Below, piece after piece: positions 1 through 64,000 of a stretch of 64,000 nt of DNA. The stretch covers positions 5,376,001-5,440,000 of the forward strand of contig OZ223209.1 in NCBI GenBank assembly GCA_965140415.1. The letters are read 5' to 3'. The DNA comes from Myxococcota bacterium (GTDB lineage: Bacteria; Myxococcota_A; SURF-8). The notes beneath the pieces are model-generated. The model worked only from the letters and a program-made list of their open reading frames with translations. It was not told where the DNA came from and made no database searches. The position numbers and the translations under genes are program-made. The first letter of the stretch is position 1; each line of letters begins with the position of its first letter.

Positions 1-3000
1 CTACAAGTGTGGAAAGTTCAAATTTCGTTGGCAGTCTCCAATCTGTATAGCCTGCATAGTCGAGATCCTCACATCCCTGAAGTGCTTGTTTCCATGATCC
101 TGTCAGACTTTGCCTATGCCACGTCAAATCGGTTACTTTGTCCAAAGTTATCAGATCCCCATCGACATCTGTATGAACGAACCTGTCGCCGCTCGCGTTT
201 GTTGCCACATGCCGGGTTCTCACAGCGCAACGAACTAAGCCTATTCCATTAGCTTTGCTACTAACTCCAGAATCAAAGTTAACCTGCCAAAAGCTATTTT
301 CCGTCCCAGATGCATCCACGGTCGCTGTTTGATAATCGGAAGATTCTGTACCCGGGAAAAGTGAAGAATCAAATGCTTGACTGTTTTTTGCATCTGTTAT
401 AGATAACAATTCATGAACCGTTGGCAACGCCCAATCTTGATATCCGCCGTAATCCAGTCCATTACAATAATCGACGGCTTCATCCGTTTCGCATCTTGAC
501 CCACAAGTTGGACATCCGCCACTGCATCCGCTGTATATATCGGGTGTCCATCTCTGCCAAATCAAACCAGTCAATGTGTCGTATACCATTTCGCCCTCAC
601 TGGCAGTGATTCGATCCGTACAGTCGAAGTCGCCATTTGTATCAAAACAACGGAAATAGCGTGCACGATCTGGATATTGTGCATCCTGTCCATAATAATC
701 CTCACCCTCAGCCGGACAGGAGATAGATGTTACATTATCGTAACACGCCGTCTGTCCAGTCGGCGGCACGGGCCAGCATTGGTTGGTGTCGCAAAAGCCT
801 TCCGGCGGCAGGAAGCAATTCGGATATTCGCCCAAGGCCCCCTCCGCGCACAGATTACACCAATACCCATCGAACTCCGGGTCGCATTCGCAACTGGGGC
901 GCGTTTCACCTTCGCCGGGTTCGGTGCAGGTGCCGTGGTCGTTGCAGGGATCGGGGGCGCAGGAGGTTACGGGCAGCGTGCGGACGAGGCGGAAGCCAGC
1001 TCCGTTGCTGTGATTACCGGGTGCATAGTTCAAACGTCCTGCGGATCGGCAGATTAAGGCTCCATTACTGAAGTAGCAATTTCTTGCTGCGCGATCCGAA
1101 CCAGGAGCGGACGGACCAGCAGGATCAGTGCCCACATCACTTTCATAGGCGGTTTGATAGTAATCCCACACCCACTTCATGAGATTCCCACTCATGTCGT
1201 ATAAGCTCCAAGCATTCGCTTCCAACTCACCAACCGGATGTGTGCTAATACCTGAATTCTCCGAATACCAACCAATCTGGTTCAAGTTTGGATCTTCACC
1301 AGTCGGACTCGTAATCGTCCCATCATTCTCCTCACTCGGATAGAACGCCGTGTTGCTTCCGGCGCGGGCGGCGTACTCCCATTCGGCTTCGGTAGGTAGG
1401 CGGTAGCCATCGCAGTCCTGGGGTTTGTCCGCGTTGTTCAAGGCGACGGTCGCCGTGTCGATGCCTCCTCGGGTGGTGTTCATGCAGGTCATCGCATTGG
1501 TTCCGGCACTGGCGCCATCCTCGCATTGGATGTCTGTCAAAAGGTAACAGGGTGAAAGTCCGGCTTCGGAGCTCTTTGCATTGGCGTAGGCCAAAGCGTC
1601 GTACCAGGAAACGTTTTCCACCGGACAGTTCGAGCCACAATCTGCACCCGCGCCTTCTGGCCCAAAGTATGACGGATTCCAGCTAATCAGGCTCTCGAAC
1701 CTGTATTGCGTCGTCTCATACCGGCTCATTTCGAAGGGATAGGTCAATTCGACGAAGTGCAGGGTTTCGTCATCGTCTCGCCCCAATTCCGCCGAGCAAT
1801 CACCAGGATAGCCATCCGGGCCGGGGCAACCATCCGGACTGCCCATCCAGAAAGAACCCGCCGGGATCGACACGAAGTTTTCAGTGATGCAATTTCCACT
1901 CGCTTCTTCGCAGGTGTCATTACCGGAACATGAACAACTATAACAACCCGATGGTGAATCCCCGCAACGCCTCGGCTCGCAGTCATTGGGAATCGGTTCG
2001 GCGATGCACGCGCCCGAACCATCGCAGAAATCTTCTGTACATGGATCGGAGTCGTATTCGCAACTTTCGCCATTCTCGATATGATTCTCCAAACATACAC
2101 CCGAACCATTACAGGTGTCCTGATTCGAGCAAGCACTGGGACCACTCCCGCAGGTCATCCCTTCCGGGTCGAAGCAGGACTCGGCGTCCTCCTGGCAGGT
2201 GTTGCACTCGGTTTCCGGGCAGGGATTGCCATCGCTGATGCATTCGCCCGCCCCGTTGCAGGCATCGTCGCCGTTGCAGAAGACGCCATCGTCGCAGTCG
2301 TAGCCGGAGCCGCGCCAGGTCCAGATGTCGGTGGCGACGCCGGTGTCGCAGTAGTGGCACCGGTTGTCGGACTGCTCCTGGTTGTGCTGGTAGCAGGCAT
2401 TGTCGATCAGGCAGCGCCCCTGCTTTAAAGTATGGTTGCACTGGCCGTTGGCTGCGCAGAGATCGTCGGTGCAGGTCAGGTCATCATCGGTGCAGGTCTC
2501 GCTTTCATGCGCGGCAAGATTGTGCTTGCAGGTGCGATCCGTATCGCAGAAGGGTTCGGAGCATTCCAGGCCATCGTCGGTAAGGTCGGTGCAACCCGCA
2601 GCCGTCGTGCAATCCCTGCAAAAGCCACCGCCGTCGCATTGGTCGGTGCCGTCTCCCGTTCCTAAAACCTGGCAGGCAGTGTTGGCCGCATAGTCATTGA
2701 ACGCGCAGACGCCATTCTGACACTGCATTTCCGTGCATTCGCCATCGCGGCCATTCCAGGACATGTCGCTGCAACCATTGACGTTCACACAGTCTTTACA
2801 ATAACCACTGCCATCGCATTGATCGGAATTGTCGCCCGTGCCATCCGATTGGCAAGCGGTATTGGCTGCAAGGTTGTTGAGCGAGCAGGTGTTGTTCAGG
2901 CATTGTACATGAGCACATTCGTCGTCGTGTTCTCCCCAAGCCAGATCCGTACAACCATCGGCGTTGTAACAATCAACACAAGCACCAGCCACGCATTGAT

Positions 3001-3754
3001 CATCTGTGTTGCAAGTCGTCCCGTCCATAGCCACATGGCAGCCGTCCGGGCAGCAGGTTGAAACACCTGAACAAGCGCATTCCTGGTCCGATTCGTCATC
3101 CCCATCCACGGCTTCGTCATCGGTTTCGCCGTCGCCATCGGGAAGATCGGGGTCGTGATCGCCGTCAGGTTGGTCGGTGTCACCATCGGTGGGAGTGTCT
3201 TTATCAATATCCCCGTCGGGCGTGTCACCGTCAATCGGTGTGTCGCCGTCAGTGGGTGTGTCACCGTCGGTGGGTGTGTCGCCGTCGGTGGGTGTATCTC
3301 CATCAATGGGCGTATCACCGTCAATCGGTGTATCGCCGTCAGTGGGTGTGTCACCGTCGGTGGGTGTGTCGCCGTCCGTGAGTGTGTCACCGTCGGTGGG
3401 TGTGTCGCCGTCGGTGGGTGTATCTCCATCAATGGGCGTATCTCCATCAGGCAGGTCGCTGTCGCCATCGGGAGTATCACCGTCTATGATATCTCCATCG
3501 TTGACGTCACCGTCCGTGATATCTCCATCAGTGGGGTTATCGCCATCGCCGGATGCATCTGTGTCTCCATCCGAACTGCAGGAGGTCTGGCAAACACCAT
3601 TGCAGCAGGTCAGCCCGCTATCGCAGGTGCCGTCACCAAAACAGGGCTCCCCCTGACCGCCGTGCGTATCGAAAAAGACACCACAGCCTGAAAGCGAGGC
3701 CAACGACATCCAGAGAAACGCTGCAAATAGAATCGTACTGAATATTCTTGTCAT
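1..3754 (-). CDS. Large multidomain lipoprotein (DGD repeats, Cys-rich region, FGE-sulfatase-like domain, EGF-like, DUF1566/Lcl domains); runs off the left edge
   Basis: Absent from the ORF track, consistent with no stop in the window. Hand translation from ATG 3754 gives MTRIFSTILFAAFLWMSLASLSGC (lipobox). Segments checked in the same frame: FVSIPAGSFWMGS...DMSGNLMKWVWD...GFRLVRT (FGE-like) and YAGYTDWRLPTKFELSTLV (DUF1566) at the edge. Confidence 0.85.
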   Translation of the reverse strand, partial: MTRIFSTILFAAFLWMSLASLSGCGVFFDTHGGQGEPCFGDGTCDSGLTCCNGVCQTSCSSDGDTDASGDGDNPTDGDITDGDVNDGDIIDGDTPDGDSDLPDGDTPIDGDTPTDGDTPTDGDTLTDGDTPTDGDTPTDGDTPIDGDTPIDGDTPTDGDTPTDGDTPTDGDTPIDGDTPDGDIDKDTPTDGDTDQPDGDHDPDLPDGDGETDDEAVDGDDESDQECACSGVSTCCPDGCHVAMDGTTCNTDDQCVAGACVDCYNADGCTDLAWGEHDDECAHVQCLNNTCSLNNLAANTACQSDGTGDNSDQCDGSGYCKDCVNVNGCSDMSWNGRDGECTEMQCQNGVCAFNDYAANTACQVLGTGDGTDQCDGGGFCRDCTTAAGCTDLTDDGLECSEPFCDTDRTCKHNLAAHESETCTDDDLTCTDDLCAANGQCNHTLKQGRCLIDNACYQHNQEQSDNRCHYCDTGVATDIWTWRGSGYDCDDGVFCNGDDACNGAGECISDGNPCPETECNTCQEDAESCFDPEGMTCGSGPSACSNQDTCNGSGVCLENHIENGESCEYDSDPCTEDFCDGSGACIAEPIPNDCEPRRCGDSPSGCYSCSCSGNDTCEEASGNCITENFVSIPAGSFWMGSPDGCPGPDGYPGDCSAELGRDDDETLHFVELTYPFEMSRYETTQYRFESLISWNPSYFGPEGAGADCGSNCPVENVSWYDALAYANAKSSEAGLSPCYLLTDIQCEDGASAGTNAMTCMNTTRGGIDTATVALNNADKPQDCDGYRLPTEAEWEYAARAGSNTAFYPSEENDGTITSPTGEDPNLNQIGWYSENSGISTHPVGELEANAWSLYDMSGNLMKWVWDYYQTAYESDVGTDPAGPSAPGSDRAARNCYFSNGALICRSAGRLNYAPGNHSNGAGFRLVRTLPVTSCAPDPCNDHGTCTEPGEGETRPSCECDPEFDGYWCNLCAEGALGEYPNCFLPPEGFCDTNQCWPVPPTGQTACYDNVTSISCPAEGEDYYGQDAQYPDRARYFRCFDTNGDFDCTDRITASEGEMVYDTLTGLIWQRWTPDIYSGCSGGCPTCGSRCETDEAVDYCNGLDYGGYQDWALPTVHELLSITDAKNSQAFDSSLFPGTESSDYQTATVDASGTENSFWQVNFDSGVSSKANGIGLVRCAVRTRHVATNASGDRFVHTDVDGDLITLDKVTDLTWHRQSLTGSWKQALQGCEDLDYAGYTDWRLPTKFELSTLV
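3170..3570 (-). repeat. Coding tandem repeat, ~18-bp unit encoding DGDTP(T/I)
   Basis: Repeated gtgtc(g/a)ccgtcggtggg-like units. Confidence 0.85.
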
Positions 3755-3768
3755 CTATACCGCCCCAA

Positions 3769-4638
3769 TCACCACGAGAAGCTAACTGTTGCACCGACGT
3801 TCGTACTATCCAGCATCGGTGCGACCGACACCTGCTGTCGCTCTGCCCAGGCTTTGTCGCCTGGTGAAAGCGCCCACAGCACCACACCAGTGATCATCGC
3901 CGCGCCGCCCACTGCAAACGAGGCATACATCGCGCCTTCCCAACCCTTGCTGGCGCTGTTGGCGGATCGATCTCCGGCTTCGTAGTCGCCGCCCTTGGCG
4001 CTTGCCTGCCAGGCCGCAATGCCACCGAAGGCGGAGAGTCCCACCCCGGTAAAGAAGGTCACATAACCATATTTCTTGTAAGGATTCATCGGGTAGGCTT
4101 GTTCCACACCCGTTGTTCCGGTCTTCGAGGCAACACCGGCTGACGAGCGCGGTTCTTTTCCAAACAGTTCCGCCATCGCATCGGGTAGAACGCGAAGAAG
4201 AGCATTGATGTCGCCTTCCACGTTGCGGCTGGCACGCTTGATCACTTCGGCGTTGCGCACGTGGATTCGCTTCAAGTTCAAAAACCAGAAGTCTCCTACG
4301 CGCCCCAGGTCTCCGGCCACGGTTTCTGGAACACCAAGGGCCGCGCCGATTTCCGCCACGCAAGAGGTGTCATCAGCCCCGCATTGCTGGCGCGTTTCCT
4401 CGCCCTTCAATATGGTCTTGATATCCGATTCCGAGATCACCTTGCGGCCAGAGAGCCGCTCCGTCTCGGCGGCCACAAACCCGGAGATCGAGTCGATCTC
4501 CTGATCCGTCACACCCTGTTTCTTCTCCAGTCGCCAGACTACGATGCCCTGCGAGGCGTCTTTTGCGAACAGTGGATTCGCAAAAACACAAAGGGCCGTC
4601 AAGGCCGCCAACAACAGTATGCCGATTCGTGAAATCAT
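3769..4638 (-). CDS. Secreted or outer-membrane-associated hypothetical protein
   Basis: Signal peptide, CGADDTSC pair, two Gly-rich hydrophobic segments, ends ...TVSFSW; co-oriented with the downstream lipoprotein. Confidence 0.7.
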   Translation of the reverse strand: MISRIGILLLAALTALCVFANPLFAKDASQGIVVWRLEKKQGVTDQEIDSISGFVAAETERLSGRKVISESDIKTILKGEETRQQCGADDTSCVAEIGAALGVPETVAGDLGRVGDFWFLNLKRIHVRNAEVIKRASRNVEGDINALLRVLPDAMAELFGKEPRSSAGVASKTGTTGVEQAYPMNPYKKYGYVTFFTGVGLSAFGGIAAWQASAKGGDYEAGDRSANSASKGWEGAMYASFAVGGAAMITGVVLWALSPGDKAWAERQQVSVAPMLDSTNVGATVSFSW

Positions 4639-4762
4639 TAAGAATATCCCTTAATATGCAGCTATCCCCACAAACCTGGGACAAGTGATGTTTAAAAATG
4701 CCGAGGATGAAATATATCATTAATGTCCGATTTCGCAACAACTATCACGGACTTACCTGAAT

Positions 4763-4918
4763 GTAAAAGGAGAGGAAAGGTCCTCACCCGCGATACAATC
4801 GGAGAATCCAATCACGGAATTGCAACGTTGTTCCCACCAAAATCCAACCATTCCCCCAGCACCTCCAGCACCGACCAGGGATCCACCGCCCGGCCATCGC
4901 CTCCGAGGACGCCGTCAA
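4763..4918 (-). pseudogene. Relic of the 3' end and terminator of a JAB-gene homologue
   Basis: 4849-4918 matches 21503-21572 at 63/70 nt (VLGGDGRAVDPWSVLEVLGE); 4763-4790 resembles the terminator region at 21420-21448. Confidence 0.8.
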
Positions 4919-5113
4919 TGAAATCAACGACACAGTTGTGTGCCAGAATATGTCCTATACCTTTCCGCCTGACACAACAGTAAGCTAACCGGATAATAAA
5001 GCACAAGTATTCTCTTGATTATTCCTAACACATTGAGGTACCTTTGATGAGCTTCAACAGAGAAATATTCATCGTATGTAGTTCAATTTCTGACTCCGGA
5101 ATTGGAGGACTGA

Positions 5114-8100
5114 ATGAAACGTACAGTATCCACTGTCGTCTATTGGCTTCTTACGGGAGTCATTCTATCTGTTTTCGCGTATGGTTGCTCTGACAGCAAC
5201 AGTGGTTCTGACGGAATAATCGATGGCGATCAGGAACAGGAACTGCCGGTCACAGATGGGGATGGTTCAGAAAACGATGTTTCTTCAGTTGATGGCGATT
5301 CCGATTCTGTCCTGGATGATGTCTGTGATCCAAATCCATGCAAGGACCATAACCGGACGACTTGCCTACCTGGAGATGACGGTTCGCATTCTTGCGAATG
5401 CGACGGAGGTTTCCGAGATTACGGCGACGGTGAATGTAAATTATCCGAACCGTGCGCAACCGACGACATCTGTGAAGATCTGAACAGACATTGCACGAAT
5501 AATAACGGTGTAACAGAATGCGGAGATTGCCTTCCCGGTTTCCACGAAGAAGATGATGATTGTACCGCCGATGAGGAATGTTCCGAGACTTCATGCAACA
5601 ATCGTGGTGATTGCGACGATTCCAACGGTTGGATTGCTTGTGATTGCGAAACTGGATATGCAGGCGATTATTGTGAGAACTGTGACGAAGCGGCGAATTG
5701 GCACTGGAATGGCGTGGGAGATGCTTGCACCACCGATCCCTGCGATCCGGATCCCTGCGATGCATCGACCCATCGAGTTTGCGATCGTGGATCGCTGGGA
5801 CAATGTATCTGTGAACCCGATTATTGCGACATCAACGGCATTTGTGTTCACGATGGACTGAGCAATCCTGAGAATCTTTGCCAGAAATGCGATTCCTCTA
5901 ATAATACTAATAGCTGGAGTCCAAAACCATCCACGGTGCTTTGTAGACCCGCTGTGGGCTCCTGCGATATCCCCGACTATTGTGATGAGACGGGTGGAAT
6001 TTGCCCGGAAGACGCCATGATGCCAGACCAGGATAGCGGTATTGCCTGCGGGCTGAATGGTCGCGGCGATCTGGTGCAGGTGTGCATTGATGGATACTGG
6101 TCTATTTCTCAGCAATGCGCCGATCCGGATTATTGCATCGATGGTATCCGGCGGCTGGGTGTAACTGCTTGTGGCTTCAATGGTCGCGGCGTGCTGGAGC
6201 AGTTGTGTGAAGGCGGCTATTGGTCCAACACCGACACCTGCAACGACCCCGATGTATGCACGGATGACGACACGCGCAACATTTCCTGCGGATTGAATGG
6301 CCGAGGATCATATTCGCAGGGGTGCATCCACGGTCATTGGCGCAGCAGCGAAGCCTGCCAGGATCCAGATGTATGCCGGGACGGAACGGCACGAGCGGTC
6401 ACTTGCCAATCAGAGGGACACACCGGATCCAAACCGCAGGCCTGTGCAAACGGCTTCTGGGAGGACAATGGAGAGTGTGTGGTTACGATCGATGTGCAAG
6501 TGGTCGTTGAGGAAACAGAAGTCACGAACGGACTGGTGCATTTTACCTTTGTGGTCCAAGAGCCGGTTGTGGAAGCGGAGTTATTCCTTGACTCAGAGTC
6601 AATAGGGCAAGCCCAAAATCTGATGGGTCGGTTCACGCTTCCGACGAACCATCTTGCCGATGGATCACACTCAATCCAGATATGGGTGCGATCGGCGGAT
6701 GGACGCGAAGGAGAAGGCGAATCGTTATTTATCGTTGACAATCCGTCCGTATCCATTACAGCCTTCGAAGCGCCGGAAACCGTCTATCCCGGCTACCAAG
6801 TGGACATCGAAGTCAAAGCCGAGGGAGCAGTTACAGATATCGAACCGGATTTCTCGGAGATGATCGATGGTTTCCAACAGGGTACCGTTTCATTCGCAAC
6901 GCTGGGTGGAGGGTGGTATCGTGCGCGTTATACCCTGCCTTCGGTCATCGATGCCGATGAGGCCTGGTATGCAATCCCCGTCGATGTCGTGGGATCGGAT
7001 GGTAGCCGCATTCGACTGGAGGACATCCGCGTGTTCCTGGCTTCCGGCGAGCCGATGCTCCTCCGGCACGAATATGCTACTTACAGCCCGGAATCGCTGC
7101 CCGAGGAGCGCGATCTGTGGGCGAGCGCCGATATCGATAGTTTCCCAAGTTCCATGTCGATCATCACCGGCGGCGAGGCGGACCTTGCCGTGAGCGTTTC
7201 TGGAGTTGCGACAGGAGCGACTCTATTGCTGTCTGTCCGTGGAATGGGCGGTCATTTGGTTTATTCTCTGGATGCACTGCGAAATCTCCAACGCCGAACC
7301 CGGGCGGGGAAAGCATTCTCCCCGATGTGCCTTTGCGGCCGAAGCGGCCCGTCGAACGTCCACCCAGTACGCGCTCGGGAGAATCCTTCGTGATTCCAAT
7401 CCACTTACCCAACGGAGCGCTTCCTGACAATGCTCAAGGAACCTGGATATTGGAATACGGCATAGCCGACAGTCAGGGCCGTATCGCACATACCTACACA
7501 TCTACTTTGACCTATGCAGAAGCTCAGGCCGGGAACCTGCGGGTAAGCTTGGCGTGGGATACACCAACTGACGTGGACCTGCACGTTGTGGAACCAAGCA
7601 GTGAAGAAATCTACTACAGTCACCGGAACAGTTCAACAGGTGGTTACTTGGATCTCGATTCCAACCCTGCTTGTAATCTCGACAACGTCAACCAGGAAAA
7701 CGTTTTCTGGGAATTGCCTCCCTCGGGTGAATACATCGTCCGGGTGGATTATTGGAGCGCCTGCGGCAGCTACCCGGCGAATTACAGGGTGACGGTTACC
7801 GGGTGCGGAGTCGAGGAAGTTCGGACCAGGCGTTTCGAAAGTTACCAGGCCGATGGCGGCGGAGCGGGTTCCGGCACGGAAGTTCTCAGATTTACGGCCA
7901 ATTGCGGAGGATACAAGGTTAGTGGAAAGGCGGAGTATAATGGATATTCCGTTACAGGCATGGAACGTACATTCGATCTTGAAGGGGTTCCTATCAGAGT
8001 TGTATCGTCGAACGGTATCCAACTCAATCAACACGATGCCGTCGTTGGCCCAAATGGCAATTATTCAATTCCATTTGACTGGCCAGTTTCGGGCGCGACA

Positions 8101-9063
8101 TCACCAGTCCATTTAGAAGTTTATGCAGATTCGGATTGGGTAAGAGTAGAAAAGCAAGATCACTCTCTACAGCGTTACACTTCTTCAGAATGGGATCCTG
8201 CAAGTATACGGGACAAGATCTTAACTTTTACAGTTCCAGTTAATTCGAAATCTGGTGCTTTCCATATTTTCAAGAAAGCTAAATCTGGCCACGACTGGTA
8301 TCGCGCAAAGGGACGGATTCTAACCGAGAAATCCATATTCGTTTGGGATTCAGGGATAGTTTCACCGTTCTGCGAAGGAAATAGCTGTTACTGGGGTAGA
8401 ACCAATAGAATATACATCGGCGGAGATCTCAGAAACCCCGATGAATTCGATGATTCAGTCATACTGCACGAACTCGGTCATCGCGCTGTTGATGTATTGG
8501 AAGTAAAGGATGATAATCCAGGTGAAGAACATGTAATCAGCGCCCGCTCGGACCCTTGCCTTGCATGGAATGAGGGATTGGTTACATTTCTCGCGCAACT
8601 CATCCTTGACAATAGAAACTGGGTGAACAGGAATAGCTGTCGAGAAACGGAAAACGGTTATAGCTGTGGCTTTTTTGTCTTTCCGATCGATCGCATCCAT
8701 TCGATCCCAGAAGGATTAGGGACGGATCCCGAATTTACGGCAGCGGGGCTTATTTCAGAAGCTTTGGTCACGGCTGCACTGTGGGACCTCCACGATCCTA
8801 CCGAAGAGAACGGACCAGATAGGTTTTCCGGATTGGAAAACGTCGTTCTTCAGGTCGTTTTCGATCACCTTAACCTGGACGCTGAGAATGCAGGTAATTT
8901 CGATTGGGGAGTGGGTGAGAAAGCCGACTTCGCCGATTTCGTCGGTCTGTTCGGATGTTCGCTGACGGGCGACGCTTTCGGCAATTTCCGAGACCTGTTG
9001 AACGAACGATACCAGTTAGATTGGCTGACACTTCCGTCTTTCTGTGGAGAGGATGAAGAATAA
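5114..9063 (+). pseudogene. Cys-rich EGF-like/Ig-like/YfaP(DUF2135)-like/HExxH metallopeptidase lipoprotein, split by an apparent frameshift (ORFs 5114-7393 and 7327-9063)
   Basis: Lipobox FAYGC. Downstream ORF has LRVSLAWDTPTDVDLHVVEP and VILHELGH...AWNEG. One extra G in the G4 run at 7306-7309 would join the frames. Confidence 0.65.
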
Positions 9064-9140
9064 GTGGACCATGAATAACGGATACCTATTGACAGAATAG
9101 AAATTCAAATGATAGTGTCGCTACATCCTTCGTCATAGAT

Positions 9141-11012
9141 TTGCAGAACAATTGGACCAGTACAGAAACGGGGCGTTCATTGCAATTGTTATACAGACTT
9201 GTATGTGTGTTATCGGCTCTCGTGCTTACCGCTACCTTGGTGGCTTGTTCGAATGAAGCTCAAGAACAGGTAGGTGGCGAAGCGCCGGAAAAGGTAGAAC
9301 TCGGCCGCCTTGAACTGGCTTCCACGAACCTAGCTACTAGCCGCACGGCGCACACTGCGACGCTGCTTACCGATGGCCGGGTCCTGGTGGTCGGTGGATC
9401 GACGGATGCGCGTGCAGAATTGTTGGATCAGAATGGTGCGAATCCTCAGTTTACCGGAGCGCTTGCTACGAACAGACTCAACCACGCGGCGGTTATATTG
9501 CAGAATGCCAAGGTCATGGTCGTGGGCGGTCAGTCCCAGGGCGGTGGTGATTACCTGGTCTCTACCGAGCTTTTCGATCCGGCAACGGAAACCTTCTCAG
9601 CCGGACCGAGCTTGACCGTGGCTCGCAAGGCTCCGACCCTGAATCTTCTGCATAACGGTAACGTGTTGATCTGCGGTGGGCAAAGCGATTTCAGCACGTA
9701 CTTGAATACCTGCGAGATATACGACCCTACGGCAGAAACCGTTGCCGCTGTTCCGGGCAGCATGCAGCATGCCCGGGCTGGGCATACGGCGGTGTTGTTG
9801 CAGGACGGCAACGTGCTGATTTGTGGTGGGATGGAGGCGCAGAACAGTCCGGTGGCCTCCTGCGACCGGTACAACGCCGGCACGAACACCTTTACCGCCG
9901 TCCAGCCCATGTACGAGGCCAGGGCGAGCCATACGGCGACGGTACTAACTGATGGGCGGATATTGGTAGTGGGCGGTCGTTCGGCCTCATCCGCCTTGGC
10001 TTCGACCGAAGCTTACAACCCGTTTGCCAACACCTGGATAGATTCCGGTGAACTATCTCAGGCAAGATATTTGCACTCGGCGAGTTTACTGCCGGATGGA
10101 CGAGTTGTGATAGTCGGTGGATACTCTGGCTCTGTAGGGTTAGATTCTGTTGAAATCCTTGAAAGATGTGCCATCGCGAATGCTGGTCAAGATAAGACTG
10201 CAGAGCCTTTAAGCATAGTGTACCTTAATCAACAAGGTTTTTCCTACTTGGGCGAACAAAACGTTGAGTATAAGTGGGAGTGGCTTAACAAGCCGAACGA
10301 CTCTTACAGGGCAATAATTCAAGATAGTGAAAACAATTCTGTAGCAGGTCAGTGGTTAAGTGACTCAAACATTCATTTCTATTCAGAAACGCCCGGAACA
10401 TATGAGTTGAAACTAACGTTACGGGTTCTCGTAGGGGATTGTGAAGAAATCACCACTGACGAAATAGCTGTTGAGGTGGTTCCTGTTACAGATATTTATG
10501 TTCAACTTACCTGGACATCAGCAAGCAGCGACTACGATCTGCACATAATTCAGCCCGGTGGGCACTTTTCGAGAGATTGTGATGATGGTAATGATACCGA
10601 TTGTCATTATTGCAATTGCAATACATACAACGGAACAGCAACAGACTGCCCAGAAAGAGGCTGTCCCGGCCCTATCAATGCAGTTGATTGGAATGTTCTG
10701 GCTCAACGGTCAGATGATCCAATGTTGCTTATTGATGACATTCCAGGAAGGGGTCCTGAAGCGATAATAATGTCTAATGCGAATGCAGGTGATTACCTGG
10801 TAGCCGTTGAAAACTACTCAAACATAAACTACAACGATGCAGCGAAAGTAAGAATATGGATTCATGGAATTCTTAGGGCAACATTTGGTTATGGACCACC
10901 ATATACTTCAAACGGTATTGAACCCGAGACACATTGGAATGTCTGCTGGGTTCGTGTAATTGGTGCTGAAAACATAGAAATAATTCCTGATGGGACAATC
11001 GATCCTTCATAG
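9141..11012 (+). CDS. Kelch-repeat lipoprotein with C-terminal YfaP-like domain
   Basis: Lipobox LVAC; six RxxHTATLLxDGRVLVxGG-type repeats; VQLTWTSASSDYDLH...DDIPGRGPE. True start may be slightly downstream. Confidence 0.85.
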   Translation: MQNNWTSTETGRSLQLLYRLVCVLSALVLTATLVACSNEAQEQVGGEAPEKVELGRLELASTNLATSRTAHTATLLTDGRVLVVGGSTDARAELLDQNGANPQFTGALATNRLNHAAVILQNAKVMVVGGQSQGGGDYLVSTELFDPATETFSAGPSLTVARKAPTLNLLHNGNVLICGGQSDFSTYLNTCEIYDPTAETVAAVPGSMQHARAGHTAVLLQDGNVLICGGMEAQNSPVASCDRYNAGTNTFTAVQPMYEARASHTATVLTDGRILVVGGRSASSALASTEAYNPFANTWIDSGELSQARYLHSASLLPDGRVVIVGGYSGSVGLDSVEILERCAIANAGQDKTAEPLSIVYLNQQGFSYLGEQNVEYKWEWLNKPNDSYRAIIQDSENNSVAGQWLSDSNIHFYSETPGTYELKLTLRVLVGDCEEITTDEIAVEVVPVTDIYVQLTWTSASSDYDLHIIQPGGHFSRDCDDGNDTDCHYCNCNTYNGTATDCPERGCPGPINAVDWNVLAQRSDDPMLLIDDIPGRGPEAIIMSNANAGDYLVAVENYSNINYNDAAKVRIWIHGILRATFGYGPPYTSNGIEPETHWNVCWVRVIGAENIEIIPDGTIDPS

Positions 11013-11061
11013 CATTTGAATGGCCGATGTTTTAAGGCGTTAATCCAGAAAGAGGATTCTC

Positions 11062-12657
11062 ATGAAACTGTTGCATAACGCAACCACAGCGATGGTTTTC
11101 ACGCTCTCAATTTATTTTATTGTTGCATGTTCAAATCAACCTCAGGATCCGGTTAGTGGCAAAGCATCGAACACTCCCGAACTCGGTCGCTTGGAGTTGG
11201 CTTCCACGAACCTAGCCACTGGCCGCACGGCGCACACGGCGACGCTCTTGACCGATGGCCGCGTCCTGGTAGCGGGTGGATCGACGGATTCACGGGCTGA
11301 GATCCTGGACCAGAACGGAGTGAACCCTCAGTTTACTGGGGCACTTGCGACTAATCGGCTCAGCCATTCGGCTGTACTTCTTCAAAATGGCAAAGTCTGG
11401 GTGGTTGGCGGTGTTGAAGGTGTCAGTAACTATTTAGCTTCCACGGAGTTGTACGATCCCTCGGCTGGGACGTTTTCTACCGGACCGAGCTTGACCGTTG
11501 CACGCAAATCACCAACCCTGAATCTTTTGAGAGATGGAAAAGTGTTGATCTGCGGCGGACAAAGCGATTTCAGTACCTATTTGGATACCTGCGATCTGTA
11601 CGACCCGACGGTTGAAACCGTTGCCGCTGTGCCGGGCAGCATGCATCATGCCCGAGCAGGGCATACGGCGGTATTGCTCCAGGACGGCAACGTGCTGATT
11701 TGCGGGGGCATGCAAGCTCAGAATAGTCCAGTGGCCTCCTGCGACCGATACAACGCGGACACAAACACCTTTACCGCCGTCCAGCCGATGAATGAGGCTA
11801 TGGCGAGCCATACGGCGACGGTGCTAACAAATAATATGGTTTTGGTTACAGGAGGACGTTCGACAACCGCAGCGCTTTCAAACACAGAAATCTATGATCC
11901 ACAATCAGATGCATGGTTTGATGGTGGCAATTTGCTTCAAGGAAGATATTTGCATTCAGCAAATTTATTACCCGACGGTTGTGTAATAATTGCTGGGGGG
12001 TATACCGGAACTGGTGCTTTAGCATCGAATGAAACGTTTTGTAATATAATCCCATCATCGAACGAGGATGGTTTCCGCATCGATGACCTGATTATACATA
12101 GTCCGCAAATGGTTAATCAAGGAATCGATATAACAGCTTTACTCAACGAACAGCTTGCAGTAAGCATTGCTAACAAAGACCTGAATATGCTTTTATTGCC
12201 TATATGCAATAACTTTCTAGATTTCCCATATGAAATGCGAATATCGAATGGAGAAAGAGTTGGATCCGAGTACAACATGAACTCGGAGAACAGCCATGCA
12301 TTTATCGCTGTGGCAGACACAGAAGCGGAGCGGCGCTTCAAATCTATCGGTGATGTCACAGTGACCATCCCTTTAGGAAATACACCAGATGCCTTTCTTA
12401 TCCTGCGTGAAGCAGATGTAAGAGGCACATATTTAGGTGGCTTCTCGGGTCTTGATGAAGGTCTGATTATGGGTGCGGTTAGCGAAGTGGATGCAGCTGC
12501 ATTTATAGTCTATCAGTATGGTTCCTACACAGTTACACTAGCTGATGTTTTTAATTTGATAGGTCTTCAACCCGACTTTACATTTAAAGACGGAAGCAAA
12601 GGTTACATTTTCGTCCTCTCTTATGTCGCAGATGCGGCACATGTAACTCGTCAATAG
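11062..12657 (+). CDS. Kelch-repeat lipoprotein with unknown C-terminal domain
   Basis: RBS gagga, lipobox IVAC, same Kelch core. Confidence 0.85.
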   Translation: MKLLHNATTAMVFTLSIYFIVACSNQPQDPVSGKASNTPELGRLELASTNLATGRTAHTATLLTDGRVLVAGGSTDSRAEILDQNGVNPQFTGALATNRLSHSAVLLQNGKVWVVGGVEGVSNYLASTELYDPSAGTFSTGPSLTVARKSPTLNLLRDGKVLICGGQSDFSTYLDTCDLYDPTVETVAAVPGSMHHARAGHTAVLLQDGNVLICGGMQAQNSPVASCDRYNADTNTFTAVQPMNEAMASHTATVLTNNMVLVTGGRSTTAALSNTEIYDPQSDAWFDGGNLLQGRYLHSANLLPDGCVIIAGGYTGTGALASNETFCNIIPSSNEDGFRIDDLIIHSPQMVNQGIDITALLNEQLAVSIANKDLNMLLLPICNNFLDFPYEMRISNGERVGSEYNMNSENSHAFIAVADTEAERRFKSIGDVTVTIPLGNTPDAFLILREADVRGTYLGGFSGLDEGLIMGAVSEVDAAAFIVYQYGSYTVTLADVFNLIGLQPDFTFKDGSKGYIFVLSYVADAAHVTRQ

Positions 12658-12810
12658 GCATTCTTTAAAGTGAGGTCTATTTCCGTGGGAAGTGGGTGAG
12701 ATTGGATATTTGGCTAATGGATATTTTAATTTGGAAGTAAGGCGAGAAATCTCCGCGCCGAAGGCGCGGACGCTCATAAAATCAATTTACGCTGAGTCAA
12801 GGAGGCGTTC

Positions 12811-15800
12811 ATGAAACAGACAATCGGATGGATGATACTGGCGGGTTTGTTGCTTTTTCCCACCCTGGCTCATGCGGGATGGAGCGACGGCGGAAGCATG
12901 TCGTACGTGCGCTACCAGCACACAGCCACCCTGTTGGCCGACGGGCGCTTGCTGGTTCTTGGCGGCAGCGGCGCGACGGCCTCCGGCACAACGGCAGAAG
13001 TGCTATCTTTAAGTGGGAGTACAGCGCTTGATGCCCCGATCATCACATATGCCCCGGGAACCGCCCACCCCGGTGATACGATCACCTTCACCGGCAGCGG
13101 TTTTCGTAGTGTTGGGGAAGGCAGCAGTGGAAATTCGCAAAGTTCAGCAGCGGATCATCCGATTGTCTGGCTGCAATACAACAGTTCGAAGACTTACCTG
13201 ACTGCCAGCGTCTGGAACGATGCCAACATCGAGGTCACTCTTCCTTGTTCGACTGATTTTCATACCTACACACTGGGCGTGACGGTTAGCGGGGTCAGCG
13301 ATTCCCAAAGCATCACAATAGGCGGCGCAGGGCAGGGAGAATCGTGTATTTGTGATGAAGCATGCCAGTATCAATATTCGAATCCTGATGTTTGTTATGA
13401 ATCCATTGGAGCTTGTACGGCAGGACAATGTGATTATCCTCCTGTGAATGAGGGGGTATTTTGCAATGATGGCGATCCTTGTACATATGATGATGTATGC
13501 GACGGTGCCGGTTCTTGCGAGGGAACGGACTACACCTGCACGCCCAACCAATGCCAGACGGCCTCTGCCTGCGACGGAGAGGGTGGCTGCAATCCAACCA
13601 ACAAGCCCAACGGTACAGGTTGCGATGACAATAATCTTTGCACACTTGACGATGAATGCTCCGCTGGCCAGTGCGGCGGTGATCCGAAAATCTGCGACAC
13701 GCCCAACATCGCCTTCTGTCAGGATTCTGCCACGTCGATCGTATACAACACCATTGGCGCTTGCGACCACTCCGACGGTGAATGCGACTATACCTACAAC
13801 GAAATCGACTGCTCATTGGGTTGCGGTGGTGGTTGCAACGAGATCACCGGGCTTTGCAATGGTGACCCCTGCTGTGGTGTAGTCTGTGAAGACCCACCGA
13901 ATTCATTCTGTTTTTCCTCCACCGGAACCTGCTCGGGAGGGGCTTGCAGTTACAGCCAGAGCACGCCGGGAACGAGTTGCAACGACGGAAATTCCTGCAC
14001 CTATTCCAGCACCTGCGATGCTGCCGGAAATTGTGAAGGGTTGGATCGACCTGCTGGATATGCCTGCAACGATGGGAACGCTTGCAGCTATGGCGATATC
14101 TGTGACGGAGAAGGCACCTGCGCCGGAGCAACGGTCTATACCTGTCCCGAGCCGACGCAGTGTGAAGTATCCGTGGTTTGTGATGGAACAGGCGGCTGTA
14201 CACACACTTACAAGACGAATGGGACCACTTGTAACGATGGGTTGAACAACACCCGCAATGATCGCTGTGACGGCGAGGGCGGCTGCGCGGGGGATTTCTA
14301 TGTCTGCACCCCAACGCAATGCGAAGCGACTTCAACTCCCAACGGCGTGGATTGCACCGTAACCTACAAGACCGGTGGAACCTCCTGCAACGATGGTGCC
14401 GCCTGTACGCACACGGACGAATGCGACGGCGCGGGCAATTGCGGCGGCACGAGCTATACCTGCCCCTCCCCGAACGACTGCGAAATCAGTGTGACCTGCG
14501 ATGGCCAGGGTGGTTGCAGCCACAATTACCGCAATCAAGGCTATGCATGTACTTCGGACAACCTTTCGTGCACGAATGATATCTGCGACGGAGTGGGGAC
14601 ATGTACACATGCCCTGCAGAACGACAAGTGCCTGATAGATGAGACCTGTTACGCCAGCAACGTGGCGAATCCTGGAAACGAGTGCACCGGTTGCAACCCT
14701 GCCAACTCGCAGAATTCATGGAGCAACCTGCAGCAGGGAACAGCTTGTGACGACGATGCCTTCTCCTGTACAAACGACATCTGCGACGGTGAAGGTGAAT
14801 GCACGCATCCGGTGCAGACCAACCGCTGCTTGATCGGTGGACAGTGCTATTCGCCTGGAGCATCCAATCCGAGCAATGCCTGCGAAGAGTGCACGCCAAC
14901 GGATTCACAAAGTGCGTGGAGCGATTCTGACCAAGGGAAAGCTTGCGAAGCGGATGCCTTCTCCTGCACCAACGACATCTGTGATGGTGAGGGCACATGC
15001 ACGCATCCCGTGCAGACGGATAAGTGCTTGGTCGATGGCACTTGCTATGCCAACGGAGCGGCCCAACCCGGCGAAGAGTGCATCGGTTGTGTTTCGGCCC
15101 TAAGCCAATCTACCTGGAACAATCTGCCACTTGATACCACGTGTAATGATGACGTCTCTTGTACGCACAGCGATGTGTGCGACGGATTTGGAGTTTGTGA
15201 AGGCACAGATTACGAATGCGAAGCTCCAAACCAGTGTGAAGTTAGTGTGAATTGTGATGGCCAAGGAGGTTGTGACAGGGAATACAAGACAAGCGGTACC
15301 GTCTGCGATGACAGCACCGATTGCACGTATTCTGATGTGTGCGATGGCGCTGGATCCTGCGCTGGAACAGCCTACGCTTGTTCCGAGCCGACTCAGTGCG
15401 AGGTGTCAGTGGTTTGCGATGGGCAAGGCGATTGTATCGTGACTGATCAGCCCAGCGGATTTGTCTGTGATGACGGTGTTGACTGCACGCATGCGGATAT
15501 CTGTGACGGGGCTGGCACTTGTGCAGGAACTAGCTACACCTGCCGTGACCCGGAAGAGTGCGAGTTAGCGGTCAACTGTGATGGTTTGGGTGGCTGCGAG
15601 CCCGATAATACACCGCATGGCGAAGCTTGCACGGCAGATGAATTGGCCTGTACAGCGGATATCTGCGATGGCTCAGGCGATTGCGTCCATGAACCGACTT
15701 CCGATACCTGTTTGATTGATGGCGTTTGTTACAACGACGGCACACGCAACCCGAATAACCAATGCCAACGTTGCGCATCCGGCCAATCTCAGACGGAATG

Positions 15801-17106
15801 GTCTCCCATGCCGTCTGATGCCGCCTGCGATGACGACGATGCTTGTACCTATGATGATGCTTGCGATGGGATGGGAACCTGTTATGGGGAAGGCTACAAC
15901 TGCGAAGTGCGAACCTGCGATCTGTCCGCTGAGTGCGACGGACTGGGTGGTTGCACCCGCGACTACAAGGATCCCGGGACGGAGTGCAATGATGAGGATT
16001 CCTGTTCGATTTATGATGTTTGCCAGGAAGAAGGTGTATGCCTTGGAGAACCCAAGCCTTGCGTGACTCCGCCCATTCCGGACTGCATGGATGAAATGAA
16101 TATGCGATTGTACGAAACGCAGGGAGACTGTGACCCAGAAGTCGGCGATTGCGTTTACACTGAGCATGAATACCCCTGTGAAAGTGGTTGCGATCCCATC
16201 AGCGGGCTTTGTGTGGGAGGTATCTCGCTTGATTGCATGCAGGATCCGGGCATTGCCTGTCGTCTCACGCCCGGTTATCCTTCCTATGATCCTAACACCA
16301 ACGAGCCAATATGTGCCTACCCTCTAGCCGATGTTGGCACGGGATGCAACGATACAAATCTTTGTACGTATAACGATAGCTGCGATGAAAATGGATTATG
16401 CATCGGAACTGGCTACTCTTGTGCAGATGAACGTCCGTGTGTGATCAGTTCTGAATGCGATGGTCTCGGTGGTTGCGACGTGGTTCTGGAAATGGAAGGA
16501 ACGTCATGTGACGATAATGATCCCTGTACAACTTACGACCAGTGCGATGCATCCGGAGATTGTATCGGATCAGTCTATTCTTGTGACGATCAACAGGGGC
16601 CCTGTGTCGCCATGGTTACTTGTGACGGGTTAGGCGGTTGTGATGTTGAGCTAATGCCGGAAGACACGGAATGCGACGATGGTGATCCCTGCACATCGGG
16701 CGATGTCTGCACGGTATCGGGAGAATGTGTAGGTGAACCGGGCGTATGCATTGATGGTGATGACGATGTGAGTGGGGATGAAGACAATGATTCTCCTATT
16801 GACGGAGACTTGGACCAGGACAATGACGAGCAGCAGTCTGATGGCGATGTCGAGATAGATATCAGTGATCCCGTTGATGGTGACGAGTCAACGGATGGCG
16901 ACGAGTCGACCATCGATGGTGATGAGCCTAGTACCGATGGTGATGACTCAAGAATCGATGGTGATGATGACACAACAGCAACGGATAACGGCTCCGGCGG
17001 AGGTGGGTGTCAGTCTACTTCTTCGACAGGAATGGGTTTGCTTCTGTTCGGAATGAGCGTTCTCGCGCTGGTACGGATCCGAAGACGAAAACGGTTTTTG
17101 TCGTAG
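12811..17106 (+). CDS. Giant Cys-rich surface protein with MYXO-CTERM-like sorting signal
   Basis: Signal peptide, single Kelch repeat, IPT/TIG-like segment, many CNDGxxCTxxDxCDGxGxC repeats, acidic DGD linker, GGGGC + TM + RRRKR tail. Confidence 0.85.
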   Translation: MKQTIGWMILAGLLLFPTLAHAGWSDGGSMSYVRYQHTATLLADGRLLVLGGSGATASGTTAEVLSLSGSTALDAPIITYAPGTAHPGDTITFTGSGFRSVGEGSSGNSQSSAADHPIVWLQYNSSKTYLTASVWNDANIEVTLPCSTDFHTYTLGVTVSGVSDSQSITIGGAGQGESCICDEACQYQYSNPDVCYESIGACTAGQCDYPPVNEGVFCNDGDPCTYDDVCDGAGSCEGTDYTCTPNQCQTASACDGEGGCNPTNKPNGTGCDDNNLCTLDDECSAGQCGGDPKICDTPNIAFCQDSATSIVYNTIGACDHSDGECDYTYNEIDCSLGCGGGCNEITGLCNGDPCCGVVCEDPPNSFCFSSTGTCSGGACSYSQSTPGTSCNDGNSCTYSSTCDAAGNCEGLDRPAGYACNDGNACSYGDICDGEGTCAGATVYTCPEPTQCEVSVVCDGTGGCTHTYKTNGTTCNDGLNNTRNDRCDGEGGCAGDFYVCTPTQCEATSTPNGVDCTVTYKTGGTSCNDGAACTHTDECDGAGNCGGTSYTCPSPNDCEISVTCDGQGGCSHNYRNQGYACTSDNLSCTNDICDGVGTCTHALQNDKCLIDETCYASNVANPGNECTGCNPANSQNSWSNLQQGTACDDDAFSCTNDICDGEGECTHPVQTNRCLIGGQCYSPGASNPSNACEECTPTDSQSAWSDSDQGKACEADAFSCTNDICDGEGTCTHPVQTDKCLVDGTCYANGAAQPGEECIGCVSALSQSTWNNLPLDTTCNDDVSCTHSDVCDGFGVCEGTDYECEAPNQCEVSVNCDGQGGCDREYKTSGTVCDDSTDCTYSDVCDGAGSCAGTAYACSEPTQCEVSVVCDGQGDCIVTDQPSGFVCDDGVDCTHADICDGAGTCAGTSYTCRDPEECELAVNCDGLGGCEPDNTPHGEACTADELACTADICDGSGDCVHEPTSDTCLIDGVCYNDGTRNPNNQCQRCASGQSQTEWSPMPSDAACDDDDACTYDDACDGMGTCYGEGYNCEVRTCDLSAECDGLGGCTRDYKDPGTECNDEDSCSIYDVCQEEGVCLGEPKPCVTPPIPDCMDEMNMRLYETQGDCDPEVGDCVYTEHEYPCESGCDPISGLCVGGISLDCMQDPGIACRLTPGYPSYDPNTNEPICAYPLADVGTGCNDTNLCTYNDSCDENGLCIGTGYSCADERPCVISSECDGLGGCDVVLEMEGTSCDDNDPCTTYDQCDASGDCIGSVYSCDDQQGPCVAMVTCDGLGGCDVELMPEDTECDDGDPCTSGDVCTVSGECVGEPGVCIDGDDDVSGDEDNDSPIDGDLDQDNDEQQSDGDVEIDISDPVDGDESTDGDESTIDGDEPSTDGDDSRIDGDDDTTATDNGSGGGGCQSTSSTGMGLLLFGMSVLALVRIRRRKRFLS

Positions 17107-17178
17107 TCTTAATGTTATCGCCGGGGAGGCAAACCTCCCCGAGCGTTCTTAAAGCAAAAAAGAAAACTGGACATAGCG

Positions 17179-20100
17179 ATGATGACAAAGATGAAATGTA
17201 AGATGGCCTTACTATGCGTTATTGTTCTTTTCCATATTTTCGGATTGTCGGCCTGTTCCCAAGAGGTGCAGACACCAACGAATGCGAAGACCTGGGAAGA
17301 CGAAGAATTAGGCCGGTTGGAGTTGGCCTCCACGAACCTAGGAACTGGCCGCACGGCACATACGGCGACGTTGTTGACCGATGGCCGGGTGCTGGTTGTC
17401 GGCGGATCGACGGATGCCAGGGCGGAGATTCTGGACCAGAACGGAGCAAATCCGCAATTCACCGGCGCGTTGTCCACCAACCGCCTGAGCCATGCCGCCA
17501 TGCTGCTGCAAAATGGCAATGTCTGGGTGGTTGGCGGTGTTGAAGGCGTCAGTAACTACTTGGCCTCCACGGAGCTGTTTGATCCGGCTATTGGAACCTT
17601 TTCTGCCGGTCCAAATCTGACCACCGCCCGGAAATCGCCAACCTTGAATCTGCTGCGAAATGGCAAGGTTCTTGTCTGCGGCGGACAGAGCAGTTTCAGC
17701 GGCTATCTGAACACTTGCGATCTGTACGATCCGACCGGTGGAATCGTGACAGCGGTTCCGGGAACCATGCAGGAAGCCCGTGCGGGACACACGGCAGTGC
17801 TGCTACAGGATGGCAATGTCTTGATCTGCGGTGGACTTCGGGCTGCCAGCACTCCCAATGCCACCTGCGATCGCTATAACGCTGACTCAAATAACCTGAC
17901 GGCAGTACAACCAATGAATGCAGGGCGGGCGGCCCATACGGCAACAGTGCTAGCAGATGGCCGGGTGTTGGTCGTTGGCGGGCGTTCGGTTACGACAACG
18001 TTGGCAAGCGCGGAAATATACGATCCGAATGAGAACACCTGGTCGGATGGTGGTTCCCTATCTCAGGCACGGCAGTCGCATTCGGCGACGCTGCTTCCTG
18101 ATGGTTCTGTTGTGGTGGCTGGCGGGTATTCGGGAAGTCAGGCACTAAACTCTGTTGAGATATACACCGCTTTCGCTCCCCAAGCCGGTGAGCCCTGCTC
18201 CTTCGGCGCGGTGAATGCCGATGCGGGGGGCTGCGATACCGATTTGATCTGTATTGGTCTGCATGCCAATGCTAGCAGTACTCAGCCAGTTCCCTGCACG
18301 AGCGCGGCCGACTGTACATCTGTTGGCGGCAGCACCGGCGTATGCGCGGAAGCCTACTGTGGTGTTTCCTGGTGCGCGGAAGTCTGTACCGCGGATGCTG
18401 ACTGTACCGCTCCCGGCTATGGCGGCGGTTGCTGTGGTCCGGTCGGCAGCGACACCATGTGTTATATTTCCGATTTCTGTGGTGGCAGCGCGGGAGATCA
18501 GGCAGCCGGTGAACCCTGCACCTTTGGCGTGGTGAATGCCGATGCAGGGGGTTGCGATACCGATTTGAGCTGTATTGGTCTGCATGCCAATGCCAGTTCG
18601 ACCATACCTGCTCCTTGCGCCGAGGATGCCGACTGTAAAGCGGACCTCGGCAGCACGGCGGTCTGTGCCGGTGGTTACTGTGGCGTGTCCTGGTGTGCGG
18701 AAGACTGCACCACCGACGATGATTGTACTGCTGCCGGTTACGGAACCAACGGCGGCTGCTGTGGTCCGGTGGGCACCGACACCATGTGTTACATCAACGA
18801 TTTCTGTAACTCAGTTGTTGACGGAGACGAAGAGGCTGAGACAAGCTATTCTTTACCAACACCGGGCGACGTGATTTTCACGGAGTTTTTGGCAAATACT
18901 ACAGGTTCAGTCGCTGAGCAACTCGGTGAATGGCTTGAAATTTACAACATGACCGACGAGACCTTGAGCCTGGGTGGTTTGACCCTGTGCGATTCTTCCG
19001 ATGCAAACTGCGAAGTTCTGCCGATGGAATTGATGATCGGTCCCAATGAAACCCTGCTGTTTGCGGGTTCGGCAAATCCTGCGGAAAACGGCGGACTGAC
19101 CAACGTGGCCTATGATTTCGCGTTTTCGCTGAATAACAGCGGCGATGCGCTGCGTCTGTTTGATGGTGGTGCCACGGGCACGCTGATCAATTCGGTGGAT
19201 GCAACGACTTGGTCACAGGATGCCGGCTATTCCTGGCAGTTGGATGTGGATTACTACGATCCGATATACAACGATGATGCCGTGTACTGGTGCCATTGCG
19301 CTAACGAGTACGTGGCCGATGGCCCGCACTTCGGAACTCCGGGAGCGATGAATGTCAGTTGTACGGTGGTTGACGGCGACGTGGTCGATGGTGACGTGGT
19401 TGACGGTGACGTGGTTCTCGGTGATTGCTGTACTCCGCATGAAACCGGCGGTTGCAGCGACACGGCTATCAATGATTGTGTGTGCTTCTATGACAGTTGG
19501 TGCTGTGATACGATCTGGGATGCAATTTGCATGAGTGAAGTCGAGTTTTTCGAATGCGGCAGCTGTGGTGGTACCGATGGTGACCTTGACACTGATGAAG
19601 AAAGCGACGGCGAGTTGGAACCCTGTACGGACAATACCTATTGCAATAACAATGGCTATTGCTGGGGTAACAACACCTACTGTAACTGTTTGACACCGTT
19701 TGCCGGTGCAACCTGCGATGCCTGCGCGCCCGATCATGAAAACTACCCGGACTGCTTGATTACCTGCGGCGGAGGCTTGTCGCTTCTGGCGACGATCGAC
19801 CTGAACGGTAATAGCTATGGCGCCGTTATCAAAGACGGTTATCTGATTGTGGCCGAAGGCGAAACGCTGGTCAGCTATCTGCTGCTGGATATGGCCTCCC
19901 CGGTAATGATCGACAGTGTCCAGCTTAGCGATTCCATCTTCGGCCTTGCTCGCAAGGACAACTATGTCTACGCGACCACAAACCTGAACGGACTGGGAAT
20001 CGTCGACGTCAGCGACCCGGCAAATCTGGGTACACCGATTTATCAAGGTGACCTGGGCCAGCTGCGCGATTTGGCTATTGCCGGAAACTATGCCTATACG

Positions 20101-20679
20101 CACGTGCTTTTCTATGGCTTCCACATTGTCGATATCAGCACGCCCACCAGCCCAAGCAAGGTCAATTTTGTCAACATCAGTGGCGCAACAGGCCTGGATG
20201 CGGTCGGCAACTACGTGTACGTCGCCTGGCGTACGCTCAACCCGGAAGAAGGTGGCTTGGCGATCGTTGAGGTGTCCGACCCCAACAGTCCCGGCACACC
20301 CGCCATCGAGAACACCGAAACAGTCGTCGATGACTGGAAATCTGCCAGTAAAGTCAACGTAAACGGCAGCTACGCCTTTGTCGCTAATAGGGAATCAGGC
20401 TTGGCGATCATCGATGTGGACGATCCGGTAGACCCTGGTATGCCGACCTATGTGCCCGGCATCAGCGCCGAGTTAATCCATGTCCAGGGCGGCGTTGCCT
20501 ATGTCGGCGGTTACAGTGGTTTCAGGACTGTGGACGTGACCAACCCGGCCGCACCGGGCGTGCCCAACGATCTGATCGACAGCGGCAATGTCAGTAGCCT
20601 AAACGTGCAGGCGGGTTACCTGCTGCACACTAACGCTATCGATTCCAAACTCCAGATATGGGAAATCACTTGCCCGTAG
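17179..20679 (+). CDS. Kelch + duplicated Cys-rich + lamin-tail-like + EGF + LVIVD-repeat lipoprotein
   Basis: Lipobox LSAC; Kelch core; GDVIFTEFLAN...GEWLEIYN (LTD-like); GLxIVDVSDP repeats. Confidence 0.85.
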   Translation: MMTKMKCKMALLCVIVLFHIFGLSACSQEVQTPTNAKTWEDEELGRLELASTNLGTGRTAHTATLLTDGRVLVVGGSTDARAEILDQNGANPQFTGALSTNRLSHAAMLLQNGNVWVVGGVEGVSNYLASTELFDPAIGTFSAGPNLTTARKSPTLNLLRNGKVLVCGGQSSFSGYLNTCDLYDPTGGIVTAVPGTMQEARAGHTAVLLQDGNVLICGGLRAASTPNATCDRYNADSNNLTAVQPMNAGRAAHTATVLADGRVLVVGGRSVTTTLASAEIYDPNENTWSDGGSLSQARQSHSATLLPDGSVVVAGGYSGSQALNSVEIYTAFAPQAGEPCSFGAVNADAGGCDTDLICIGLHANASSTQPVPCTSAADCTSVGGSTGVCAEAYCGVSWCAEVCTADADCTAPGYGGGCCGPVGSDTMCYISDFCGGSAGDQAAGEPCTFGVVNADAGGCDTDLSCIGLHANASSTIPAPCAEDADCKADLGSTAVCAGGYCGVSWCAEDCTTDDDCTAAGYGTNGGCCGPVGTDTMCYINDFCNSVVDGDEEAETSYSLPTPGDVIFTEFLANTTGSVAEQLGEWLEIYNMTDETLSLGGLTLCDSSDANCEVLPMELMIGPNETLLFAGSANPAENGGLTNVAYDFAFSLNNSGDALRLFDGGATGTLINSVDATTWSQDAGYSWQLDVDYYDPIYNDDAVYWCHCANEYVADGPHFGTPGAMNVSCTVVDGDVVDGDVVDGDVVLGDCCTPHETGGCSDTAINDCVCFYDSWCCDTIWDAICMSEVEFFECGSCGGTDGDLDTDEESDGELEPCTDNTYCNNNGYCWGNNTYCNCLTPFAGATCDACAPDHENYPDCLITCGGGLSLLATIDLNGNSYGAVIKDGYLIVAEGETLVSYLLLDMASPVMIDSVQLSDSIFGLARKDNYVYATTNLNGLGIVDVSDPANLGTPIYQGDLGQLRDLAIAGNYAYTHVLFYGFHIVDISTPTSPSKVNFVNISGATGLDAVGNYVYVAWRTLNPEEGGLAIVEVSDPNSPGTPAIENTETVVDDWKSASKVNVNGSYAFVANRESGLAIIDVDDPVDPGMPTYVPGISAELIHVQGGVAYVGGYSGFRTVDVTNPAAPGVPNDLIDSGNVSSLNVQAGYLLHTNAIDSKLQIWEITCP

Positions 20680-20767
20680 CCGTGGGAAGCTCCTACAACG
20701 TAGCCGTTGGTACCTAAAAACTCCATCCAGGCACGATTTGGCGTTGATCGCTTAACGCGAACTAACT

Positions 20768-21040
20768 TTGTGGACCTGGAAGCAATGCGCTACTATGACT
20801 GGGAACGACGGGAAAGCCGACGATCCAGGTTCCACCGTTTCGCGGGGCATGTCCTACGTGGGCTCCGTCGGTAGTGGCGTCTACATTTTTGACGTATCTG
20901 ACCCCACAAATCCAGGTGGCCTTACCAATTATGGTGACGACATGAGCTCGGAAGTGAAAGTGAATTCCGGATATCTGCTGAACACCGAATCCTTCAAAAA
21001 GTACCTGCACATTTACCGGATTATCTGTCCCGTGGAATAG
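20768..21040 (+). pseudogene. Orphan LVIVD C-terminal fragment
   Basis: GVYIFDVSDPTNP...SGYLLNT...LHIYRIICP parallels the end of the upstream gene (AGYLLHT...LQIWEITCP). Confidence 0.65.
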
Positions 21041-21421
21041 TAAACCTTGCTGATCTGCCGGACAGAGACGTCTCAAAACTCCGTAAAATCCTGAGCAAGC
21101 CGGGACAGCAAAGTAAAAATACCTGCAGTCGGCTATCTGTGTTCCAATGACCAAAACAACCGCCATGCTGATGATGTATATTATAGTTTGAGAAGGGCAA
21201 TTCTAAGCGATATCGTATATGGCCCCTTCGCAACATCGCAATACAAAGGCCAATGGATGTCTATAACGGATGAACCAGTCTACTTGATCGACGGAAGACA
21301 TATTGTCAATCTCTACGACCACGGAAGCACTGGGGTGGGATGTATCGGGCAGGGATCAAAATGGGTATTCGTGGATTCTGTGCGGGTGTTGTGGGATCAT
21401 TAGCGAAGATTTGGGCTAGGT

Positions 21422-21445
21422 AAAAGAAGAGGTTTTGGCCTCTTC
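21422..21445 (-). terminator. Probable intrinsic terminator after the JAB gene
   Basis: Minus strand gaagagg-ccaaaa-cctcttc-tttt, 17 nt after the stop. Confidence 0.55.
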
Positions 21446-21462
21446 CCGAAAAAGGCTTCGGG

Positions 21463-22308
21463 TCAAACACCCGAAACCGATCCTTCTTGATTGAAGTATC
21501 CGCATTCCCCCAGCACCTGCAACACCGACCAGGGATCGATTGCCCGGCCATCGCCGCCGAGGACGCTGTCAAGGATGACCCAGAACTCGTCAAGATCGCC
21601 CTGCCAGTCCTCAACGGCGTCTAGCAGCTCCGCCGCCTGGTCAGGATTCAGGCCGACGAGTTGCAGTTCGGTGAAAAGGTCGTCGTCGGGTGCCGTGTTG
21701 CCGGTATGTTCGGTGAATCTGCGATCCAGGCCGAAGCTGAGATCGAATTCCTCATCAGGCCAGACCAGCCCCCAGGGCGCAGTTGGCGCGTGGACCTTGT
21801 CGCGCAACTCCTTTTCCAGCACCTCATCGCGCTCGACGGAGGCCAGGAAACCGACTTTGATCTGATCGACCGTGATGCGCCAGGGCGCGTACAGGTCCAA
21901 CCGAGCGCGGAAGTGGCCTTGCCGATTCGTCACGATGCTGAGCAGCCAGTCGCTGTTGTCCATCTGCTCGATGGTGTCCGCGTCCTCCGACGACCAGAAG
22001 CAGTTCATGTCGGCGTGGCTGTGCGCCCAGCAACGCAGGTCGGACACGTCGTATTCGGCTTTTACCAGTTCAGTCATCAGCGCGCCCATGCTCTCGCGGT
22101 CGGGCGAGGTGTGGCTGTCCGTGCAGGTCTGCTCCGGCAGGAGGAACGTTTTCACGATGATAGCGCTGCTGTCGGGATCGAGTTCAGTCACCCCGAAACA
22201 GCTGAACTCACCACGTGCCGCCTGCGTCCACACGCGCAACTGCTTTTCTGCTTCAGCCGACAGCAGCACTCTCGGCATTCGCATCGTCAGCTTCCGTTTC
22301 GTCTCCAT
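21463..22308 (-). CDS. JAB/MPN+ metallopeptidase (prokaryotic deubiquitinase-like)
   Basis: GEFSCFG (upstream Glu) and WAHSHADMNCFWSSED (HxH-x7-S-x2-D). Start at 22308, 22284 or 22278; the ORF-track N-terminal extension overlaps the E2 gene. Confidence 0.85.
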   Translation of the reverse strand: METKRKLTMRMPRVLLSAEAEKQLRVWTQAARGEFSCFGVTELDPDSSAIIVKTFLLPEQTCTDSHTSPDRESMGALMTELVKAEYDVSDLRCWAHSHADMNCFWSSEDADTIEQMDNSDWLLSIVTNRQGHFRARLDLYAPWRITVDQIKVGFLASVERDEVLEKELRDKVHAPTAPWGLVWPDEEFDLSFGLDRRFTEHTGNTAPDDDLFTELQLVGLNPDQAAELLDAVEDWQGDLDEFWVILDSVLGGDGRAIDPWSVLQVLGECGYFNQEGSVSGV

Positions 22309-23800
22309 CGGCTCCATCTTCTTGCTTGTCATCGTCTTCTTCATCTTCGTCAACCCAGGCGCTGCATTCGGATCGGTGCTCGCAGTCCGGGCATTCGGGT
22401 TCGTTTCGTTCACGGCAGTCATCTTCATCCTCCGGGTGTAAGGCGCACCATTCGCGGTGGCACTGTAAGCATTCGTAAGGCCCGCCATCGTTGCGGCAAT
22501 CGTCGCGCACGTCATCGAGATACGGACAGCGGGAATCCCCGCAGTCCAGGCACTCGCTGGGTGAGCTGTTTTCGTTGCAGCGCTCCCAGCGGCTGTCCCA
22601 GTGCGGGCAATCGCGGTCGTTGCATTCGGTGCAGCTGGCCTCTCCCGCATCAAGGCAGTCGTCGTATTCATCACGATCTTCGTCGAACCATTGAACGTAC
22701 GGGTCCAGCGGGTTGTAGCTGGTGATGTATTCGTCGAGCAAGAGTAGCAGCGTTCCCCATTCGCGCTGGGCCATGAGCTTGTTTACGTCGTCGCCGATAT
22801 TGCCCAAACACGGGCTGCCCTGTGTGGAAATGTGCGGATGGAAGTAATCCCCGCGCCATTCGTTGTTACCGACGGCTTCAAACTTAATCAGTTCCTTGCC
22901 GGTCAATTCGATCCGGCAGCGGATGTCGCCCAGTTCTGATGTTTCTCCCGAATCCGGATCTTCGATCTGCACGTCGGTATGCACGGCAACCAGTTCTGTG
23001 TCGCTGATGCTGATGGACTGGAATCGCTCACCGACGAGGGATTGCAACTGCTGACTGATGCGCTTGACCGCAGCTTCCGTCCGTCCGCACTTCTCGTTGA
23101 CGGCCAAACGGAGCAATCTTTCCTGCTCTCTTTGCTGTGTCAACGTGGCAATCAGGCGATTGTACTGCCGGGATAACTCTTGCAGGTTGCTTTCGTTATC
23201 ACGGATATCCTGTTGGGTGCGTTCCAAACTCTGACGCGAGAGCGCGCCGTAGAAGCTGCCAAAGCGGTGCGCTGTCTCAAGCGGATTGGGCGTCCGCATG
23301 GCATTCCGGCAGGCCCAGTCGAAGCCGTCCTTGAAGATGTGGGCCAGCAGGGAGCGCTTGGCTCCGAAGGTGACCTCCAGACCATTCTGAAACCGGATGC
23401 TGTTTTCATCGATGCGACCGATGTACAGGGTCGAACCGTCCAGCGTCCACGCGCCATGTACGTACGGCACTTGGATGTCGTCGAATTTGCCGAGGGAGAT
23501 CCAGTGTTTCCTATCCTCGTTCAGCAGTTTGCGTTTCTGGCCCATCACTGCCACGTTTACCGGAGCCAGATAGAATCGGAAATCATCGTCGATGTCGTTC
23601 AGCGTGACCAGCGCGGTCACCTCGTATTCGCGGCTGGTGACGATGGTCACCACCCGGCCGAGAGTGTACGCCGCATCCGAGCGGTCATCTTCCTTTACCT
23701 GGACGATGGGACGCTGGTCGGCGGGAAAGTCCAGCAGCCATTTCTGCATGAGCGCCCGAAAAATCTCCGGAATGCGGGTGGTATCGTTGAGATGTTCCAT
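22253..23800 (-). CDS. E2/UBC-like protein with N-terminal unknown domain, coiled coil and four Cys4 repeats
   Basis: RBS aggagg + ATG 23800; YFHPHISTQGSPCLG matches the E2 HPN(I)...GxxCL active-site pattern; tail has 4x C-x7/8-C-x2-C-x4/5-C. Confidence 0.75.
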   Translation of the reverse strand: MEHLNDTTRIPEIFRALMQKWLLDFPADQRPIVQVKEDDRSDAAYTLGRVVTIVTSREYEVTALVTLNDIDDDFRFYLAPVNVAVMGQKRKLLNEDRKHWISLGKFDDIQVPYVHGAWTLDGSTLYIGRIDENSIRFQNGLEVTFGAKRSLLAHIFKDGFDWACRNAMRTPNPLETAHRFGSFYGALSRQSLERTQQDIRDNESNLQELSRQYNRLIATLTQQREQERLLRLAVNEKCGRTEAAVKRISQQLQSLVGERFQSISISDTELVAVHTDVQIEDPDSGETSELGDIRCRIELTGKELIKFEAVGNNEWRGDYFHPHISTQGSPCLGNIGDDVNKLMAQREWGTLLLLLDEYITSYNPLDPYVQWFDEDRDEYDDCLDAGEASCTECNDRDCPHWDSRWERCNENSSPSECLDCGDSRCPYLDDVRDDCRNDGGPYECLQCHREWCALHPEDEDDCRERNEPECPDCEHRSECSAWVDEDEEDDDKQEDGADGDETEADDANAESAAVG

Positions 23801-23870
23801 GAAACCTCCTGTAAAAATGCGAACGGCGGAAGGTTTCCCCTCCGCCGCTCTGGTCCTGACCTCCTTTCGG

Positions 23871-24134
23871 CTACTGGTGGAACGCCACGCCACCGTCGAC
23901 CTTCGGCGTGAGCGCGATGATGTCGCCGTCGTCGGGACGTTCGTGCAATTGGGTGTGGACGCCGTTCAGCGTCGCCATGTAGCCTTCGCTCTGAAAGCCC
24001 GCCGAGAGGAGAGCGTCGGCGATAGTGCCGCCGGCGGGAATGGTGGTAACCTTCTGCCTGCCGATGCTGACGACGGTGATGCGGATGCCATGATTGCGGG
24101 ACTGGGACTGCTGGTCATTCTGGTTTTGGTCCAT
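23871..24134 (-). CDS. Ubiquitin-like (ThiS/MoaD beta-grasp) protein with GG followed by a 5-aa extension
   Basis: TIADAL...LNG...DGDIIALTPKVDGG-VAFHQ; RBS aggagg. Confidence 0.85.
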   Translation of the reverse strand: MDQNQNDQQSQSRNHGIRITVVSIGRQKVTTIPAGGTIADALLSAGFQSEGYMATLNGVHTQLHERPDDGDIIALTPKVDGGVAFHQ

Positions 24135-24232
24135 GATTTCCTCCTAGGATTGGAATGATGGGCGTTGGCCCGGATAGAACGCCATCGGGATGGCGATTGT
24201 CGGAATGGTTCGGTGGTGTACGTACAGGTTCG

Positions 24233-24982
24233 CTACTCGCCATTCTCCTCATCGCCATTCGGCTGGATGACACCGCGCAGGTTCTCGAAGATGGCTTTGA
24301 ACTGCCGGATCTCCGCCTCGTTGCAATCTTCTTCCTTCGCCAACTCCAATACGGCATACGTGCCGGTCGGCATGATGAGAGAGAGTCGGGTCTTGCAGGT
24401 GAACAACGGCAGATCTGCGCGCGAACCGTCGGGAAGTTGGAGTTTGCCGAGGAAATGCCGCGCCAGGAAGCGCTGGACGGGTTTGCGCGACGTGGCTTTG
24501 GCACGGACGATGAACGGATTTTCATCATCCAGATCGATACCAAGCAAGCTGTACACGACATCGCAGTCGGGAGCGGTGGGCTGGCTGTTACCGCGACCCC
24601 AGAGACGATGCTGGCAGCTAGCGCAGTCCACGACCTCACCATCGGCGCGGATGCCTTCCACGCCGTCATCCGAACGGCAGTGTTCGGTCATGCCGGAAGT
24701 CTCGCTGTACGTGGCCCACCTTCGGGACTTCTTGATGTGCAACAGGACGCAGGTGATCTCGTCTTTGGCTTCACCGGTCAGGCTGTTGACGAAAATGTCT
24801 TTCGGAGCCCAGGTTCCGTTATGGAGCTGACGGCGGGTGTTGTAAGCATAGGAAGGGAGCGGCCGATCTTCATTGTCCAGATGGGACAGGGCCTGAAGAC
24901 CGGCCAGCTCTTCGATGAGGGATTGGGGGATGGGAAGAATTGGCGCGCCCGTCGCCGGAGGGGAATGGGTGTTCTCGGTCAT
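24233..24982 (-). CDS. Phage/MGE-type protein with a Cys4 Zn site, possibly ssDNA-binding
   Basis: CRSDDG...CASCQHRLW...PDC motif and acidic C-terminus; function is inferred. Confidence 0.5.
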   Translation of the reverse strand: MTENTHSPPATGAPILPIPQSLIEELAGLQALSHLDNEDRPLPSYAYNTRRQLHNGTWAPKDIFVNSLTGEAKDEITCVLLHIKKSRRWATYSETSGMTEHCRSDDGVEGIRADGEVVDCASCQHRLWGRGNSQPTAPDCDVVYSLLGIDLDDENPFIVRAKATSRKPVQRFLARHFLGKLQLPDGSRADLPLFTCKTRLSLIMPTGTYAVLELAKEEDCNEAEIRQFKAIFENLRGVIQPNGDEENGE

Positions 24983-25057
24983 GGCGTTTCTCCTCTGTGA
25001 AATTGGGATAGGAAGTAGGAATGGTATTGCGCGACGCCTTCGGGAGCGTGATCGTCA

Positions 25058-25759
25058 TCAGACCGAAAGAGAAAGCTTCGCCGTCTGAGCCAGTTCGCGG
25101 CCAAGCGCCTTCAGGCGATGATGGGCTCGGCTGACGCTCATCCCGACCGCCTTTCCGCACTCCTGGAAACTGCCTCCGGCCAGGCGCGCCGCCAGCAAGC
25201 GGCGATCTTGCTCGGTCTGCTCGTCAAGCCAGGCTTCCAGGTCGAAGGCGCTGACGAGCTGGTCCTCCACGTCGCGGGTCGCCGCGTAGGAGACGGCGTC
25301 AACGAAGCTCATGGGATTGTCGCGGGTCAGGTCGTTGTCGGCATAGGGACCGGGCTCCACGTCGGGCAAACCGTCGAAGCGCAGAACTTGGATGCCGTCC
25401 CACAGACAGGCCATTGCGCCCATGACATCCCGGCGACGGCGACGACCGGGGACGAAGCAGTGGGACGGATCGAAAGCCTTGAGTCGCAGGCCATGAACGA
25501 GCGCCCCGCGGTCGGTGGAATGACCTTTCATCGCCGCGGAATAATAATCGCGCCAGATCAGGCACAGGGCTTCCTGGAATCGGTCTTCCGCATCGTGCGC
25601 GTCGTCCAAGTGGCGCATGACCGGATTGAAGATGTCATCGGCGATCATGTCGCTGAAATTCGCGTTGATCGCTTCGTGGGAAAGGGGAAGAGGTGAATTC
25701 AATTGAAGGGGATGATGGGGGTGATCGGGTTGGGAATCGGTTTGCATACAGTTTTCCAT
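25058..25759 (-). CDS. ECF/sigma70-region-4-like transcription factor
   Basis: AEDRFQEALCLIW (region-2-like) and GGSFQECGKAVGMSVSRAHHRL HTH; RBS aggagg; paralogue at 46236. Confidence 0.65.
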   Translation of the reverse strand: MENCMQTDSQPDHPHHPLQLNSPLPLSHEAINANFSDMIADDIFNPVMRHLDDAHDAEDRFQEALCLIWRDYYSAAMKGHSTDRGALVHGLRLKAFDPSHCFVPGRRRRRDVMGAMACLWDGIQVLRFDGLPDVEPGPYADNDLTRDNPMSFVDAVSYAATRDVEDQLVSAFDLEAWLDEQTEQDRRLLAARLAGGSFQECGKAVGMSVSRAHHRLKALGRELAQTAKLSLSV

Positions 25760-26378
25760 GATTCGGACCTCCTGGTCGTGTTCAACGCGCACGAAGGCCG
25801 TTACCACCGGCCCACGCGCAGCGTCGCCGCCTTGCGGGCGGTGGGTTTGATTGGGACGGGAAACATATCCCGCCGATTCTTGATGTATGGTTACGCGCCG
25901 TGCAAATCAGCGCGGATTTGAGCTATAAGACTTGTGTCAAAACTTGGTGCTGGCCGTTCGGATGGACGCGAATCGTCTGAATGTCGTGGATCCGTGCTCG
26001 CGAGGCTGGTAGGGAAATATGAGACGAGCCGGATATCAGATTCGTTACACAATTCTTATACAATTATTCTGGCAGAACTTGCATTTCAGTCCCTACTGAG
26101 CCCGTTTGGTCCGGAAAACAGTCCAAAAAATATTTGAAAGGCTGTTTTTTCCTACTGATTCGACTTTTTTCTGGAGAGGGAACAGGGAAAAACAGCCTCC
26201 ATTTTGGCGTACGGACTGATCGAAGGAATATGGAGCCTCGTTTTACCTATAGAAACCGACAAGGCGGGTGTCGCAACTGTCGGTGCAAGGCGCCGAATAG
26301 ACCTGATTGAGAGCAGGGGGTGGGTCCCCTATGGGGCTGGAATTGAAATCTCTATAGGACTAGCGGAATACGAAGCAC

Positions 26379-26490
26379 CGACGTCGCAGGGTGACTGTGC
26401 CGACGTCGCAGTCCTGCTGCTATACGACGTCGCATGGGCGGGTATCGATGTCGCTTGGAGCCTACAGGAGCCTATCTGTACCGACGTCAC
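26379..26490. repeat. Phased CGACGTCGC motifs
   Basis: Copies start at 26379, 26401, 26425, 26446 (1 mismatch) and 26482 (1 mismatch). Confidence 0.6.
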
Positions 26491-26703
26491 TCCATCGTAT
26501 ACTCCAGCACCGTGGCTGCCAGCACCGTATAGAGGTCGAAGGGAGGGAATGGCAGTATTTGCGGCAAACGTTTTCCGCCCGCGTCCTTCACTCGCCGTCC
26601 AGGTGGGGGATCACCGGCGTGACGGTGTCTTCGCCGTTACCGGGTTTAACGTTGTTTGCGGGCGTCGGGTTTATATCGCTCATGGCTTCCTCCGTGTAAC
26701 TGG

Positions 26704-27138
26704 TTATTCGAACAGGTTCCGCAGGCTACTTTTCGATGGCCGGTCCCAATTGGCGAACCAGAGTGGTTTGACCGGCTCGCCGTTCTCGTCCGTTGAGACA
26801 TTCACGGCCAGCGGCATCATCTTCATGTACGACCCTTCGCGCACTAGATCATATCCATTTCTGCGGCACACTTCACGCGCAACCTGAGTGACCCAACTTC
26901 CCTGTCTATTCGATAGTAAGGCGTAGTAGCCGCCTGCGTTCCAGCGCCTGACCCATTCGCGGATCGATGCGGTCGAACAATCGAGTTCAGCGGCTACGTC
27001 TTTCTGCGGCTGTCCATTCATCAGCTCCAGAATGGCGCGCAAGCGACGTCGTAATCGGTCATCTGGTTCCCGGTCGATCAGTGACTGGAGTTGTGCAGGG
27101 CTGAACAGCGTCTGGTCCGGTTGTTTCAACGGCGGCAT
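26704..27138 (-). CDS. Transposase-type (IS630/IS481-like) HTH protein
   Basis: RRRLRAILELMNGQPQKDVAAELDCSTASIREWVRRWNAGG. Confidence 0.7.
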   Translation of the reverse strand: MPPLKQPDQTLFSPAQLQSLIDREPDDRLRRRLRAILELMNGQPQKDVAAELDCSTASIREWVRRWNAGGYYALLSNRQGSWVTQVAREVCRRNGYDLVREGSYMKMMPLAVNVSTDENGEPVKPLWFANWDRPSKSSLRNLFE

Positions 27139-27656
27139 GGTCTAACTCCTATCGCGCTGTTCAGTTTCGCAATCGAGTCCTCCAGTTCCTGCCACTGCTC
27201 ATTTTTCACCGTTCTGTAGATCGCAGGTGAAATAGCGAGGGGGACTGCGCGAGGTTTGCAGTCTCCCAGTAAGATATCCATGCCGTGATCGCGAAGGTAT
27301 TTCCGCTGAGGAGGAAAGATCGTATCTTTGCCGGTCAGAGTGTGGAGCAGGAATAACCCCTCGTAGCTGCCCACGTTCCAGAATCGTGTCCATAGGACCA
27401 GTTCTTCACCGCTGATATCCTGTCGCTCAAGAATCCAGCGCCAGGACCGACCAAGCATTAACGCTCGTATAGCGCGCAATCTGCGGACAGGTTCCTCTTC
27501 TTTGCCTTCCCGGATGAAGTACTCGATCTGCTCAACATCTTCCTGCAAGGCCCCCTTCGGCAGAAAGGTCGGATTTCTCTCCATCGGAATTCTCATCAGT
27601 TCCAGGATGTACGACCTTACCCGATCAGCATAGACCCCATTATTTCTATTCGTCAT
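27126..27656 (-). CDS. Divergent HTH protein, paralogue of 26704-27138
   Basis: RRLRAIRALMLG...WTRFWNVGSYEGL and PLAIS match the neighbour. Confidence 0.6.
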   Translation of the reverse strand: MTNRNNGVYADRVRSYILELMRIPMERNPTFLPKGALQEDVEQIEYFIREGKEEEPVRRLRAIRALMLGRSWRWILERQDISGEELVLWTRFWNVGSYEGLFLLHTLTGKDTIFPPQRKYLRDHGMDILLGDCKPRAVPLAISPAIYRTVKNEQWQELEDSIAKLNSAIGVRPCRR

Positions 27657-27918
27657 CTTCTGCGCCCCGCTTCTGGCGCAATCCCGCAGCTTCCATCACA
27701 CTGGATGGGCCGAACCTTTTGTCGATCAGTCCGCTTTCGTTTCCCGCAAGGAACTGCTGCCGCCACCGGTATGCACTGCTGCGGCTGATGTTTAGGATCC
27801 GCGCCGCCGTTGCTACCGGTTCTCTGCGGCCAACGACGGCATGCAGAAATAAGGTCCGCAGCCAAAGCTGACGCTCGGGCTGAAAGACGAAAGGATCAAT
27901 GGGCATTGTGTCGAACAT
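27646..27918 (-). CDS. Small HTH protein
   Basis: VATAARILNISRSSAYRWRQQFLAGNESGLID. Confidence 0.65.
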   Translation of the reverse strand: MFDTMPIDPFVFQPERQLWLRTLFLHAVVGRREPVATAARILNISRSSAYRWRQQFLAGNESGLIDKRFGPSSVMEAAGLRQKRGAEDDE

Positions 27919-28127
27919 CGCCAGTCTTCCTTGGACGGTTAGGATTCAGGAATCGCGGATTCACCATAGAATTCAGGTGGTCCGGTGAATCCGTGAGTCC
28001 CAACCATTGTTTTTAGGATACACCAAGCAAGAGTTATAAGTCAAGACTACTAAATGATTAGATACTATTCACTGGACGGAACAAGCTCCTGTACGTACAA
28101 TGCTGCGATATGCTTTCGGGAGGTGAC

Positions 28128-29114
28128 ATGCCCAGACCAAAGCTCGACCCCAAACAACGACTGCGCCTGCGCGCACTCAAGCGCGCGGAAAAGGTCGGCA
28201 TGACCGCTGCGGCAAAGGAGTCCGGGATATCGCGCGTCATGCTGCACCGGTGGCGCGATCGGTTCGAGGCCGATGGAGTCGAGGGATTGCGCGACCGTTC
28301 TCATCGTCCGCACCGTACACGGGCCACATCACCGGAGGTGGCTGAGCAGGTGATTCGGACTGCGCTTCAGCATCCCACCCATGGTTGCCGCAAAATCGTC
28401 GGCGCGCTAGCCGAGCGGGGCATTTCTCTGAGCGAGCCGACCATTCAGTCCATTTTAGTAGACCGGGAACTCGGTCTGGCTGAACAAAGGATCGGCCGGG
28501 TTGAACGGCGCATCCTCAGCGGTGCGTGCAAGCCGTCCTCAGATCTTCTCGCGGAGGTGGAGGCGGCGGATCCTACATTTCGTGAACGGACACGACCGAT
28601 ACCGCGCCCCGGCAGTCTTCTCATAGCCGACATCCCTCGCGGAGGCATCACTGAGGACGGGAGACGGCTCAGCATCGTGGTGATCGTGGACGCCGGTTCT
28701 GGGTACATCTGGGCATGTCCATGTACGGATCTGTCCATGCTCCCGCACATCGAGATTCTACGCAGCCGGGCTCTGCCGGATCTGGCTCGTTGGAACCTAC
28801 GTCCTGCGACGATCACTACGTCGGACAGTCCCGAATGGACGATGGACAGTCTGGAGGGTCGAGCATTCAAGCTGTGGTGTCGGGATGGATTCCACCTGCG
28901 ACACAAAGTCCCGCCAGAAAGAGTGAGAAACGGTTTTATCGAAGGGTTCCAGCGGGAGTTCCAGTCCTGGTACCGTCGGGCGGAACTGCATGGGTCACCG
29001 TTGAAAGAGATCGAGGAGGCTCTGGGAAAATGGTTGGAGGAGAGGAACGCGAAGGTGCGGCGGTCGTATCCGCTTTTTGGGAGGTCACCAGGAGAAATGA
29101 TCACGACCACGTAA
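28128..29114 (+). CDS. IS481-like transposase/rve integrase-core protein, divergent
   Basis: HTH (GISRVMLHRWRDRFEADGVEGLRDRSHRPH), IAD...VIVDAGS...TSDSPEW...NGFIEGF; RBS ggaggt; no terminal IRs recognised. Confidence 0.65.
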   Translation: MPRPKLDPKQRLRLRALKRAEKVGMTAAAKESGISRVMLHRWRDRFEADGVEGLRDRSHRPHRTRATSPEVAEQVIRTALQHPTHGCRKIVGALAERGISLSEPTIQSILVDRELGLAEQRIGRVERRILSGACKPSSDLLAEVEAADPTFRERTRPIPRPGSLLIADIPRGGITEDGRRLSIVVIVDAGSGYIWACPCTDLSMLPHIEILRSRALPDLARWNLRPATITTSDSPEWTMDSLEGRAFKLWCRDGFHLRHKVPPERVRNGFIEGFQREFQSWYRRAELHGSPLKEIEEALGKWLEERNAKVRRSYPLFGRSPGEMITTT

Positions 29115-29200
29115 CACCGATGCCCCTTATATCCACCACACCATTGAATCCGCCCCGCCGGTATGAAACCATAGCCCCATACCGACGGAGCGACATGGAG

Positions 29201-32200
29201 CTATTTCTCCGCCCAGCTGGTACCATAACCGCAGTCCACCAGCCCCTTAACGCTTGCCTCGGGGAAAACCTCCAACATCCCCTCCGTCATGGCGTCGGTC
29301 AGTATCTGCTGGACCTCCTCGGCATCACCAGCATCCGCCTCGACAATCAGTTCGTCGTGAACCGCACCCACTAACGCAGCATTCACCCCGGACTTCTCCA
29401 ACTTGGCGATCAATCGCGCCATGGCGGCGTACAGCACCTCTGCCGCGGCACCCTGGACCGGGTAGTTGTATACCCGGAACGGCGTCAACTCCCTTGCGCC
29501 GAACACAATCTCCCGACCGGCCGGAGTGCGTACCGAGTTCGATTGTTTGGCCTGCCGGAGAGCCCGGTTGTGCCACGAGTCGAAGCCAGGGTAGGATTTG
29601 AACCACGCCTGCCGGTGCTGCCGGGCCTTGGCCAGGCTCATCTGTATGCCGTAATTCTCCTCGGCGTATTTCCGAAGGCCCTTGGCCGATTGCCCGAACA
29701 ACAGGCCGAAGTTGATGGCCTTTGCCAACCGACGCTCCTCCTTCGTGACTTCCGCAGGTTCTTTGCCCAGCAACACCGCTGCGGTCATCGTGTGGACATC
29801 CACGCCGCGCTTATAGGCCTCCAAGAGAATGCTCTCAGGTGCGATATAGGACGCGGCCCGCAGCTCCATCTGGCCATAGTCGGCGATAACCAACCGGCGG
29901 CCCTCCGGGGCAACGAACAGGCTGCGAAACGCTGCCTCCCTGGGCATCTGTTGCAGATTCGGCTTCGAGCAGCTCATGCGCCCGGTGATCGCGCCAGCCA
30001 GCTTGAAATCCGCATGGATCCGTCCCGTTGTAGGGTGCAGATGTTCGATCAGGCCCTTTCCGTAGGTAGAACGCTGCTTGGATACGTCCCGATACGGCAG
30101 GAGAAGGTTGCTCACGATGGCCCGCACGTTCTTGGGAAGTAACGACAGTCCCGACTGCAGCTCGGCAGCTCCCACACTCAACGCGCCGGAAGCGGTCTTC
30201 GGCCAGCGCGCCAAGGCCTTTTCCCCACTCTCCTTCAGCTGGGACGTGACCCACTCGCCGAGTTGTTTGGTGCTGTTCGGGTTCCGCCCACCCAGGGCCT
30301 TCACCAACTCGGCCCGCAGCTGCGCCTCCCGTTCTTCCACGTCGGCCATCAGCTGCGCATGCGCATCACGGTCGAAGGCCATCCCGGTCACGCGCATCTG
30401 CACTACGGCCGGTTGCGCGCCGATGACGAGATCGTAGGCGCGCCGGCTGTCCCGGCTTTCGACTTCTGCCTCAATTCGCTCGAACAAACGTCGAGTGACC
30501 TCGGCGTCCCTGGCTGCGTAGGCCAGCTGCGAGTTCGACAGCTCACCGCTCCAGTCGGATTTCTGAAGCTTCTTGTCCACGGTTTCACCCAGCCAGTGTT
30601 CGGCGGCCTTTTCCAGGGAAACAAGCTCGCCGGTGACCAGATGGTGACCGAGCTTCGTGCAGCCCAGGTTGCTGGTGATCCCGGTTGCCATCAACATACC
30701 CATGTCGAACACGGCGTTGTGCGCGATGCCGCGGATCTGTCTCAACGGCTCCCGTATGGCCCCGAGTCCACCGATCTTGTCCATGTCAAGTACGACCACC
30801 GGCCCATCCTCCGGCGCCAACTGGATGAGCCGAATGCAATCCAGGATAGGGTCCAACCCGGTGGTCTTTACATCCAGACCGACCCGCTGGCCCGAGTCCG
30901 CAAGTTCACCAACGACCCGCCGCGCTTCTTCCACGTCACTGATCAGCGTATAATCGACTCCAGTTGGTGCGTTTACGCATTCAATTCGCGCAGCGGGCGC
31001 ATCCATCCTCTCTGGCGAAGGAGGCCTGTTCGGCGGTACTGGCTCCGGATTGCAACCGATCGTCAGCAGCGAGTCATCCCTGACCGGTGTTTCCGGTTGG
31101 GGCAAGGCCTCCCGCAGTGCTCGACCGAGATCCACAGTCTCCAAGGATTCATCTCGCGGTTGTTCTCCGCTGCTCCTGTTGAACCCATGAACATCCACCT
31201 CTTCTAACCGGTGCCAGGCCTTATGGGCGTAAAGAGCGACGTCGCCGGTCATACCACGATGCCGCACAAGGGAGAGTCGCACCCGACCGCCCGCACCGGG
31301 ACCGAACTTGGGATATTGCTGATCTAGTTGCTGGACATGCCGAAAACAGGCCTGGGCGCGAGTCTCGTCGCCGCGCAACCGGGCTTGGTGACCCACAAAT
31401 TCCCAGGGGTCAATCGTCACCTGAGTTGCGTTCTCTCCTTTACCTTCTTTCACATGAATCGCCTGCGTCTGCATCGTGAGGAGGCCGTCCGCGGCATGCA
31501 CAATGGCCAGGCTATCCCGTGCCGAATTCACGTCGATCTGGCCCTCGGTATTGGCCTGCCGCTCCGCCTCTTTCGTTGTAGATGACAACGCAATCACTAC
31601 CGCACCCGTTTTACGCGCCAGATCTTTACAGGCCACAGCCAGATTCGTGACCCGGGTGGTCGTGTCGCCATACCGGTCAAGCTGTTCGACTCCGGTGCGC
31701 GCAAGTTGCAAATAATCGATTACGACGATCGGCGTTTTATCGGGATGCTGTCGACGAACACGCCGAACCCATGCACCGGCATCCGCCAACGTCGTCTCCA
31801 GTCCGGCCTCCCAGATCTCCAGGAACCGACCTTCGTTCTGAAGATACTCAGTCAGACCTTTGGCAAAAGCCGTCACTTCCTCGGCCGCCAACCGCTGCAT
31901 CTCGATCCGGCGGGAATCGATCCCCAGCCTGCGAGCCATGGCGTATATCAGCATCTGGTGTTTCGACATCTCGTAGCCGAGGTACATTCCCGGAACGCCG
32001 GTCACCGCAGCGTAATCCAGGCACTGAGCGGCTAACGTCGTTTTGAGCCCCTTGGGTGGCGCGACGATGACGTACAGGCGTCCACCATGCCAGCCACCGT
32101 GGAGCAAGTCGTTCAATGTTCCGAATGGAGTGGAGATAACGGCGTTGGTGTCCCGCGCAAACAGCTCGACGACCCGGGCCTGCTGCTGGATGAGAGGACC

Positions 32201-33748
32201 GTGTTGGCCCGTCTCAAGCAGGCAGCTCTCCAGGTTGTGCTGCAGCTGATGAACCACCGCAGCCGCTGACGGACTGCTATCACTGGAGTTCGCCTCCGAT
32301 AGAACCTGATGCACACGATACCGCCGCTCGAATTCCAAGGCCCTGTGGTACGCCGCCTGCCCGGCTTCCGGGCTGTAGGAATGCGCGTGTAACTGTTCCA
32401 GGAACTTCTCCACGTCCTCCACCAACGCGTCCCGGTATTGCGCGACACTGCGCTCGGATATATCACGATCGAGTTCCCGATAAACCGCTGCTGATGTCAA
32501 TCCGCCATTGGTCATGGCCCGGGCCACCAGGGAGGCTGGGCTGTAGGTCACCGTGATTTCGCCGTTCGACATTAGAGGGCGATCCGGCCAGACGTGCTCT
32601 AACCGGTGAACCGGAAGGCCTTCCTCCATGGCGGACCGGAGCAGGTCGAGGGCGACGGGAGGTTCGATCTGCCGCAACCCGAATTCAGACACGGACGGCG
32701 GAGGCCACTCGTCTGTCCGCGCCGAACAGTCTCGGCAGCTGAAAAACTCCCGCCAGCCCTTCATGCCGCGCGGATAATCACAACGGAATTCCGCGTTGTG
32801 GTTCGAGAAGAAATTTTTGATCTTCCCATCGAACGTCTTGCTGCTCGGGTGATCCTCAGAGGCCTCGGCCAGTTTGGTCGCCAGGTACCGGGATGCCTTC
32901 TTATCCAGTCCCCTCGAATGCGCATATTTCGCAAGATTTAGGTTGGCCTTATCGTAGTCGTACTCATGGGACGCTCCGTGTTCCAACATGGCGTCGATGC
33001 AGGGCGGGTGCTCGTACTCCGGTAGTTTCGACCAGTCTGGTTTGACAGAAGGCCCGGACTGCTTCGGCTCCCGGAACCCAGTCGCCTGCGCCTCCTGTCG
33101 TATCCGGTCGTAGGCCTGCCGGAACACCGCCACCGTCACCGCCTTGGTGTTCGCCAACAACGAGACCTGCTCCTCCAGGTCCGGCGGATCCTCGAAACCT
33201 GTGGGAGGCGCGCTGTCGGAGTACCCAGCCGGGTCCAGATACGCCGACCACAACCCCGATCCGCGATGCTTGCAGACCGGCAGCTTCATAACCGCCTGCG
33301 CCGCCTTGGTCGGGACCGCCGTATCGGGCCGGACATCGATGTGCCCTGCGCCGGGACAAGCCACATTGAGCAGATGTTTAAGAAAGGCCTGCAATTGCCC
33401 CGCCCGCACCGGTTCCGCCAGGCAGAAATCAAGGCCGTAGCCCTTGCGCCCGCTGTTGCAAACCAGAGGTGTGGGAAGGCCCAGTTCCTCTATCTTCCGC
33501 AGAACTGCCTGGACCAGAAGCCATTGATCCGCACCGCCGTCGAAATCGAGACGACCCACCCGACAGGTGCTCTCCGGTCCAACGATGTTCAAGGCCGCCG
33601 TCTGCTCACCGCGAAAATGGGCGCGCAGATCTTCATCGGTGATAGGGGCATCCCGGGGCAGGTAGGCCTCGCCGTCCTTGCTCTGGATGTGGACGGCCTG
33701 GCTGGGAACCAAGTACAAACGCATTACCTGTTCAGTCAATCTCTCCAT
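29201..33748 (-). CDS. Fused AEP-type primase / DnaB-like helicase / 3'-5' exonuclease / family A DNA polymerase
   Basis: LDFDG, SGRKG, HPPCIDAML (primase/PriL-like); APPKGLKTT, VVIDYLQL (SF4 helicase); GLDVKTTG, HNAVFD, YAARD (exonuclease); TGRMSCSKPNLQQ, ADYGQMELR, KAINFG, VHDE (PolA). RBS aaggagg. Confidence 0.85.
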   Translation of the reverse strand: MERLTEQVMRLYLVPSQAVHIQSKDGEAYLPRDAPITDEDLRAHFRGEQTAALNIVGPESTCRVGRLDFDGGADQWLLVQAVLRKIEELGLPTPLVCNSGRKGYGLDFCLAEPVRAGQLQAFLKHLLNVACPGAGHIDVRPDTAVPTKAAQAVMKLPVCKHRGSGLWSAYLDPAGYSDSAPPTGFEDPPDLEEQVSLLANTKAVTVAVFRQAYDRIRQEAQATGFREPKQSGPSVKPDWSKLPEYEHPPCIDAMLEHGASHEYDYDKANLNLAKYAHSRGLDKKASRYLATKLAEASEDHPSSKTFDGKIKNFFSNHNAEFRCDYPRGMKGWREFFSCRDCSARTDEWPPPSVSEFGLRQIEPPVALDLLRSAMEEGLPVHRLEHVWPDRPLMSNGEITVTYSPASLVARAMTNGGLTSAAVYRELDRDISERSVAQYRDALVEDVEKFLEQLHAHSYSPEAGQAAYHRALEFERRYRVHQVLSEANSSDSSPSAAAVVHQLQHNLESCLLETGQHGPLIQQQARVVELFARDTNAVISTPFGTLNDLLHGGWHGGRLYVIVAPPKGLKTTLAAQCLDYAAVTGVPGMYLGYEMSKHQMLIYAMARRLGIDSRRIEMQRLAAEEVTAFAKGLTEYLQNEGRFLEIWEAGLETTLADAGAWVRRVRRQHPDKTPIVVIDYLQLARTGVEQLDRYGDTTTRVTNLAVACKDLARKTGAVVIALSSTTKEAERQANTEGQIDVNSARDSLAIVHAADGLLTMQTQAIHVKEGKGENATQVTIDPWEFVGHQARLRGDETRAQACFRHVQQLDQQYPKFGPGAGGRVRLSLVRHRGMTGDVALYAHKAWHRLEEVDVHGFNRSSGEQPRDESLETVDLGRALREALPQPETPVRDDSLLTIGCNPEPVPPNRPPSPERMDAPAARIECVNAPTGVDYTLISDVEEARRVVGELADSGQRVGLDVKTTGLDPILDCIRLIQLAPEDGPVVVLDMDKIGGLGAIREPLRQIRGIAHNAVFDMGMLMATGITSNLGCTKLGHHLVTGELVSLEKAAEHWLGETVDKKLQKSDWSGELSNSQLAYAARDAEVTRRLFERIEAEVESRDSRRAYDLVIGAQPAVVQMRVTGMAFDRDAHAQLMADVEEREAQLRAELVKALGGRNPNSTKQLGEWVTSQLKESGEKALARWPKTASGALSVGAAELQSGLSLLPKNVRAIVSNLLLPYRDVSKQRSTYGKGLIEHLHPTTGRIHADFKLAGAITGRMSCSKPNLQQMPREAAFRSLFVAPEGRRLVIADYGQMELRAASYIAPESILLEAYKRGVDVHTMTAAVLLGKEPAEVTKEERRLAKAINFGLLFGQSAKGLRKYAEENYGIQMSLAKARQHRQAWFKSYPGFDSWHNRALRQAKQSNSVRTPAGREIVFGARELTPFRVYNYPVQGAAAEVLYAAMARLIAKLEKSGVNAALVGAVHDELIVEADAGDAEEVQQILTDAMTEGMLEVFPEASVKGLVDCGYGTSWAEK

Positions 33749-33959
33749 GGTCTCCTCCTTCACGAGAGAGTAGGCCCGCAACAGCGCCACCACGGCGCGG
33801 CGCGGTGCATAGGCCTATTCTCCCGCGAGGGGGAGGCCGCCCGCCACGGCCCCAGACGGGGGCGGCGGACTCACCCCTTCTTGGGGGTGCTTGAGGATAC
33901 TTGGGCCTCCGCGACCGGACAGATATGACCTGATTTCAGTTGGTTACAGGATCGGGCGC

Positions 33960-34020
33960 GAAAATAAGTGGTGGGTGTTCGGAAAATAAGTGGTGGGTAA
34001 ACGGAAAATAAGTGGTGGGT
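33960..34020. repeat. Three iterons with 22-bp period (putative oriV)
   Basis: GAAAATAAGTGGTGGGT at 33960, 33982 and 34004, just 3' of the putative rep gene. Confidence 0.85.
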
Positions 34021-34043
34021 GATTGTAAGAGCTTGACATCAGG

Positions 34044-36137
34044 TCAGTTTTTAGGCTTCTTGCGTGGCCCGGGCTTTTCTAGTTCAGAGACTAGAATTCG
34101 CTTATCTCTCTTTAAATCCATGGATTTATACATCACCGCATAATCTTCTGCCCCTTTGATCTTTACGAGCTCTCCCAGCGGGTTGGCTGGCGACGGGATT
34201 TCCACCGACCAGTCGGCAATCACCCCGGCCTCCGCCACCTGATCGAGTGAGGTAAATATCCGGTTGGCAGCCTTTTTAGGTGTTAGGCTATTGATCAGCG
34301 AGCCGAGACCGAGAGCATGTAGGATGGTTTCCACCCGCGTGCCGTTGCCATTCGGAGTCTCCAACTCGGTGGTTCCGAGATTCCTGTACGTCGTGCGGAG
34401 GCGCAGCTCGATGTACAGTTGCAGCGCGGGGGCGGTATGCAGGACTTTCCCTCGATAGCTGAACATGGCCTGACGGTTCGTCACCATATAGAGGGCACGT
34501 TGGCCTTCCCCGGTGATGTAGGACGCCAGCTGGGGGTTGATCCGCCAGTGGATGGCATGAGGTTCACCTTTACGGATATCGACTGCCGAGACCTGGATGA
34601 TGCCCGTGATGATCCGCTCCTGGCCTTTATTCCTGAGACCAGAAAAAGGGATGTTGATGCGGCGGGCGACATTCATGAAGGCGAAGAACAACTCGCGAGG
34701 ATTGAGATTTTCGCCGAGGATATTGGTCGTTCCCCTCCTGGTGATCCGGTCAATCTTGTCAGGGCGAAGAGTTTTCCAGAAGTCAGCAGCGGTGGTGACG
34801 GTATCGTGGCCGTTGTTTAGCGTGCCGTTTTCCTCCGCCATCTGGAACAGGCCCACGTATCCCTGCGGCAGGAGCCATGGGACATTCGGCGCGACAAACA
34901 CGGTCTGCACCGAGTTTAGCAGGGTGTCTTTAGACAGGTCATCGTCAATCACCGCGAATTCAAGGTCGCGGTAGGAACGGCTTTGTGAAACCGGGCGTTG
35001 CAAGGCCAAAGCCTCGGCACCTTGACCAGTTGTAACGATGGAGAGTGGTTTGTCCATTTCCGGGTTCACCTTCAGCACCGGCATGTGTGGGATGATATCT
35101 AAGAAATTGGATGGTACCTCTGTGAACTGACCGCGTAGTTCGGCACGTTGATCCGCATTACGCTCAATTCGACACCGCGTCATGTCCAGTTGCCGGCTCG
35201 CTCGGAGGAGTCGTTCTCTATGGCGGTTGATGTAATCGGTTAGACTGAGATACAATTGGCGAATTTCACCGATATACCAGTCGACTTGCTCGCCGGACGT
35301 ATCAGGTGAAAGTTCTCCAAGATCCTTCCGATGTCGAAAAAGTTTAGCAAGTTTCTCGGCCAGCTTGCCGGTGAATTCAGGTGTAGGGATGTCGATCCGC
35401 TTGTTGGTCGGGCCTTCAATGAGCCAGAATTGAATGGTTTCGTCGTCTGAGTCAGAGAGAGTTGTCCCGCAGATCAGACGTTTCGTCGGGATTTTTAGAC
35501 GATCCATCAGGTCATACAGGGCGGTCCAGAATGCCAGGTCGTAGTAGGACTCGACTTCATCCGCGAACGGCATATAGGCGATGCTGGCTTGGGGGGTAGT
35601 AGTTGTACGGCTTAGTATCGAGTGGTTTGGGATCGCGTCCAGATATGCCTGCACGTACTCCAGCTCGGTTTGTTGTTGCTCGCGGAACTGTCTCCGGGCG
35701 GCATCCTCTCTAAACAGCCGTACTTCGGTGGTTTTCGTTGTGGGTGACGTTCCCTCCATCGCGGTTACATTCGATTCCACGCGCAGGACATCTTCGTGGC
35801 CGGGCTTACGCCAGAACCGAGTCTCCAGGTGGGTCAGCGCAGCCAATGGGAACTCCTGCCACAGGTCGGTGGCGGCATCCTCCACGGATCGGTCACCAAC
35901 CGGTTCGGGGTAGCAGTAGAAATAGCCCTGGGCGAATGGTTTTTTGTAGTAGCCCGTCCAGTGGTCATCTGCAGCGGGCATCGCTACGTCGATCACGTTG
36001 ACGGTGAGACCGCGCGCCGGGACTATGGGCAGGTCGATCGTGGCGAACGGGGAATTAGGTGTGGTGAAGGGGATTAGATTCATGTTTACCCGCTTATCGA
36101 AAAACGGTGTAGATATTTTATTTGTGCAGGGTTTCAT
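34044..36137 (-). CDS. Putative replication initiator (Rep), uncharacterised
   Basis: Long ORF whose stop abuts the iterons; function from context only; alternative start 36083. Confidence 0.5.
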   Translation of the reverse strand: MKPCTNKISTPFFDKRVNMNLIPFTTPNSPFATIDLPIVPARGLTVNVIDVAMPAADDHWTGYYKKPFAQGYFYCYPEPVGDRSVEDAATDLWQEFPLAALTHLETRFWRKPGHEDVLRVESNVTAMEGTSPTTKTTEVRLFREDAARRQFREQQQTELEYVQAYLDAIPNHSILSRTTTTPQASIAYMPFADEVESYYDLAFWTALYDLMDRLKIPTKRLICGTTLSDSDDETIQFWLIEGPTNKRIDIPTPEFTGKLAEKLAKLFRHRKDLGELSPDTSGEQVDWYIGEIRQLYLSLTDYINRHRERLLRASRQLDMTRCRIERNADQRAELRGQFTEVPSNFLDIIPHMPVLKVNPEMDKPLSIVTTGQGAEALALQRPVSQSRSYRDLEFAVIDDDLSKDTLLNSVQTVFVAPNVPWLLPQGYVGLFQMAEENGTLNNGHDTVTTAADFWKTLRPDKIDRITRRGTTNILGENLNPRELFFAFMNVARRINIPFSGLRNKGQERIITGIIQVSAVDIRKGEPHAIHWRINPQLASYITGEGQRALYMVTNRQAMFSYRGKVLHTAPALQLYIELRLRTTYRNLGTTELETPNGNGTRVETILHALGLGSLINSLTPKKAANRIFTSLDQVAEAGVIADWSVEIPSPANPLGELVKIKGAEDYAVMYKSMDLKRDKRILVSELEKPGPRKKPKN

Positions 36138-36196
36138 CTCAACTATCCAGGAACAACCGAAAGGCTTTGTTATCTATGAAAACCCTACACACTGTG

Positions 36197-37609
36197 TCAT
36201 CCCCGCGCATGTCGATTCAGCCTAACGCCGGAATATACAAGGCCTTTTCGCGTTCGGATTTTCTCGAACCGCTCGGACATTTTTTTGCCGAATGCCGTTT
36301 CCGTCATCGGTTTGCCACCGCGTTCCGTACAGTAGGTTCGGTAACGACTATAAAATTCTCGCGCTGTGCTGGCTGTTGGGAATCCGGGTTGAACCTCCGG
36401 ATCGACCGTCACCTCGTCGCGCAAAAAGGCATCAATCGTGGCGGATTCCTGGGCATCGGCGTATGCCTCGGTCTCGTCTGCAATCCAGGAGAGTGCGGCG
36501 GCGGGATCGCTGCGTTGGTCAATAAACCCGGCGGTATCGGTCCTGAGCGGCTCCAGCAACCAGTGGAGGAATGCGGGCCCCTCCTCGAATAGAGCCTGAT
36601 GCCTTAGAAATTCGTAATCCTCCGTGGCTAGCATCCCTTCGGCCGGGATGACATGGAACAATTTTGGTATCTCGTCGCGAGAACCATGAAACACCGGGGT
36701 GCCGTGGTCGGCTGGCGTTGTCATGATGATGGTATACGGCGGCGCGAGTATATCGACCGTCTCCGTTTTGGAGAGGTTAAGCTGGATTTCCGGACGTTCG
36801 TAGAACGGCCATAGAATCCGCTCGTCCAGCATGGCATATTTCGCCAGATGGATGTCCACGGCGAGGCGGAGACCGAGTAGTTGCTGGAGCGGGCGATTTC
36901 TATTTGGTTCGATAGCTGCTGTAACTGGTATTTCAACACAGTAGCTGCCAGCGATCTGGACAATTAACTGGAATAGCAACCGGATGCCATCCATATCGGC
37001 TGCTTTCAGAACGATCAGTTTTTTTGCTCTGAATCCTGCTAGTACGGAACCTAGGTATCGACGGAAAAATTCAACCTTTTCGATATCATCATCGAATAGC
37101 GTTTTTAAAACCCTCATAATCCGATCGCATTTGCCAGTTTGATTTATTGGCAACCGAGTAGATGCCAGTAGGAAAAAGTCCGGCGTTGTCGAATTCAGTT
37201 GACCTGTACGGACGTCATACAACCCCGCCGGTGTGTTTACATACCCGACATGCCTCTGGAAATAGCGGATATCCGTTTCACAGACGGCCTCAGTCAACCT
37301 CAAAATTTCGCGGTAGACGCTGGTTTTAGCCAACGCAGCTGCACGACTGGCATCCGCCCAACGTCCCTGCCGCGATAGCTGGTCAGCAAACTGGAGAATT
37401 ACCGATTGGATGTCTGGGAACAGATCGTTCTCACGAACGGGTTCAAATATCCGCCCATTGAACCGCAGCCACTTTATGGTCGGGTTATACGCCAGAGCCG
37501 AGCCATGCTCTCGTAGAAATGCCTCTGCAATCGCCGGTAGGCCGACGAAATTCTGCTCCAACAACCGCGCCACTTCTGGACCGAGGGTGGGACTATTTGT
37601 TTTGGTCAT
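36197..37609 (-). CDS. P4/D5-family primase-associated SF3 helicase-like protein with degenerate NTPase motifs
   Basis: WLRFNGRIF, VNTPAGLYDVRTG, FFRRYLGS, C-terminal wHTH (FYSRYRTYC...TAFGKKM); Walker A position reads LKAADMDGIR. Confidence 0.75.
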   Translation of the reverse strand: MTKTNSPTLGPEVARLLEQNFVGLPAIAEAFLREHGSALAYNPTIKWLRFNGRIFEPVRENDLFPDIQSVILQFADQLSRQGRWADASRAAALAKTSVYREILRLTEAVCETDIRYFQRHVGYVNTPAGLYDVRTGQLNSTTPDFFLLASTRLPINQTGKCDRIMRVLKTLFDDDIEKVEFFRRYLGSVLAGFRAKKLIVLKAADMDGIRLLFQLIVQIAGSYCVEIPVTAAIEPNRNRPLQQLLGLRLAVDIHLAKYAMLDERILWPFYERPEIQLNLSKTETVDILAPPYTIIMTTPADHGTPVFHGSRDEIPKLFHVIPAEGMLATEDYEFLRHQALFEEGPAFLHWLLEPLRTDTAGFIDQRSDPAAALSWIADETEAYADAQESATIDAFLRDEVTVDPEVQPGFPTASTAREFYSRYRTYCTERGGKPMTETAFGKKMSERFEKIRTRKGLVYSGVRLNRHARG

Positions 37610-37814
37610 TTTTCACAGCCTCCTCGCTGGTGCTGCGGAATGTCCGTTCCGATAGCCAGCGGTCCAGTTCATCGACATCGTAAACGGCACGACCGCGGGG
37701 GCCGCCGAGACGCGTATAAACTGGCCCACAACCACGGCAGCGCCATGTTCGTAGCGTTTGAGGTTTGACGCCGATTCGTTCAGCCGCATTTTTCGTATTG
37801 ATCGGTTTGCTCAT
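37593..37814 (-). CDS. Excisionase/AlpA-like HTH protein
   Basis: AAERIGVKPQTLRTWRCRGCGP...YDVDELDRWL. Confidence 0.85.
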   Translation of the reverse strand: MSKPINTKNAAERIGVKPQTLRTWRCRGCGPVYTRLGGPRGRAVYDVDELDRWLSERTFRSTSEEAVKNDQNK

Positions 37815-37892
37815 TCGTAGACCTCCATCTACGAGTGAGCATCCAGGATATGGGGGTGTTTGGATAGGGTTTTTTCGGAGGGAAATTTTCCC

Positions 37893-39134
37893 CTAATTAT
37901 GTTTTGTTTTACCTCGCTTACGATTTGAGCCCAATATTTCTAGACCGAGTTCATCCGCAATTGAGTTGCTATATATCCCAATTTCCTTTGTGTGATTTGT
38001 ATCGCAGCCATCTATATCGTACTTTGATTCTATTGGAGGAACAATTCTGCGAACAGCCCACTCTATATGGAGATTTCTAATTTTAGGATTTTGCTCGGTA
38101 TACATTTCATCGATTTCTTCATCTGGCACTAAGCCGAACTCCTCTGGAAGTAGAGGTCTAATCCCGTCTTTTTCCAAGCAATCAAGATACTTTTTCAAAT
38201 CAGCTCTGAATTTGTCCTGGATCCTTTTTTCCGCCTGCTTCCTTTCTTCACCATTATCAATCCACCAGAAATCACGAAAATGAAACTGGAGTGCGGTTGG
38301 GATTTCTTGTGGGTTATTATCATAATGCAGTTGACGTTTCTGCTCGTCGCTCATCCAGTCTGGCATAAGAATTCGTTCTCTGTTATCGAAGAACGGAAAG
38401 GCCAGCCATGGCGTACCATTGCGGAAGAGATCAATTAGTAACTCATCATCAAGTCCGTTTATGCAGCATCGAATCCAGAACTCCGGTTTAAGAAAGAAGG
38501 TCAAACGCCACCGTTTATTGACCGGAACCCTCTTGTCGGAGGCAAGCAGGTCTGCAAGTGCCGAGATGAGACATTTCCATCTTAAATTTTCCCAATATGT
38601 AAGATTTCCGAGCTTAGATGCACGATTGCTGCCCCCCGAGTACTTTGCAGAAAATTGGACATCACGTTCTATTTGAAGACGTTTCTCTTCAGAGAATGGA
38701 GCAGGGAGAACCGGGGCAAACACCTCTTGCCTAGCGAACGCTTCACCGTTATTTAACCAATACCAAAGTTGCCGCTCAGCATAACCAACGCACCATCCAG
38801 CCGTGAGGTTGAACTTGGTGAGGTAATTTTCTAGCTCACAACGAAATTTCGCGTAGCAATCTATTGCCTGTACCGCATTAACATTCTTTCCCTGAAAGCA
38901 TTGAAAGATATTATAGAATTCATCAAGGGTGGAAGCTTTCGCCATTGCAAGAACCGCTTCTTCAATGTTGCTGATTGTACTAATTGAATTGATCGAATCA
39001 AGCCAGTCTTTGTAAATCTGCAATCCTTCCTTTGCAAGGTCTCTTGAAAATTCTGGTCGCAGTTCAAGTGTATTTTTCCAGAACAAACTCATTAGCGACA
39101 CTAAATCTGGTCTTTCCCAATCTGAGTGGGTCAT
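37893..39134 (-). CDS. Hypothetical protein (AT-rich), coupled to the integrase
   Basis: 413-aa ORF with a 4-nt overlap with the integrase stop. Confidence 0.7.
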   Translation of the reverse strand: MTHSDWERPDLVSLMSLFWKNTLELRPEFSRDLAKEGLQIYKDWLDSINSISTISNIEEAVLAMAKASTLDEFYNIFQCFQGKNVNAVQAIDCYAKFRCELENYLTKFNLTAGWCVGYAERQLWYWLNNGEAFARQEVFAPVLPAPFSEEKRLQIERDVQFSAKYSGGSNRASKLGNLTYWENLRWKCLISALADLLASDKRVPVNKRWRLTFFLKPEFWIRCCINGLDDELLIDLFRNGTPWLAFPFFDNRERILMPDWMSDEQKRQLHYDNNPQEIPTALQFHFRDFWWIDNGEERKQAEKRIQDKFRADLKKYLDCLEKDGIRPLLPEEFGLVPDEEIDEMYTEQNPKIRNLHIEWAVRRIVPPIESKYDIDGCDTNHTKEIGIYSNSIADELGLEILGSNRKRGKTKHN

Positions 39135-40303
39135 GCCTTCCCCTCTGACCTTTTTCTCCTCAACGGCAACACTTTCTCCCGCTCTACCAGGGCATCTCGA
39201 AGCTCTTCAATTCCAAGGGGCGCATAATGCCGTTCCGTTACTCGAATATCCGAATGGCGCAGAAGCTTACTGGCGACATGTAGCCCCTTTGTTTTGGCAA
39301 TCTGAAGACCGAAGGTTCGCCGGATGTCGTGAATGGTGACGCCATCGAGTTTCGCCTTCTCCTTTATGAAAGCCCAAGGCTTTTGTAAATCGGAGCGGGG
39401 ACGGTCTGGTTTGCGGCCTGGAATAATGTAAATGCTTCTGCGCGGCAACTGGTCGAGCAAAGCAACGGAGTTCGGGCTTAATGGCTGAACCTGTGGACGA
39501 CCGCTTTTCGGTCTCGGAATGCGCCACAGGCCTTCATCAAGGTCGATGTCCTCCCATTTGGCATGCAACACTTCCGACATTCGTGCCCCTGTTTCCACAA
39601 GGAGCAGGAACGCAGCGTAAACGCTACGGTCAAAACGTTTTGTTTCCGCCAGCAAATGAATGGCATCGATGAACCGCTCAAATTCCTTATCGCTGAGCAC
39701 ACGCGCTCTCGGGTCATTCTCTGGAATGGGCTTCACCTTCATGGCCACATTGCTGTCTACTTTGCTAAGGCGCCAAGCATCCTGAAGGCAAGCTCTCACG
39801 CTGGCAAGCCATCGGTTCGCGGCAATTCGGCTTCCGCCCGCGATGATGATGTCCCGAAGCTTCTCTACATCCTCCGTCGTGATGGAGTGCAGAGGACGCT
39901 TACCCCAATGTTCTTTTGCTCGGCCGAGATAACGCGTGTCTTCACGAGGATGCTTTTTTCGTTGCTTGACCTTTTCGAGATAGGTATCGGCCCACTCGCC
40001 GAAAATCAATGCGTGCCGCCGTTTCTGGCGCTCATCCAGGGGGTCGGTGCCTTGACTCACCTCGGCCATCTTTTGCTTGGCCAATTCCCGCGCCTGATCC
40101 GGTGTAAGACGTCCGTACGCGCCCAGCGTCATTCGTCGTCGCCGGCCACGATCACCATACTCGATGAAGAAGCTCTTTCTGCCGGTGGGATAGGTTACAA
40201 GCCCAAAGCACTGGGTTTCTGTATCGTAGTAGCGAGTCCCGTGCGTTTTCTTGCTTTTCGGGAGCCGATCGATGTTCTTTTTCGTCAGTTTGATCTGCGC
40301 CAT
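39131..40303 (-). CDS. int: Tyrosine integrase with N-terminal arm-binding domain
   Basis: TGARMSE, HDIRRT, LLRHSDIRVTERHY; N-terminal GRRRRMTLGAYG. Confidence 0.95.
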   Translation of the reverse strand: MAQIKLTKKNIDRLPKSKKTHGTRYYDTETQCFGLVTYPTGRKSFFIEYGDRGRRRRMTLGAYGRLTPDQARELAKQKMAEVSQGTDPLDERQKRRHALIFGEWADTYLEKVKQRKKHPREDTRYLGRAKEHWGKRPLHSITTEDVEKLRDIIIAGGSRIAANRWLASVRACLQDAWRLSKVDSNVAMKVKPIPENDPRARVLSDKEFERFIDAIHLLAETKRFDRSVYAAFLLLVETGARMSEVLHAKWEDIDLDEGLWRIPRPKSGRPQVQPLSPNSVALLDQLPRRSIYIIPGRKPDRPRSDLQKPWAFIKEKAKLDGVTIHDIRRTFGLQIAKTKGLHVASKLLRHSDIRVTERHYAPLGIEELRDALVEREKVLPLRRKRSEGKA

Positions 40304-40378
40304 GAACGTGCATGTCCTCGTCTATTTCTTGCCCAACCGTCAGCAGTCTTGCCCCGGATTCAGCAGGTCGTAAAAATG

Positions 40379-40439
40379 AACGTACGCCCGTCGTACAGAG
40401 GCTCGAAAAACCATAAAAGAACGTACACCCGTCGTACAG
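40379..40439. repeat. Direct repeats, probable integrase arm-type sites
   Basis: AACGTAC(G/A)CCCGTCGTACAG at 40379 and 40420. Confidence 0.65.
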
Positions 40440-40546
40440 CGAGATGTAAGCTCGTTTGAACCCATCAACGCTTTAGACCTTGATAATACTGGACTTGGGC
40501 GACATCTGTCAACACTTATGTGAACTCGTAAAAACCAGAAAGTGCG

Positions 40547-40593
40547 GATTCGTAATCAGCAGGTCAGCGGTTCGAATCCGCTCGTTGGCTCCA
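40547..40593 (+). other. 3' half of tRNA-Thr(CGT), att site
   Basis: GATTCGTAATC anticodon arm, GGTTCGAATCC T-arm, ends GGCTCCA; no 5' acceptor strand or D-arm upstream. Confidence 0.85.
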
Positions 40594-40601
40594 GTAATTA
40601 C

Positions 40602-40636
40602 AAGGACTTAGCGATTTCGCTAAGTCCTTTCTTTTT
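40602..40636 (+). terminator. Intrinsic terminator-like hairpin after att
   Basis: aaggacttagcg-attt-cgctaagtcctt followed by tcttttt. Confidence 0.75.
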
Positions 40637-41090
40637 GTGGAGCTACCAAGGAGCTACCATAAGAAAGCAAGTCAAAGGGGAAAGTTTGCATGGCGATACA
40701 TGCTCGTTCATCATGCTTATATCGCTTTTCCATCCCTTTCTCGTCCGTTCGTAGGGCTATTGACGCCCAAGGGGCCCCATGAAAGTGAACCCCTGTCCTC
40801 GCCCTCAAAGAGGCGGAAAAATATTGATCCACCCAGTCGACGAGGATGCGAGGATTTTTTTGGGGGAAATTTTCGCCATCTGCCCGGCAAGATCGAGATG
40901 ATGCCAGTGGATCGAAGCATTGTGCAACGGGGGCTGGTTTGTGCAAAAGTGAAACGATATGGACTTTCAACTGGGTACATTTTGGGGCCATTTTTGGCGT
41001 AGCTCCAAGCGCCCGTAAGGTTACCCAACGGCACGGTTTTAGCCAAAACATCAAGCCGGAATATACGGCGATTTTTTCCGTGATATAGGT

Positions 41091-41130
41091 TGGCCGGGCA
41101 GTCGATCCCTGGTCAGTGTTACAGGTGCTG
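41091..41130 (+). pseudogene. Second JAB 3'-end relic, inverted
   Basis: 37/40 nt identical to the JAB gene; encodes GRAVDPWSVLQVL. Confidence 0.75.
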
Positions 41131-41305
41131 TTGCGTGGAATCCCCGAAATGGTCATTTGGAATTCCTGTCTCTCCTTCCTTGAATAGAAGTCAACTTGGC
41201 GAGGTTCCTTGATAAATTTATTTTTTTTTTGGATGCTAATAAGGAATGGTTACGTTTATACAGGCAACAGCATTCGCCGAATCGAATATACAGCAGGAGA
41301 AAGAC

Positions 41306-44300
41306 ATGAAACAAATTATCACCATTGGAATGCTAGGATTACTGCTGGTCTTTACCACGGGATGCGACGACGGGGGATCTTCAACCGGGAGTGATACGGA
41401 TGGAGACCAGGTCGAAACGGACGGAGATGATGCCGACGGCGACGCGACCGATGGTGACAGGCCTGACGGTGACGTGATCGATGGTGACGATCCGGATGGC
41501 GATGAACCGGATGGTGACGTGGTCGACGGAGATACGGCTGACGGCGACGTGACCGATGGCGATGCAACCGACGGAGACACAGTCGACGGGGACGTAACCG
41601 ACGGCGACATTGCAGATGGTGACTTTACGGACGGAGATATCGTCGATGGGGATTCTGCAGATGGGGATATCACTGATGGTGACGCAAGCGATGGTGATAT
41701 CAGCGACGGCGATATGGTTGACGGCGACCTCGATATGGATGAAGACACTATCGATGGTGACGTGATTGACCATGATCCCGAATCAGAAGAAGAAACCATT
41801 ATCCCGGACACCTGGACGGACGATTCCAGCGGCCTGATCTGGATGGTGATGGATGCCGGAGCGGAATCCTGGAATGATGCCAAAGTTTATTGCGAAGATC
41901 TGGAACTCGAGGGATATCTGGATTGGCGATTACCCGATATTTCCGATTTGCGCAGCCTCGTGCGTGGCTGCCCCGATATCGAGACGGGAGGAAACTGCGG
42001 CGTAACAAGTAGCTGCCAGGACTCTGTTTGCCGAACGTCCGATTGCGCTGGTTGCTCGGAGAATGCTGGCCCGGACGATGGCTGCTATCGCCCGGCTCCT
42101 ATTGAAGGCAGTTGCGGTCAGCATTGGTCGTCGTCGGTGGTTGCAGACTATGCAGGCTCGGCATGGTATCTCGACTTCAGAAACGGATATATGGATTACG
42201 CACCGAGCGCGGTCGATCTCACGGCCTTCCGCTGCGTTCATGATGCACCACTGCCAGATGGTGATCTTGATGACGATACCGACGAGGACATCGTCGATGG
42301 TGATGTTGAAAACGAGTTTGAGGTCGAGGAAGAAACCTCCGATACGATTTCCTGCGCCAACGGCACCTGCATCGACAGCGCTACGGGTCTTGAATGGCAG
42401 GAAGGTGATGGCGGCGTGCATTTCTGGTATAACGCTAAAGACTATTGTGAAGATCTGGTGCTTGATGGTCAAGATGACTGGCGCATGCCTTCTATTTCCG
42501 AGATGAGAAGCATAATAAGAGATTGTGAAGATACTCAAACCGGAGGCTTATGTGGAGTTTCAAATAGTTGCACGAACGTAGATTGCAGGGATGCATCCTG
42601 TGATGGTTGTACTGCCAATGAGGGACCTGATGCTGGCTGCTATTGGGCAGAGCCACTTGGAGGAACGTGCGGTTGGTACTGGTCGTCTACATCAGCAGAT
42701 AGTGGAGTATGGATTGTGAAATTCGCCAACGCTTCTATCATCTCCACTCATATCGTTCAACCTCTTCAAATACGTTGTGTCAGAAATGCCGATATCGTTG
42801 ATGGCGATGTTGATGAAGAATTGGAAATCGAGGAAGAGATTGAAGAGGAAATTGAAGAAGAAATACCTGAGCCATTAGTTTGTGCAAACGGCAGCTGTGT
42901 TGATAGCTCAACCGGTCTGGAATGGCAGGAAACCAACGGACTTGGTGATATGTTCTTCAACACTGAAGATTATTGTGAAGATCTGGTGCTTAATAATCAT
43001 GACGATTGGCGCATGCCTTCTATCTCCGAGATGAGAACCATAATAAGAGGTTGTGGAGATACTCAAACAGAAGGATCTTGCCAAGCGACAAATAGTTGCA
43101 CAACCGCAAATTGTGTGGATGCATCCTGTGATGGTTGTGATGACAATGAAGGACCTGATTCTGGTTGCTATTGGGCGGAGCCACTTTCAGGTATTTGCAC
43201 CTGGTATTGGTCGTCTACATGGACAGACGGTGGAGTTTATGTTGTAAAATTCGGTAGCGCAGGCATCATTGGAACTCATATTGTTCAGCCGCTTTATGTA
43301 CGTTGTGTGAGAAATGCCGATATAGTTGATGGCGATGTTGATGAAGAACTGGAAGTCGAAGAAGAGATTGAAGTAGAAGCTGAAGTAGAAGGTTCAACCG
43401 TTTGTACTCCAGACTACACCATAGATTCATTGCCCTATCAGAACAGTGACGACACAACAGGTGACCTCAATGAGTTTAATCTAGATTATCAAGAAAGCTG
43501 TTTTGACTGGACAGCCTTAGGGGGAGATCATGTCTATTCAATCACATTAAGCACCGGGGATAATATTCAGATTGAATTAACGACTTCAAATGCGAATTTT
43601 GATCCGATGATTGTGATTGCCACAGAATGCTCAGATATGGCCTCCTGTTTGGAAGGAGCAGATTATAACACCGGTGGAGGCTCCGAGGCTTTGTCCTTCA
43701 CAGCTTCTGAAAATGGTGAATACCTGATAGTGGTGGATTCAGGAAATCATAATTCTGGACCTGATGGGGCAGGCCCATACAGCCTAAGTATTACAGGAAC
43801 CATTACCGTGGATGGTGATGTGGATGAAGAACTGGATGAAGAGATCGAAGAAGAGGAAGATGTTGAACCCATAGACTCTCTTCCATGTTCTGATGGTGTT
43901 TGTCTTGATGTTGACTCCGGGTTGGAGTGGCAAGAAACATCTGAGCCGGAATTTGGTGGAATGAGTTTTGATGATGCCAAGACTTATTGCCAGAATCTTG
44001 ATCTGGATGATGGCGGTTGGCATTTGCCAACAATTGATGAGTACCGTACCCTGATTAGAGGTTGCCCGAAAACAGAACCGGGTGGTGAGTGTAGTTTGAC
44101 AGACAGTTGTTCTGCATCTTCTTGTCATGTTACTTCGTGCTATGGCTGTACTTCCGATGTTGGTCCGGATGAGGGTTGTTATCAACCTGATGGCCTTGAA
44201 GGTTCATGTGAAACTTATTGGACATCCACAATTGTGGAAAATAATCATGATTTTGCCTGGCACATCCGAATTAAATCAACCAGATTTGACCGCTCTTTCA

Positions 44301-45634
44301 CTTATAACGCATACAAAGCTCGTTGTGTTAGGGAAGTTTATAACCCCTGCCCGGATACCGCCTGTACCTGGCCAACTGATAAACTTTGCCTAAGTGATGG
44401 GGAGTTGTGCTATTGCAATGTTGAAGGAAAATACGACTACTTCGAGTGCATTGCATGTCATACTTGTGAGACACAGGAACAATCTCCCGGTCAGTTTACA
44501 ACTGCATGTTTTGCAAAAACTGAAGATGATGGCAATTTATGCGAATCGGAATGTAGCAAATGTGAGTCTGGTCAATGCGTTGCACGTAATGACAATGCGG
44601 AATGTGAAGTGGCCATGGAATGTGTTCAGGATTCTACTGAGGAATGTACCGATAAGGTTTGCGAAGGCTCCTGCGACCCTCAAACCAGTATTGATTTTTG
44701 TGATCCCGAAGCATCGGGAACATATAGGATTTGTACTTGCGTGGAAGTAGAGAAAGATGTATATGGATTGGCAAATACCTCTTGTTTTTATATTTGTGAT
44801 AGCCCCTATACTGGCTGTTCTGTAGAAGACGGTGAAGAGATTGCGACTTGTGGGTGCTATTCGCCTGATCCAACCCCAATAGAAGACCTTATGTGGCAGA
44901 CAACGGCCCCAGGCAATACAATGGTTTGGGATACGGCGGTGACATATTGTAATGAATTGGTGCTTGATAATTTTGATGATTGGCGCTTGCCAACAATAGA
45001 CGAGTTACGTAACTTTGTTGAAGGATGCGACACCATCGATTATGGCGGTGATTGCCTTGTCTCGGAGGGTTGCTCCAATTATGATTGTCTGAACACAGGA
45101 TGTTTCGGTGATGTTGCATGCCCTGATGGAAGCGGTCCTGCCAATGATGGATGTTACTGGGGAAGTTCTTATTCTGGTGCTTGTGACTCATATTGGTCGA
45201 GCACCGTTGAAGAAGGCGATAGTGTATGGAGAGTAGACTTCGAATACTCAAATGTTACTACCTTTGTAAAGACTATGGAGCAGCATGTTCGCTGCGTCCG
45301 TACTGACGATGGCAGTTGTGGTTTAGTTCCATGTGCACCATGTATAAACCCTCCAACTGATCCAGAAAACGGCAATTACGGTGCTGATTGCTTCGACATC
45401 CCCCATGGGTCTACCTGTGAACTGCTGTGCGATGACTATTCTGAAACAACAGGAGACGGATTCGCTGTCTGCAACGATGGAAGCTGGGAAAGCCTGGATG
45501 AGTGCATCCCGTTAGGCGCCTGCTGCGATGACATGTATTCCTGCATTTCAGAGTGGACGACGGAATCCTGGTGCAGCGGTCCAGGCGAGCAGTGGTTCGG
45601 CGGCCAGAGCTGCGACAGTATGGGATGCTTTTGA
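41306..45634 (+). CDS. DGD-repeat lipoprotein with five DUF1566/Lcl domains and a PPC-like domain
   Basis: RBS aggag; lipobox TTGC; five W(R/H)(L/M)PxIxE/D...RCV units. Confidence 0.85.
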   Translation: MKQIITIGMLGLLLVFTTGCDDGGSSTGSDTDGDQVETDGDDADGDATDGDRPDGDVIDGDDPDGDEPDGDVVDGDTADGDVTDGDATDGDTVDGDVTDGDIADGDFTDGDIVDGDSADGDITDGDASDGDISDGDMVDGDLDMDEDTIDGDVIDHDPESEEETIIPDTWTDDSSGLIWMVMDAGAESWNDAKVYCEDLELEGYLDWRLPDISDLRSLVRGCPDIETGGNCGVTSSCQDSVCRTSDCAGCSENAGPDDGCYRPAPIEGSCGQHWSSSVVADYAGSAWYLDFRNGYMDYAPSAVDLTAFRCVHDAPLPDGDLDDDTDEDIVDGDVENEFEVEEETSDTISCANGTCIDSATGLEWQEGDGGVHFWYNAKDYCEDLVLDGQDDWRMPSISEMRSIIRDCEDTQTGGLCGVSNSCTNVDCRDASCDGCTANEGPDAGCYWAEPLGGTCGWYWSSTSADSGVWIVKFANASIISTHIVQPLQIRCVRNADIVDGDVDEELEIEEEIEEEIEEEIPEPLVCANGSCVDSSTGLEWQETNGLGDMFFNTEDYCEDLVLNNHDDWRMPSISEMRTIIRGCGDTQTEGSCQATNSCTTANCVDASCDGCDDNEGPDSGCYWAEPLSGICTWYWSSTWTDGGVYVVKFGSAGIIGTHIVQPLYVRCVRNADIVDGDVDEELEVEEEIEVEAEVEGSTVCTPDYTIDSLPYQNSDDTTGDLNEFNLDYQESCFDWTALGGDHVYSITLSTGDNIQIELTTSNANFDPMIVIATECSDMASCLEGADYNTGGGSEALSFTASENGEYLIVVDSGNHNSGPDGAGPYSLSITGTITVDGDVDEELDEEIEEEEDVEPIDSLPCSDGVCLDVDSGLEWQETSEPEFGGMSFDDAKTYCQNLDLDDGGWHLPTIDEYRTLIRGCPKTEPGGECSLTDSCSASSCHVTSCYGCTSDVGPDEGCYQPDGLEGSCETYWTSTIVENNHDFAWHIRIKSTRFDRSFTYNAYKARCVREVYNPCPDTACTWPTDKLCLSDGELCYCNVEGKYDYFECIACHTCETQEQSPGQFTTACFAKTEDDGNLCESECSKCESGQCVARNDNAECEVAMECVQDSTEECTDKVCEGSCDPQTSIDFCDPEASGTYRICTCVEVEKDVYGLANTSCFYICDSPYTGCSVEDGEEIATCGCYSPDPTPIEDLMWQTTAPGNTMVWDTAVTYCNELVLDNFDDWRLPTIDELRNFVEGCDTIDYGGDCLVSEGCSNYDCLNTGCFGDVACPDGSGPANDGCYWGSSYSGACDSYWSSTVEEGDSVWRVDFEYSNVTTFVKTMEQHVRCVRTDDGSCGLVPCAPCINPPTDPENGNYGADCFDIPHGSTCELLCDDYSETTGDGFAVCNDGSWESLDECIPLGACCDDMYSCISEWTTESWCSGPGEQWFGGQSCDSMGCF
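41399..41770 (+). repeat. Coding 15-bp degenerate repeat (DGDxx), >20 units
   Basis: DGDDA DGDAT DGDRP DGDVI and so on. Confidence 0.85.
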
Positions 45635-45745
45635 GGCACTACAGGACGGCAGGATCATGAAAGCCATCACGCATATGCGCTTTTTCAATGGCTGAGGGCC
45701 CCTTGGTATGGCCGTATAAAGTTTCAGGTGATGTTGATCCCGGTT

Positions 45746-45990
45746 CTACCTCTGGCGTTTGCCCCGCAGCACGAACTGGTCGCCTCGGCGTTTCATGTCA
45801 AACAACTCGGTGGCTTCGATCAGGTCGAGTAGTTTGCGGTAACCATAGTTGCGAGGATCAAAGGATGCCTGGTTGCCGATCTGCTGGCCTACTGAACCTA
45901 GCGGCGACCAGCCATCCTCACTGGCAGCCGATTCCACAGTATTTCGAAGCAATGACACCAGACGTGCGTCATGCCTCAGAGTTGCCGTGT
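45746..45990 (-). pseudogene. OST-HTH/LOTUS C-terminal fragment of an NYN-domain protein
   Basis: EDGWSPLGSVG...SFDPRNYGYRKLLDLI; no NYN domain upstream. Confidence 0.7.
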
Positions 45991-46235
45991 CCTGGCGAAT
46001 CGTTGTGAGATCCGATTGGTCAGCAGTAAAGACAAGAACTTCCTGAATCCAGCCTGCGACAGGCCAAATACTGATAATATTTCAATGCTTTACGACATAA
46101 GAAAGATGTGGGCAACCGTCTAACTTGGTTGTCCATTTTTTTGTGAAGGCAAATTCACCCCTACCGCACCCGGCGGCGGCGCAAAGCCAAGGCCGGGATG
46201 GCCTTCGTGCGTCGAGACACACACGGAGGCCAACG

Positions 46236-46931
46236 ATGGAAGTGTGTTCCCAAAACCAGCAGTCCTGTCAACCCGTTCCCATGTCCCATGAAGCGATCAA
46301 CGCATCCTTCAGCGAAATGGTCGAAGACAAAATCTTCGATCCGGTCAAGCGGCACCTAGGTGACGCCTTCGACGCCGAGGATCGTTTTCAGGAAGGCATG
46401 TGCATGATCTACGACGATTACCGCCGCGCCGCCGAGCGTGGCAAGCCGACCGACCGCGCCGCGCTGGTTTACGGCTTGAAACTGAAAAGCTTCGACGTCA
46501 CCCACCGCTTCACCCGAACCGGACACGGTCGCCGCAGAGACGTGCTAGGCTCACCGGCCTGCGTCTTGGACGGCATCAAGGTTCTGCGCTTCGACGGACT
46601 TGCAGATGAAGAAGACGGTCCCTACGACGATCTGGGCGTGAGCCATGATAATCCCATGAGCTTCGTCACCGAAGTCAGCCTGCGCCAGACGGCGGATGTT
46701 GAAAATCGGCTCAATTCCGCCATCGATTTGGAGGAGTGGCTGGCAGATCTGGACTCGACCGACCGTGACATCCTGCAAGGCCGAATGGAAGGCAGAGCCG
46801 GAACGGAGATCGCCGAATGGGTCGGTATGTCAATGTCGAACTGTTACCGTCGCTTGAAGGAACTCGGTCGCCAACTAGCCGTAGACACTGGAATGACGTG
46901 CTACCTCGAACCCCAGCCGGGAGCCGCATAG
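46236..46931 (+). CDS. Sigma-like factor, paralogue of 25058-25759
   Basis: Shared SHEAINA, DAEDRFQE, VLRFDGL, DNPMSFV; RBS ggagg. Confidence 0.75.
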   Translation: MEVCSQNQQSCQPVPMSHEAINASFSEMVEDKIFDPVKRHLGDAFDAEDRFQEGMCMIYDDYRRAAERGKPTDRAALVYGLKLKSFDVTHRFTRTGHGRRRDVLGSPACVLDGIKVLRFDGLADEEDGPYDDLGVSHDNPMSFVTEVSLRQTADVENRLNSAIDLEEWLADLDSTDRDILQGRMEGRAGTEIAEWVGMSMSNCYRRLKELGRQLAVDTGMTCYLEPQPGAA

Positions 46932-47547
46932 AATGACCAAAACCTTCGCTGATATAGTGATAATAGCCATCATCAAAAGCTTAAAAGAATGGCTTTGCAA
47001 GTGCCGAAAGTGATATTCCCCACCATGCCGCCCCGCCTCATCGCCCGCCATACCATCCCCAGTCGCACCCTTGCGGCGGAGAAAGGCCCGATTGGTCTTT
47101 CTTTTAACTCGGAGGTATGAAGAAAACGATCCGAATCAGACCATTCATTCTTCTTTATGTCAGATCCGGATCCGAAATTTCCACTTCGTATACGCCGAGG
47201 GCTATAACTTTTTCAAATGGGGCCCCAAAGCAGGAGACAGTCTTTGCTCTCTAACAGGTCAATTTTTTCGCCCGGCACCGACAATTCCAACTGGCGTAGC
47301 GTCGCAGCTGAAATTTTTTTTGGTGGATTTTTTCGGGCTGTACGTAATAATTCGGATCAGGACAACGGCAAGCCTCCCTTTTCCGTGTAGTAGATCGCCA
47401 TGTCCCCCCGGAATGCCGCCAATTACGACGGGCGGCTTGGTGGACAATCGATTTTTTACTGGTTTGCATTTGAGTAATCGAGAGTGCTATGATAGTCTTC
47501 GAAAAATCGAAACAGATCCCGGCAAAGTCCTTTTCGGAGGGAATAGT

Positions 47548-49239
47548 ATGAAATCTCTTAACGTGATGATATTCGGGTTAATATTGATAGTTTTCATCGT
47601 TGGTTGTAACTCTAGCGAAGTCGATAGTTCTGTGGACGGCGATCGTGAAGAAGATCAAGATGCGAAACCTGAGGATGGCGATATTGACTCCACTCCAACA
47701 GATGGCGATTCATCCGAACTCGATAAAATCGATGCACAAACAGAGCTAGATGGCGACTCAAACGTTGATGGTGATACCGACTTAGAAAAAGAGGTTGAGA
47801 TTGTGGATGGAGATTCAATGCCTGATGGGGACATTGAAATTGATGATGACGATGATGGCATCGAAAATGACAATTGCCAACCTGATTGTTCAAATCATGT
47901 TTGTGGATACGATCCAAACTGTGGAGCTTTGTGCGGAGTTTGTCCAGAACACAAGTATTGTGAAGAAGGAGAATGTGTTTCCCAAGATGTCATTTGCGGG
48001 GACATGAGTGGCCTGGATGCAGAAAACTCTTGGCCAATGATGGGATATTGTCCGACCAGAGCCTATCGGGCTCCGTTTTCATTTCCGATGAATCCGACAG
48101 AGGTGTTGAATGTTGAAATAGATAAAGAATCAGGTGATTCCAGTTTAATTTCGAGTAGTATTGATAACATAATTATTGCCTCAGAAGCTTTTGAAAAGTT
48201 TGGCAGAATTGCTTCATACGATATCGATGGAAGCAGCAATTGGGTATTTAACCTATACGATCAATACCCTCTTGACGATAGTTATCGTTCAATAATGATC
48301 CCACGTTCTCTCTCTGTAAGGTCTGATGGAATCATAATTGCTGGTGCTTATATTGGCGCGTCATACTCAGGAGAAGAAGACAAGATTTTTGGAATTTCAG
48401 AAGGCAATTGGATAGCTGAAGCTATTACAAGTGACCTTCCAACTTCATCTACTATTTTGCCGAACAAAACGATTTTGCTTGGAAGTGGAGGATATACCTA
48501 TTGGGGGGGAGATTTAATGTTTGTTTCTTCTGACTGGGCAGACAGCTATCATTTAGATTATGAAGATTTTGGACTAGAATCATCTGGTCAAGTCGGTCCA
48601 ATATCGGTCGGACGTTCCGGGAGCATGTATTCCGTAATAGATGATAAATTATTTTCAATTAGCACTAATGAGCTTTCTATTGAGTGGATGATGGACGATT
48701 ACCGTATAGATAATTTTCCCGTTGTAGGCAAAGATGGAACAATTTATGTAGTTGGTAAGTTTCAAGAGGCTGGCTACGGAAGTTGGAAAAATTATGCGGC
48801 TTTCGATCCAGATGGAAATGTTAAATGGTTTTTTGATGTAAACACTGAAGGGAAAGTGTTATATGAAACTTTTACTCTTGGACCCAATGGTACAGTTTAT
48901 GTTTCTGGGATGGACACTATTGACTCCGTCCTCTATAAAGTGATTTATTCTCTGGATTTAAGTGGTAACGTGCAATGGGAATATCGTGTGTTGGGAGAAA
49001 CTTTTGACTCTGCTCGCCATATTGCCGACTCCAACGGAAATGTTCTAATCCCTGAACAAACAGATGATGGATTACAAGCACTTGTTTGTATTAGCGCCAC
49101 TGGAAAACTTCTATGGCGCTATTACGACCTTCCCAATGGAGAAATTCAGAACCAAGATTCGATGATTTTACTACCTGGTAACCGGATCGCTCTTATTGTG
49201 GGTGAGCGATTGGTTGTTATCGGTGAAAATAGCAAATAA
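47548..49239 (+). CDS. DGD lipoprotein with PQQ-like beta-propeller
   Basis: RBS ggagg + ATG 47548; lipobox IVGC; WPMMG, DGTIYV, DGNVKW. Confidence 0.8.
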   Translation: MKSLNVMIFGLILIVFIVGCNSSEVDSSVDGDREEDQDAKPEDGDIDSTPTDGDSSELDKIDAQTELDGDSNVDGDTDLEKEVEIVDGDSMPDGDIEIDDDDDGIENDNCQPDCSNHVCGYDPNCGALCGVCPEHKYCEEGECVSQDVICGDMSGLDAENSWPMMGYCPTRAYRAPFSFPMNPTEVLNVEIDKESGDSSLISSSIDNIIIASEAFEKFGRIASYDIDGSSNWVFNLYDQYPLDDSYRSIMIPRSLSVRSDGIIIAGAYIGASYSGEEDKIFGISEGNWIAEAITSDLPTSSTILPNKTILLGSGGYTYWGGDLMFVSSDWADSYHLDYEDFGLESSGQVGPISVGRSGSMYSVIDDKLFSISTNELSIEWMMDDYRIDNFPVVGKDGTIYVVGKFQEAGYGSWKNYAAFDPDGNVKWFFDVNTEGKVLYETFTLGPNGTVYVSGMDTIDSVLYKVIYSLDLSGNVQWEYRVLGETFDSARHIADSNGNVLIPEQTDDGLQALVCISATGKLLWRYYDLPNGEIQNQDSMILLPGNRIALIVGERLVVIGENSK

Positions 49240-49305
49240 GTTCAGTAAGAGGATATAGCCTTTGGCAAATGTGGAGGAATCATGAACCGTCCCAAGACTT
49301 TTCTA

Positions 49306-50223
49306 GAAGCCATCTCAAAAATAGCATAATCCCAAACATCTGATATTTCAGAACTATTCGTCTCCCAGTGTAGTCTGAGTGAAATTTTGCCCCACTATGA
49401 TATACTGTATATAATATACTTAATATCTACAGGTGCTTTCGATGGAACTGACCAACGAACAATGGAGCCTGATCGAGCCGCTGCTGCCGCCTCACAAAAG
49501 CCAACCCGGAAAACGCGGGAGACCCGCACAGGATGACCGCGCCATCATGAACGGCATCCTTTGGGTTCTGAGAACCGGCGCTCCCTGGAAGGATCTTCCA
49601 CGCAGATATCCGCCTTATCAGACAGTGCATCGACGCTTTCAAAATTGGAACGAGGCCGGTATCATGCAGAGGATTCTTCAGGAACTTGCGCGTGACCTTG
49701 AGCAACGCGGCGGAATCGACCTCTCCGAGTGCTTCATCGACGGGAGTTTTTCTTCCGCTAAAAAGGGGGGCTCAAAGTCGGGAAAACCAAGCGGGGAAAG
49801 GGCTGTAAGATCATGGCGATCGTTGACAGCGCTGGTCTTCCTGTCGCCGTATGCACAACAAGCGCTTCGCCGCACGAAGTGACCTTAGTGGAAGAAACGC
49901 TGGATGCTGTTGTAACCGAAGGCTCGCCGGAGAGGTTGATCGGAGACAAGGCGTATGACAGCGATCCACTGGATGAGAGACTTCTTGAGGAACGTGGCAT
50001 TGAAATGATTGCGCCGCACAAGGGCAACCGGAAGAAAGATAAAACCCAGGATGGTCGGGCGCTACGCCGCTATGTACGCCGTTGGAAGGTGGAAAGACTG
50101 TTTGCCTGGCTGCACAACTTCCGCAGGCTCGTGGTTCGATGGGAGTATAACGAAATCAATTATGAAGGATTTCTGCTGTTAGGATGCGCTATTATACTGC
50201 TCAGGCATTTTTGAGATGGCTTC
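49306..50223 (+). mobile_element. IS5-family element, complete
   Basis: 17-bp perfect IRs GAAGCCATCTCAAAAAT, flanking TA duplication, split transposase. Confidence 0.95.
49442..50214 (+). CDS. IS5-family transposase, -1 frameshift at A5G6 (49760-49770)
   Basis: ELTNEQW...[30 protein letters not shown]. Confidence 0.9.
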
Positions 50224-50779
50224 TACTCATTTTCTCTATTGTGATCACATTCCTATGCTTGAGTTGTGACTCGGGTGGAAGCGACGATTCTACAGATGGG
50301 GATCAATTGGCGAGCGATGGCGATTTTTCGAACATAGATGGTGACACCTCTGGCCAACAATGTCCCAACGGTTTCGTTTGGGATGATTCAGAGGAGATGT
50401 GTGTGCCAGGCACGGTTGACGGAGATGAACCACAATGTCCAGACGGCATGGTCTACGACGAAGAAAGGGACATGTGCAAACCAGGGGAGGTGGTTGATGG
50501 TGATGAGCATCAATGCCCCAGCGGCATGGTGTATGATGAAGAAAGCGGTATGTGCAAGCCAGAGTCATCAACCGATGGGGATAGCACAGTGGATGGTGAC
50601 CAATCAGTTGATGGAGACAATACTTCCTGTCAGATAACCGATTCTTGCGATGTAAAACACTGCCGAAACAATGATTCTTGGTGTTACGACAACTGCGGTG
50701 ATCCTGACCATTTAGCAGAAGATTGTGGAAACCGGGGTTGTGAAGATGGCAAATGCCAAATTGTTTGGAATGATGCCAG

Positions 50780-51187
50780 TGACCTGACCCCCTAACGAGA
50801 ATCCAGTAATGATGTTAGACTTCAGCTGGAATTCCAAGATAGGAGGCAAGGTTATGGCGAAGCGAACGAGTATCGAGAATATCATCCGGCAGTTGCGCAA
50901 AGCGGAAGTACTGCAATCCCAAGGTCAAACAGTGGCGCAATCGGTCAAGGCCATTGGCGTATCGGAGCAAACTTACTACCGTTGGCGCAAGGAGTATGGC
51001 CGATTGAATCTCGACCAGGCCAAACGCCTTCGAGAACTTGAGGACGAGAATGCCCGTCTGAAAAAGCTGGTGGCGGATCTGTCCCTGGACAAGGCGATCC
51101 TGAAGGAAGTCGCCGAGGGAAAGTTTTAAGCCCGGCCAAACGGAAAGCAGCGGTCATGCACGTGATGGCCAGCCAGCACGTTTCGGC
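50780..51187 (+). mobile_element. Truncated IS3-family element (IRL, orfA 50854-51129, start of orfB)
   Basis: Starts TGACCTGACCCCC; orfA GVSEQTYYRWRKEYG...LEDENARLKKLVADL; orfB breaks off, right end approximate. Confidence 0.85.
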
Positions 51188-51545
51188 TTTCTGCGCTGGG
51201 GCTTCAGGCACGGTATTGCCGCCATCCTGGTCGCGGGCGGAATTGAAACCAGCCGGGAGATCTGCGTTTGCCATTTGCTAAAGCAAGAGTTGGACCAAAC
51301 CAAGTCACGCCGAAATGTTGACCACTTCCCCTACTTCATTGATATTCATTGCAATCTAGCTTGTGATTTTCTATTATCGCCCTGTCACCTATCTTGGTGC
51401 CAGGAAACAGGTGAAATCCGCGAGCAGGCGAAAGTCTTCCATATCCAAAAGTGTATCAGGCGTGGTTGGAGGCGACGTTGTGTTGGTTGTAAGCCGAAAC
51501 CGATAAGGCTGTTTTATCACAAGCGCAGGGAAACCAGAGAAATTG

Positions 51546-53312
51546 ATGGCGAAAGATAACAACAAGAATGAATCAGGAGCACGGTCCTTTTCAGTGCTGC
51601 TCCTCGATTCCATCCGGAAAGCCCACGAGTGTTTTCTGGCTACCGACGATTCGGGCGAGGTCTTTAAGTTTCTGCTGGAATCTCTCATCAGCCTGACGGA
51701 CAGCGAATACGGTTTTCTGGACGAGGTGCTGCGCGACGACAAGGGCGAGTTGTACAAACTGAGCCTCGCGCTATCCGATATTTCCTGGGACGACGACTCC
51801 CGGAAGCTCTACAACGATCTCATCGCCCGCAATCTGGAGTTTCGCAACCTGAGTGGCACTCCGGCGATGTCGGGCAAGCTGGTCATCGCCAACGACGCTC
51901 CGCATGACTCTCGATCCGGAGGTTTGCCCGCCGGGCATCCTTCCATTCTGGCATATATCGGCCTCCCTCTCTATTTCGGTGGGAAACTCGTAGGTGTGGC
52001 AGGCGTCGCCAACCGGCCCGGCGGTTACGATGAGAATCTGGCGAAGGAGTTAGAGCCGTTTCTTTCGACTTGCGCCAGTATGATCCATGCCATGCGTCAG
52101 CGCGAAAAGGAAAAAGCTCATTTTAAAGAAATCGAGAACGCCAACCAGACGATGAATGCCATTTTGAGAGCTTCTCCAGAGTCTTCCTTTCTGATCGACA
52201 CGAACGGCATCGTCCTGAACGGCAACGCTGTGTTCGCCGAACGGCTTGGCCGTTCCATCGATGAGTTGCTTGGAAAGAACGTCTTCGATTATTTGCCGGA
52301 GGGCATCGCAGAGAGCCGCAGAATAGTGGTAAATGAGGTTATTGAATCCGGCAAACCGATACAATTTGAAGAAACGAGAAACGACCGGATCTTTAGACAT
52401 CATATTTTTCCTATTCGTGATCATAGAGGAACCATCTACCGTTTGGCTATTTTCGTTACGGACATCACCGAACAGAAGCGTTCTGAGCAGGCGCTTCAAG
52501 AAAGTGCAAACACCTTTCGTAGCATATTCGAAGATTCTCCCATATTGATGAGTCTAAGTTCTATAGAAGATGGTCGATACACCGATGTAAATCGCACCTT
52601 TCTGGCCTCTACCGGTTTTCATCGAGATCAGGTTATTGGAAAAACCTCAACAGAGATCGGTTTCATAAACAAAGTGGATCGTGAAGAGTTAAAAAAGAAA
52701 ATCATCGAAGAAGGAAGCATTTACAACTGGGAACTAGCATTACACAAGAAAAACGGCAATGCTATGGCTTGCCTATATTCGGCAACACTCGTGCAAGATG
52801 GAGAAGATCAGCGGATTCTTTCGCTGGCTATCGATATAACAGAAAAGAAGAACCTTGAAAAAAGTATTGAAGAGAGCCGACAACATCTAATGAATGCCAA
52901 TCTAGCCTTGGAGCAAAAGAACATCGCACTTCAAGAGTTGATGAATCAAATCCAGGAAAAACAGAACCACCTTGAGAACGACATTGAGATCAACATCGAA
53001 AAGCTGATTCGTCCACTACTTCGTCAACTGGCAGAACAATCTTCGGATACCACGGGCCCACTTATCGAATTGCTTGAAGACAATCTTGAGAAACTAACCT
53101 CATCGAAAAGCGCCAAACTTGCTGCCCGCATGCAGGGACTCAGCAAACGTGAGGTTGAAATCTGCAACTACATTCGAGCGGGAAAAACCACCAGGCAGAT
53201 TGCCCAAATTCTCCACATTTCCCCTCACAGTGTAGATAACCACCGACTAAGTATTCGAAAAAAATTAGGTGTTACCGGCAAACACATTTCGCTCAACTCC
53301 TTATTTAAATAG
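51546..53312 (+). CDS. GAF-PAS-PAS-LuxR transcriptional regulator
   Basis: GLPAGHP GAF, two PAS/PAC, LSKREVEICNYIRAGKTTRQIA HTH. Confidence 0.9.
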   Translation: MAKDNNKNESGARSFSVLLLDSIRKAHECFLATDDSGEVFKFLLESLISLTDSEYGFLDEVLRDDKGELYKLSLALSDISWDDDSRKLYNDLIARNLEFRNLSGTPAMSGKLVIANDAPHDSRSGGLPAGHPSILAYIGLPLYFGGKLVGVAGVANRPGGYDENLAKELEPFLSTCASMIHAMRQREKEKAHFKEIENANQTMNAILRASPESSFLIDTNGIVLNGNAVFAERLGRSIDELLGKNVFDYLPEGIAESRRIVVNEVIESGKPIQFEETRNDRIFRHHIFPIRDHRGTIYRLAIFVTDITEQKRSEQALQESANTFRSIFEDSPILMSLSSIEDGRYTDVNRTFLASTGFHRDQVIGKTSTEIGFINKVDREELKKKIIEEGSIYNWELALHKKNGNAMACLYSATLVQDGEDQRILSLAIDITEKKNLEKSIEESRQHLMNANLALEQKNIALQELMNQIQEKQNHLENDIEINIEKLIRPLLRQLAEQSSDTTGPLIELLEDNLEKLTSSKSAKLAARMQGLSKREVEICNYIRAGKTTRQIAQILHISPHSVDNHRLSIRKKLGVTGKHISLNSLFK

Positions 53313-53473
53313 TACCCTAATACACTGTTATACTATCTTAATACCCCCTCAAAATAATAGTTATTATGCCTAATAAAATTGTGCCTAATAAAATTGGTTG
53401 TTGATTTTTCCTGTTAAACAAGGGATTATATATAGTTTTTAGAGGGTTGCACACAGTTTGAGGGGAATATCCC

Positions 53474-56400
53474 ATGTCCAATATGGATCATGATCGTTCT
53501 GCTGAGATCCTGCAGCATCTTTCCGATGCCGCCATCTTAACCGATACCGATTATCGGGTCATCTATTGGAATCCTGGCGCAGAGGCTCTTTACGGTATTC
53601 GAGCCGACGAAGCCAAGGGGCGACCGATCGCAGATCTGATAGATGTTCTCGACAAGCCACAGGATCGGGAGAATGTTCGGCATCACGTTGTGAGCGAAGG
53701 CCGATGGCGCGGCCATGCCCGGCACAAACCCAAAGGCGGGGAACCGATCTGGGTGGACTGGTCGGTTTCAACCTTCGATCTTGAAGGTCAGGCCAAAGGC
53801 TATCTGGCGATCACCCGTGATATCACCGAACATAAGAAACAGGATGACCGCACCGAACATCTGAACGCTTCGTTGCAAGCCATCCGCAAAGTTAACCAAC
53901 TGATCACCAAGGAAAACGATCCCGAAGAATTGATCCGTAAAGCCTGTGAATGTTTGACGGAGACGCTCGGCTACTTCAATGCCTGGATTGCATGCTTCGA
54001 TGAGAAAAAACGTCTTACAACGGTAAAAGAATCGGGGGTGGGCGATCATTTCGCCCCCCTGTTGGACGAGATGCAACAAGGAAAGCTCACCCGGTGCGCC
54101 AAACGTGTGATGGATGGCGGCATGGTGGTGGTGGATGACCCCCACGTCGAATGTGAGGATTGCCCGCTTTCCAAAATGTATTCGGGGCGCTCAGCATACA
54201 GTGCCGGATTGCGCAGAAACGGAAGTTTCTATGGAATGTTGTCTGTTTCCATACCCGCCGCATATGCTGAAGATGAGGAGGAGAAAGCGCTTTTTCAGGA
54301 GGTCGCGGATGATCTGAGCTTCGCGCTCTATCGCCTGGAAATGGAAGCGGAAAGAAACCTCAAACAAAAACAGTTGAAAGAGGCGACGCAGGTAATCGAG
54401 GGTAGCCCCCTTGTTCTTTTCCACTGGCGAAATGAAGAGGGCTGGCCGGTTGAATTTGTGAGCGCAAATATCGAACGCATTTTCGGGTACGCCCCCGAAC
54501 GTTTTTTGTCAGGAGAACTTCCTTATTCTGACATAATTCATCCGGACGATTTGGATAGGGTTACGAATGAGGTCGCCCGATATGTCGGTGACAAAACCGT
54601 CAGCGAATTCACGCATGAATCGTACCGAATTATTAATGCGAAAGGGGAAATTCTCTATTTGCACGATCGTACATACATTGATCGTGATGAAGACGGCCAT
54701 GCGAAGCATTTTCGCGGTGTGATTCTCGATGTCACCGAGGAGAAGCGGCTTGAATCACATTACAAAGCATTGGTTGAAAACAGTGTTGATTGCATCAAGC
54801 TGCTTGACCTCGAAGGGCATCTGGAATTTATGAGTCTGGGTGGCCAGAAACTGTTGGAAATCGACGATGTCCAGTCGTTCTATGGACAATCGTGGATTGA
54901 ATTCTGGAAAGAGGAAGATCAGGCAAGGATTCGCCAAGTGGTAGCGATGGCGGCGCAAGGAGAAATCGGTTCATTCGAGGCCTATTGCCCGACGGTTACG
55001 GGAAAACAAAAATGGTGGCATGTTATTGTTTCTCCAATTGTCGATTCCGATTCAAGAGTAATAAAATTGCTGTCGGTCAGTCGGGATATCACCGCGCAAA
55101 AACAGACGGAATCCGAATTGCATAGCCAGTACGAAATGATGCGCAGCATCACGACCGCCAGCCCGATCGGAATCAGTGTTGTAGGTACCGATGGACGAAT
55201 CAGCTTCTCAAATGAATCAGCGGAAAAGCTTTTACATCTTACCCAAGACGAAATATCGAAAAGAAGCTATAATGATCCAAAATGGAAAATCTGCACCATT
55301 GATGGGGGGCACTTCCCGGAGGAAGACCTTCCCTTCAACCGAGTTATGCAGGCGGGTGAAGCTGTGTTCGATGTTCAGCATGGGATCGAAACGCCCGATG
55401 GCCAGAGAATGATTCTGTCAATTAACGCCGCACCAATGAAGGATCAGGCCGGGGATATCACAGGCATGGTCGCCTTCATGACCGACATCACCGAGCAATT
55501 GGCGAAGGATAAACAAATACAGGAAAGTGAAGCCCGCTATCGTTCACTTTTTGAGCAAGCGTCGGAACCGATTGTCGTGGTTTCTCAAGACGGAACGATT
55601 CTTGACCATAATCAACAAAAAAGCCCCTTGGGGTTTGAACGTGAGGAGATGATCGGACGAAAGTTCTTTGAATTGGGCGTTGAAGGAATTGACCAGCTTC
55701 AAGACAGATTTCGCAATGTCATCGACGGAGACACGGAGCCTTTTGACGTTGAGCTTGGAACGAAAACAGGTGAAAAGATCTGGTTGGAGATCTATCCTTC
55801 TGCTGTAAGAGAAGGTAATCAAATCACACTGCGGTTCTCCATTCGAGATATCACACAAAGTAAACGTGTGGATGAACGTATCCAAAAAGCCATGGATCAA
55901 GCCAATACCAGAACGCACGAGTTGGAATCCCTGCTTGAAAGCGCAAAGGTCGTGCTCGAAAATGACGAATTTCCAACAACCGCCCGGAAAATTTTCGATG
56001 CGACACGGAAGATGACCGGAGCTCAATCCGGATATGTCGCTCTTTTAAGCGATGATGGGCACGAGAACGAAGTCCTGTTCCTGGAATCGGGCGGTCTGCC
56101 TTGCACGGTTGATCCCAATCTGCCCATGCCCGTTCGTGGTTTGCGGGCGGAAGCCTACAAATCGGGTCAAGTTGCCTGTCACAACGATTTCATGAACAGC
56201 AAATGGGCAAAGTTCATGCCCGGCGGACATGTTGATCTCAGAAATGTCATGTTTTCGCCTTTGAATATCGAAGGGAAAACAGTCGGGATCATGGGACTTG
56301 CCAACAAAGATGGAGATTTCACAGAGGATGATCAGCGAATCGCCGCAGCTTTCGGACAGCTTGCGGCGATGGCATTACAAAACAGTCGGCATCTGGACCA

Positions 56401-58354
56401 ACTCACTGAGAACGAGCAAGAGTTACGTCAATTGGAGAAACGTTCCAGCGCCCTGGTCGATCATTCACCTGTGTGTCATAAAATCGTGGATCTTGATTTT
56501 AACCTCCAGTACATGAGTGCAAACGGTTTCCGGATGCTGAAAATGGAGCAGAACGACGAATATTACGGCAAACCATATCCGTTTGACTTCTTTCCAGAGT
56601 CAAGCCGCGAGGAGTTGAGCGCCAGTCTTTTAGAAGCCAGAGATACAAAGAAGGTTAAAACCCTGGAGTCATTAGCAAGCGATGCAGAGGGGAACGCCGT
56701 TTGGCTGCATCATAGCATAATTCCTGTCTTCAATGACGACGGTTTCATCCACTACATCACGGCAGTCTCGGCGGACATTACCGAGCGCAAGCAAATGGAA
56801 GAACAGATACTCGACCAGCGGCGTGAACTTGAACTGGTTGTGAATGCGACGTCGGATGCCATCTGGAGTTGGGATTTCCGAAACAATCAACTGACCTTCA
56901 GCCCCAGCTATTACACCATGCTCGGTTATGAACCGGATGAGTTTCCGGCGGATTATGAAAACTGGGTGAAGCGAATCCATCCGGACGATCTGGATCAGGC
57001 TCTTGCCGTGGCGAATGAATATCTGCAAACGAAACCCGACGATTATCATAATGAATTCAGAATGCTGACCAAAGATGGCTCGTATCGATGGATCATGACC
57101 TTTGCCAAAGTTGTGGAGCGTGATGAGAACGGTGAAGCCGTTCGCTTGATCGGTAACCATCAGGATATCACTGAGCGCAAGGATATAGAAGAAAAGAAAA
57201 AAGCGGTGGAAGAGCAATTTCATCAGGCTCAGAAAATGGAATCCGTCGGACGCCTTGCAGGTGGCGTCGCGCACGATTTCAACAACCTTCTTACAGGCAT
57301 CACGGGCAATGTGTCCCTGGCGCTGATGGATCTTCCCGAAGGCGATCCGTTGCGTGAAACCCTGGAGGAAATCAATCAGGCCGCGGATAGCGCAGCAACG
57401 CTAACTCGACAGCTTTTGGCCTTTTCCAGAAAGCAGTTGATTGCGCCAAAGGTCGTGAATCTTAATCAGCTTATCGACCGTTCTTATAAAATGCTGCGTC
57501 GCCTTATCGGCGAGGATATTGATCTGGTTTTTCGGCCCGAGCAAAAGCTTAGACAAACCAAAGTCGATCCGGGGCAACTGGAGCAGGTTCTCGTCAATCT
57601 GGCGGTCAATGCCAGAGACGCCATGCCTGATGGCGGTAAGCTGACCTTGGAGACCGAAAATGTAACGCTGGACGACTCGTACTGCAGGTTGCACGCGCAC
57701 GCCTTACCTGGTGAGTATGTAATGATAGCCGTTTCCGATAACGGTATCGGTATGGATGAAAAGGTTCGGGAACATCTGTTCGAGCCGTTTTTCACGACAA
57801 AACCCAAAGACAAAGGTACGGGTCTCGGCCTGGCAACCGTCTATGGAACGATCAAACAGAGCGGGGGCAATATCGAAGTCTATTCCGAACCGGGCGAAGG
57901 GACGACTTTTAAGGTATATTTCCCGACAGTCGAAGCGGAAGCGGAGACCATTGACAGACCGGCGATGTGGGACGATTTGCCGAATGGTACGGAAACCGTT
58001 CTCGTCGTCGAAGACGAGCGCATGGTGCGGAATATAGCGGTGAAGATTCTTACGCGCCAAGGCTACACGGTCATTGCAGCGGAAGACGGTCCCACTGCCC
58101 TACAAATGGCCGAAAACCCGGAATCCAACATCGACCTTCTCATGACCGATATCATTATGCCCGGTATGAACGGTCGCGAACTGTCAATTAAGCTTGAATC
58201 CAAGATACCAAACTTGAAAACACTCTATACCTCCGGATACACCGAAAACGCCATAGCCCATCACGGTGTGCTGGATGAAGGCGTCAACTTCATCGGCAAG
58301 CCCTATACCCCGCAGGCGCTGGCCAAGAAATTGCGGGAAGTGCTGGATGGGTAG
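53474..58354 (+). CDS. Multi-PAS/GAF hybrid sensor histidine kinase
   Basis: AHDFNN H-box, NARDAM, GTGLGL, C-terminal receiver (LMTDIIMP). Confidence 0.95.
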
Positions 58355-58379
58355 TTATAATAGTCTTTATTGTCGATGA

Positions 58380-59090
58380 ATGCTTGGAATCATGAAAAAT
58401 CGAGATCAAAAAGGAAATCCTGAATTGGGAGAACTATCGAGAAGTGTTTTGGATATCGGCCATGACTTGAACAACAAGCTTGCGGCCATGGTCGGCAGTC
58501 TTGAGGTGCTTCGTTTGGATCAGGATATCGAGAATCGTGATGCAGTTGAGGAAATATTATCCGTAGGCCGGAACGCCAGACAGCTTGTTACCAAACTGAT
58601 GGAGCTTGCTCGCGATAATTCGACTGAAAACCGAGATGCTAGATTACGAAGCAAGCCTATGGAAGTACAACCAGCCCAGGCAACTGACCGATACTTGAAT
58701 TTGGAGGATTGTCCCAGGGGCACGGAAAAAATCCTACTCGTGGATGACGATATTTCCTTTCTGCGGGCACAGAGTAAACAGCTTCTCAGACTTGGATATC
58801 ATGTAACAATCAGCCAAAATGGACAGGATGCATTTGAAAAATTATCAGCAGATCCGGAACGATATGCCCTTGTTATTACGGATCAGGCAATGCCTGAAAT
58901 GACGGGTCTGGAATTGGCGGAAAAAGTCGCAAATGTGAATTCTTCACAGAAAATGATGATGTTGACAGGAATGACTCCTTCCGAACTTTATGACAGATTT
59001 CATGATGCAGGATTCAGAAGAATCCTTCAAAAACCTATTGATATAGTTGAATTAACTAAACAAATTCGAGCCGAGCTTGACGACCGATGA
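58380..59090 (+). CDS. HisKA-like + receiver protein lacking an ATPase domain
   Basis: GHDLNNKL followed directly by ILLVDDD...ITDQAMP...KP. Confidence 0.8.
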   Translation: MLGIMKNRDQKGNPELGELSRSVLDIGHDLNNKLAAMVGSLEVLRLDQDIENRDAVEEILSVGRNARQLVTKLMELARDNSTENRDARLRSKPMEVQPAQATDRYLNLEDCPRGTEKILLVDDDISFLRAQSKQLLRLGYHVTISQNGQDAFEKLSADPERYALVITDQAMPEMTGLELAEKVANVNSSQKMMMLTGMTPSELYDRFHDAGFRRILQKPIDIVELTKQIRAELDDR

Positions 59091-59106
59091 TCGTAGGAAA
59101 ACACAG

Positions 59107-60504
59107 ATGAGTGATGTCCTGATAATCGATGATGATGCTGACTATTGTGGCATGCTGGCTGAAATCATTCAACAGGCCGGACATGGTGTTTCTATTGCGT
59201 ATTCAGGCAAAGATGGCCTGAGTAAAGCGATTGAGGATGAATATGATGTCGTCTTTCTCGACATCAAACTGCCCGATGGATCCGGACTGGACATCCTTCC
59301 TAGTATTCAGCAGGCGGCTAATGCCGCCGAGGTCATTATCATTTCGGGATATGGAGACGAGCAAAGCGCTAAAATAGCCATTACCAGTGGAGCATGGGAC
59401 TTTATAGGAAAACAGAGTTCAAGCCAAACAATACTGCTTTCTTTAAAACGTGCTTTGCAATACCGACAAAGCAAACGAAAAACAGAACAAAAAGCGGCCT
59501 TTCATGCTCCGGACATTATCGGTGGTTCTGCACCTTTGAAAGCCAGTTTAGAATTCGCCGCACAGGCTTCGCACGGTGATGTAAGCACATTGATCACAGG
59601 TGAAACAGGAACCGGTAAAGAGCTTTTCGCAAGATGCATCCATGAAAACAGCGAAAGAAATGACAAACCTTTCGTTGTTGTCGATTGTGCTTCTCTGCCA
59701 GAAAGTCTTGTAGGAAGTATTCTTTTTGGGCATGAAAAGGGAGCCTTTACCGGAGCCGAGAATCGAAAAGCCGGTTTGATCAAACAGGCGGATGGAGGAA
59801 CGCTCTTTCTCGATGAAATCGGCGAGATGCCGCTCGACCTACAGAAATCCTTTTTGCGCGTAATTCAGGAACACCGTTTCCGACCCATCGGTTCACAAGA
59901 AGAAATCGGCAGCAATTTCAGGTTAATATCCGCTACGAATAGAAATCTGGATGAACTGTCACAGAGGGGAGCCTTTCGCTCTGATTTGCTGTTTCGAATT
60001 AGAGCTTTAACGGTTGCGCTACCACCGTTACGCATTCGAATGGAAGATCTAAAACTTCTTGTCTGTCATTTTGTTTCTACGGAATGTCGCCTTCGAGGCA
60101 AAGAGATAAAGGGGACTTCGGAATGCTTTCATGAAGCATTGGAACTATACCAATGGCCAGGCAATATTCGCGAACTCTACAACGCCATATCTGGAGCGGT
60201 GGCGATAGCGGAGTCGGAGCCTGTACTTTATGCCAAGCATCTACCCAGTAATATCAGGGTTTCTGTCGTTCAGGCTTCTGTTTTTAGTAATGAAGGTTCG
60301 CCATTCGAACAACCACATTTCGAGAAAACCGAATCAAACAACCTGGGCACGATTAAGGAAGAAAGAGAGCATTTTGAATTTTGGTACATGACTAGGCTTA
60401 TTAAAGTGTCCAATGGCAAAATCGAAACAGCTTGTGCTCTTTCCGGTTTATCTCGCACCCATGTTTATGCGATGCTTAAGAAGTACAACCTCAACCTGAA
60501 GTAG
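59107..60504 (+). CDS. Sigma54-dependent response regulator (NtrC family)
   Basis: REC, GETGTGKE, GAFTGA, FLDEIGE, WPGNIREL, Fis-type HTH. Confidence 0.95.
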   Translation: MSDVLIIDDDADYCGMLAEIIQQAGHGVSIAYSGKDGLSKAIEDEYDVVFLDIKLPDGSGLDILPSIQQAANAAEVIIISGYGDEQSAKIAITSGAWDFIGKQSSSQTILLSLKRALQYRQSKRKTEQKAAFHAPDIIGGSAPLKASLEFAAQASHGDVSTLITGETGTGKELFARCIHENSERNDKPFVVVDCASLPESLVGSILFGHEKGAFTGAENRKAGLIKQADGGTLFLDEIGEMPLDLQKSFLRVIQEHRFRPIGSQEEIGSNFRLISATNRNLDELSQRGAFRSDLLFRIRALTVALPPLRIRMEDLKLLVCHFVSTECRLRGKEIKGTSECFHEALELYQWPGNIRELYNAISGAVAIAESEPVLYAKHLPSNIRVSVVQASVFSNEGSPFEQPHFEKTESNNLGTIKEEREHFEFWYMTRLIKVSNGKIETACALSGLSRTHVYAMLKKYNLNLK

Positions 60505-60539
60505 GTCATTCACCCTAAATCCCGATCCATCATAGATTC

Positions 60540-61045
60540 CCCCGGGCAAGCCCGGGGTTCTTACCGTTACAGCTTCATGCGAAGCTGACCTGAATCCTGG
60601 CGTCCCTGGTGTTCCACATAGTTCTTAATCGTGTCTTCGTCGATGCCTACACTGCTGACAAAGTATCCCGGCGACCAGACAATGTTTTCTTTCCAATACA
60701 CCTTTGATAACCATTTGAAAGTCTTGCGCATATGGGACGACGATTGGCTCTTCAATCTGCTCATCACCTCGGCAATGCTGTATTTCGGAGGAATTACCAT
60801 CACCATGTGCAAATGATCCTGATCAAAGCCAATCGTCTCGATCATAACGCCGGGCATACTTCGCAGCAACTTCGGCAGAACGTTGCGCAAATAACCGCAG
60901 ACGTCAGGCTTCAGGATCCGGCGGCGGTATTTGCAGGCCCACACAACATGGTATTGGAGGCAATAGACACTGTGCGCTGTTTTGATGCATTCCATATCTC
61001 CATTATACCACCGCCGGGCTCATTCATCCACAGGCAAGCCCGTGG
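60540..61045 (-). mobile_element. IS200-like element
   Basis: Subterminal hairpins ccccgggc-aa-gcccgggg (60540-60557) and ccacaggc-aa-gcccgtgg (61028-61045). Confidence 0.85.
60567..60995 (-). CDS. tnpA: IS200/IS605 Y1 transposase
   Basis: YHVVWACKYRR, HLH (HUH), WSPGYF, YVEHQ. Confidence 0.95.
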   Translation of the reverse strand: MECIKTAHSVYCLQYHVVWACKYRRRILKPDVCGYLRNVLPKLLRSMPGVMIETIGFDQDHLHMVMVIPPKYSIAEVMSRLKSQSSSHMRKTFKWLSKVYWKENIVWSPGYFVSSVGIDEDTIKNYVEHQGRQDSGQLRMKL

Positions 61046-61109
61046 TATTCTGTCAAGGACCGCATAAAGATCCTGTTTTTCCTACATTCAAGTCTTGCTT
61101 ATCGAACGA

Positions 61110-61125
61110 GTCCGAAATATCGGAC
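61110..61125. promoter_or_regulatory. Palindromic putative enhancer (UAS)
   Basis: GTCCGA-AATA-TCGGAC about 110 bp upstream of the sigma54 motif. Confidence 0.6.
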
Positions 61126-61233
61126 AGATTTTTCGTACAGCACCTGAGCAAAAGCTTTCCACCCACAAGTTGCCATCATAATAACCACTGCATATTCATG
61201 GTGTTACTCTGATCACACTCGGATTGGGGAAGT

Positions 61234-61249
61234 TGGCAACATACTTGCA
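61234..61249 (+). promoter_or_regulatory. Sigma54 -24/-12 promoter
   Basis: TGGCAACATACTTGCA (GG-N10-GC). Confidence 0.75.
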
Positions 61250-61302
61250 ATTACAACATGCTAGCAAGTTTAAATGAATTGAATCGAGGGTAGAGGCCGC
61301 CA

Positions 61303-61671
61303 ATGAAGCTGTTGGTTTGGAACGAGAATCAAGAGAAGTATAAAGATCAGATACGTCATCTGATGTTGCAGCTTGGATTCGTGCAAGTGATACAAGTAGA
61401 TAATCTACAGGAATTTCATAAACAACTGCTTCAATTCCGTTCGGAGATAGAAATTATTCTGATCGCTCCAGCTTCAAAAAGCAGTCTTGAACAATTAATG
61501 GATATCCAGGAGCTTCTTGATGGGATTCGTTTAGTTGTTGCGCTACCCGATACCGCAACCGAAAGCTTAAATCTGGCATTGAAACTCTTCCCCAGGTACG
61601 TCTCTCAAGATGGTGATCCTCCGGGAAATATTGAATTGGTGCTATTGAACATGCTGCAACGAAAGTCATAG
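61303..61671 (+). CDS. Small degenerate receiver-like hypothetical protein
   Basis: 122 aa alpha/beta pattern, RBS gagg. Confidence 0.6.
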   Translation: MKLLVWNENQEKYKDQIRHLMLQLGFVQVIQVDNLQEFHKQLLQFRSEIEIILIAPASKSSLEQLMDIQELLDGIRLVVALPDTATESLNLALKLFPRYVSQDGDPPGNIELVLLNMLQRKS

Positions 61672-61792
61672 AGATGAATCAAAGGCGAGATGGTGAAGAA
61701 AGCACAAAATATACCCGCTGTTGATAACCACATATGTAGAGGACAGGCAGCGGAACAAAGACGTTGACCCTAAGACAGCAGAGGAAATGAAC

Positions 61793-62335
61793 ATGAATCA
61801 AGAAGAAACAATGAACGAATCTGAACGACAGGAGGTCCAGAAAGTCAGTTTCGGTGATGCCTTGAAGGGCAAATACATGACCTTCAAGCTTGCCGAGGAG
61901 GCCTATGGTTTAGGCATTCTCAAGGTCAAAGAAATAATCGGCTACATGGATATCACCAAGGTCCCCAAGACTGAAAATTTCATGCGTGGCATCATCAATC
62001 TTCGGGGCAAAGTCATTCCGGTTATCGATCTGCGGCTGAAGTTCGGCATGGAAGAAATTGAACCAAACGAACAGACGGTCATCTTCGTTGCACAACTCCT
62101 TTATAAAGGTGATGAATTCACAATGGGTGTCATTGTCGATGAAGTGATGGAAGTGCTTGACATCCAGTCTGAACAAATTGAACCTCCGCCAAACTTTGGA
62201 ACCACTTCCATCAACACTGATTTTATCCTTGGTGTTGGAAAATCAGACGAGCGCGTGATTTTTCTTTTGGACATCAACAAAGTGTTAACGGGCGATGAAG
62301 TGAATTTGATCTCTTCCTCGCTGGAAGCTTCATAA
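61793..62335 (+). CDS. cheW: Chemotaxis coupling protein CheW
   Basis: YMTFKL, GIINLRGKVIPVIDLR, GVIVDEV. Confidence 0.95.
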   Translation: MNQEETMNESERQEVQKVSFGDALKGKYMTFKLAEEAYGLGILKVKEIIGYMDITKVPKTENFMRGIINLRGKVIPVIDLRLKFGMEEIEPNEQTVIFVAQLLYKGDEFTMGVIVDEVMEVLDIQSEQIEPPPNFGTTSINTDFILGVGKSDERVIFLLDINKVLTGDEVNLISSSLEAS

Positions 62336-62388
62336 GCAGCTATTTGAAAGAAAACCTGACTGTTGGGAATGAACTTAAGGAGGGAAAA

Positions 62389-64000
62389 ATGTTCGGGAAC
62401 ATGAAAATAGGGACCAAACTTGTGGCCGTTTTTCTATTGGTAGCGCTGATCGGAGTAGTGATTGGTGTGATCGGCTACACGTCAACGAAAGATGTGGGGG
62501 CGGGAGTTACGGAAATCGCCGATGTACGCCTACCGAGCGTTAGCGCTCTTTGGGAAATGTACGAAGCGCAATCAGCTGTTCTGGCAGGAGAAAGGGCATT
62601 ATTAAGCAGAAGGATGTTTAATGACAGCGAGGTTCGAGAGGCGAATATCCGCTTCATTGAATCTGCTCTGAACCGCGCAGAGGAAGCCTGGCAAAAATAC
62701 GCTCCATTGCCGCAAACGGAGGAAGAGGCTGAAATCTGGGAAAATTTCAAACCTCTTTGGAAAAACTGGAAATTGGAAGACAAGGAATTCCGAGCCTTGG
62801 TTGCTCAGAAAAAAAGTCTGCTGACAACAGGTGTACCTCTGGATGATCCGCAGATGAAAACCCACGATGATCGTCTTTACGCCAAGTCCGTTGATGTTCG
62901 GGCTGCCTTTCTGGAATCTCAGGCTTTACTAAAGGATCTTGTCGAGTTGAATGAGCGGGTTGCCGAGAAGGAGGCCGCTGCGGCTCACCTCACGGCAAGT
63001 TCTGCTCAGTCTCGTCTCATCTGGATCATGGTGATGGGTTTTTTGGTGGCTGCCGTTTTGGGTTATTTCTTCTCCAGTAGGCTCTCTGCACCTATCGTGA
63101 AATTACGCGACCTTGCGCAGGAAGTGGCGGACGGGAATCTGAATGTCAATGTGGACATTGAACGCGGCGACGAACTTGGAAAGCTGGCCGAAGCTTTCGG
63201 TGCCATGATTGAGAATTTACAGGAGTCGGGTACGAAGGTCCAAAGCGCCCTCGAAGACGCCGAACAGAAGGTGGAGAACCTGAATAGTATTCCCACCCCC
63301 ATCATGGCCATCGACACAGATTACAACGTTACGTATATGAATCCCACCGGGGCGAACCTGGTTGGCAAGACGCCGGATACGGTCAAGGGACTCAAATGTT
63401 ACGACCTTTTCAAAACACCTCACTGCCGAACGCCGGAATGCCGTTGCCAGCAGGCCATGCAGAATAACGCTGTGTTCTCCGGCGAAACCGTAGCCGACCC
63501 CAACGGCCTCAACATGCCCATCAAATACACCGGTGCACCGGTGAAAAACCAGAATGGTGAAATTGTCGGCTCACTGGAGTATGTAGTCGATATATCGGAG
63601 CAGAAAAAAGCGATGGATGATGCCTTGATCAAAGTGGGATACCTTGATGCGGTTCCGACGCCGGTCATGGTAATCGATCCTGAATACACGATCCAATACA
63701 TGAATCCTGCCGGAGCTGCTGTCGGTGGACGTAAACCGGAAGATGTTAAAGGCACCAAGTGCTATGATTTCTTCCGCACCGGGCATTGCAATACTTCCGA
63801 ATGTCGCTGCAAACAGGCTATGGCACAGAAAACCACGGTAAGTGGTGAAACCGCGGCCAGTGTCAACGGCAAAGAGATTCCGATAGATTACACTGGCGCA
63901 CCGTTGACGGATGGGAAAGGAAATATCATCGGCGCTCTGGAATATGTTCTGGATATTACCGAACGCAAGACGGTCCTTACAGACATTATCAACGTAGCCC
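62389..64000 (+). CDS. Chemoreceptor-like protein (TM, 4-helix bundle, TM, HAMP, PAS, PAS...), runs off the right edge
   Basis: MFGNMKIGTKL...; RGDELGKLAEAF HAMP; follows cheW; signalling domain not within the window. Confidence 0.8.
   Translation, partial: MFGNMKIGTKLVAVFLLVALIGVVIGVIGYTSTKDVGAGVTEIADVRLPSVSALWEMYEAQSAVLAGERALLSRRMFNDSEVREANIRFIESALNRAEEAWQKYAPLPQTEEEAEIWENFKPLWKNWKLEDKEFRALVAQKKSLLTTGVPLDDPQMKTHDDRLYAKSVDVRAAFLESQALLKDLVELNERVAEKEAAAAHLTASSAQSRLIWIMVMGFLVAAVLGYFFSSRLSAPIVKLRDLAQEVADGNLNVNVDIERGDELGKLAEAFGAMIENLQESGTKVQSALEDAEQKVENLNSIPTPIMAIDTDYNVTYMNPTGANLVGKTPDTVKGLKCYDLFKTPHCRTPECRCQQAMQNNAVFSGETVADPNGLNMPIKYTGAPVKNQNGEIVGSLEYVVDISEQKKAMDDALIKVGYLDAVPTPVMVIDPEYTIQYMNPAGAAVGGRKPEDVKGTKCYDFFRTGHCNTSECRCKQAMAQKTTVSGETAASVNGKEIPIDYTGAPLTDGKGNIIGALEYVLDITERKTVLTDIINVA

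Follow-up and report, generated by a model that had tools for sequence, protein, structure and literature searches.

The Putative Replicase Gene and Its Domains

The stretch of DNA analyzed, referred to below as the window, comprises 64,000 nt (forward-strand positions 5,376,001–5,440,000) of contig OZ223209.1 from a Myxococcota bacterium (GCA_965140415.1), whose genome is a single 5.98-Mb contig. A large gene, called the replicase gene below after its probable function, was found on the minus strand at positions 29201–33748, with 1515 codons from an ATG plus a stop codon and no interruption. The corresponding entry in the list of open reading frames (29201–33793, minus strand, 1530 aa) extends upstream without a stop as far as a GTG at 33793. 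The ATG at 33748 is preceded by the Shine-Dalgarno sequence AAGGAGG and is the likely start, giving a protein of 1515 aa, because it is located 5 nt 3′ of AAGGAGGAG. Residue numbers are counted here from the GTG (P0001), so that ATG-based numbers are lower by 15. A terminator-like hairpin (29191–29174) follows the gene.

The order of the domains in the protein, all encoded on the minus strand, is an archaeo-eukaryotic primase (AEP), a small helical domain with four cysteines, a DnaB-type helicase that is complete in having both collar and ATPase, a 3′-5′ exonuclease and a family A polymerase. The proposal of the earlier note, that one unbroken frame of about 1515 aa contains primase, helicase, exonuclease and polymerase domains, was confirmed by Pfam matches and, for the AEP, by the fold. 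The genome harbors a second copy of the gene (copy 2) with 84% nucleotide identity to that of the window. Both reading frames are intact, and dN/dS between them was 0.16 over 4.6 kb and below 0.45 in each domain. Another 27 full-length proteins with the same order of domains were found in metagenomes and other assemblies (1454–1575 aa), and three metagenomic loci carry the same gene. Motif conservation was counted in the alignment of the resulting 28 sequences, across which the catalytic motifs are kept. Judged by these comparisons, the replicase gene is real and under constraint.

The AEP (Prim-Pol) domain (33092–33748, residues 16–234) was assigned by fold and motifs. AEP-TOTE was the only Pfam AEP model matched (residues 49–155, E 5.5e-6), and its score of 26.6 bits fell just under the cut-off of 27; therefore, the fold was tested with an AlphaFold2 model of residues 16–545 (mean pLDDT 85.2). 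Foldseek retrieved the AEP primase-polymerase 7nqf_B (E 4.2e-11, TM(target) 0.80), and the best structural match by VIA-align was another, 7nqd_A (Z 21.9, rmsd 2.4, 193 residues aligned), so the predicted structure bears out the AEP fold suggested for the N-terminus. The domain also matched the NCBIfam CRISPR-associated Prim-Pol NF040561 (E 5.4e-8), and no TOPRIM family appeared among the Pfam matches of the protein down to E 0.1. Residues D83 and D85 (motif I), S114-G115-x-K117-G118 (motif II region), R155-P156-D157 (motif III) and H176 are invariant in the 28 sequences, and in motif II the typical AEP histidine is replaced by glycine in the window protein and in 22 of the 28. The helical domain that follows (32714–33049, residues 249–360) has four cysteines, C265, C338, C353 and C356, invariant in 28/28 sequences, and probably binds a metal or an Fe-S cluster. 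Its comparison with PriX (5of3_C) gave VIA-align Z values of 6.2 and 6.0 in two models; since these are middling, the PriX/PriCT-like fold is a tentative, model-based assignment.

The next region (32207–32692, residues 368–529) resembles the N-terminal collar domain of DnaB (VIA-align Z 7.9–8.0 with 4zc0_A), and the six best matches of a second model were all N-terminal domains of the DnaB family or the related helicase-binding domain of DnaG. The RecA-like ATPase domain (31184–32164, residues 544–870) was recognized by its motifs and by Pfam DnaB_C (residues 553–785, E 4.3e-19). The nearest helicases of solved structure were bacterial DnaB proteins (6kza, E 4.7e-11), and neither T7 gp4 nor Twinkle was among the 17 matches obtained, so that the predicted SF4 helicase is borne out and is of the DnaB type. 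Walker B reads VVIDYLQL. Walker A (32036–32062) reads PPKGLKTT in both genomic copies, with loss of the glycine preceding the P-loop lysine, versus PPKAGKTT as the family form and PPK[A/S/T]GKTT in 25 of the 28 sequences.

A poorly conserved linker (30962–31183, residues 871–944), for which the alignment consensus is mostly undefined and both dN and dS between the two copies exceed those of all other segments, leads to the exonuclease (30449–30961, residues 945–1115), recognized by its motifs and by Pfam DNA_pol_A_exo1 (residues 949–1111, E 2.6e-15). The presence of this domain was as predicted, but its ExoI motif in the window copy is not D-x-E: it reads D974-V-K976, with a lysine where the catalytic glutamate is expected (codon 30866–30868, AAG versus GAG in copy 2), a change found in this copy alone among the 28 sequences. 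ExoII (HNAVFD) and ExoIII (YAARD) are intact. The polymerase domain (29204–30448, residues 1116–1530; Pfam DNA_pol_A, residues 1145–1529, E 1.7e-77) has DYGQMELR as motif A, RRLAKAINFGLLFG as motif B and VHDE as motif C. Its closest relatives of solved structure were 8jrb and the apicoplast PREX polymerases (E 1.5e-65 for the latter), with Taq at about 1e-46, and a quick tree grouped it with PREX-type fusions; both agree with a placement in the Aquificae-like/PREX group.

Upstream Repeats, Neighboring Genes and Integration

Three tandem 22-bp direct repeats were found at 33960–34028, between the preceding gene, whose stop codon is 16 bp away, and the replicase ATG, at a distance of 212 bp. The unit matched three times, versus 0.09 matches expected, and the array is a candidate iteron-type origin or operator. 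Tandem Repeats Finder (TRF) reported 23 arrays with a period of 20–24 and at least 2.8 copies in the 5.98-Mb genome, and the only period-22 arrays were those of the window and copy 2. In all nine loci examined (the window, copy 2, the relatives L175, L176 and L177, pAL20118a, pGM04 and both units of pDongsha4a), three tandem repeats of 21–23 bp precede the primase-helicase coding region. These triplets comprise six different sequences, fewer than the loci, because copy 2 has that of the window and one pDongsha4a unit that of pAL20118a.

The preceding gene (34044–36137, minus strand) encodes a conserved 697-aa protein that had no match in Pfam, PHROG or NCBIfam. In L176 (E 2e-31) and L177 (E 3e-24), homologues were detected upstream in the same orientation, and this partner is a candidate initiator or loader; in copy 2 its gene carries an in-frame stop. 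Separately, a weak Atlas lead connects it to a cluster with Rep3_N in 15% of its members. Further upstream, at 36197–37609 (minus strand), lies a gene for a 470-aa protein of the SF3 helicase type (D5_N/P4-family primase C-terminal; Pfam D5_N, E 5e-12; PHROG primase families, E 1e-27; TIGR01613, E 4e-22), possibly with a C-terminal winged helix. It is also present at copy 2. A 413-aa ORF of unknown function (37893–39134, minus strand), which is not at copy 2, separates it from the integrase gene. No SSB, clamp or ligase was recognized on the island with Pfam, PHROG or NCBIfam, and no capsid or terminase gene at the window locus with PHROG.

The tyrosine integrase (39131–40303, minus strand, 390 aa) matched Pfam Phage_integrase and Arm-DNA-bind_3, as well as phrog_1 (E 1e-55). 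Two 25-nt direct repeats, 41 nt apart (40374–40439), adjoin its start and are possible arm-type sites. A similar motif follows an intact tRNA-Thr gene elsewhere in the genome (5323439–5323514). At 40547–40593 on the plus strand lies a 47-nt piece of tRNA-Thr(CGT) that runs from the anticodon loop through the 3′ end and is likely what remains of an att site; its two edges, 40547 and 40593, also appear as loose contig ends in two runs. The integrase and this fragment are 5.4–6.8 kb from the replicase gene. Copy 2 abuts tRNA-Pro, and no integrase was recognized near it. The idea of a tRNA-integrated element is thus based on the tRNA-Thr fragment by the integrase and the tRNA-Pro beside copy 2; in the window itself, ARAGORN found no tRNA gene.

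On the other side, the left arm of the island (21503–29114) contains ORFs of unknown function, small HTH proteins and an IS481-like transposase gene (28110–29114, plus strand). This arm, whose left terminus is at about 21500, is common to three island copies in the genome, and short remnants of the left end are scattered over it (eight matches including the query itself). In the third island copy the left arm is about 89% identical, and the position of the replicase module is occupied by a truncated PolA (558 aa), a 221-aa ORF and a DUF927/Cch-type helicase. From its gene content, this copy is a case of one replication module swapped for another of the SCCmec type.

Replicons Carrying Related Modules

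A ParA gene follows the replicase gene in L175 and L177. L177, analyzed over the first 12328 nt of a 13482-nt contig, starts with the C-terminus of the polymerase, and its other end lies within sequence for the N-terminal portion of such a gene. It is probably a circular replicon, since its ends fall in opposite parts of that gene kind.

In closed circular cyanobacterial plasmids of 12.2, 17.0 and 26.7 kb, an AEP-DnaB gene is directly followed by an exonuclease-PolA gene. The gene pairs of pAL20118a, pGM04 and pDongsha4a encode proteins of 875–1001 aa and 719–865 aa, abut or lie at most 43 nt apart, and share 30–32% identity with the window protein; the split between them falls at the corresponding point. 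They have the same domains in the same order and three tandem repeats of about 21 bp upstream, and pAL20118a and pDongsha4a also carry a tyrosine recombinase; they differ from the window in having two genes instead of one. Their annotation is only "DnaB-like helicase C-terminal domain-containing protein" and "bifunctional 3′-5′ exonuclease/DNA polymerase", and no published study of them was found in a literature search. The syntenic upstream proteins of the plasmids could not be linked by homology with the 697-aa family (hhalign probability 0.2%); therefore, an initiator common to plasmids and islands is not supported.

Comparison With Known Systems

Primase-helicase-polymerase fusions are already known, so this type of architecture is not entirely novel, whereas no paper was found with the combination AEP, DnaB, exonuclease and PolA in one protein. 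PREX of Plasmodium, Toxoplasma and other Apicomplexa is likewise one chain of primase, SF4 helicase, 3′-5′ exonuclease and family A polymerase; its polymerase is the second-closest solved relative by sequence, and the quick tree puts both polymerases into one major PolA group. However, its primase is TOPRIM instead of an AEP with a four-cysteine helper domain, its helicase is AAA_25 in Pfam (Cyclospora P0046) instead of DnaB-like with an N-terminal collar, and it is eukaryotic and organelle-targeted, whereas the window family occurs on bacterial plasmids and islands. Phage T7 offers a working model of the arrangement, with a primase at the N-terminal side of the SF4 ring helicase (gp4) and the family A polymerase gp5 at the opposite side; there the proteins are separate, the primase is TOPRIM and thioredoxin is the processivity factor. 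The CCPol-MP-Cch2 module of SCCmec is also a mobile-element replication module centered on a family A polymerase, and one of this type stands at the corresponding position of the third island copy, but its polymerase belongs to another subgroup and its genes are separate, without AEP or DnaB.

At least three fusion forms were obtained in the sequence searches: Prim-Pol(PF09250)-PriCT_1-exonuclease-PolA (P0032–36), AEP-TOTE-exonuclease-PolA without helicase (P0095, P0101) and the window type. OS3173 Pol of the proposed genus "Pyrovirus" (Aquificae viruses), a 1606-aa polyprotein, similarly joins an N-terminal putative primase/helicase to an exonuclease and an Aquificae-like PolA, but that N-terminal region is DUF927/COG5519 and not AEP plus DnaB, and it is carried by tailed-phage-like genomes of 37–42 kb with capsid and terminase genes (PMC7689252). 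AEP-PolA fusions in the same PolA cluster, with an N-terminal AEP, are mentioned in one sentence as about 7% of its bacterial sequences (PMC10201439, 2023); in the accessible text a DnaB-type helicase is not mentioned for them, and "AEP" and "DnaB" were unmatched in the part of the supplementary sequence library examined. Lactococcus phage 1706 gp55 (SF3 helicase, AEP and PolB) and Actinoplanes phage phiAsp2 Pas55 (SF3 helicase, DnaG primase and PolA) also place the three activities on one polypeptide, but with another helicase superfamily and another primase or polymerase family (PMC4889955).

Probable Function of the Gene Family

With a probability of roughly 80%, the gene encodes a replicase that serves a family of small, mobile replicons, which comprises plasmids of 12–27 kb and integrase-bearing chromosomal islands. 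The self-replicating island put forward in the earlier note gained support from the conserved iteron-like repeats, from the ParA-bearing and probably circular relatives, from the split module on cyanobacterial plasmids and from the module swap in the third island copy. Counting against the replicase reading are the glycine in AEP motif II, the altered Walker A of both genomic copies, K976, the in-frame stop in the partner gene of copy 2, the absence of a recognized SSB, clamp or ligase from the island (Pfam, PHROG, NCBIfam) and the missing homology between the upstream proteins of plasmids and islands.

It is unlikely that the integrated copies are decaying relics and that the window gene, a member of a replicase family, no longer supports replication. 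The E976K change unique to this copy, the deviant Walker A of both copies, the nonsense codon in the partner gene of copy 2, the lack of a recognizable integrase near it and the scattered left-end remnants would all fit such decay. However, the low dN/dS over two intact frames argues against it, as do the intact integrase, partner gene and repeats of the window, and a polymerase without exonuclease activity can still replicate DNA. Moreover, departures from family-conserved columns are similar in number in the two copies (55 and 50 of 341) and largely coincide in position, a pattern that indicates lineage-specific change and not decay of one copy. The integrated copies may nevertheless be partly disabled, because of K976 in the window copy and the in-frame stop in the partner gene of copy 2.

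It is rather improbable that the protein is made as a precursor and cleaved into separate primase-helicase and polymerase parts, which would work like the two-gene plasmid version and not as a tethered machine. The split form occurs in nature with its boundary at the same place, the linker is the least conserved stretch, and Pfprex is described as proteolytically processed (PMC7689252), but no protease was recognized on any of the elements by Pfam, PHROG or NCBIfam annotation and the fusion is kept in 28 independent sequences. Membership in a conflict or defence system is very improbable: AEP-TOTE, modeled on the TOTE conflict system, and the CRISPR-associated Prim-Pol (CAPP) family provide the Pfam and NCBIfam matches and the nearest solved fold, whereas the former scored under the cut-off, no other defence component was recognized beside the gene in the window (Pfam, PHROG, NCBIfam), and the iteron-like repeats, ParA, the small closed plasmids with this module as their largest genes and the swap with an SCCmec-type module fit replication. 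Misassembly of unrelated genes is a negligible prospect, since the short contigs of the region in two runs, none of which spans the gene, are outweighed by two diverged full-length copies in a single 5.98-Mb contig, the 27 full-length proteins from other assemblies and the three metagenomic loci.

For the preferred reading, a mobile-replicon replicase, a mechanism was inferred from the domain identities, repeats and gene contexts observed directly. An element-encoded DNA-binding protein would recognize an origin formed by the three tandem 21–23-bp repeats just upstream of the gene; in this lineage the 697-aa protein is the likeliest binder, with the D5/P4-type SF3 helicase as the alternative. 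The DnaB-like collar and ATPase domains would assemble the replicase as a ring on single-stranded DNA and unwind 5′→3′. The AEP domain would be placed at the collar side, the one to which DnaG binds in bacterial DnaB, and would prime the strand emerging there, aided by the four-cysteine PriX/PriCT-like domain, and the exonuclease-polymerase, tethered to the ATPase side by the flexible linker of about 75 residues, would extend the primers. The fused gene would have arisen from the joining of two genes, which on cyanobacterial plasmids remain adjacent but distinct. In this way one chain would provide these replicons with primase, helicase and polymerase, in the manner of PREX in the apicoplast and of gp4 together with gp5 in T7.

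The Replicase Gene Encodes Four Domains in a Single Chain

The replicase gene was located in an ORF at window 29201..33793 (minus strand), which comprises 1530 aa when read from a GTG codon. An ATG at 33748 stands five bases after AAGGAGGAG, and therefore the 1515-codon gene starting there is the likely product; residue numbers run here from the GTG (protein P0001), and 15 has to be subtracted to obtain the ATG numbering. Pfam detected DNA_pol_A (residues 1145-1529, E 1.7e-77, 261 bits), DNA_pol_A_exo1 (residues 949-1111, E 2.6e-15, 57 bits), DnaB_C (residues 553-785, E 4.3e-19, 69.3 bits against a cut-off of 27) and AEP-TOTE (PF22548; residues 49-155, E 5.5e-6), the last with 26.6 bits and thus under its gathering cut-off of 27. 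This cut-off was passed by several relatives, such as P0071 (56 bits) and P0101 (69 bits), and the polymerase and helicase calls were also given by PHROGs and NCBIfam. The uninterrupted 1515-aa ORF with four domains that an earlier note had read from the sequence was thus recovered, its AEP part being borderline by sequence and then supported by the fold. No sigma-70-like promoter site was found by a promoter scan of window 28900-34200, and Rfam gave zero matches at gathering thresholds across the window.

A misjoin of unrelated genes was considered and rejected. The two sequencing runs containing this region yielded short contigs that covered each bin, with none across the whole gene. The genome is a single contig of 5,975,757 bases, and a second full-length replicase copy is found at 3376735-3381324, with 84.5% DNA identity and zero indels. 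As judged from the assembled sequence, a misjoin is excluded by the independent copies, in this genome and in the metagenomic relatives. The dN/dS of the pair was 0.16 overall and 0.09-0.43 per segment.

The N-Terminal Third Is Predicted to Contain an AEP Primase and a Helper Domain

Since the AEP call was borderline by sequence, the N-terminal third of the replicase was folded. Residues 16-545 were modelled with the alignment of 28 family members (mean pLDDT 85.2), residues 246-545 were modelled separately (second model, pLDDT 85.3), and three modules were distinguished in the predicted structure. The first of them, residues 16-234, is an AEP Prim-Pol domain by its predicted fold. Foldseek matched it to a CRISPR-associated Prim-Pol (7nqf_B) with E 4.2e-11 and TM(target) 0.80, and VIA-align superposed 193 residues of 7nqd_A with Z 21.9 and an rmsd of 2.4. 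In VIA-align the domain also scored Z 13-16 against the polymerase domains of LigD and Prim-PolC, and Z 11.6-11.8 against the eukaryotic primase small subunits (PriS). The AEP-type N-terminus proposed in the earlier note is therefore borne out, at the level of predicted structure, by the Foldseek and 7nqd_A matches.

Three aspartates, D83, D85 and D157, were invariant in 28/28 sequences and lie at beta-strand ends in the model; following the usual AEP pattern, we take D83/D85 to be motif I and D157 to be motif III, the metal ligands. The motif II histidine (sGxGxH) was absent from P0001, which reads SGRKGYGL. Glycine occupied this position in 22/28 sequences (P0001 and 21 others) and histidine in 6/28. 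AEP families without the motif II histidine exist, for example PolpTN2 (PMC5862659), so its loss does not exclude activity.

The sole match of the second module (residues ~249-352) was PriX of the Sulfolobus PriSLX primase (5of3_C), with Z 6.2 and 6.0 over 89-91 of 107 residues, middling values in a range common for helical domains. Four cysteines (C265, C338, C353 and C356) were invariant in 28/28 sequences and form a putative site for a metal or an Fe-S cluster. In the PriL C-terminal domain, a 4Fe-4S cluster is coordinated by four cysteines. PriCT domains, PriX and the PriL Fe-S domain have been argued to be related helper modules of AEP primases (PMC5862659), and a four-cysteine helical domain right after the AEP domain fits this picture.

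The Helicase Resembles a Whole DnaB-Type Protein

Residues ~368-529 matched DnaB N-terminal domains (4zc0_A with Z 7.9-8.0; also 3gxv, 2r5u and 4nmn). Over the four species these scores were Z 7.1-8.0, which is middling for a helical domain, and the same region gave Z 6.5-6.8 against T4 gp41 and Z 5.0-7.5 against DnaG C-terminal domains. In the second model, DnaB-N-type and the related DnaG C-terminal matches filled the top six rows. The set of matches and the position of the region fit a DnaB-type collar in the models, and such a collar joined to DnaB_C would make the helicase a whole DnaB-type protein. The ATPase domain was nearest by sequence to bacterial DnaB (6kza, E 4.7e-11), and no T7 gp4 or Twinkle chain was present among its 17 sequence matches to solved structures. 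Walker B (VVIDYLQL) was conserved in the 28 aligned sequences. Instead of the canonical Walker A GxxxxGK[ST], P0001 and its paralogue read PPKGLKTT; the motif was PPK[A/S/T]GKTT in 25/28 sequences and scrambled in P0021.

The Window Copy Has an Altered Exonuclease and a PREX-Type Polymerase

The ExoI motif reads D-V-K in the window copy in place of the D-x-E of the DEDD pattern, which was intact in 26/28 sequences. The K976 codon, AAG at window 30866-30868, is GAG in the paralogue, that is, a single G-to-A change. ExoII (N-x3-D) and ExoIII (Y-x3-D) were intact in the window copy; P0029 carries H-F-E at ExoI plus degenerate ExoII and ExoIII. Classical exonuclease-deficient Klenow mutants provide a precedent for loss of proofreading, and from K976 the window copy is predicted to lack it.

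The PolA motifs A (D), B (RxxxKxxNFGxxY/F) and C (HDE) were all intact. By sequence the polymerase matched PREX in the PDB with E 1.5e-65, compared with 9.4e-47 for Taq. A quick maximum-likelihood tree was calculated from the last 600 residues of 53 of 60 proteins, with zero Aquificae sequences; P0002 (P0001 read from the ATG), P0011, P0057 and four intein-bearing proteins were left out. In this tree the AEP-DnaB family and the Prim-Pol+PriCT_1+PolA proteins formed one clade (SH-aLRT 98), which the TOPRIM-PolA fusions joined next (SH-aLRT 99), with Cyclospora PREX and DUF3987-PolA fusions as the sister group. The fused forms and PREX were split from the Pol I and Pol theta rows by a branch with SH-aLRT 92. 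A placement closer to PREX-type polymerases (PolA cluster 8, 'Aquificae-like') than to canonical Pol I is thus supported by the PDB E-values and by this quick tree, itself without Aquificae. The same polymerase group contained two metagenomic proteins of 970-1041 aa, P0037 and P0038, with Toprim_2 plus exo-PolA, one of them with a zinc-ribbon family; judged by their predicted domains, they correspond to part of PREX in bacteria or mobile elements.

Full-Length Homologues Form a Family Whose Parts Occur in Several Combinations

Full-length homologues were found, and the family alignment comprised 28 sequences of 1454-1575 aa, P0001 counted. A word-indexed protein search returned 59 proteins at E <= 0.001, about thirty of which have the DnaB_C-exonuclease-PolA architecture with 37-45% identity. 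This group includes the two copies from the genome itself; the others are metagenomic, and the best database name among them was 'DNA polymerase I'.

An exhaustive HMMER search with residues 16-365 against 1.84 billion representatives gave 282 matches at E <= 0.001, 67 of them at <= 1e-10 and 11 at <= 1e-30. Among the listed proteins, 23 were scanned with Pfam. Eleven (700-957 aa) combined AEP with DnaB_C without a polymerase, the AEP being AEP-TOTE in 10 and LigD_Prim-Pol in 1, and two (P0095 and P0101) had AEP-TOTE plus PolA without a helicase. All four domains were found in one (P0066, 1335 aa), and DnaB_C plus exonuclease with no PolA match in two (P0063 and P0064, the latter also with AEP-TOTE). 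AEP-TOTE stood alone in three (P0065, P0075 and P0078), helicase-type domains alone in two (P0110 and P0119), and P0070 and P0092 gave zero Pfam matches. The varied domain sets indicate that the parts occur in several combinations, and by its predicted domains the window protein is the most complete of them.

Scans of genome and viral contigs with the full-length alignment returned no family member among the best 80 loci each; all matched the helicase part only, within query residues 468-896 and 405-844, at the 23-31% identity of generic DnaB patterns. In a sample of the phylum the N-terminal 530 aa were matched in 5/401 genomes, the window's own included; the other four were rejected as family members, being weak AEP matches with E between 1e-5 and 1e-3. 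In the phage collection the polymerase part alone was matched, and zero records covered 80% of the query.

Relatives Reside on Metagenome Contigs and Small Cyanobacterial Plasmids

A scan of JGI metagenome contigs with the N-terminal alignment identified three loci (L175, L176 and L177). L177 covers 12328 nt of a 13482-nt contig and carries a ParA gene; at its start lies the C-terminal end of a polymerase (window ORF residues 1244-1537), and at its other end an N-terminal part that breaks off (residues 23-870). Between these two pieces ~373 residues are lacking, a gap that agrees in size with the remaining 1154 nt of the contig, which is therefore probably circular and would represent a 13.5-kb replicon. 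In L175 a ParA gene directly follows the replicase gene, and L176 carries a type-ISP-like restriction-modification gene, Fic, a serine resolvase and a DEAD-box helicase.

Moreover, a tblastn search of PLSDB detected three small closed plasmids of cyanobacteria that carry the module as two separate genes, with 30-32% identity to P0001. In pAL20118a (12,210 bp) an 875-aa AEP-DnaB gene is followed by a 737-aa exo-PolA gene. The AEP-DnaB stop stands directly before the exo-PolA ATG (TAAATG, L178:6875-6880) with GAGGAG ahead, which suggests that the pair is translationally coupled, exactly at the fusion point of the window gene. The second plasmid, pGM04 (16,994 bp), also carries type ISP restriction-modification and Fic genes, as in L176. 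The third, pDongsha4a (NZ_CP084099.1, 26,702 bp), is made up of two units of ~13 kb, and in each of them a tyrosine recombinase, a ~560-aa protein, three repeats, an AEP-DnaB gene and an exo-PolA gene are found. The repeats of one unit match those of pAL20118a, and the plasmid has the appearance of a cointegrate between two such replicons of ~13 kb.

Three Tandem Repeats Constitute a Candidate Origin

Three tandem 22-bp repeats were found at window 33960-34028, 212 bp upstream of the ATG; their core occurs 3 times in the window, compared with 0.09 expected. Tandem triplets with units of 21-23 bp were present upstream of the primase-helicase coding region in 9/9 loci (the window, the second genomic copy, L175, L176, L177, pAL20118a, pGM04 and the two pDongsha4a units), with six different sequences; the pGM04 triplet is formed by the last three of eight dispersed repeat copies. 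Across the 5.98-Mb genome, TRF detected 23 arrays that have a period of 20-24 and 2.8 or more copies, and only two of these have period 22, upstream of the two replicase genes. The repeats differ in sequence from locus to locus but agree in number, period and place, as expected of sites that co-evolve with a specific protein. The iterons of plasmid origins are binding sites of this kind, and we infer that the repeats are a candidate iteron-type origin.

The best candidate for a repeat-binding protein in this lineage is the family of the 697-aa ORF that lies directly upstream of the replicase on the same strand (34044-36137) and has no family match; it is favored because its position and its C-terminal half are conserved. 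L176 (E 2e-31) and L177 (E 3e-24) encode homologues at the corresponding upstream position and on the same strand, and the L175 contig ends too near the gene to show this position. In the Atlas, the 697-aa protein gave a weak lead to a cluster with Rep3_N in 15% of its members (recognition 1730), the one link to Rep3 initiators, and a 546-aa protein gave weak leads only. The proteins at the upstream position in the cyanobacterial plasmids carry an HTH annotation in two cases and are themselves two unrelated groups; they have no recognizable homology to the 697-aa family, with an hhalign probability of 0.2% and nothing in BLASTP.

The Replicase Is the Probable Replication Module of an Island

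Beyond the 697-aa ORF, the same strand carries a 470-aa D5_N/P4-primase-C-terminal protein (SF3-type helicase, 36197-37609), a 413-aa unknown ORF and a tyrosine integrase (39131-40303). The stretch downstream of the replicase, as far as about 21500, contains unknown ORFs and genes for small HTH proteins as well as an IS481-like transposase gene (28110-29114; NCBIfam E 8e-31, below cut-off). Searches of the window with Pfam, PHROG and NCBIfam recognized no capsid, terminase or conjugation gene around the replicase.

Other features were noted elsewhere in the window. Three paralogous Kelch-repeat proteins (623, 531 and 1166 aa) with common 300-nt repeats lie at 9141-20679, adjoining a 1431-aa ORF without a family match. 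A 1462-aa protein encoded at 41246-45634 combines five Lcl C-terminal domains with long stretches of 15-nt acidic (D-G-D type) repeats, and repeats like these recur at dozens of other genomic sites. An IS4/IS5-type transposase split into two overlapping ORFs (49433-50214) and an IS200-type Y1 transposase (60567-60995) were also found.

Integration at a tRNA gene, as given in the earlier note, is possible: the integrase is present with a tRNA-Thr fragment next to it, but ARAGORN found no tRNA gene in the window. The fragment (window 40547-40593) comprises 47 nt of tRNA-Thr(CGT), running from the anticodon loop to the 3' end, and is in direct repeat with the intact gene 93 kb upstream (genome 5323439-5323514). 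A third, identical 47-nt fragment lies at genome 4179293-4179339 without a tRNA gene. Several islands may be stacked in the 93 kb between tRNA-Thr and the fragment; the tRNA-Thr core was not found again inside this interval, nor at the left end of the island near 21500. A search for direct repeats linking the integrase end with the left end yielded one match only, 40 nt long and inverted (41091-41130 against 21511-21550); it was rejected as an att repeat pair, as it belongs to a dispersed family and is not island-specific. The left terminus (21503-21575) has 8 genome matches including itself, several being short remnants, some of 40-550 nt. Within the window, related left-end sequence also occurs at 4849-4921 and, inverted, at 41091-41130. 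Homology between the island copies starts inside the last ~13 codons of a 403-aa ORF (21463-22674, minus strand), which suggests from the sequence that the element's end lies within this terminal gene.

The second genomic copy (copy 2) matches the island over window 21504-27211 and 28039-37588, with 82-84% identity, and abuts tRNA-Pro(GGG), with no recognizable integrase in between. Its homologue of the 697-aa gene (L006:1575-3656, genome ~3381575-3383656) has 94.6% protein identity, above that of the replicase genes, and contains one in-frame stop ~150 codons in. The third copy (genome 2767684-2775541) shares the left arm only (window 21497-29036, 88-90%). In the place of the replicase module it carries a 558-aa truncated family A polymerase (Pfam E 1.1e-22), a 221-aa ORF and a DUF927 helicase of 685 aa that includes a Cch HTH domain (NCBIfam SCCmec Cch1 model, E 3.9e-19); the left arm and this region together span genome 2767684-2781472 (L173:5684-19472). 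This arrangement resembles the polymerase/partner/helicase module of SCCmec (PMC7581432, PMC10061031), a type described so far mainly in Bacillota (PMC10061031). No similarity was found between the 697-aa protein and the 685-aa helicase. This exchange of one module for another in an island that is otherwise homologous gives good support for the window gene as the replication module of the island. The IS481-like gene stands at the same place in all three copies and therefore seems to belong to the island rather than to be a later insertion.

The short contigs of the two sequencing runs showed no excision joint. The two replicase copies depart from family-conserved columns at 55 and 50 of 341 positions, respectively, mostly shared. 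The overall interpretation in the earlier note, a PREX-like fusion on a mobile element, was largely right. The integrated replicase copies in this genome may be partly disabled.

Discussion

Primase-helicase-polymerase fusion replicases of mobile elements are already known in kind. OS3173 Pol of Aquificae viruses is DUF927 fused to exo-PolA (PMC7689252), and Kazlauskas et al. (2016) described two triple fusions of other make-up and found SF4 helicases with AEP in only 19% of cases (PMC4889955). PREX shares the order of activities with the replicase and has a related polymerase, but its primase is TOPRIM whereas that of the replicase is AEP; no Toprim family appeared among the Pfam matches of P0001 at E <= 0.1. 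In the literature searched, with most subscription journals outside its scope, no single chain of AEP, DnaB, exonuclease and PolA was described, and neither was the three-repeat element or the cyanobacterial plasmid gene pair. The results presented here add a defined candidate origin and a partner gene that is conserved, and they indicate that the module occurs both split and fused, and both on plasmids and in integrated form.

The N-to-C order of primase, collar, ATPase and polymerase mirrors the arrangement of the T7 replisome. In the proposed mechanism, the replicase would form a DnaB-like ring, the AEP and its helper domain would prime on the collar side, the tethered exo-polymerase would extend the primers, and the repeats would act as the origin. 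The model is built on what was observed: which domains are present and in what order, the conservation of their motifs, the purifying selection, the repeats, and the occurrence on plasmids and islands.

A broader reading, to which we assign a probability of about 0.3, is that the 21-23-bp repeat triplet and the replicase, with at most one partner protein, constitute a complete, host-independent minimal replicon that works across unrelated bacterial phyla and moves between plasmid and integrated states. In the same tentative reading, the PREX-type apicoplast replicase may have been assembled in this pool of bacterial mobile elements, which combines one PolA lineage with interchangeable primase-helicase modules (AEP+DnaB, Prim-Pol+PriCT, TOPRIM and DUF3987).

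If one chain primes, unwinds and copies DNA from a short, recognizable origin, it would be a compact model replisome, well suited for structural work, and possibly a portable replication module for vectors in hard-to-transform bacteria. Additionally, two vaguely annotated genes of sequenced cyanobacterial plasmids gain a predicted function. Bacterial plasmids and islands carry, with varied primase-helicase modules, the polymerase lineage to which the plastid replicase of the malaria parasite belongs, and this circulation bears on the origin of PREX.
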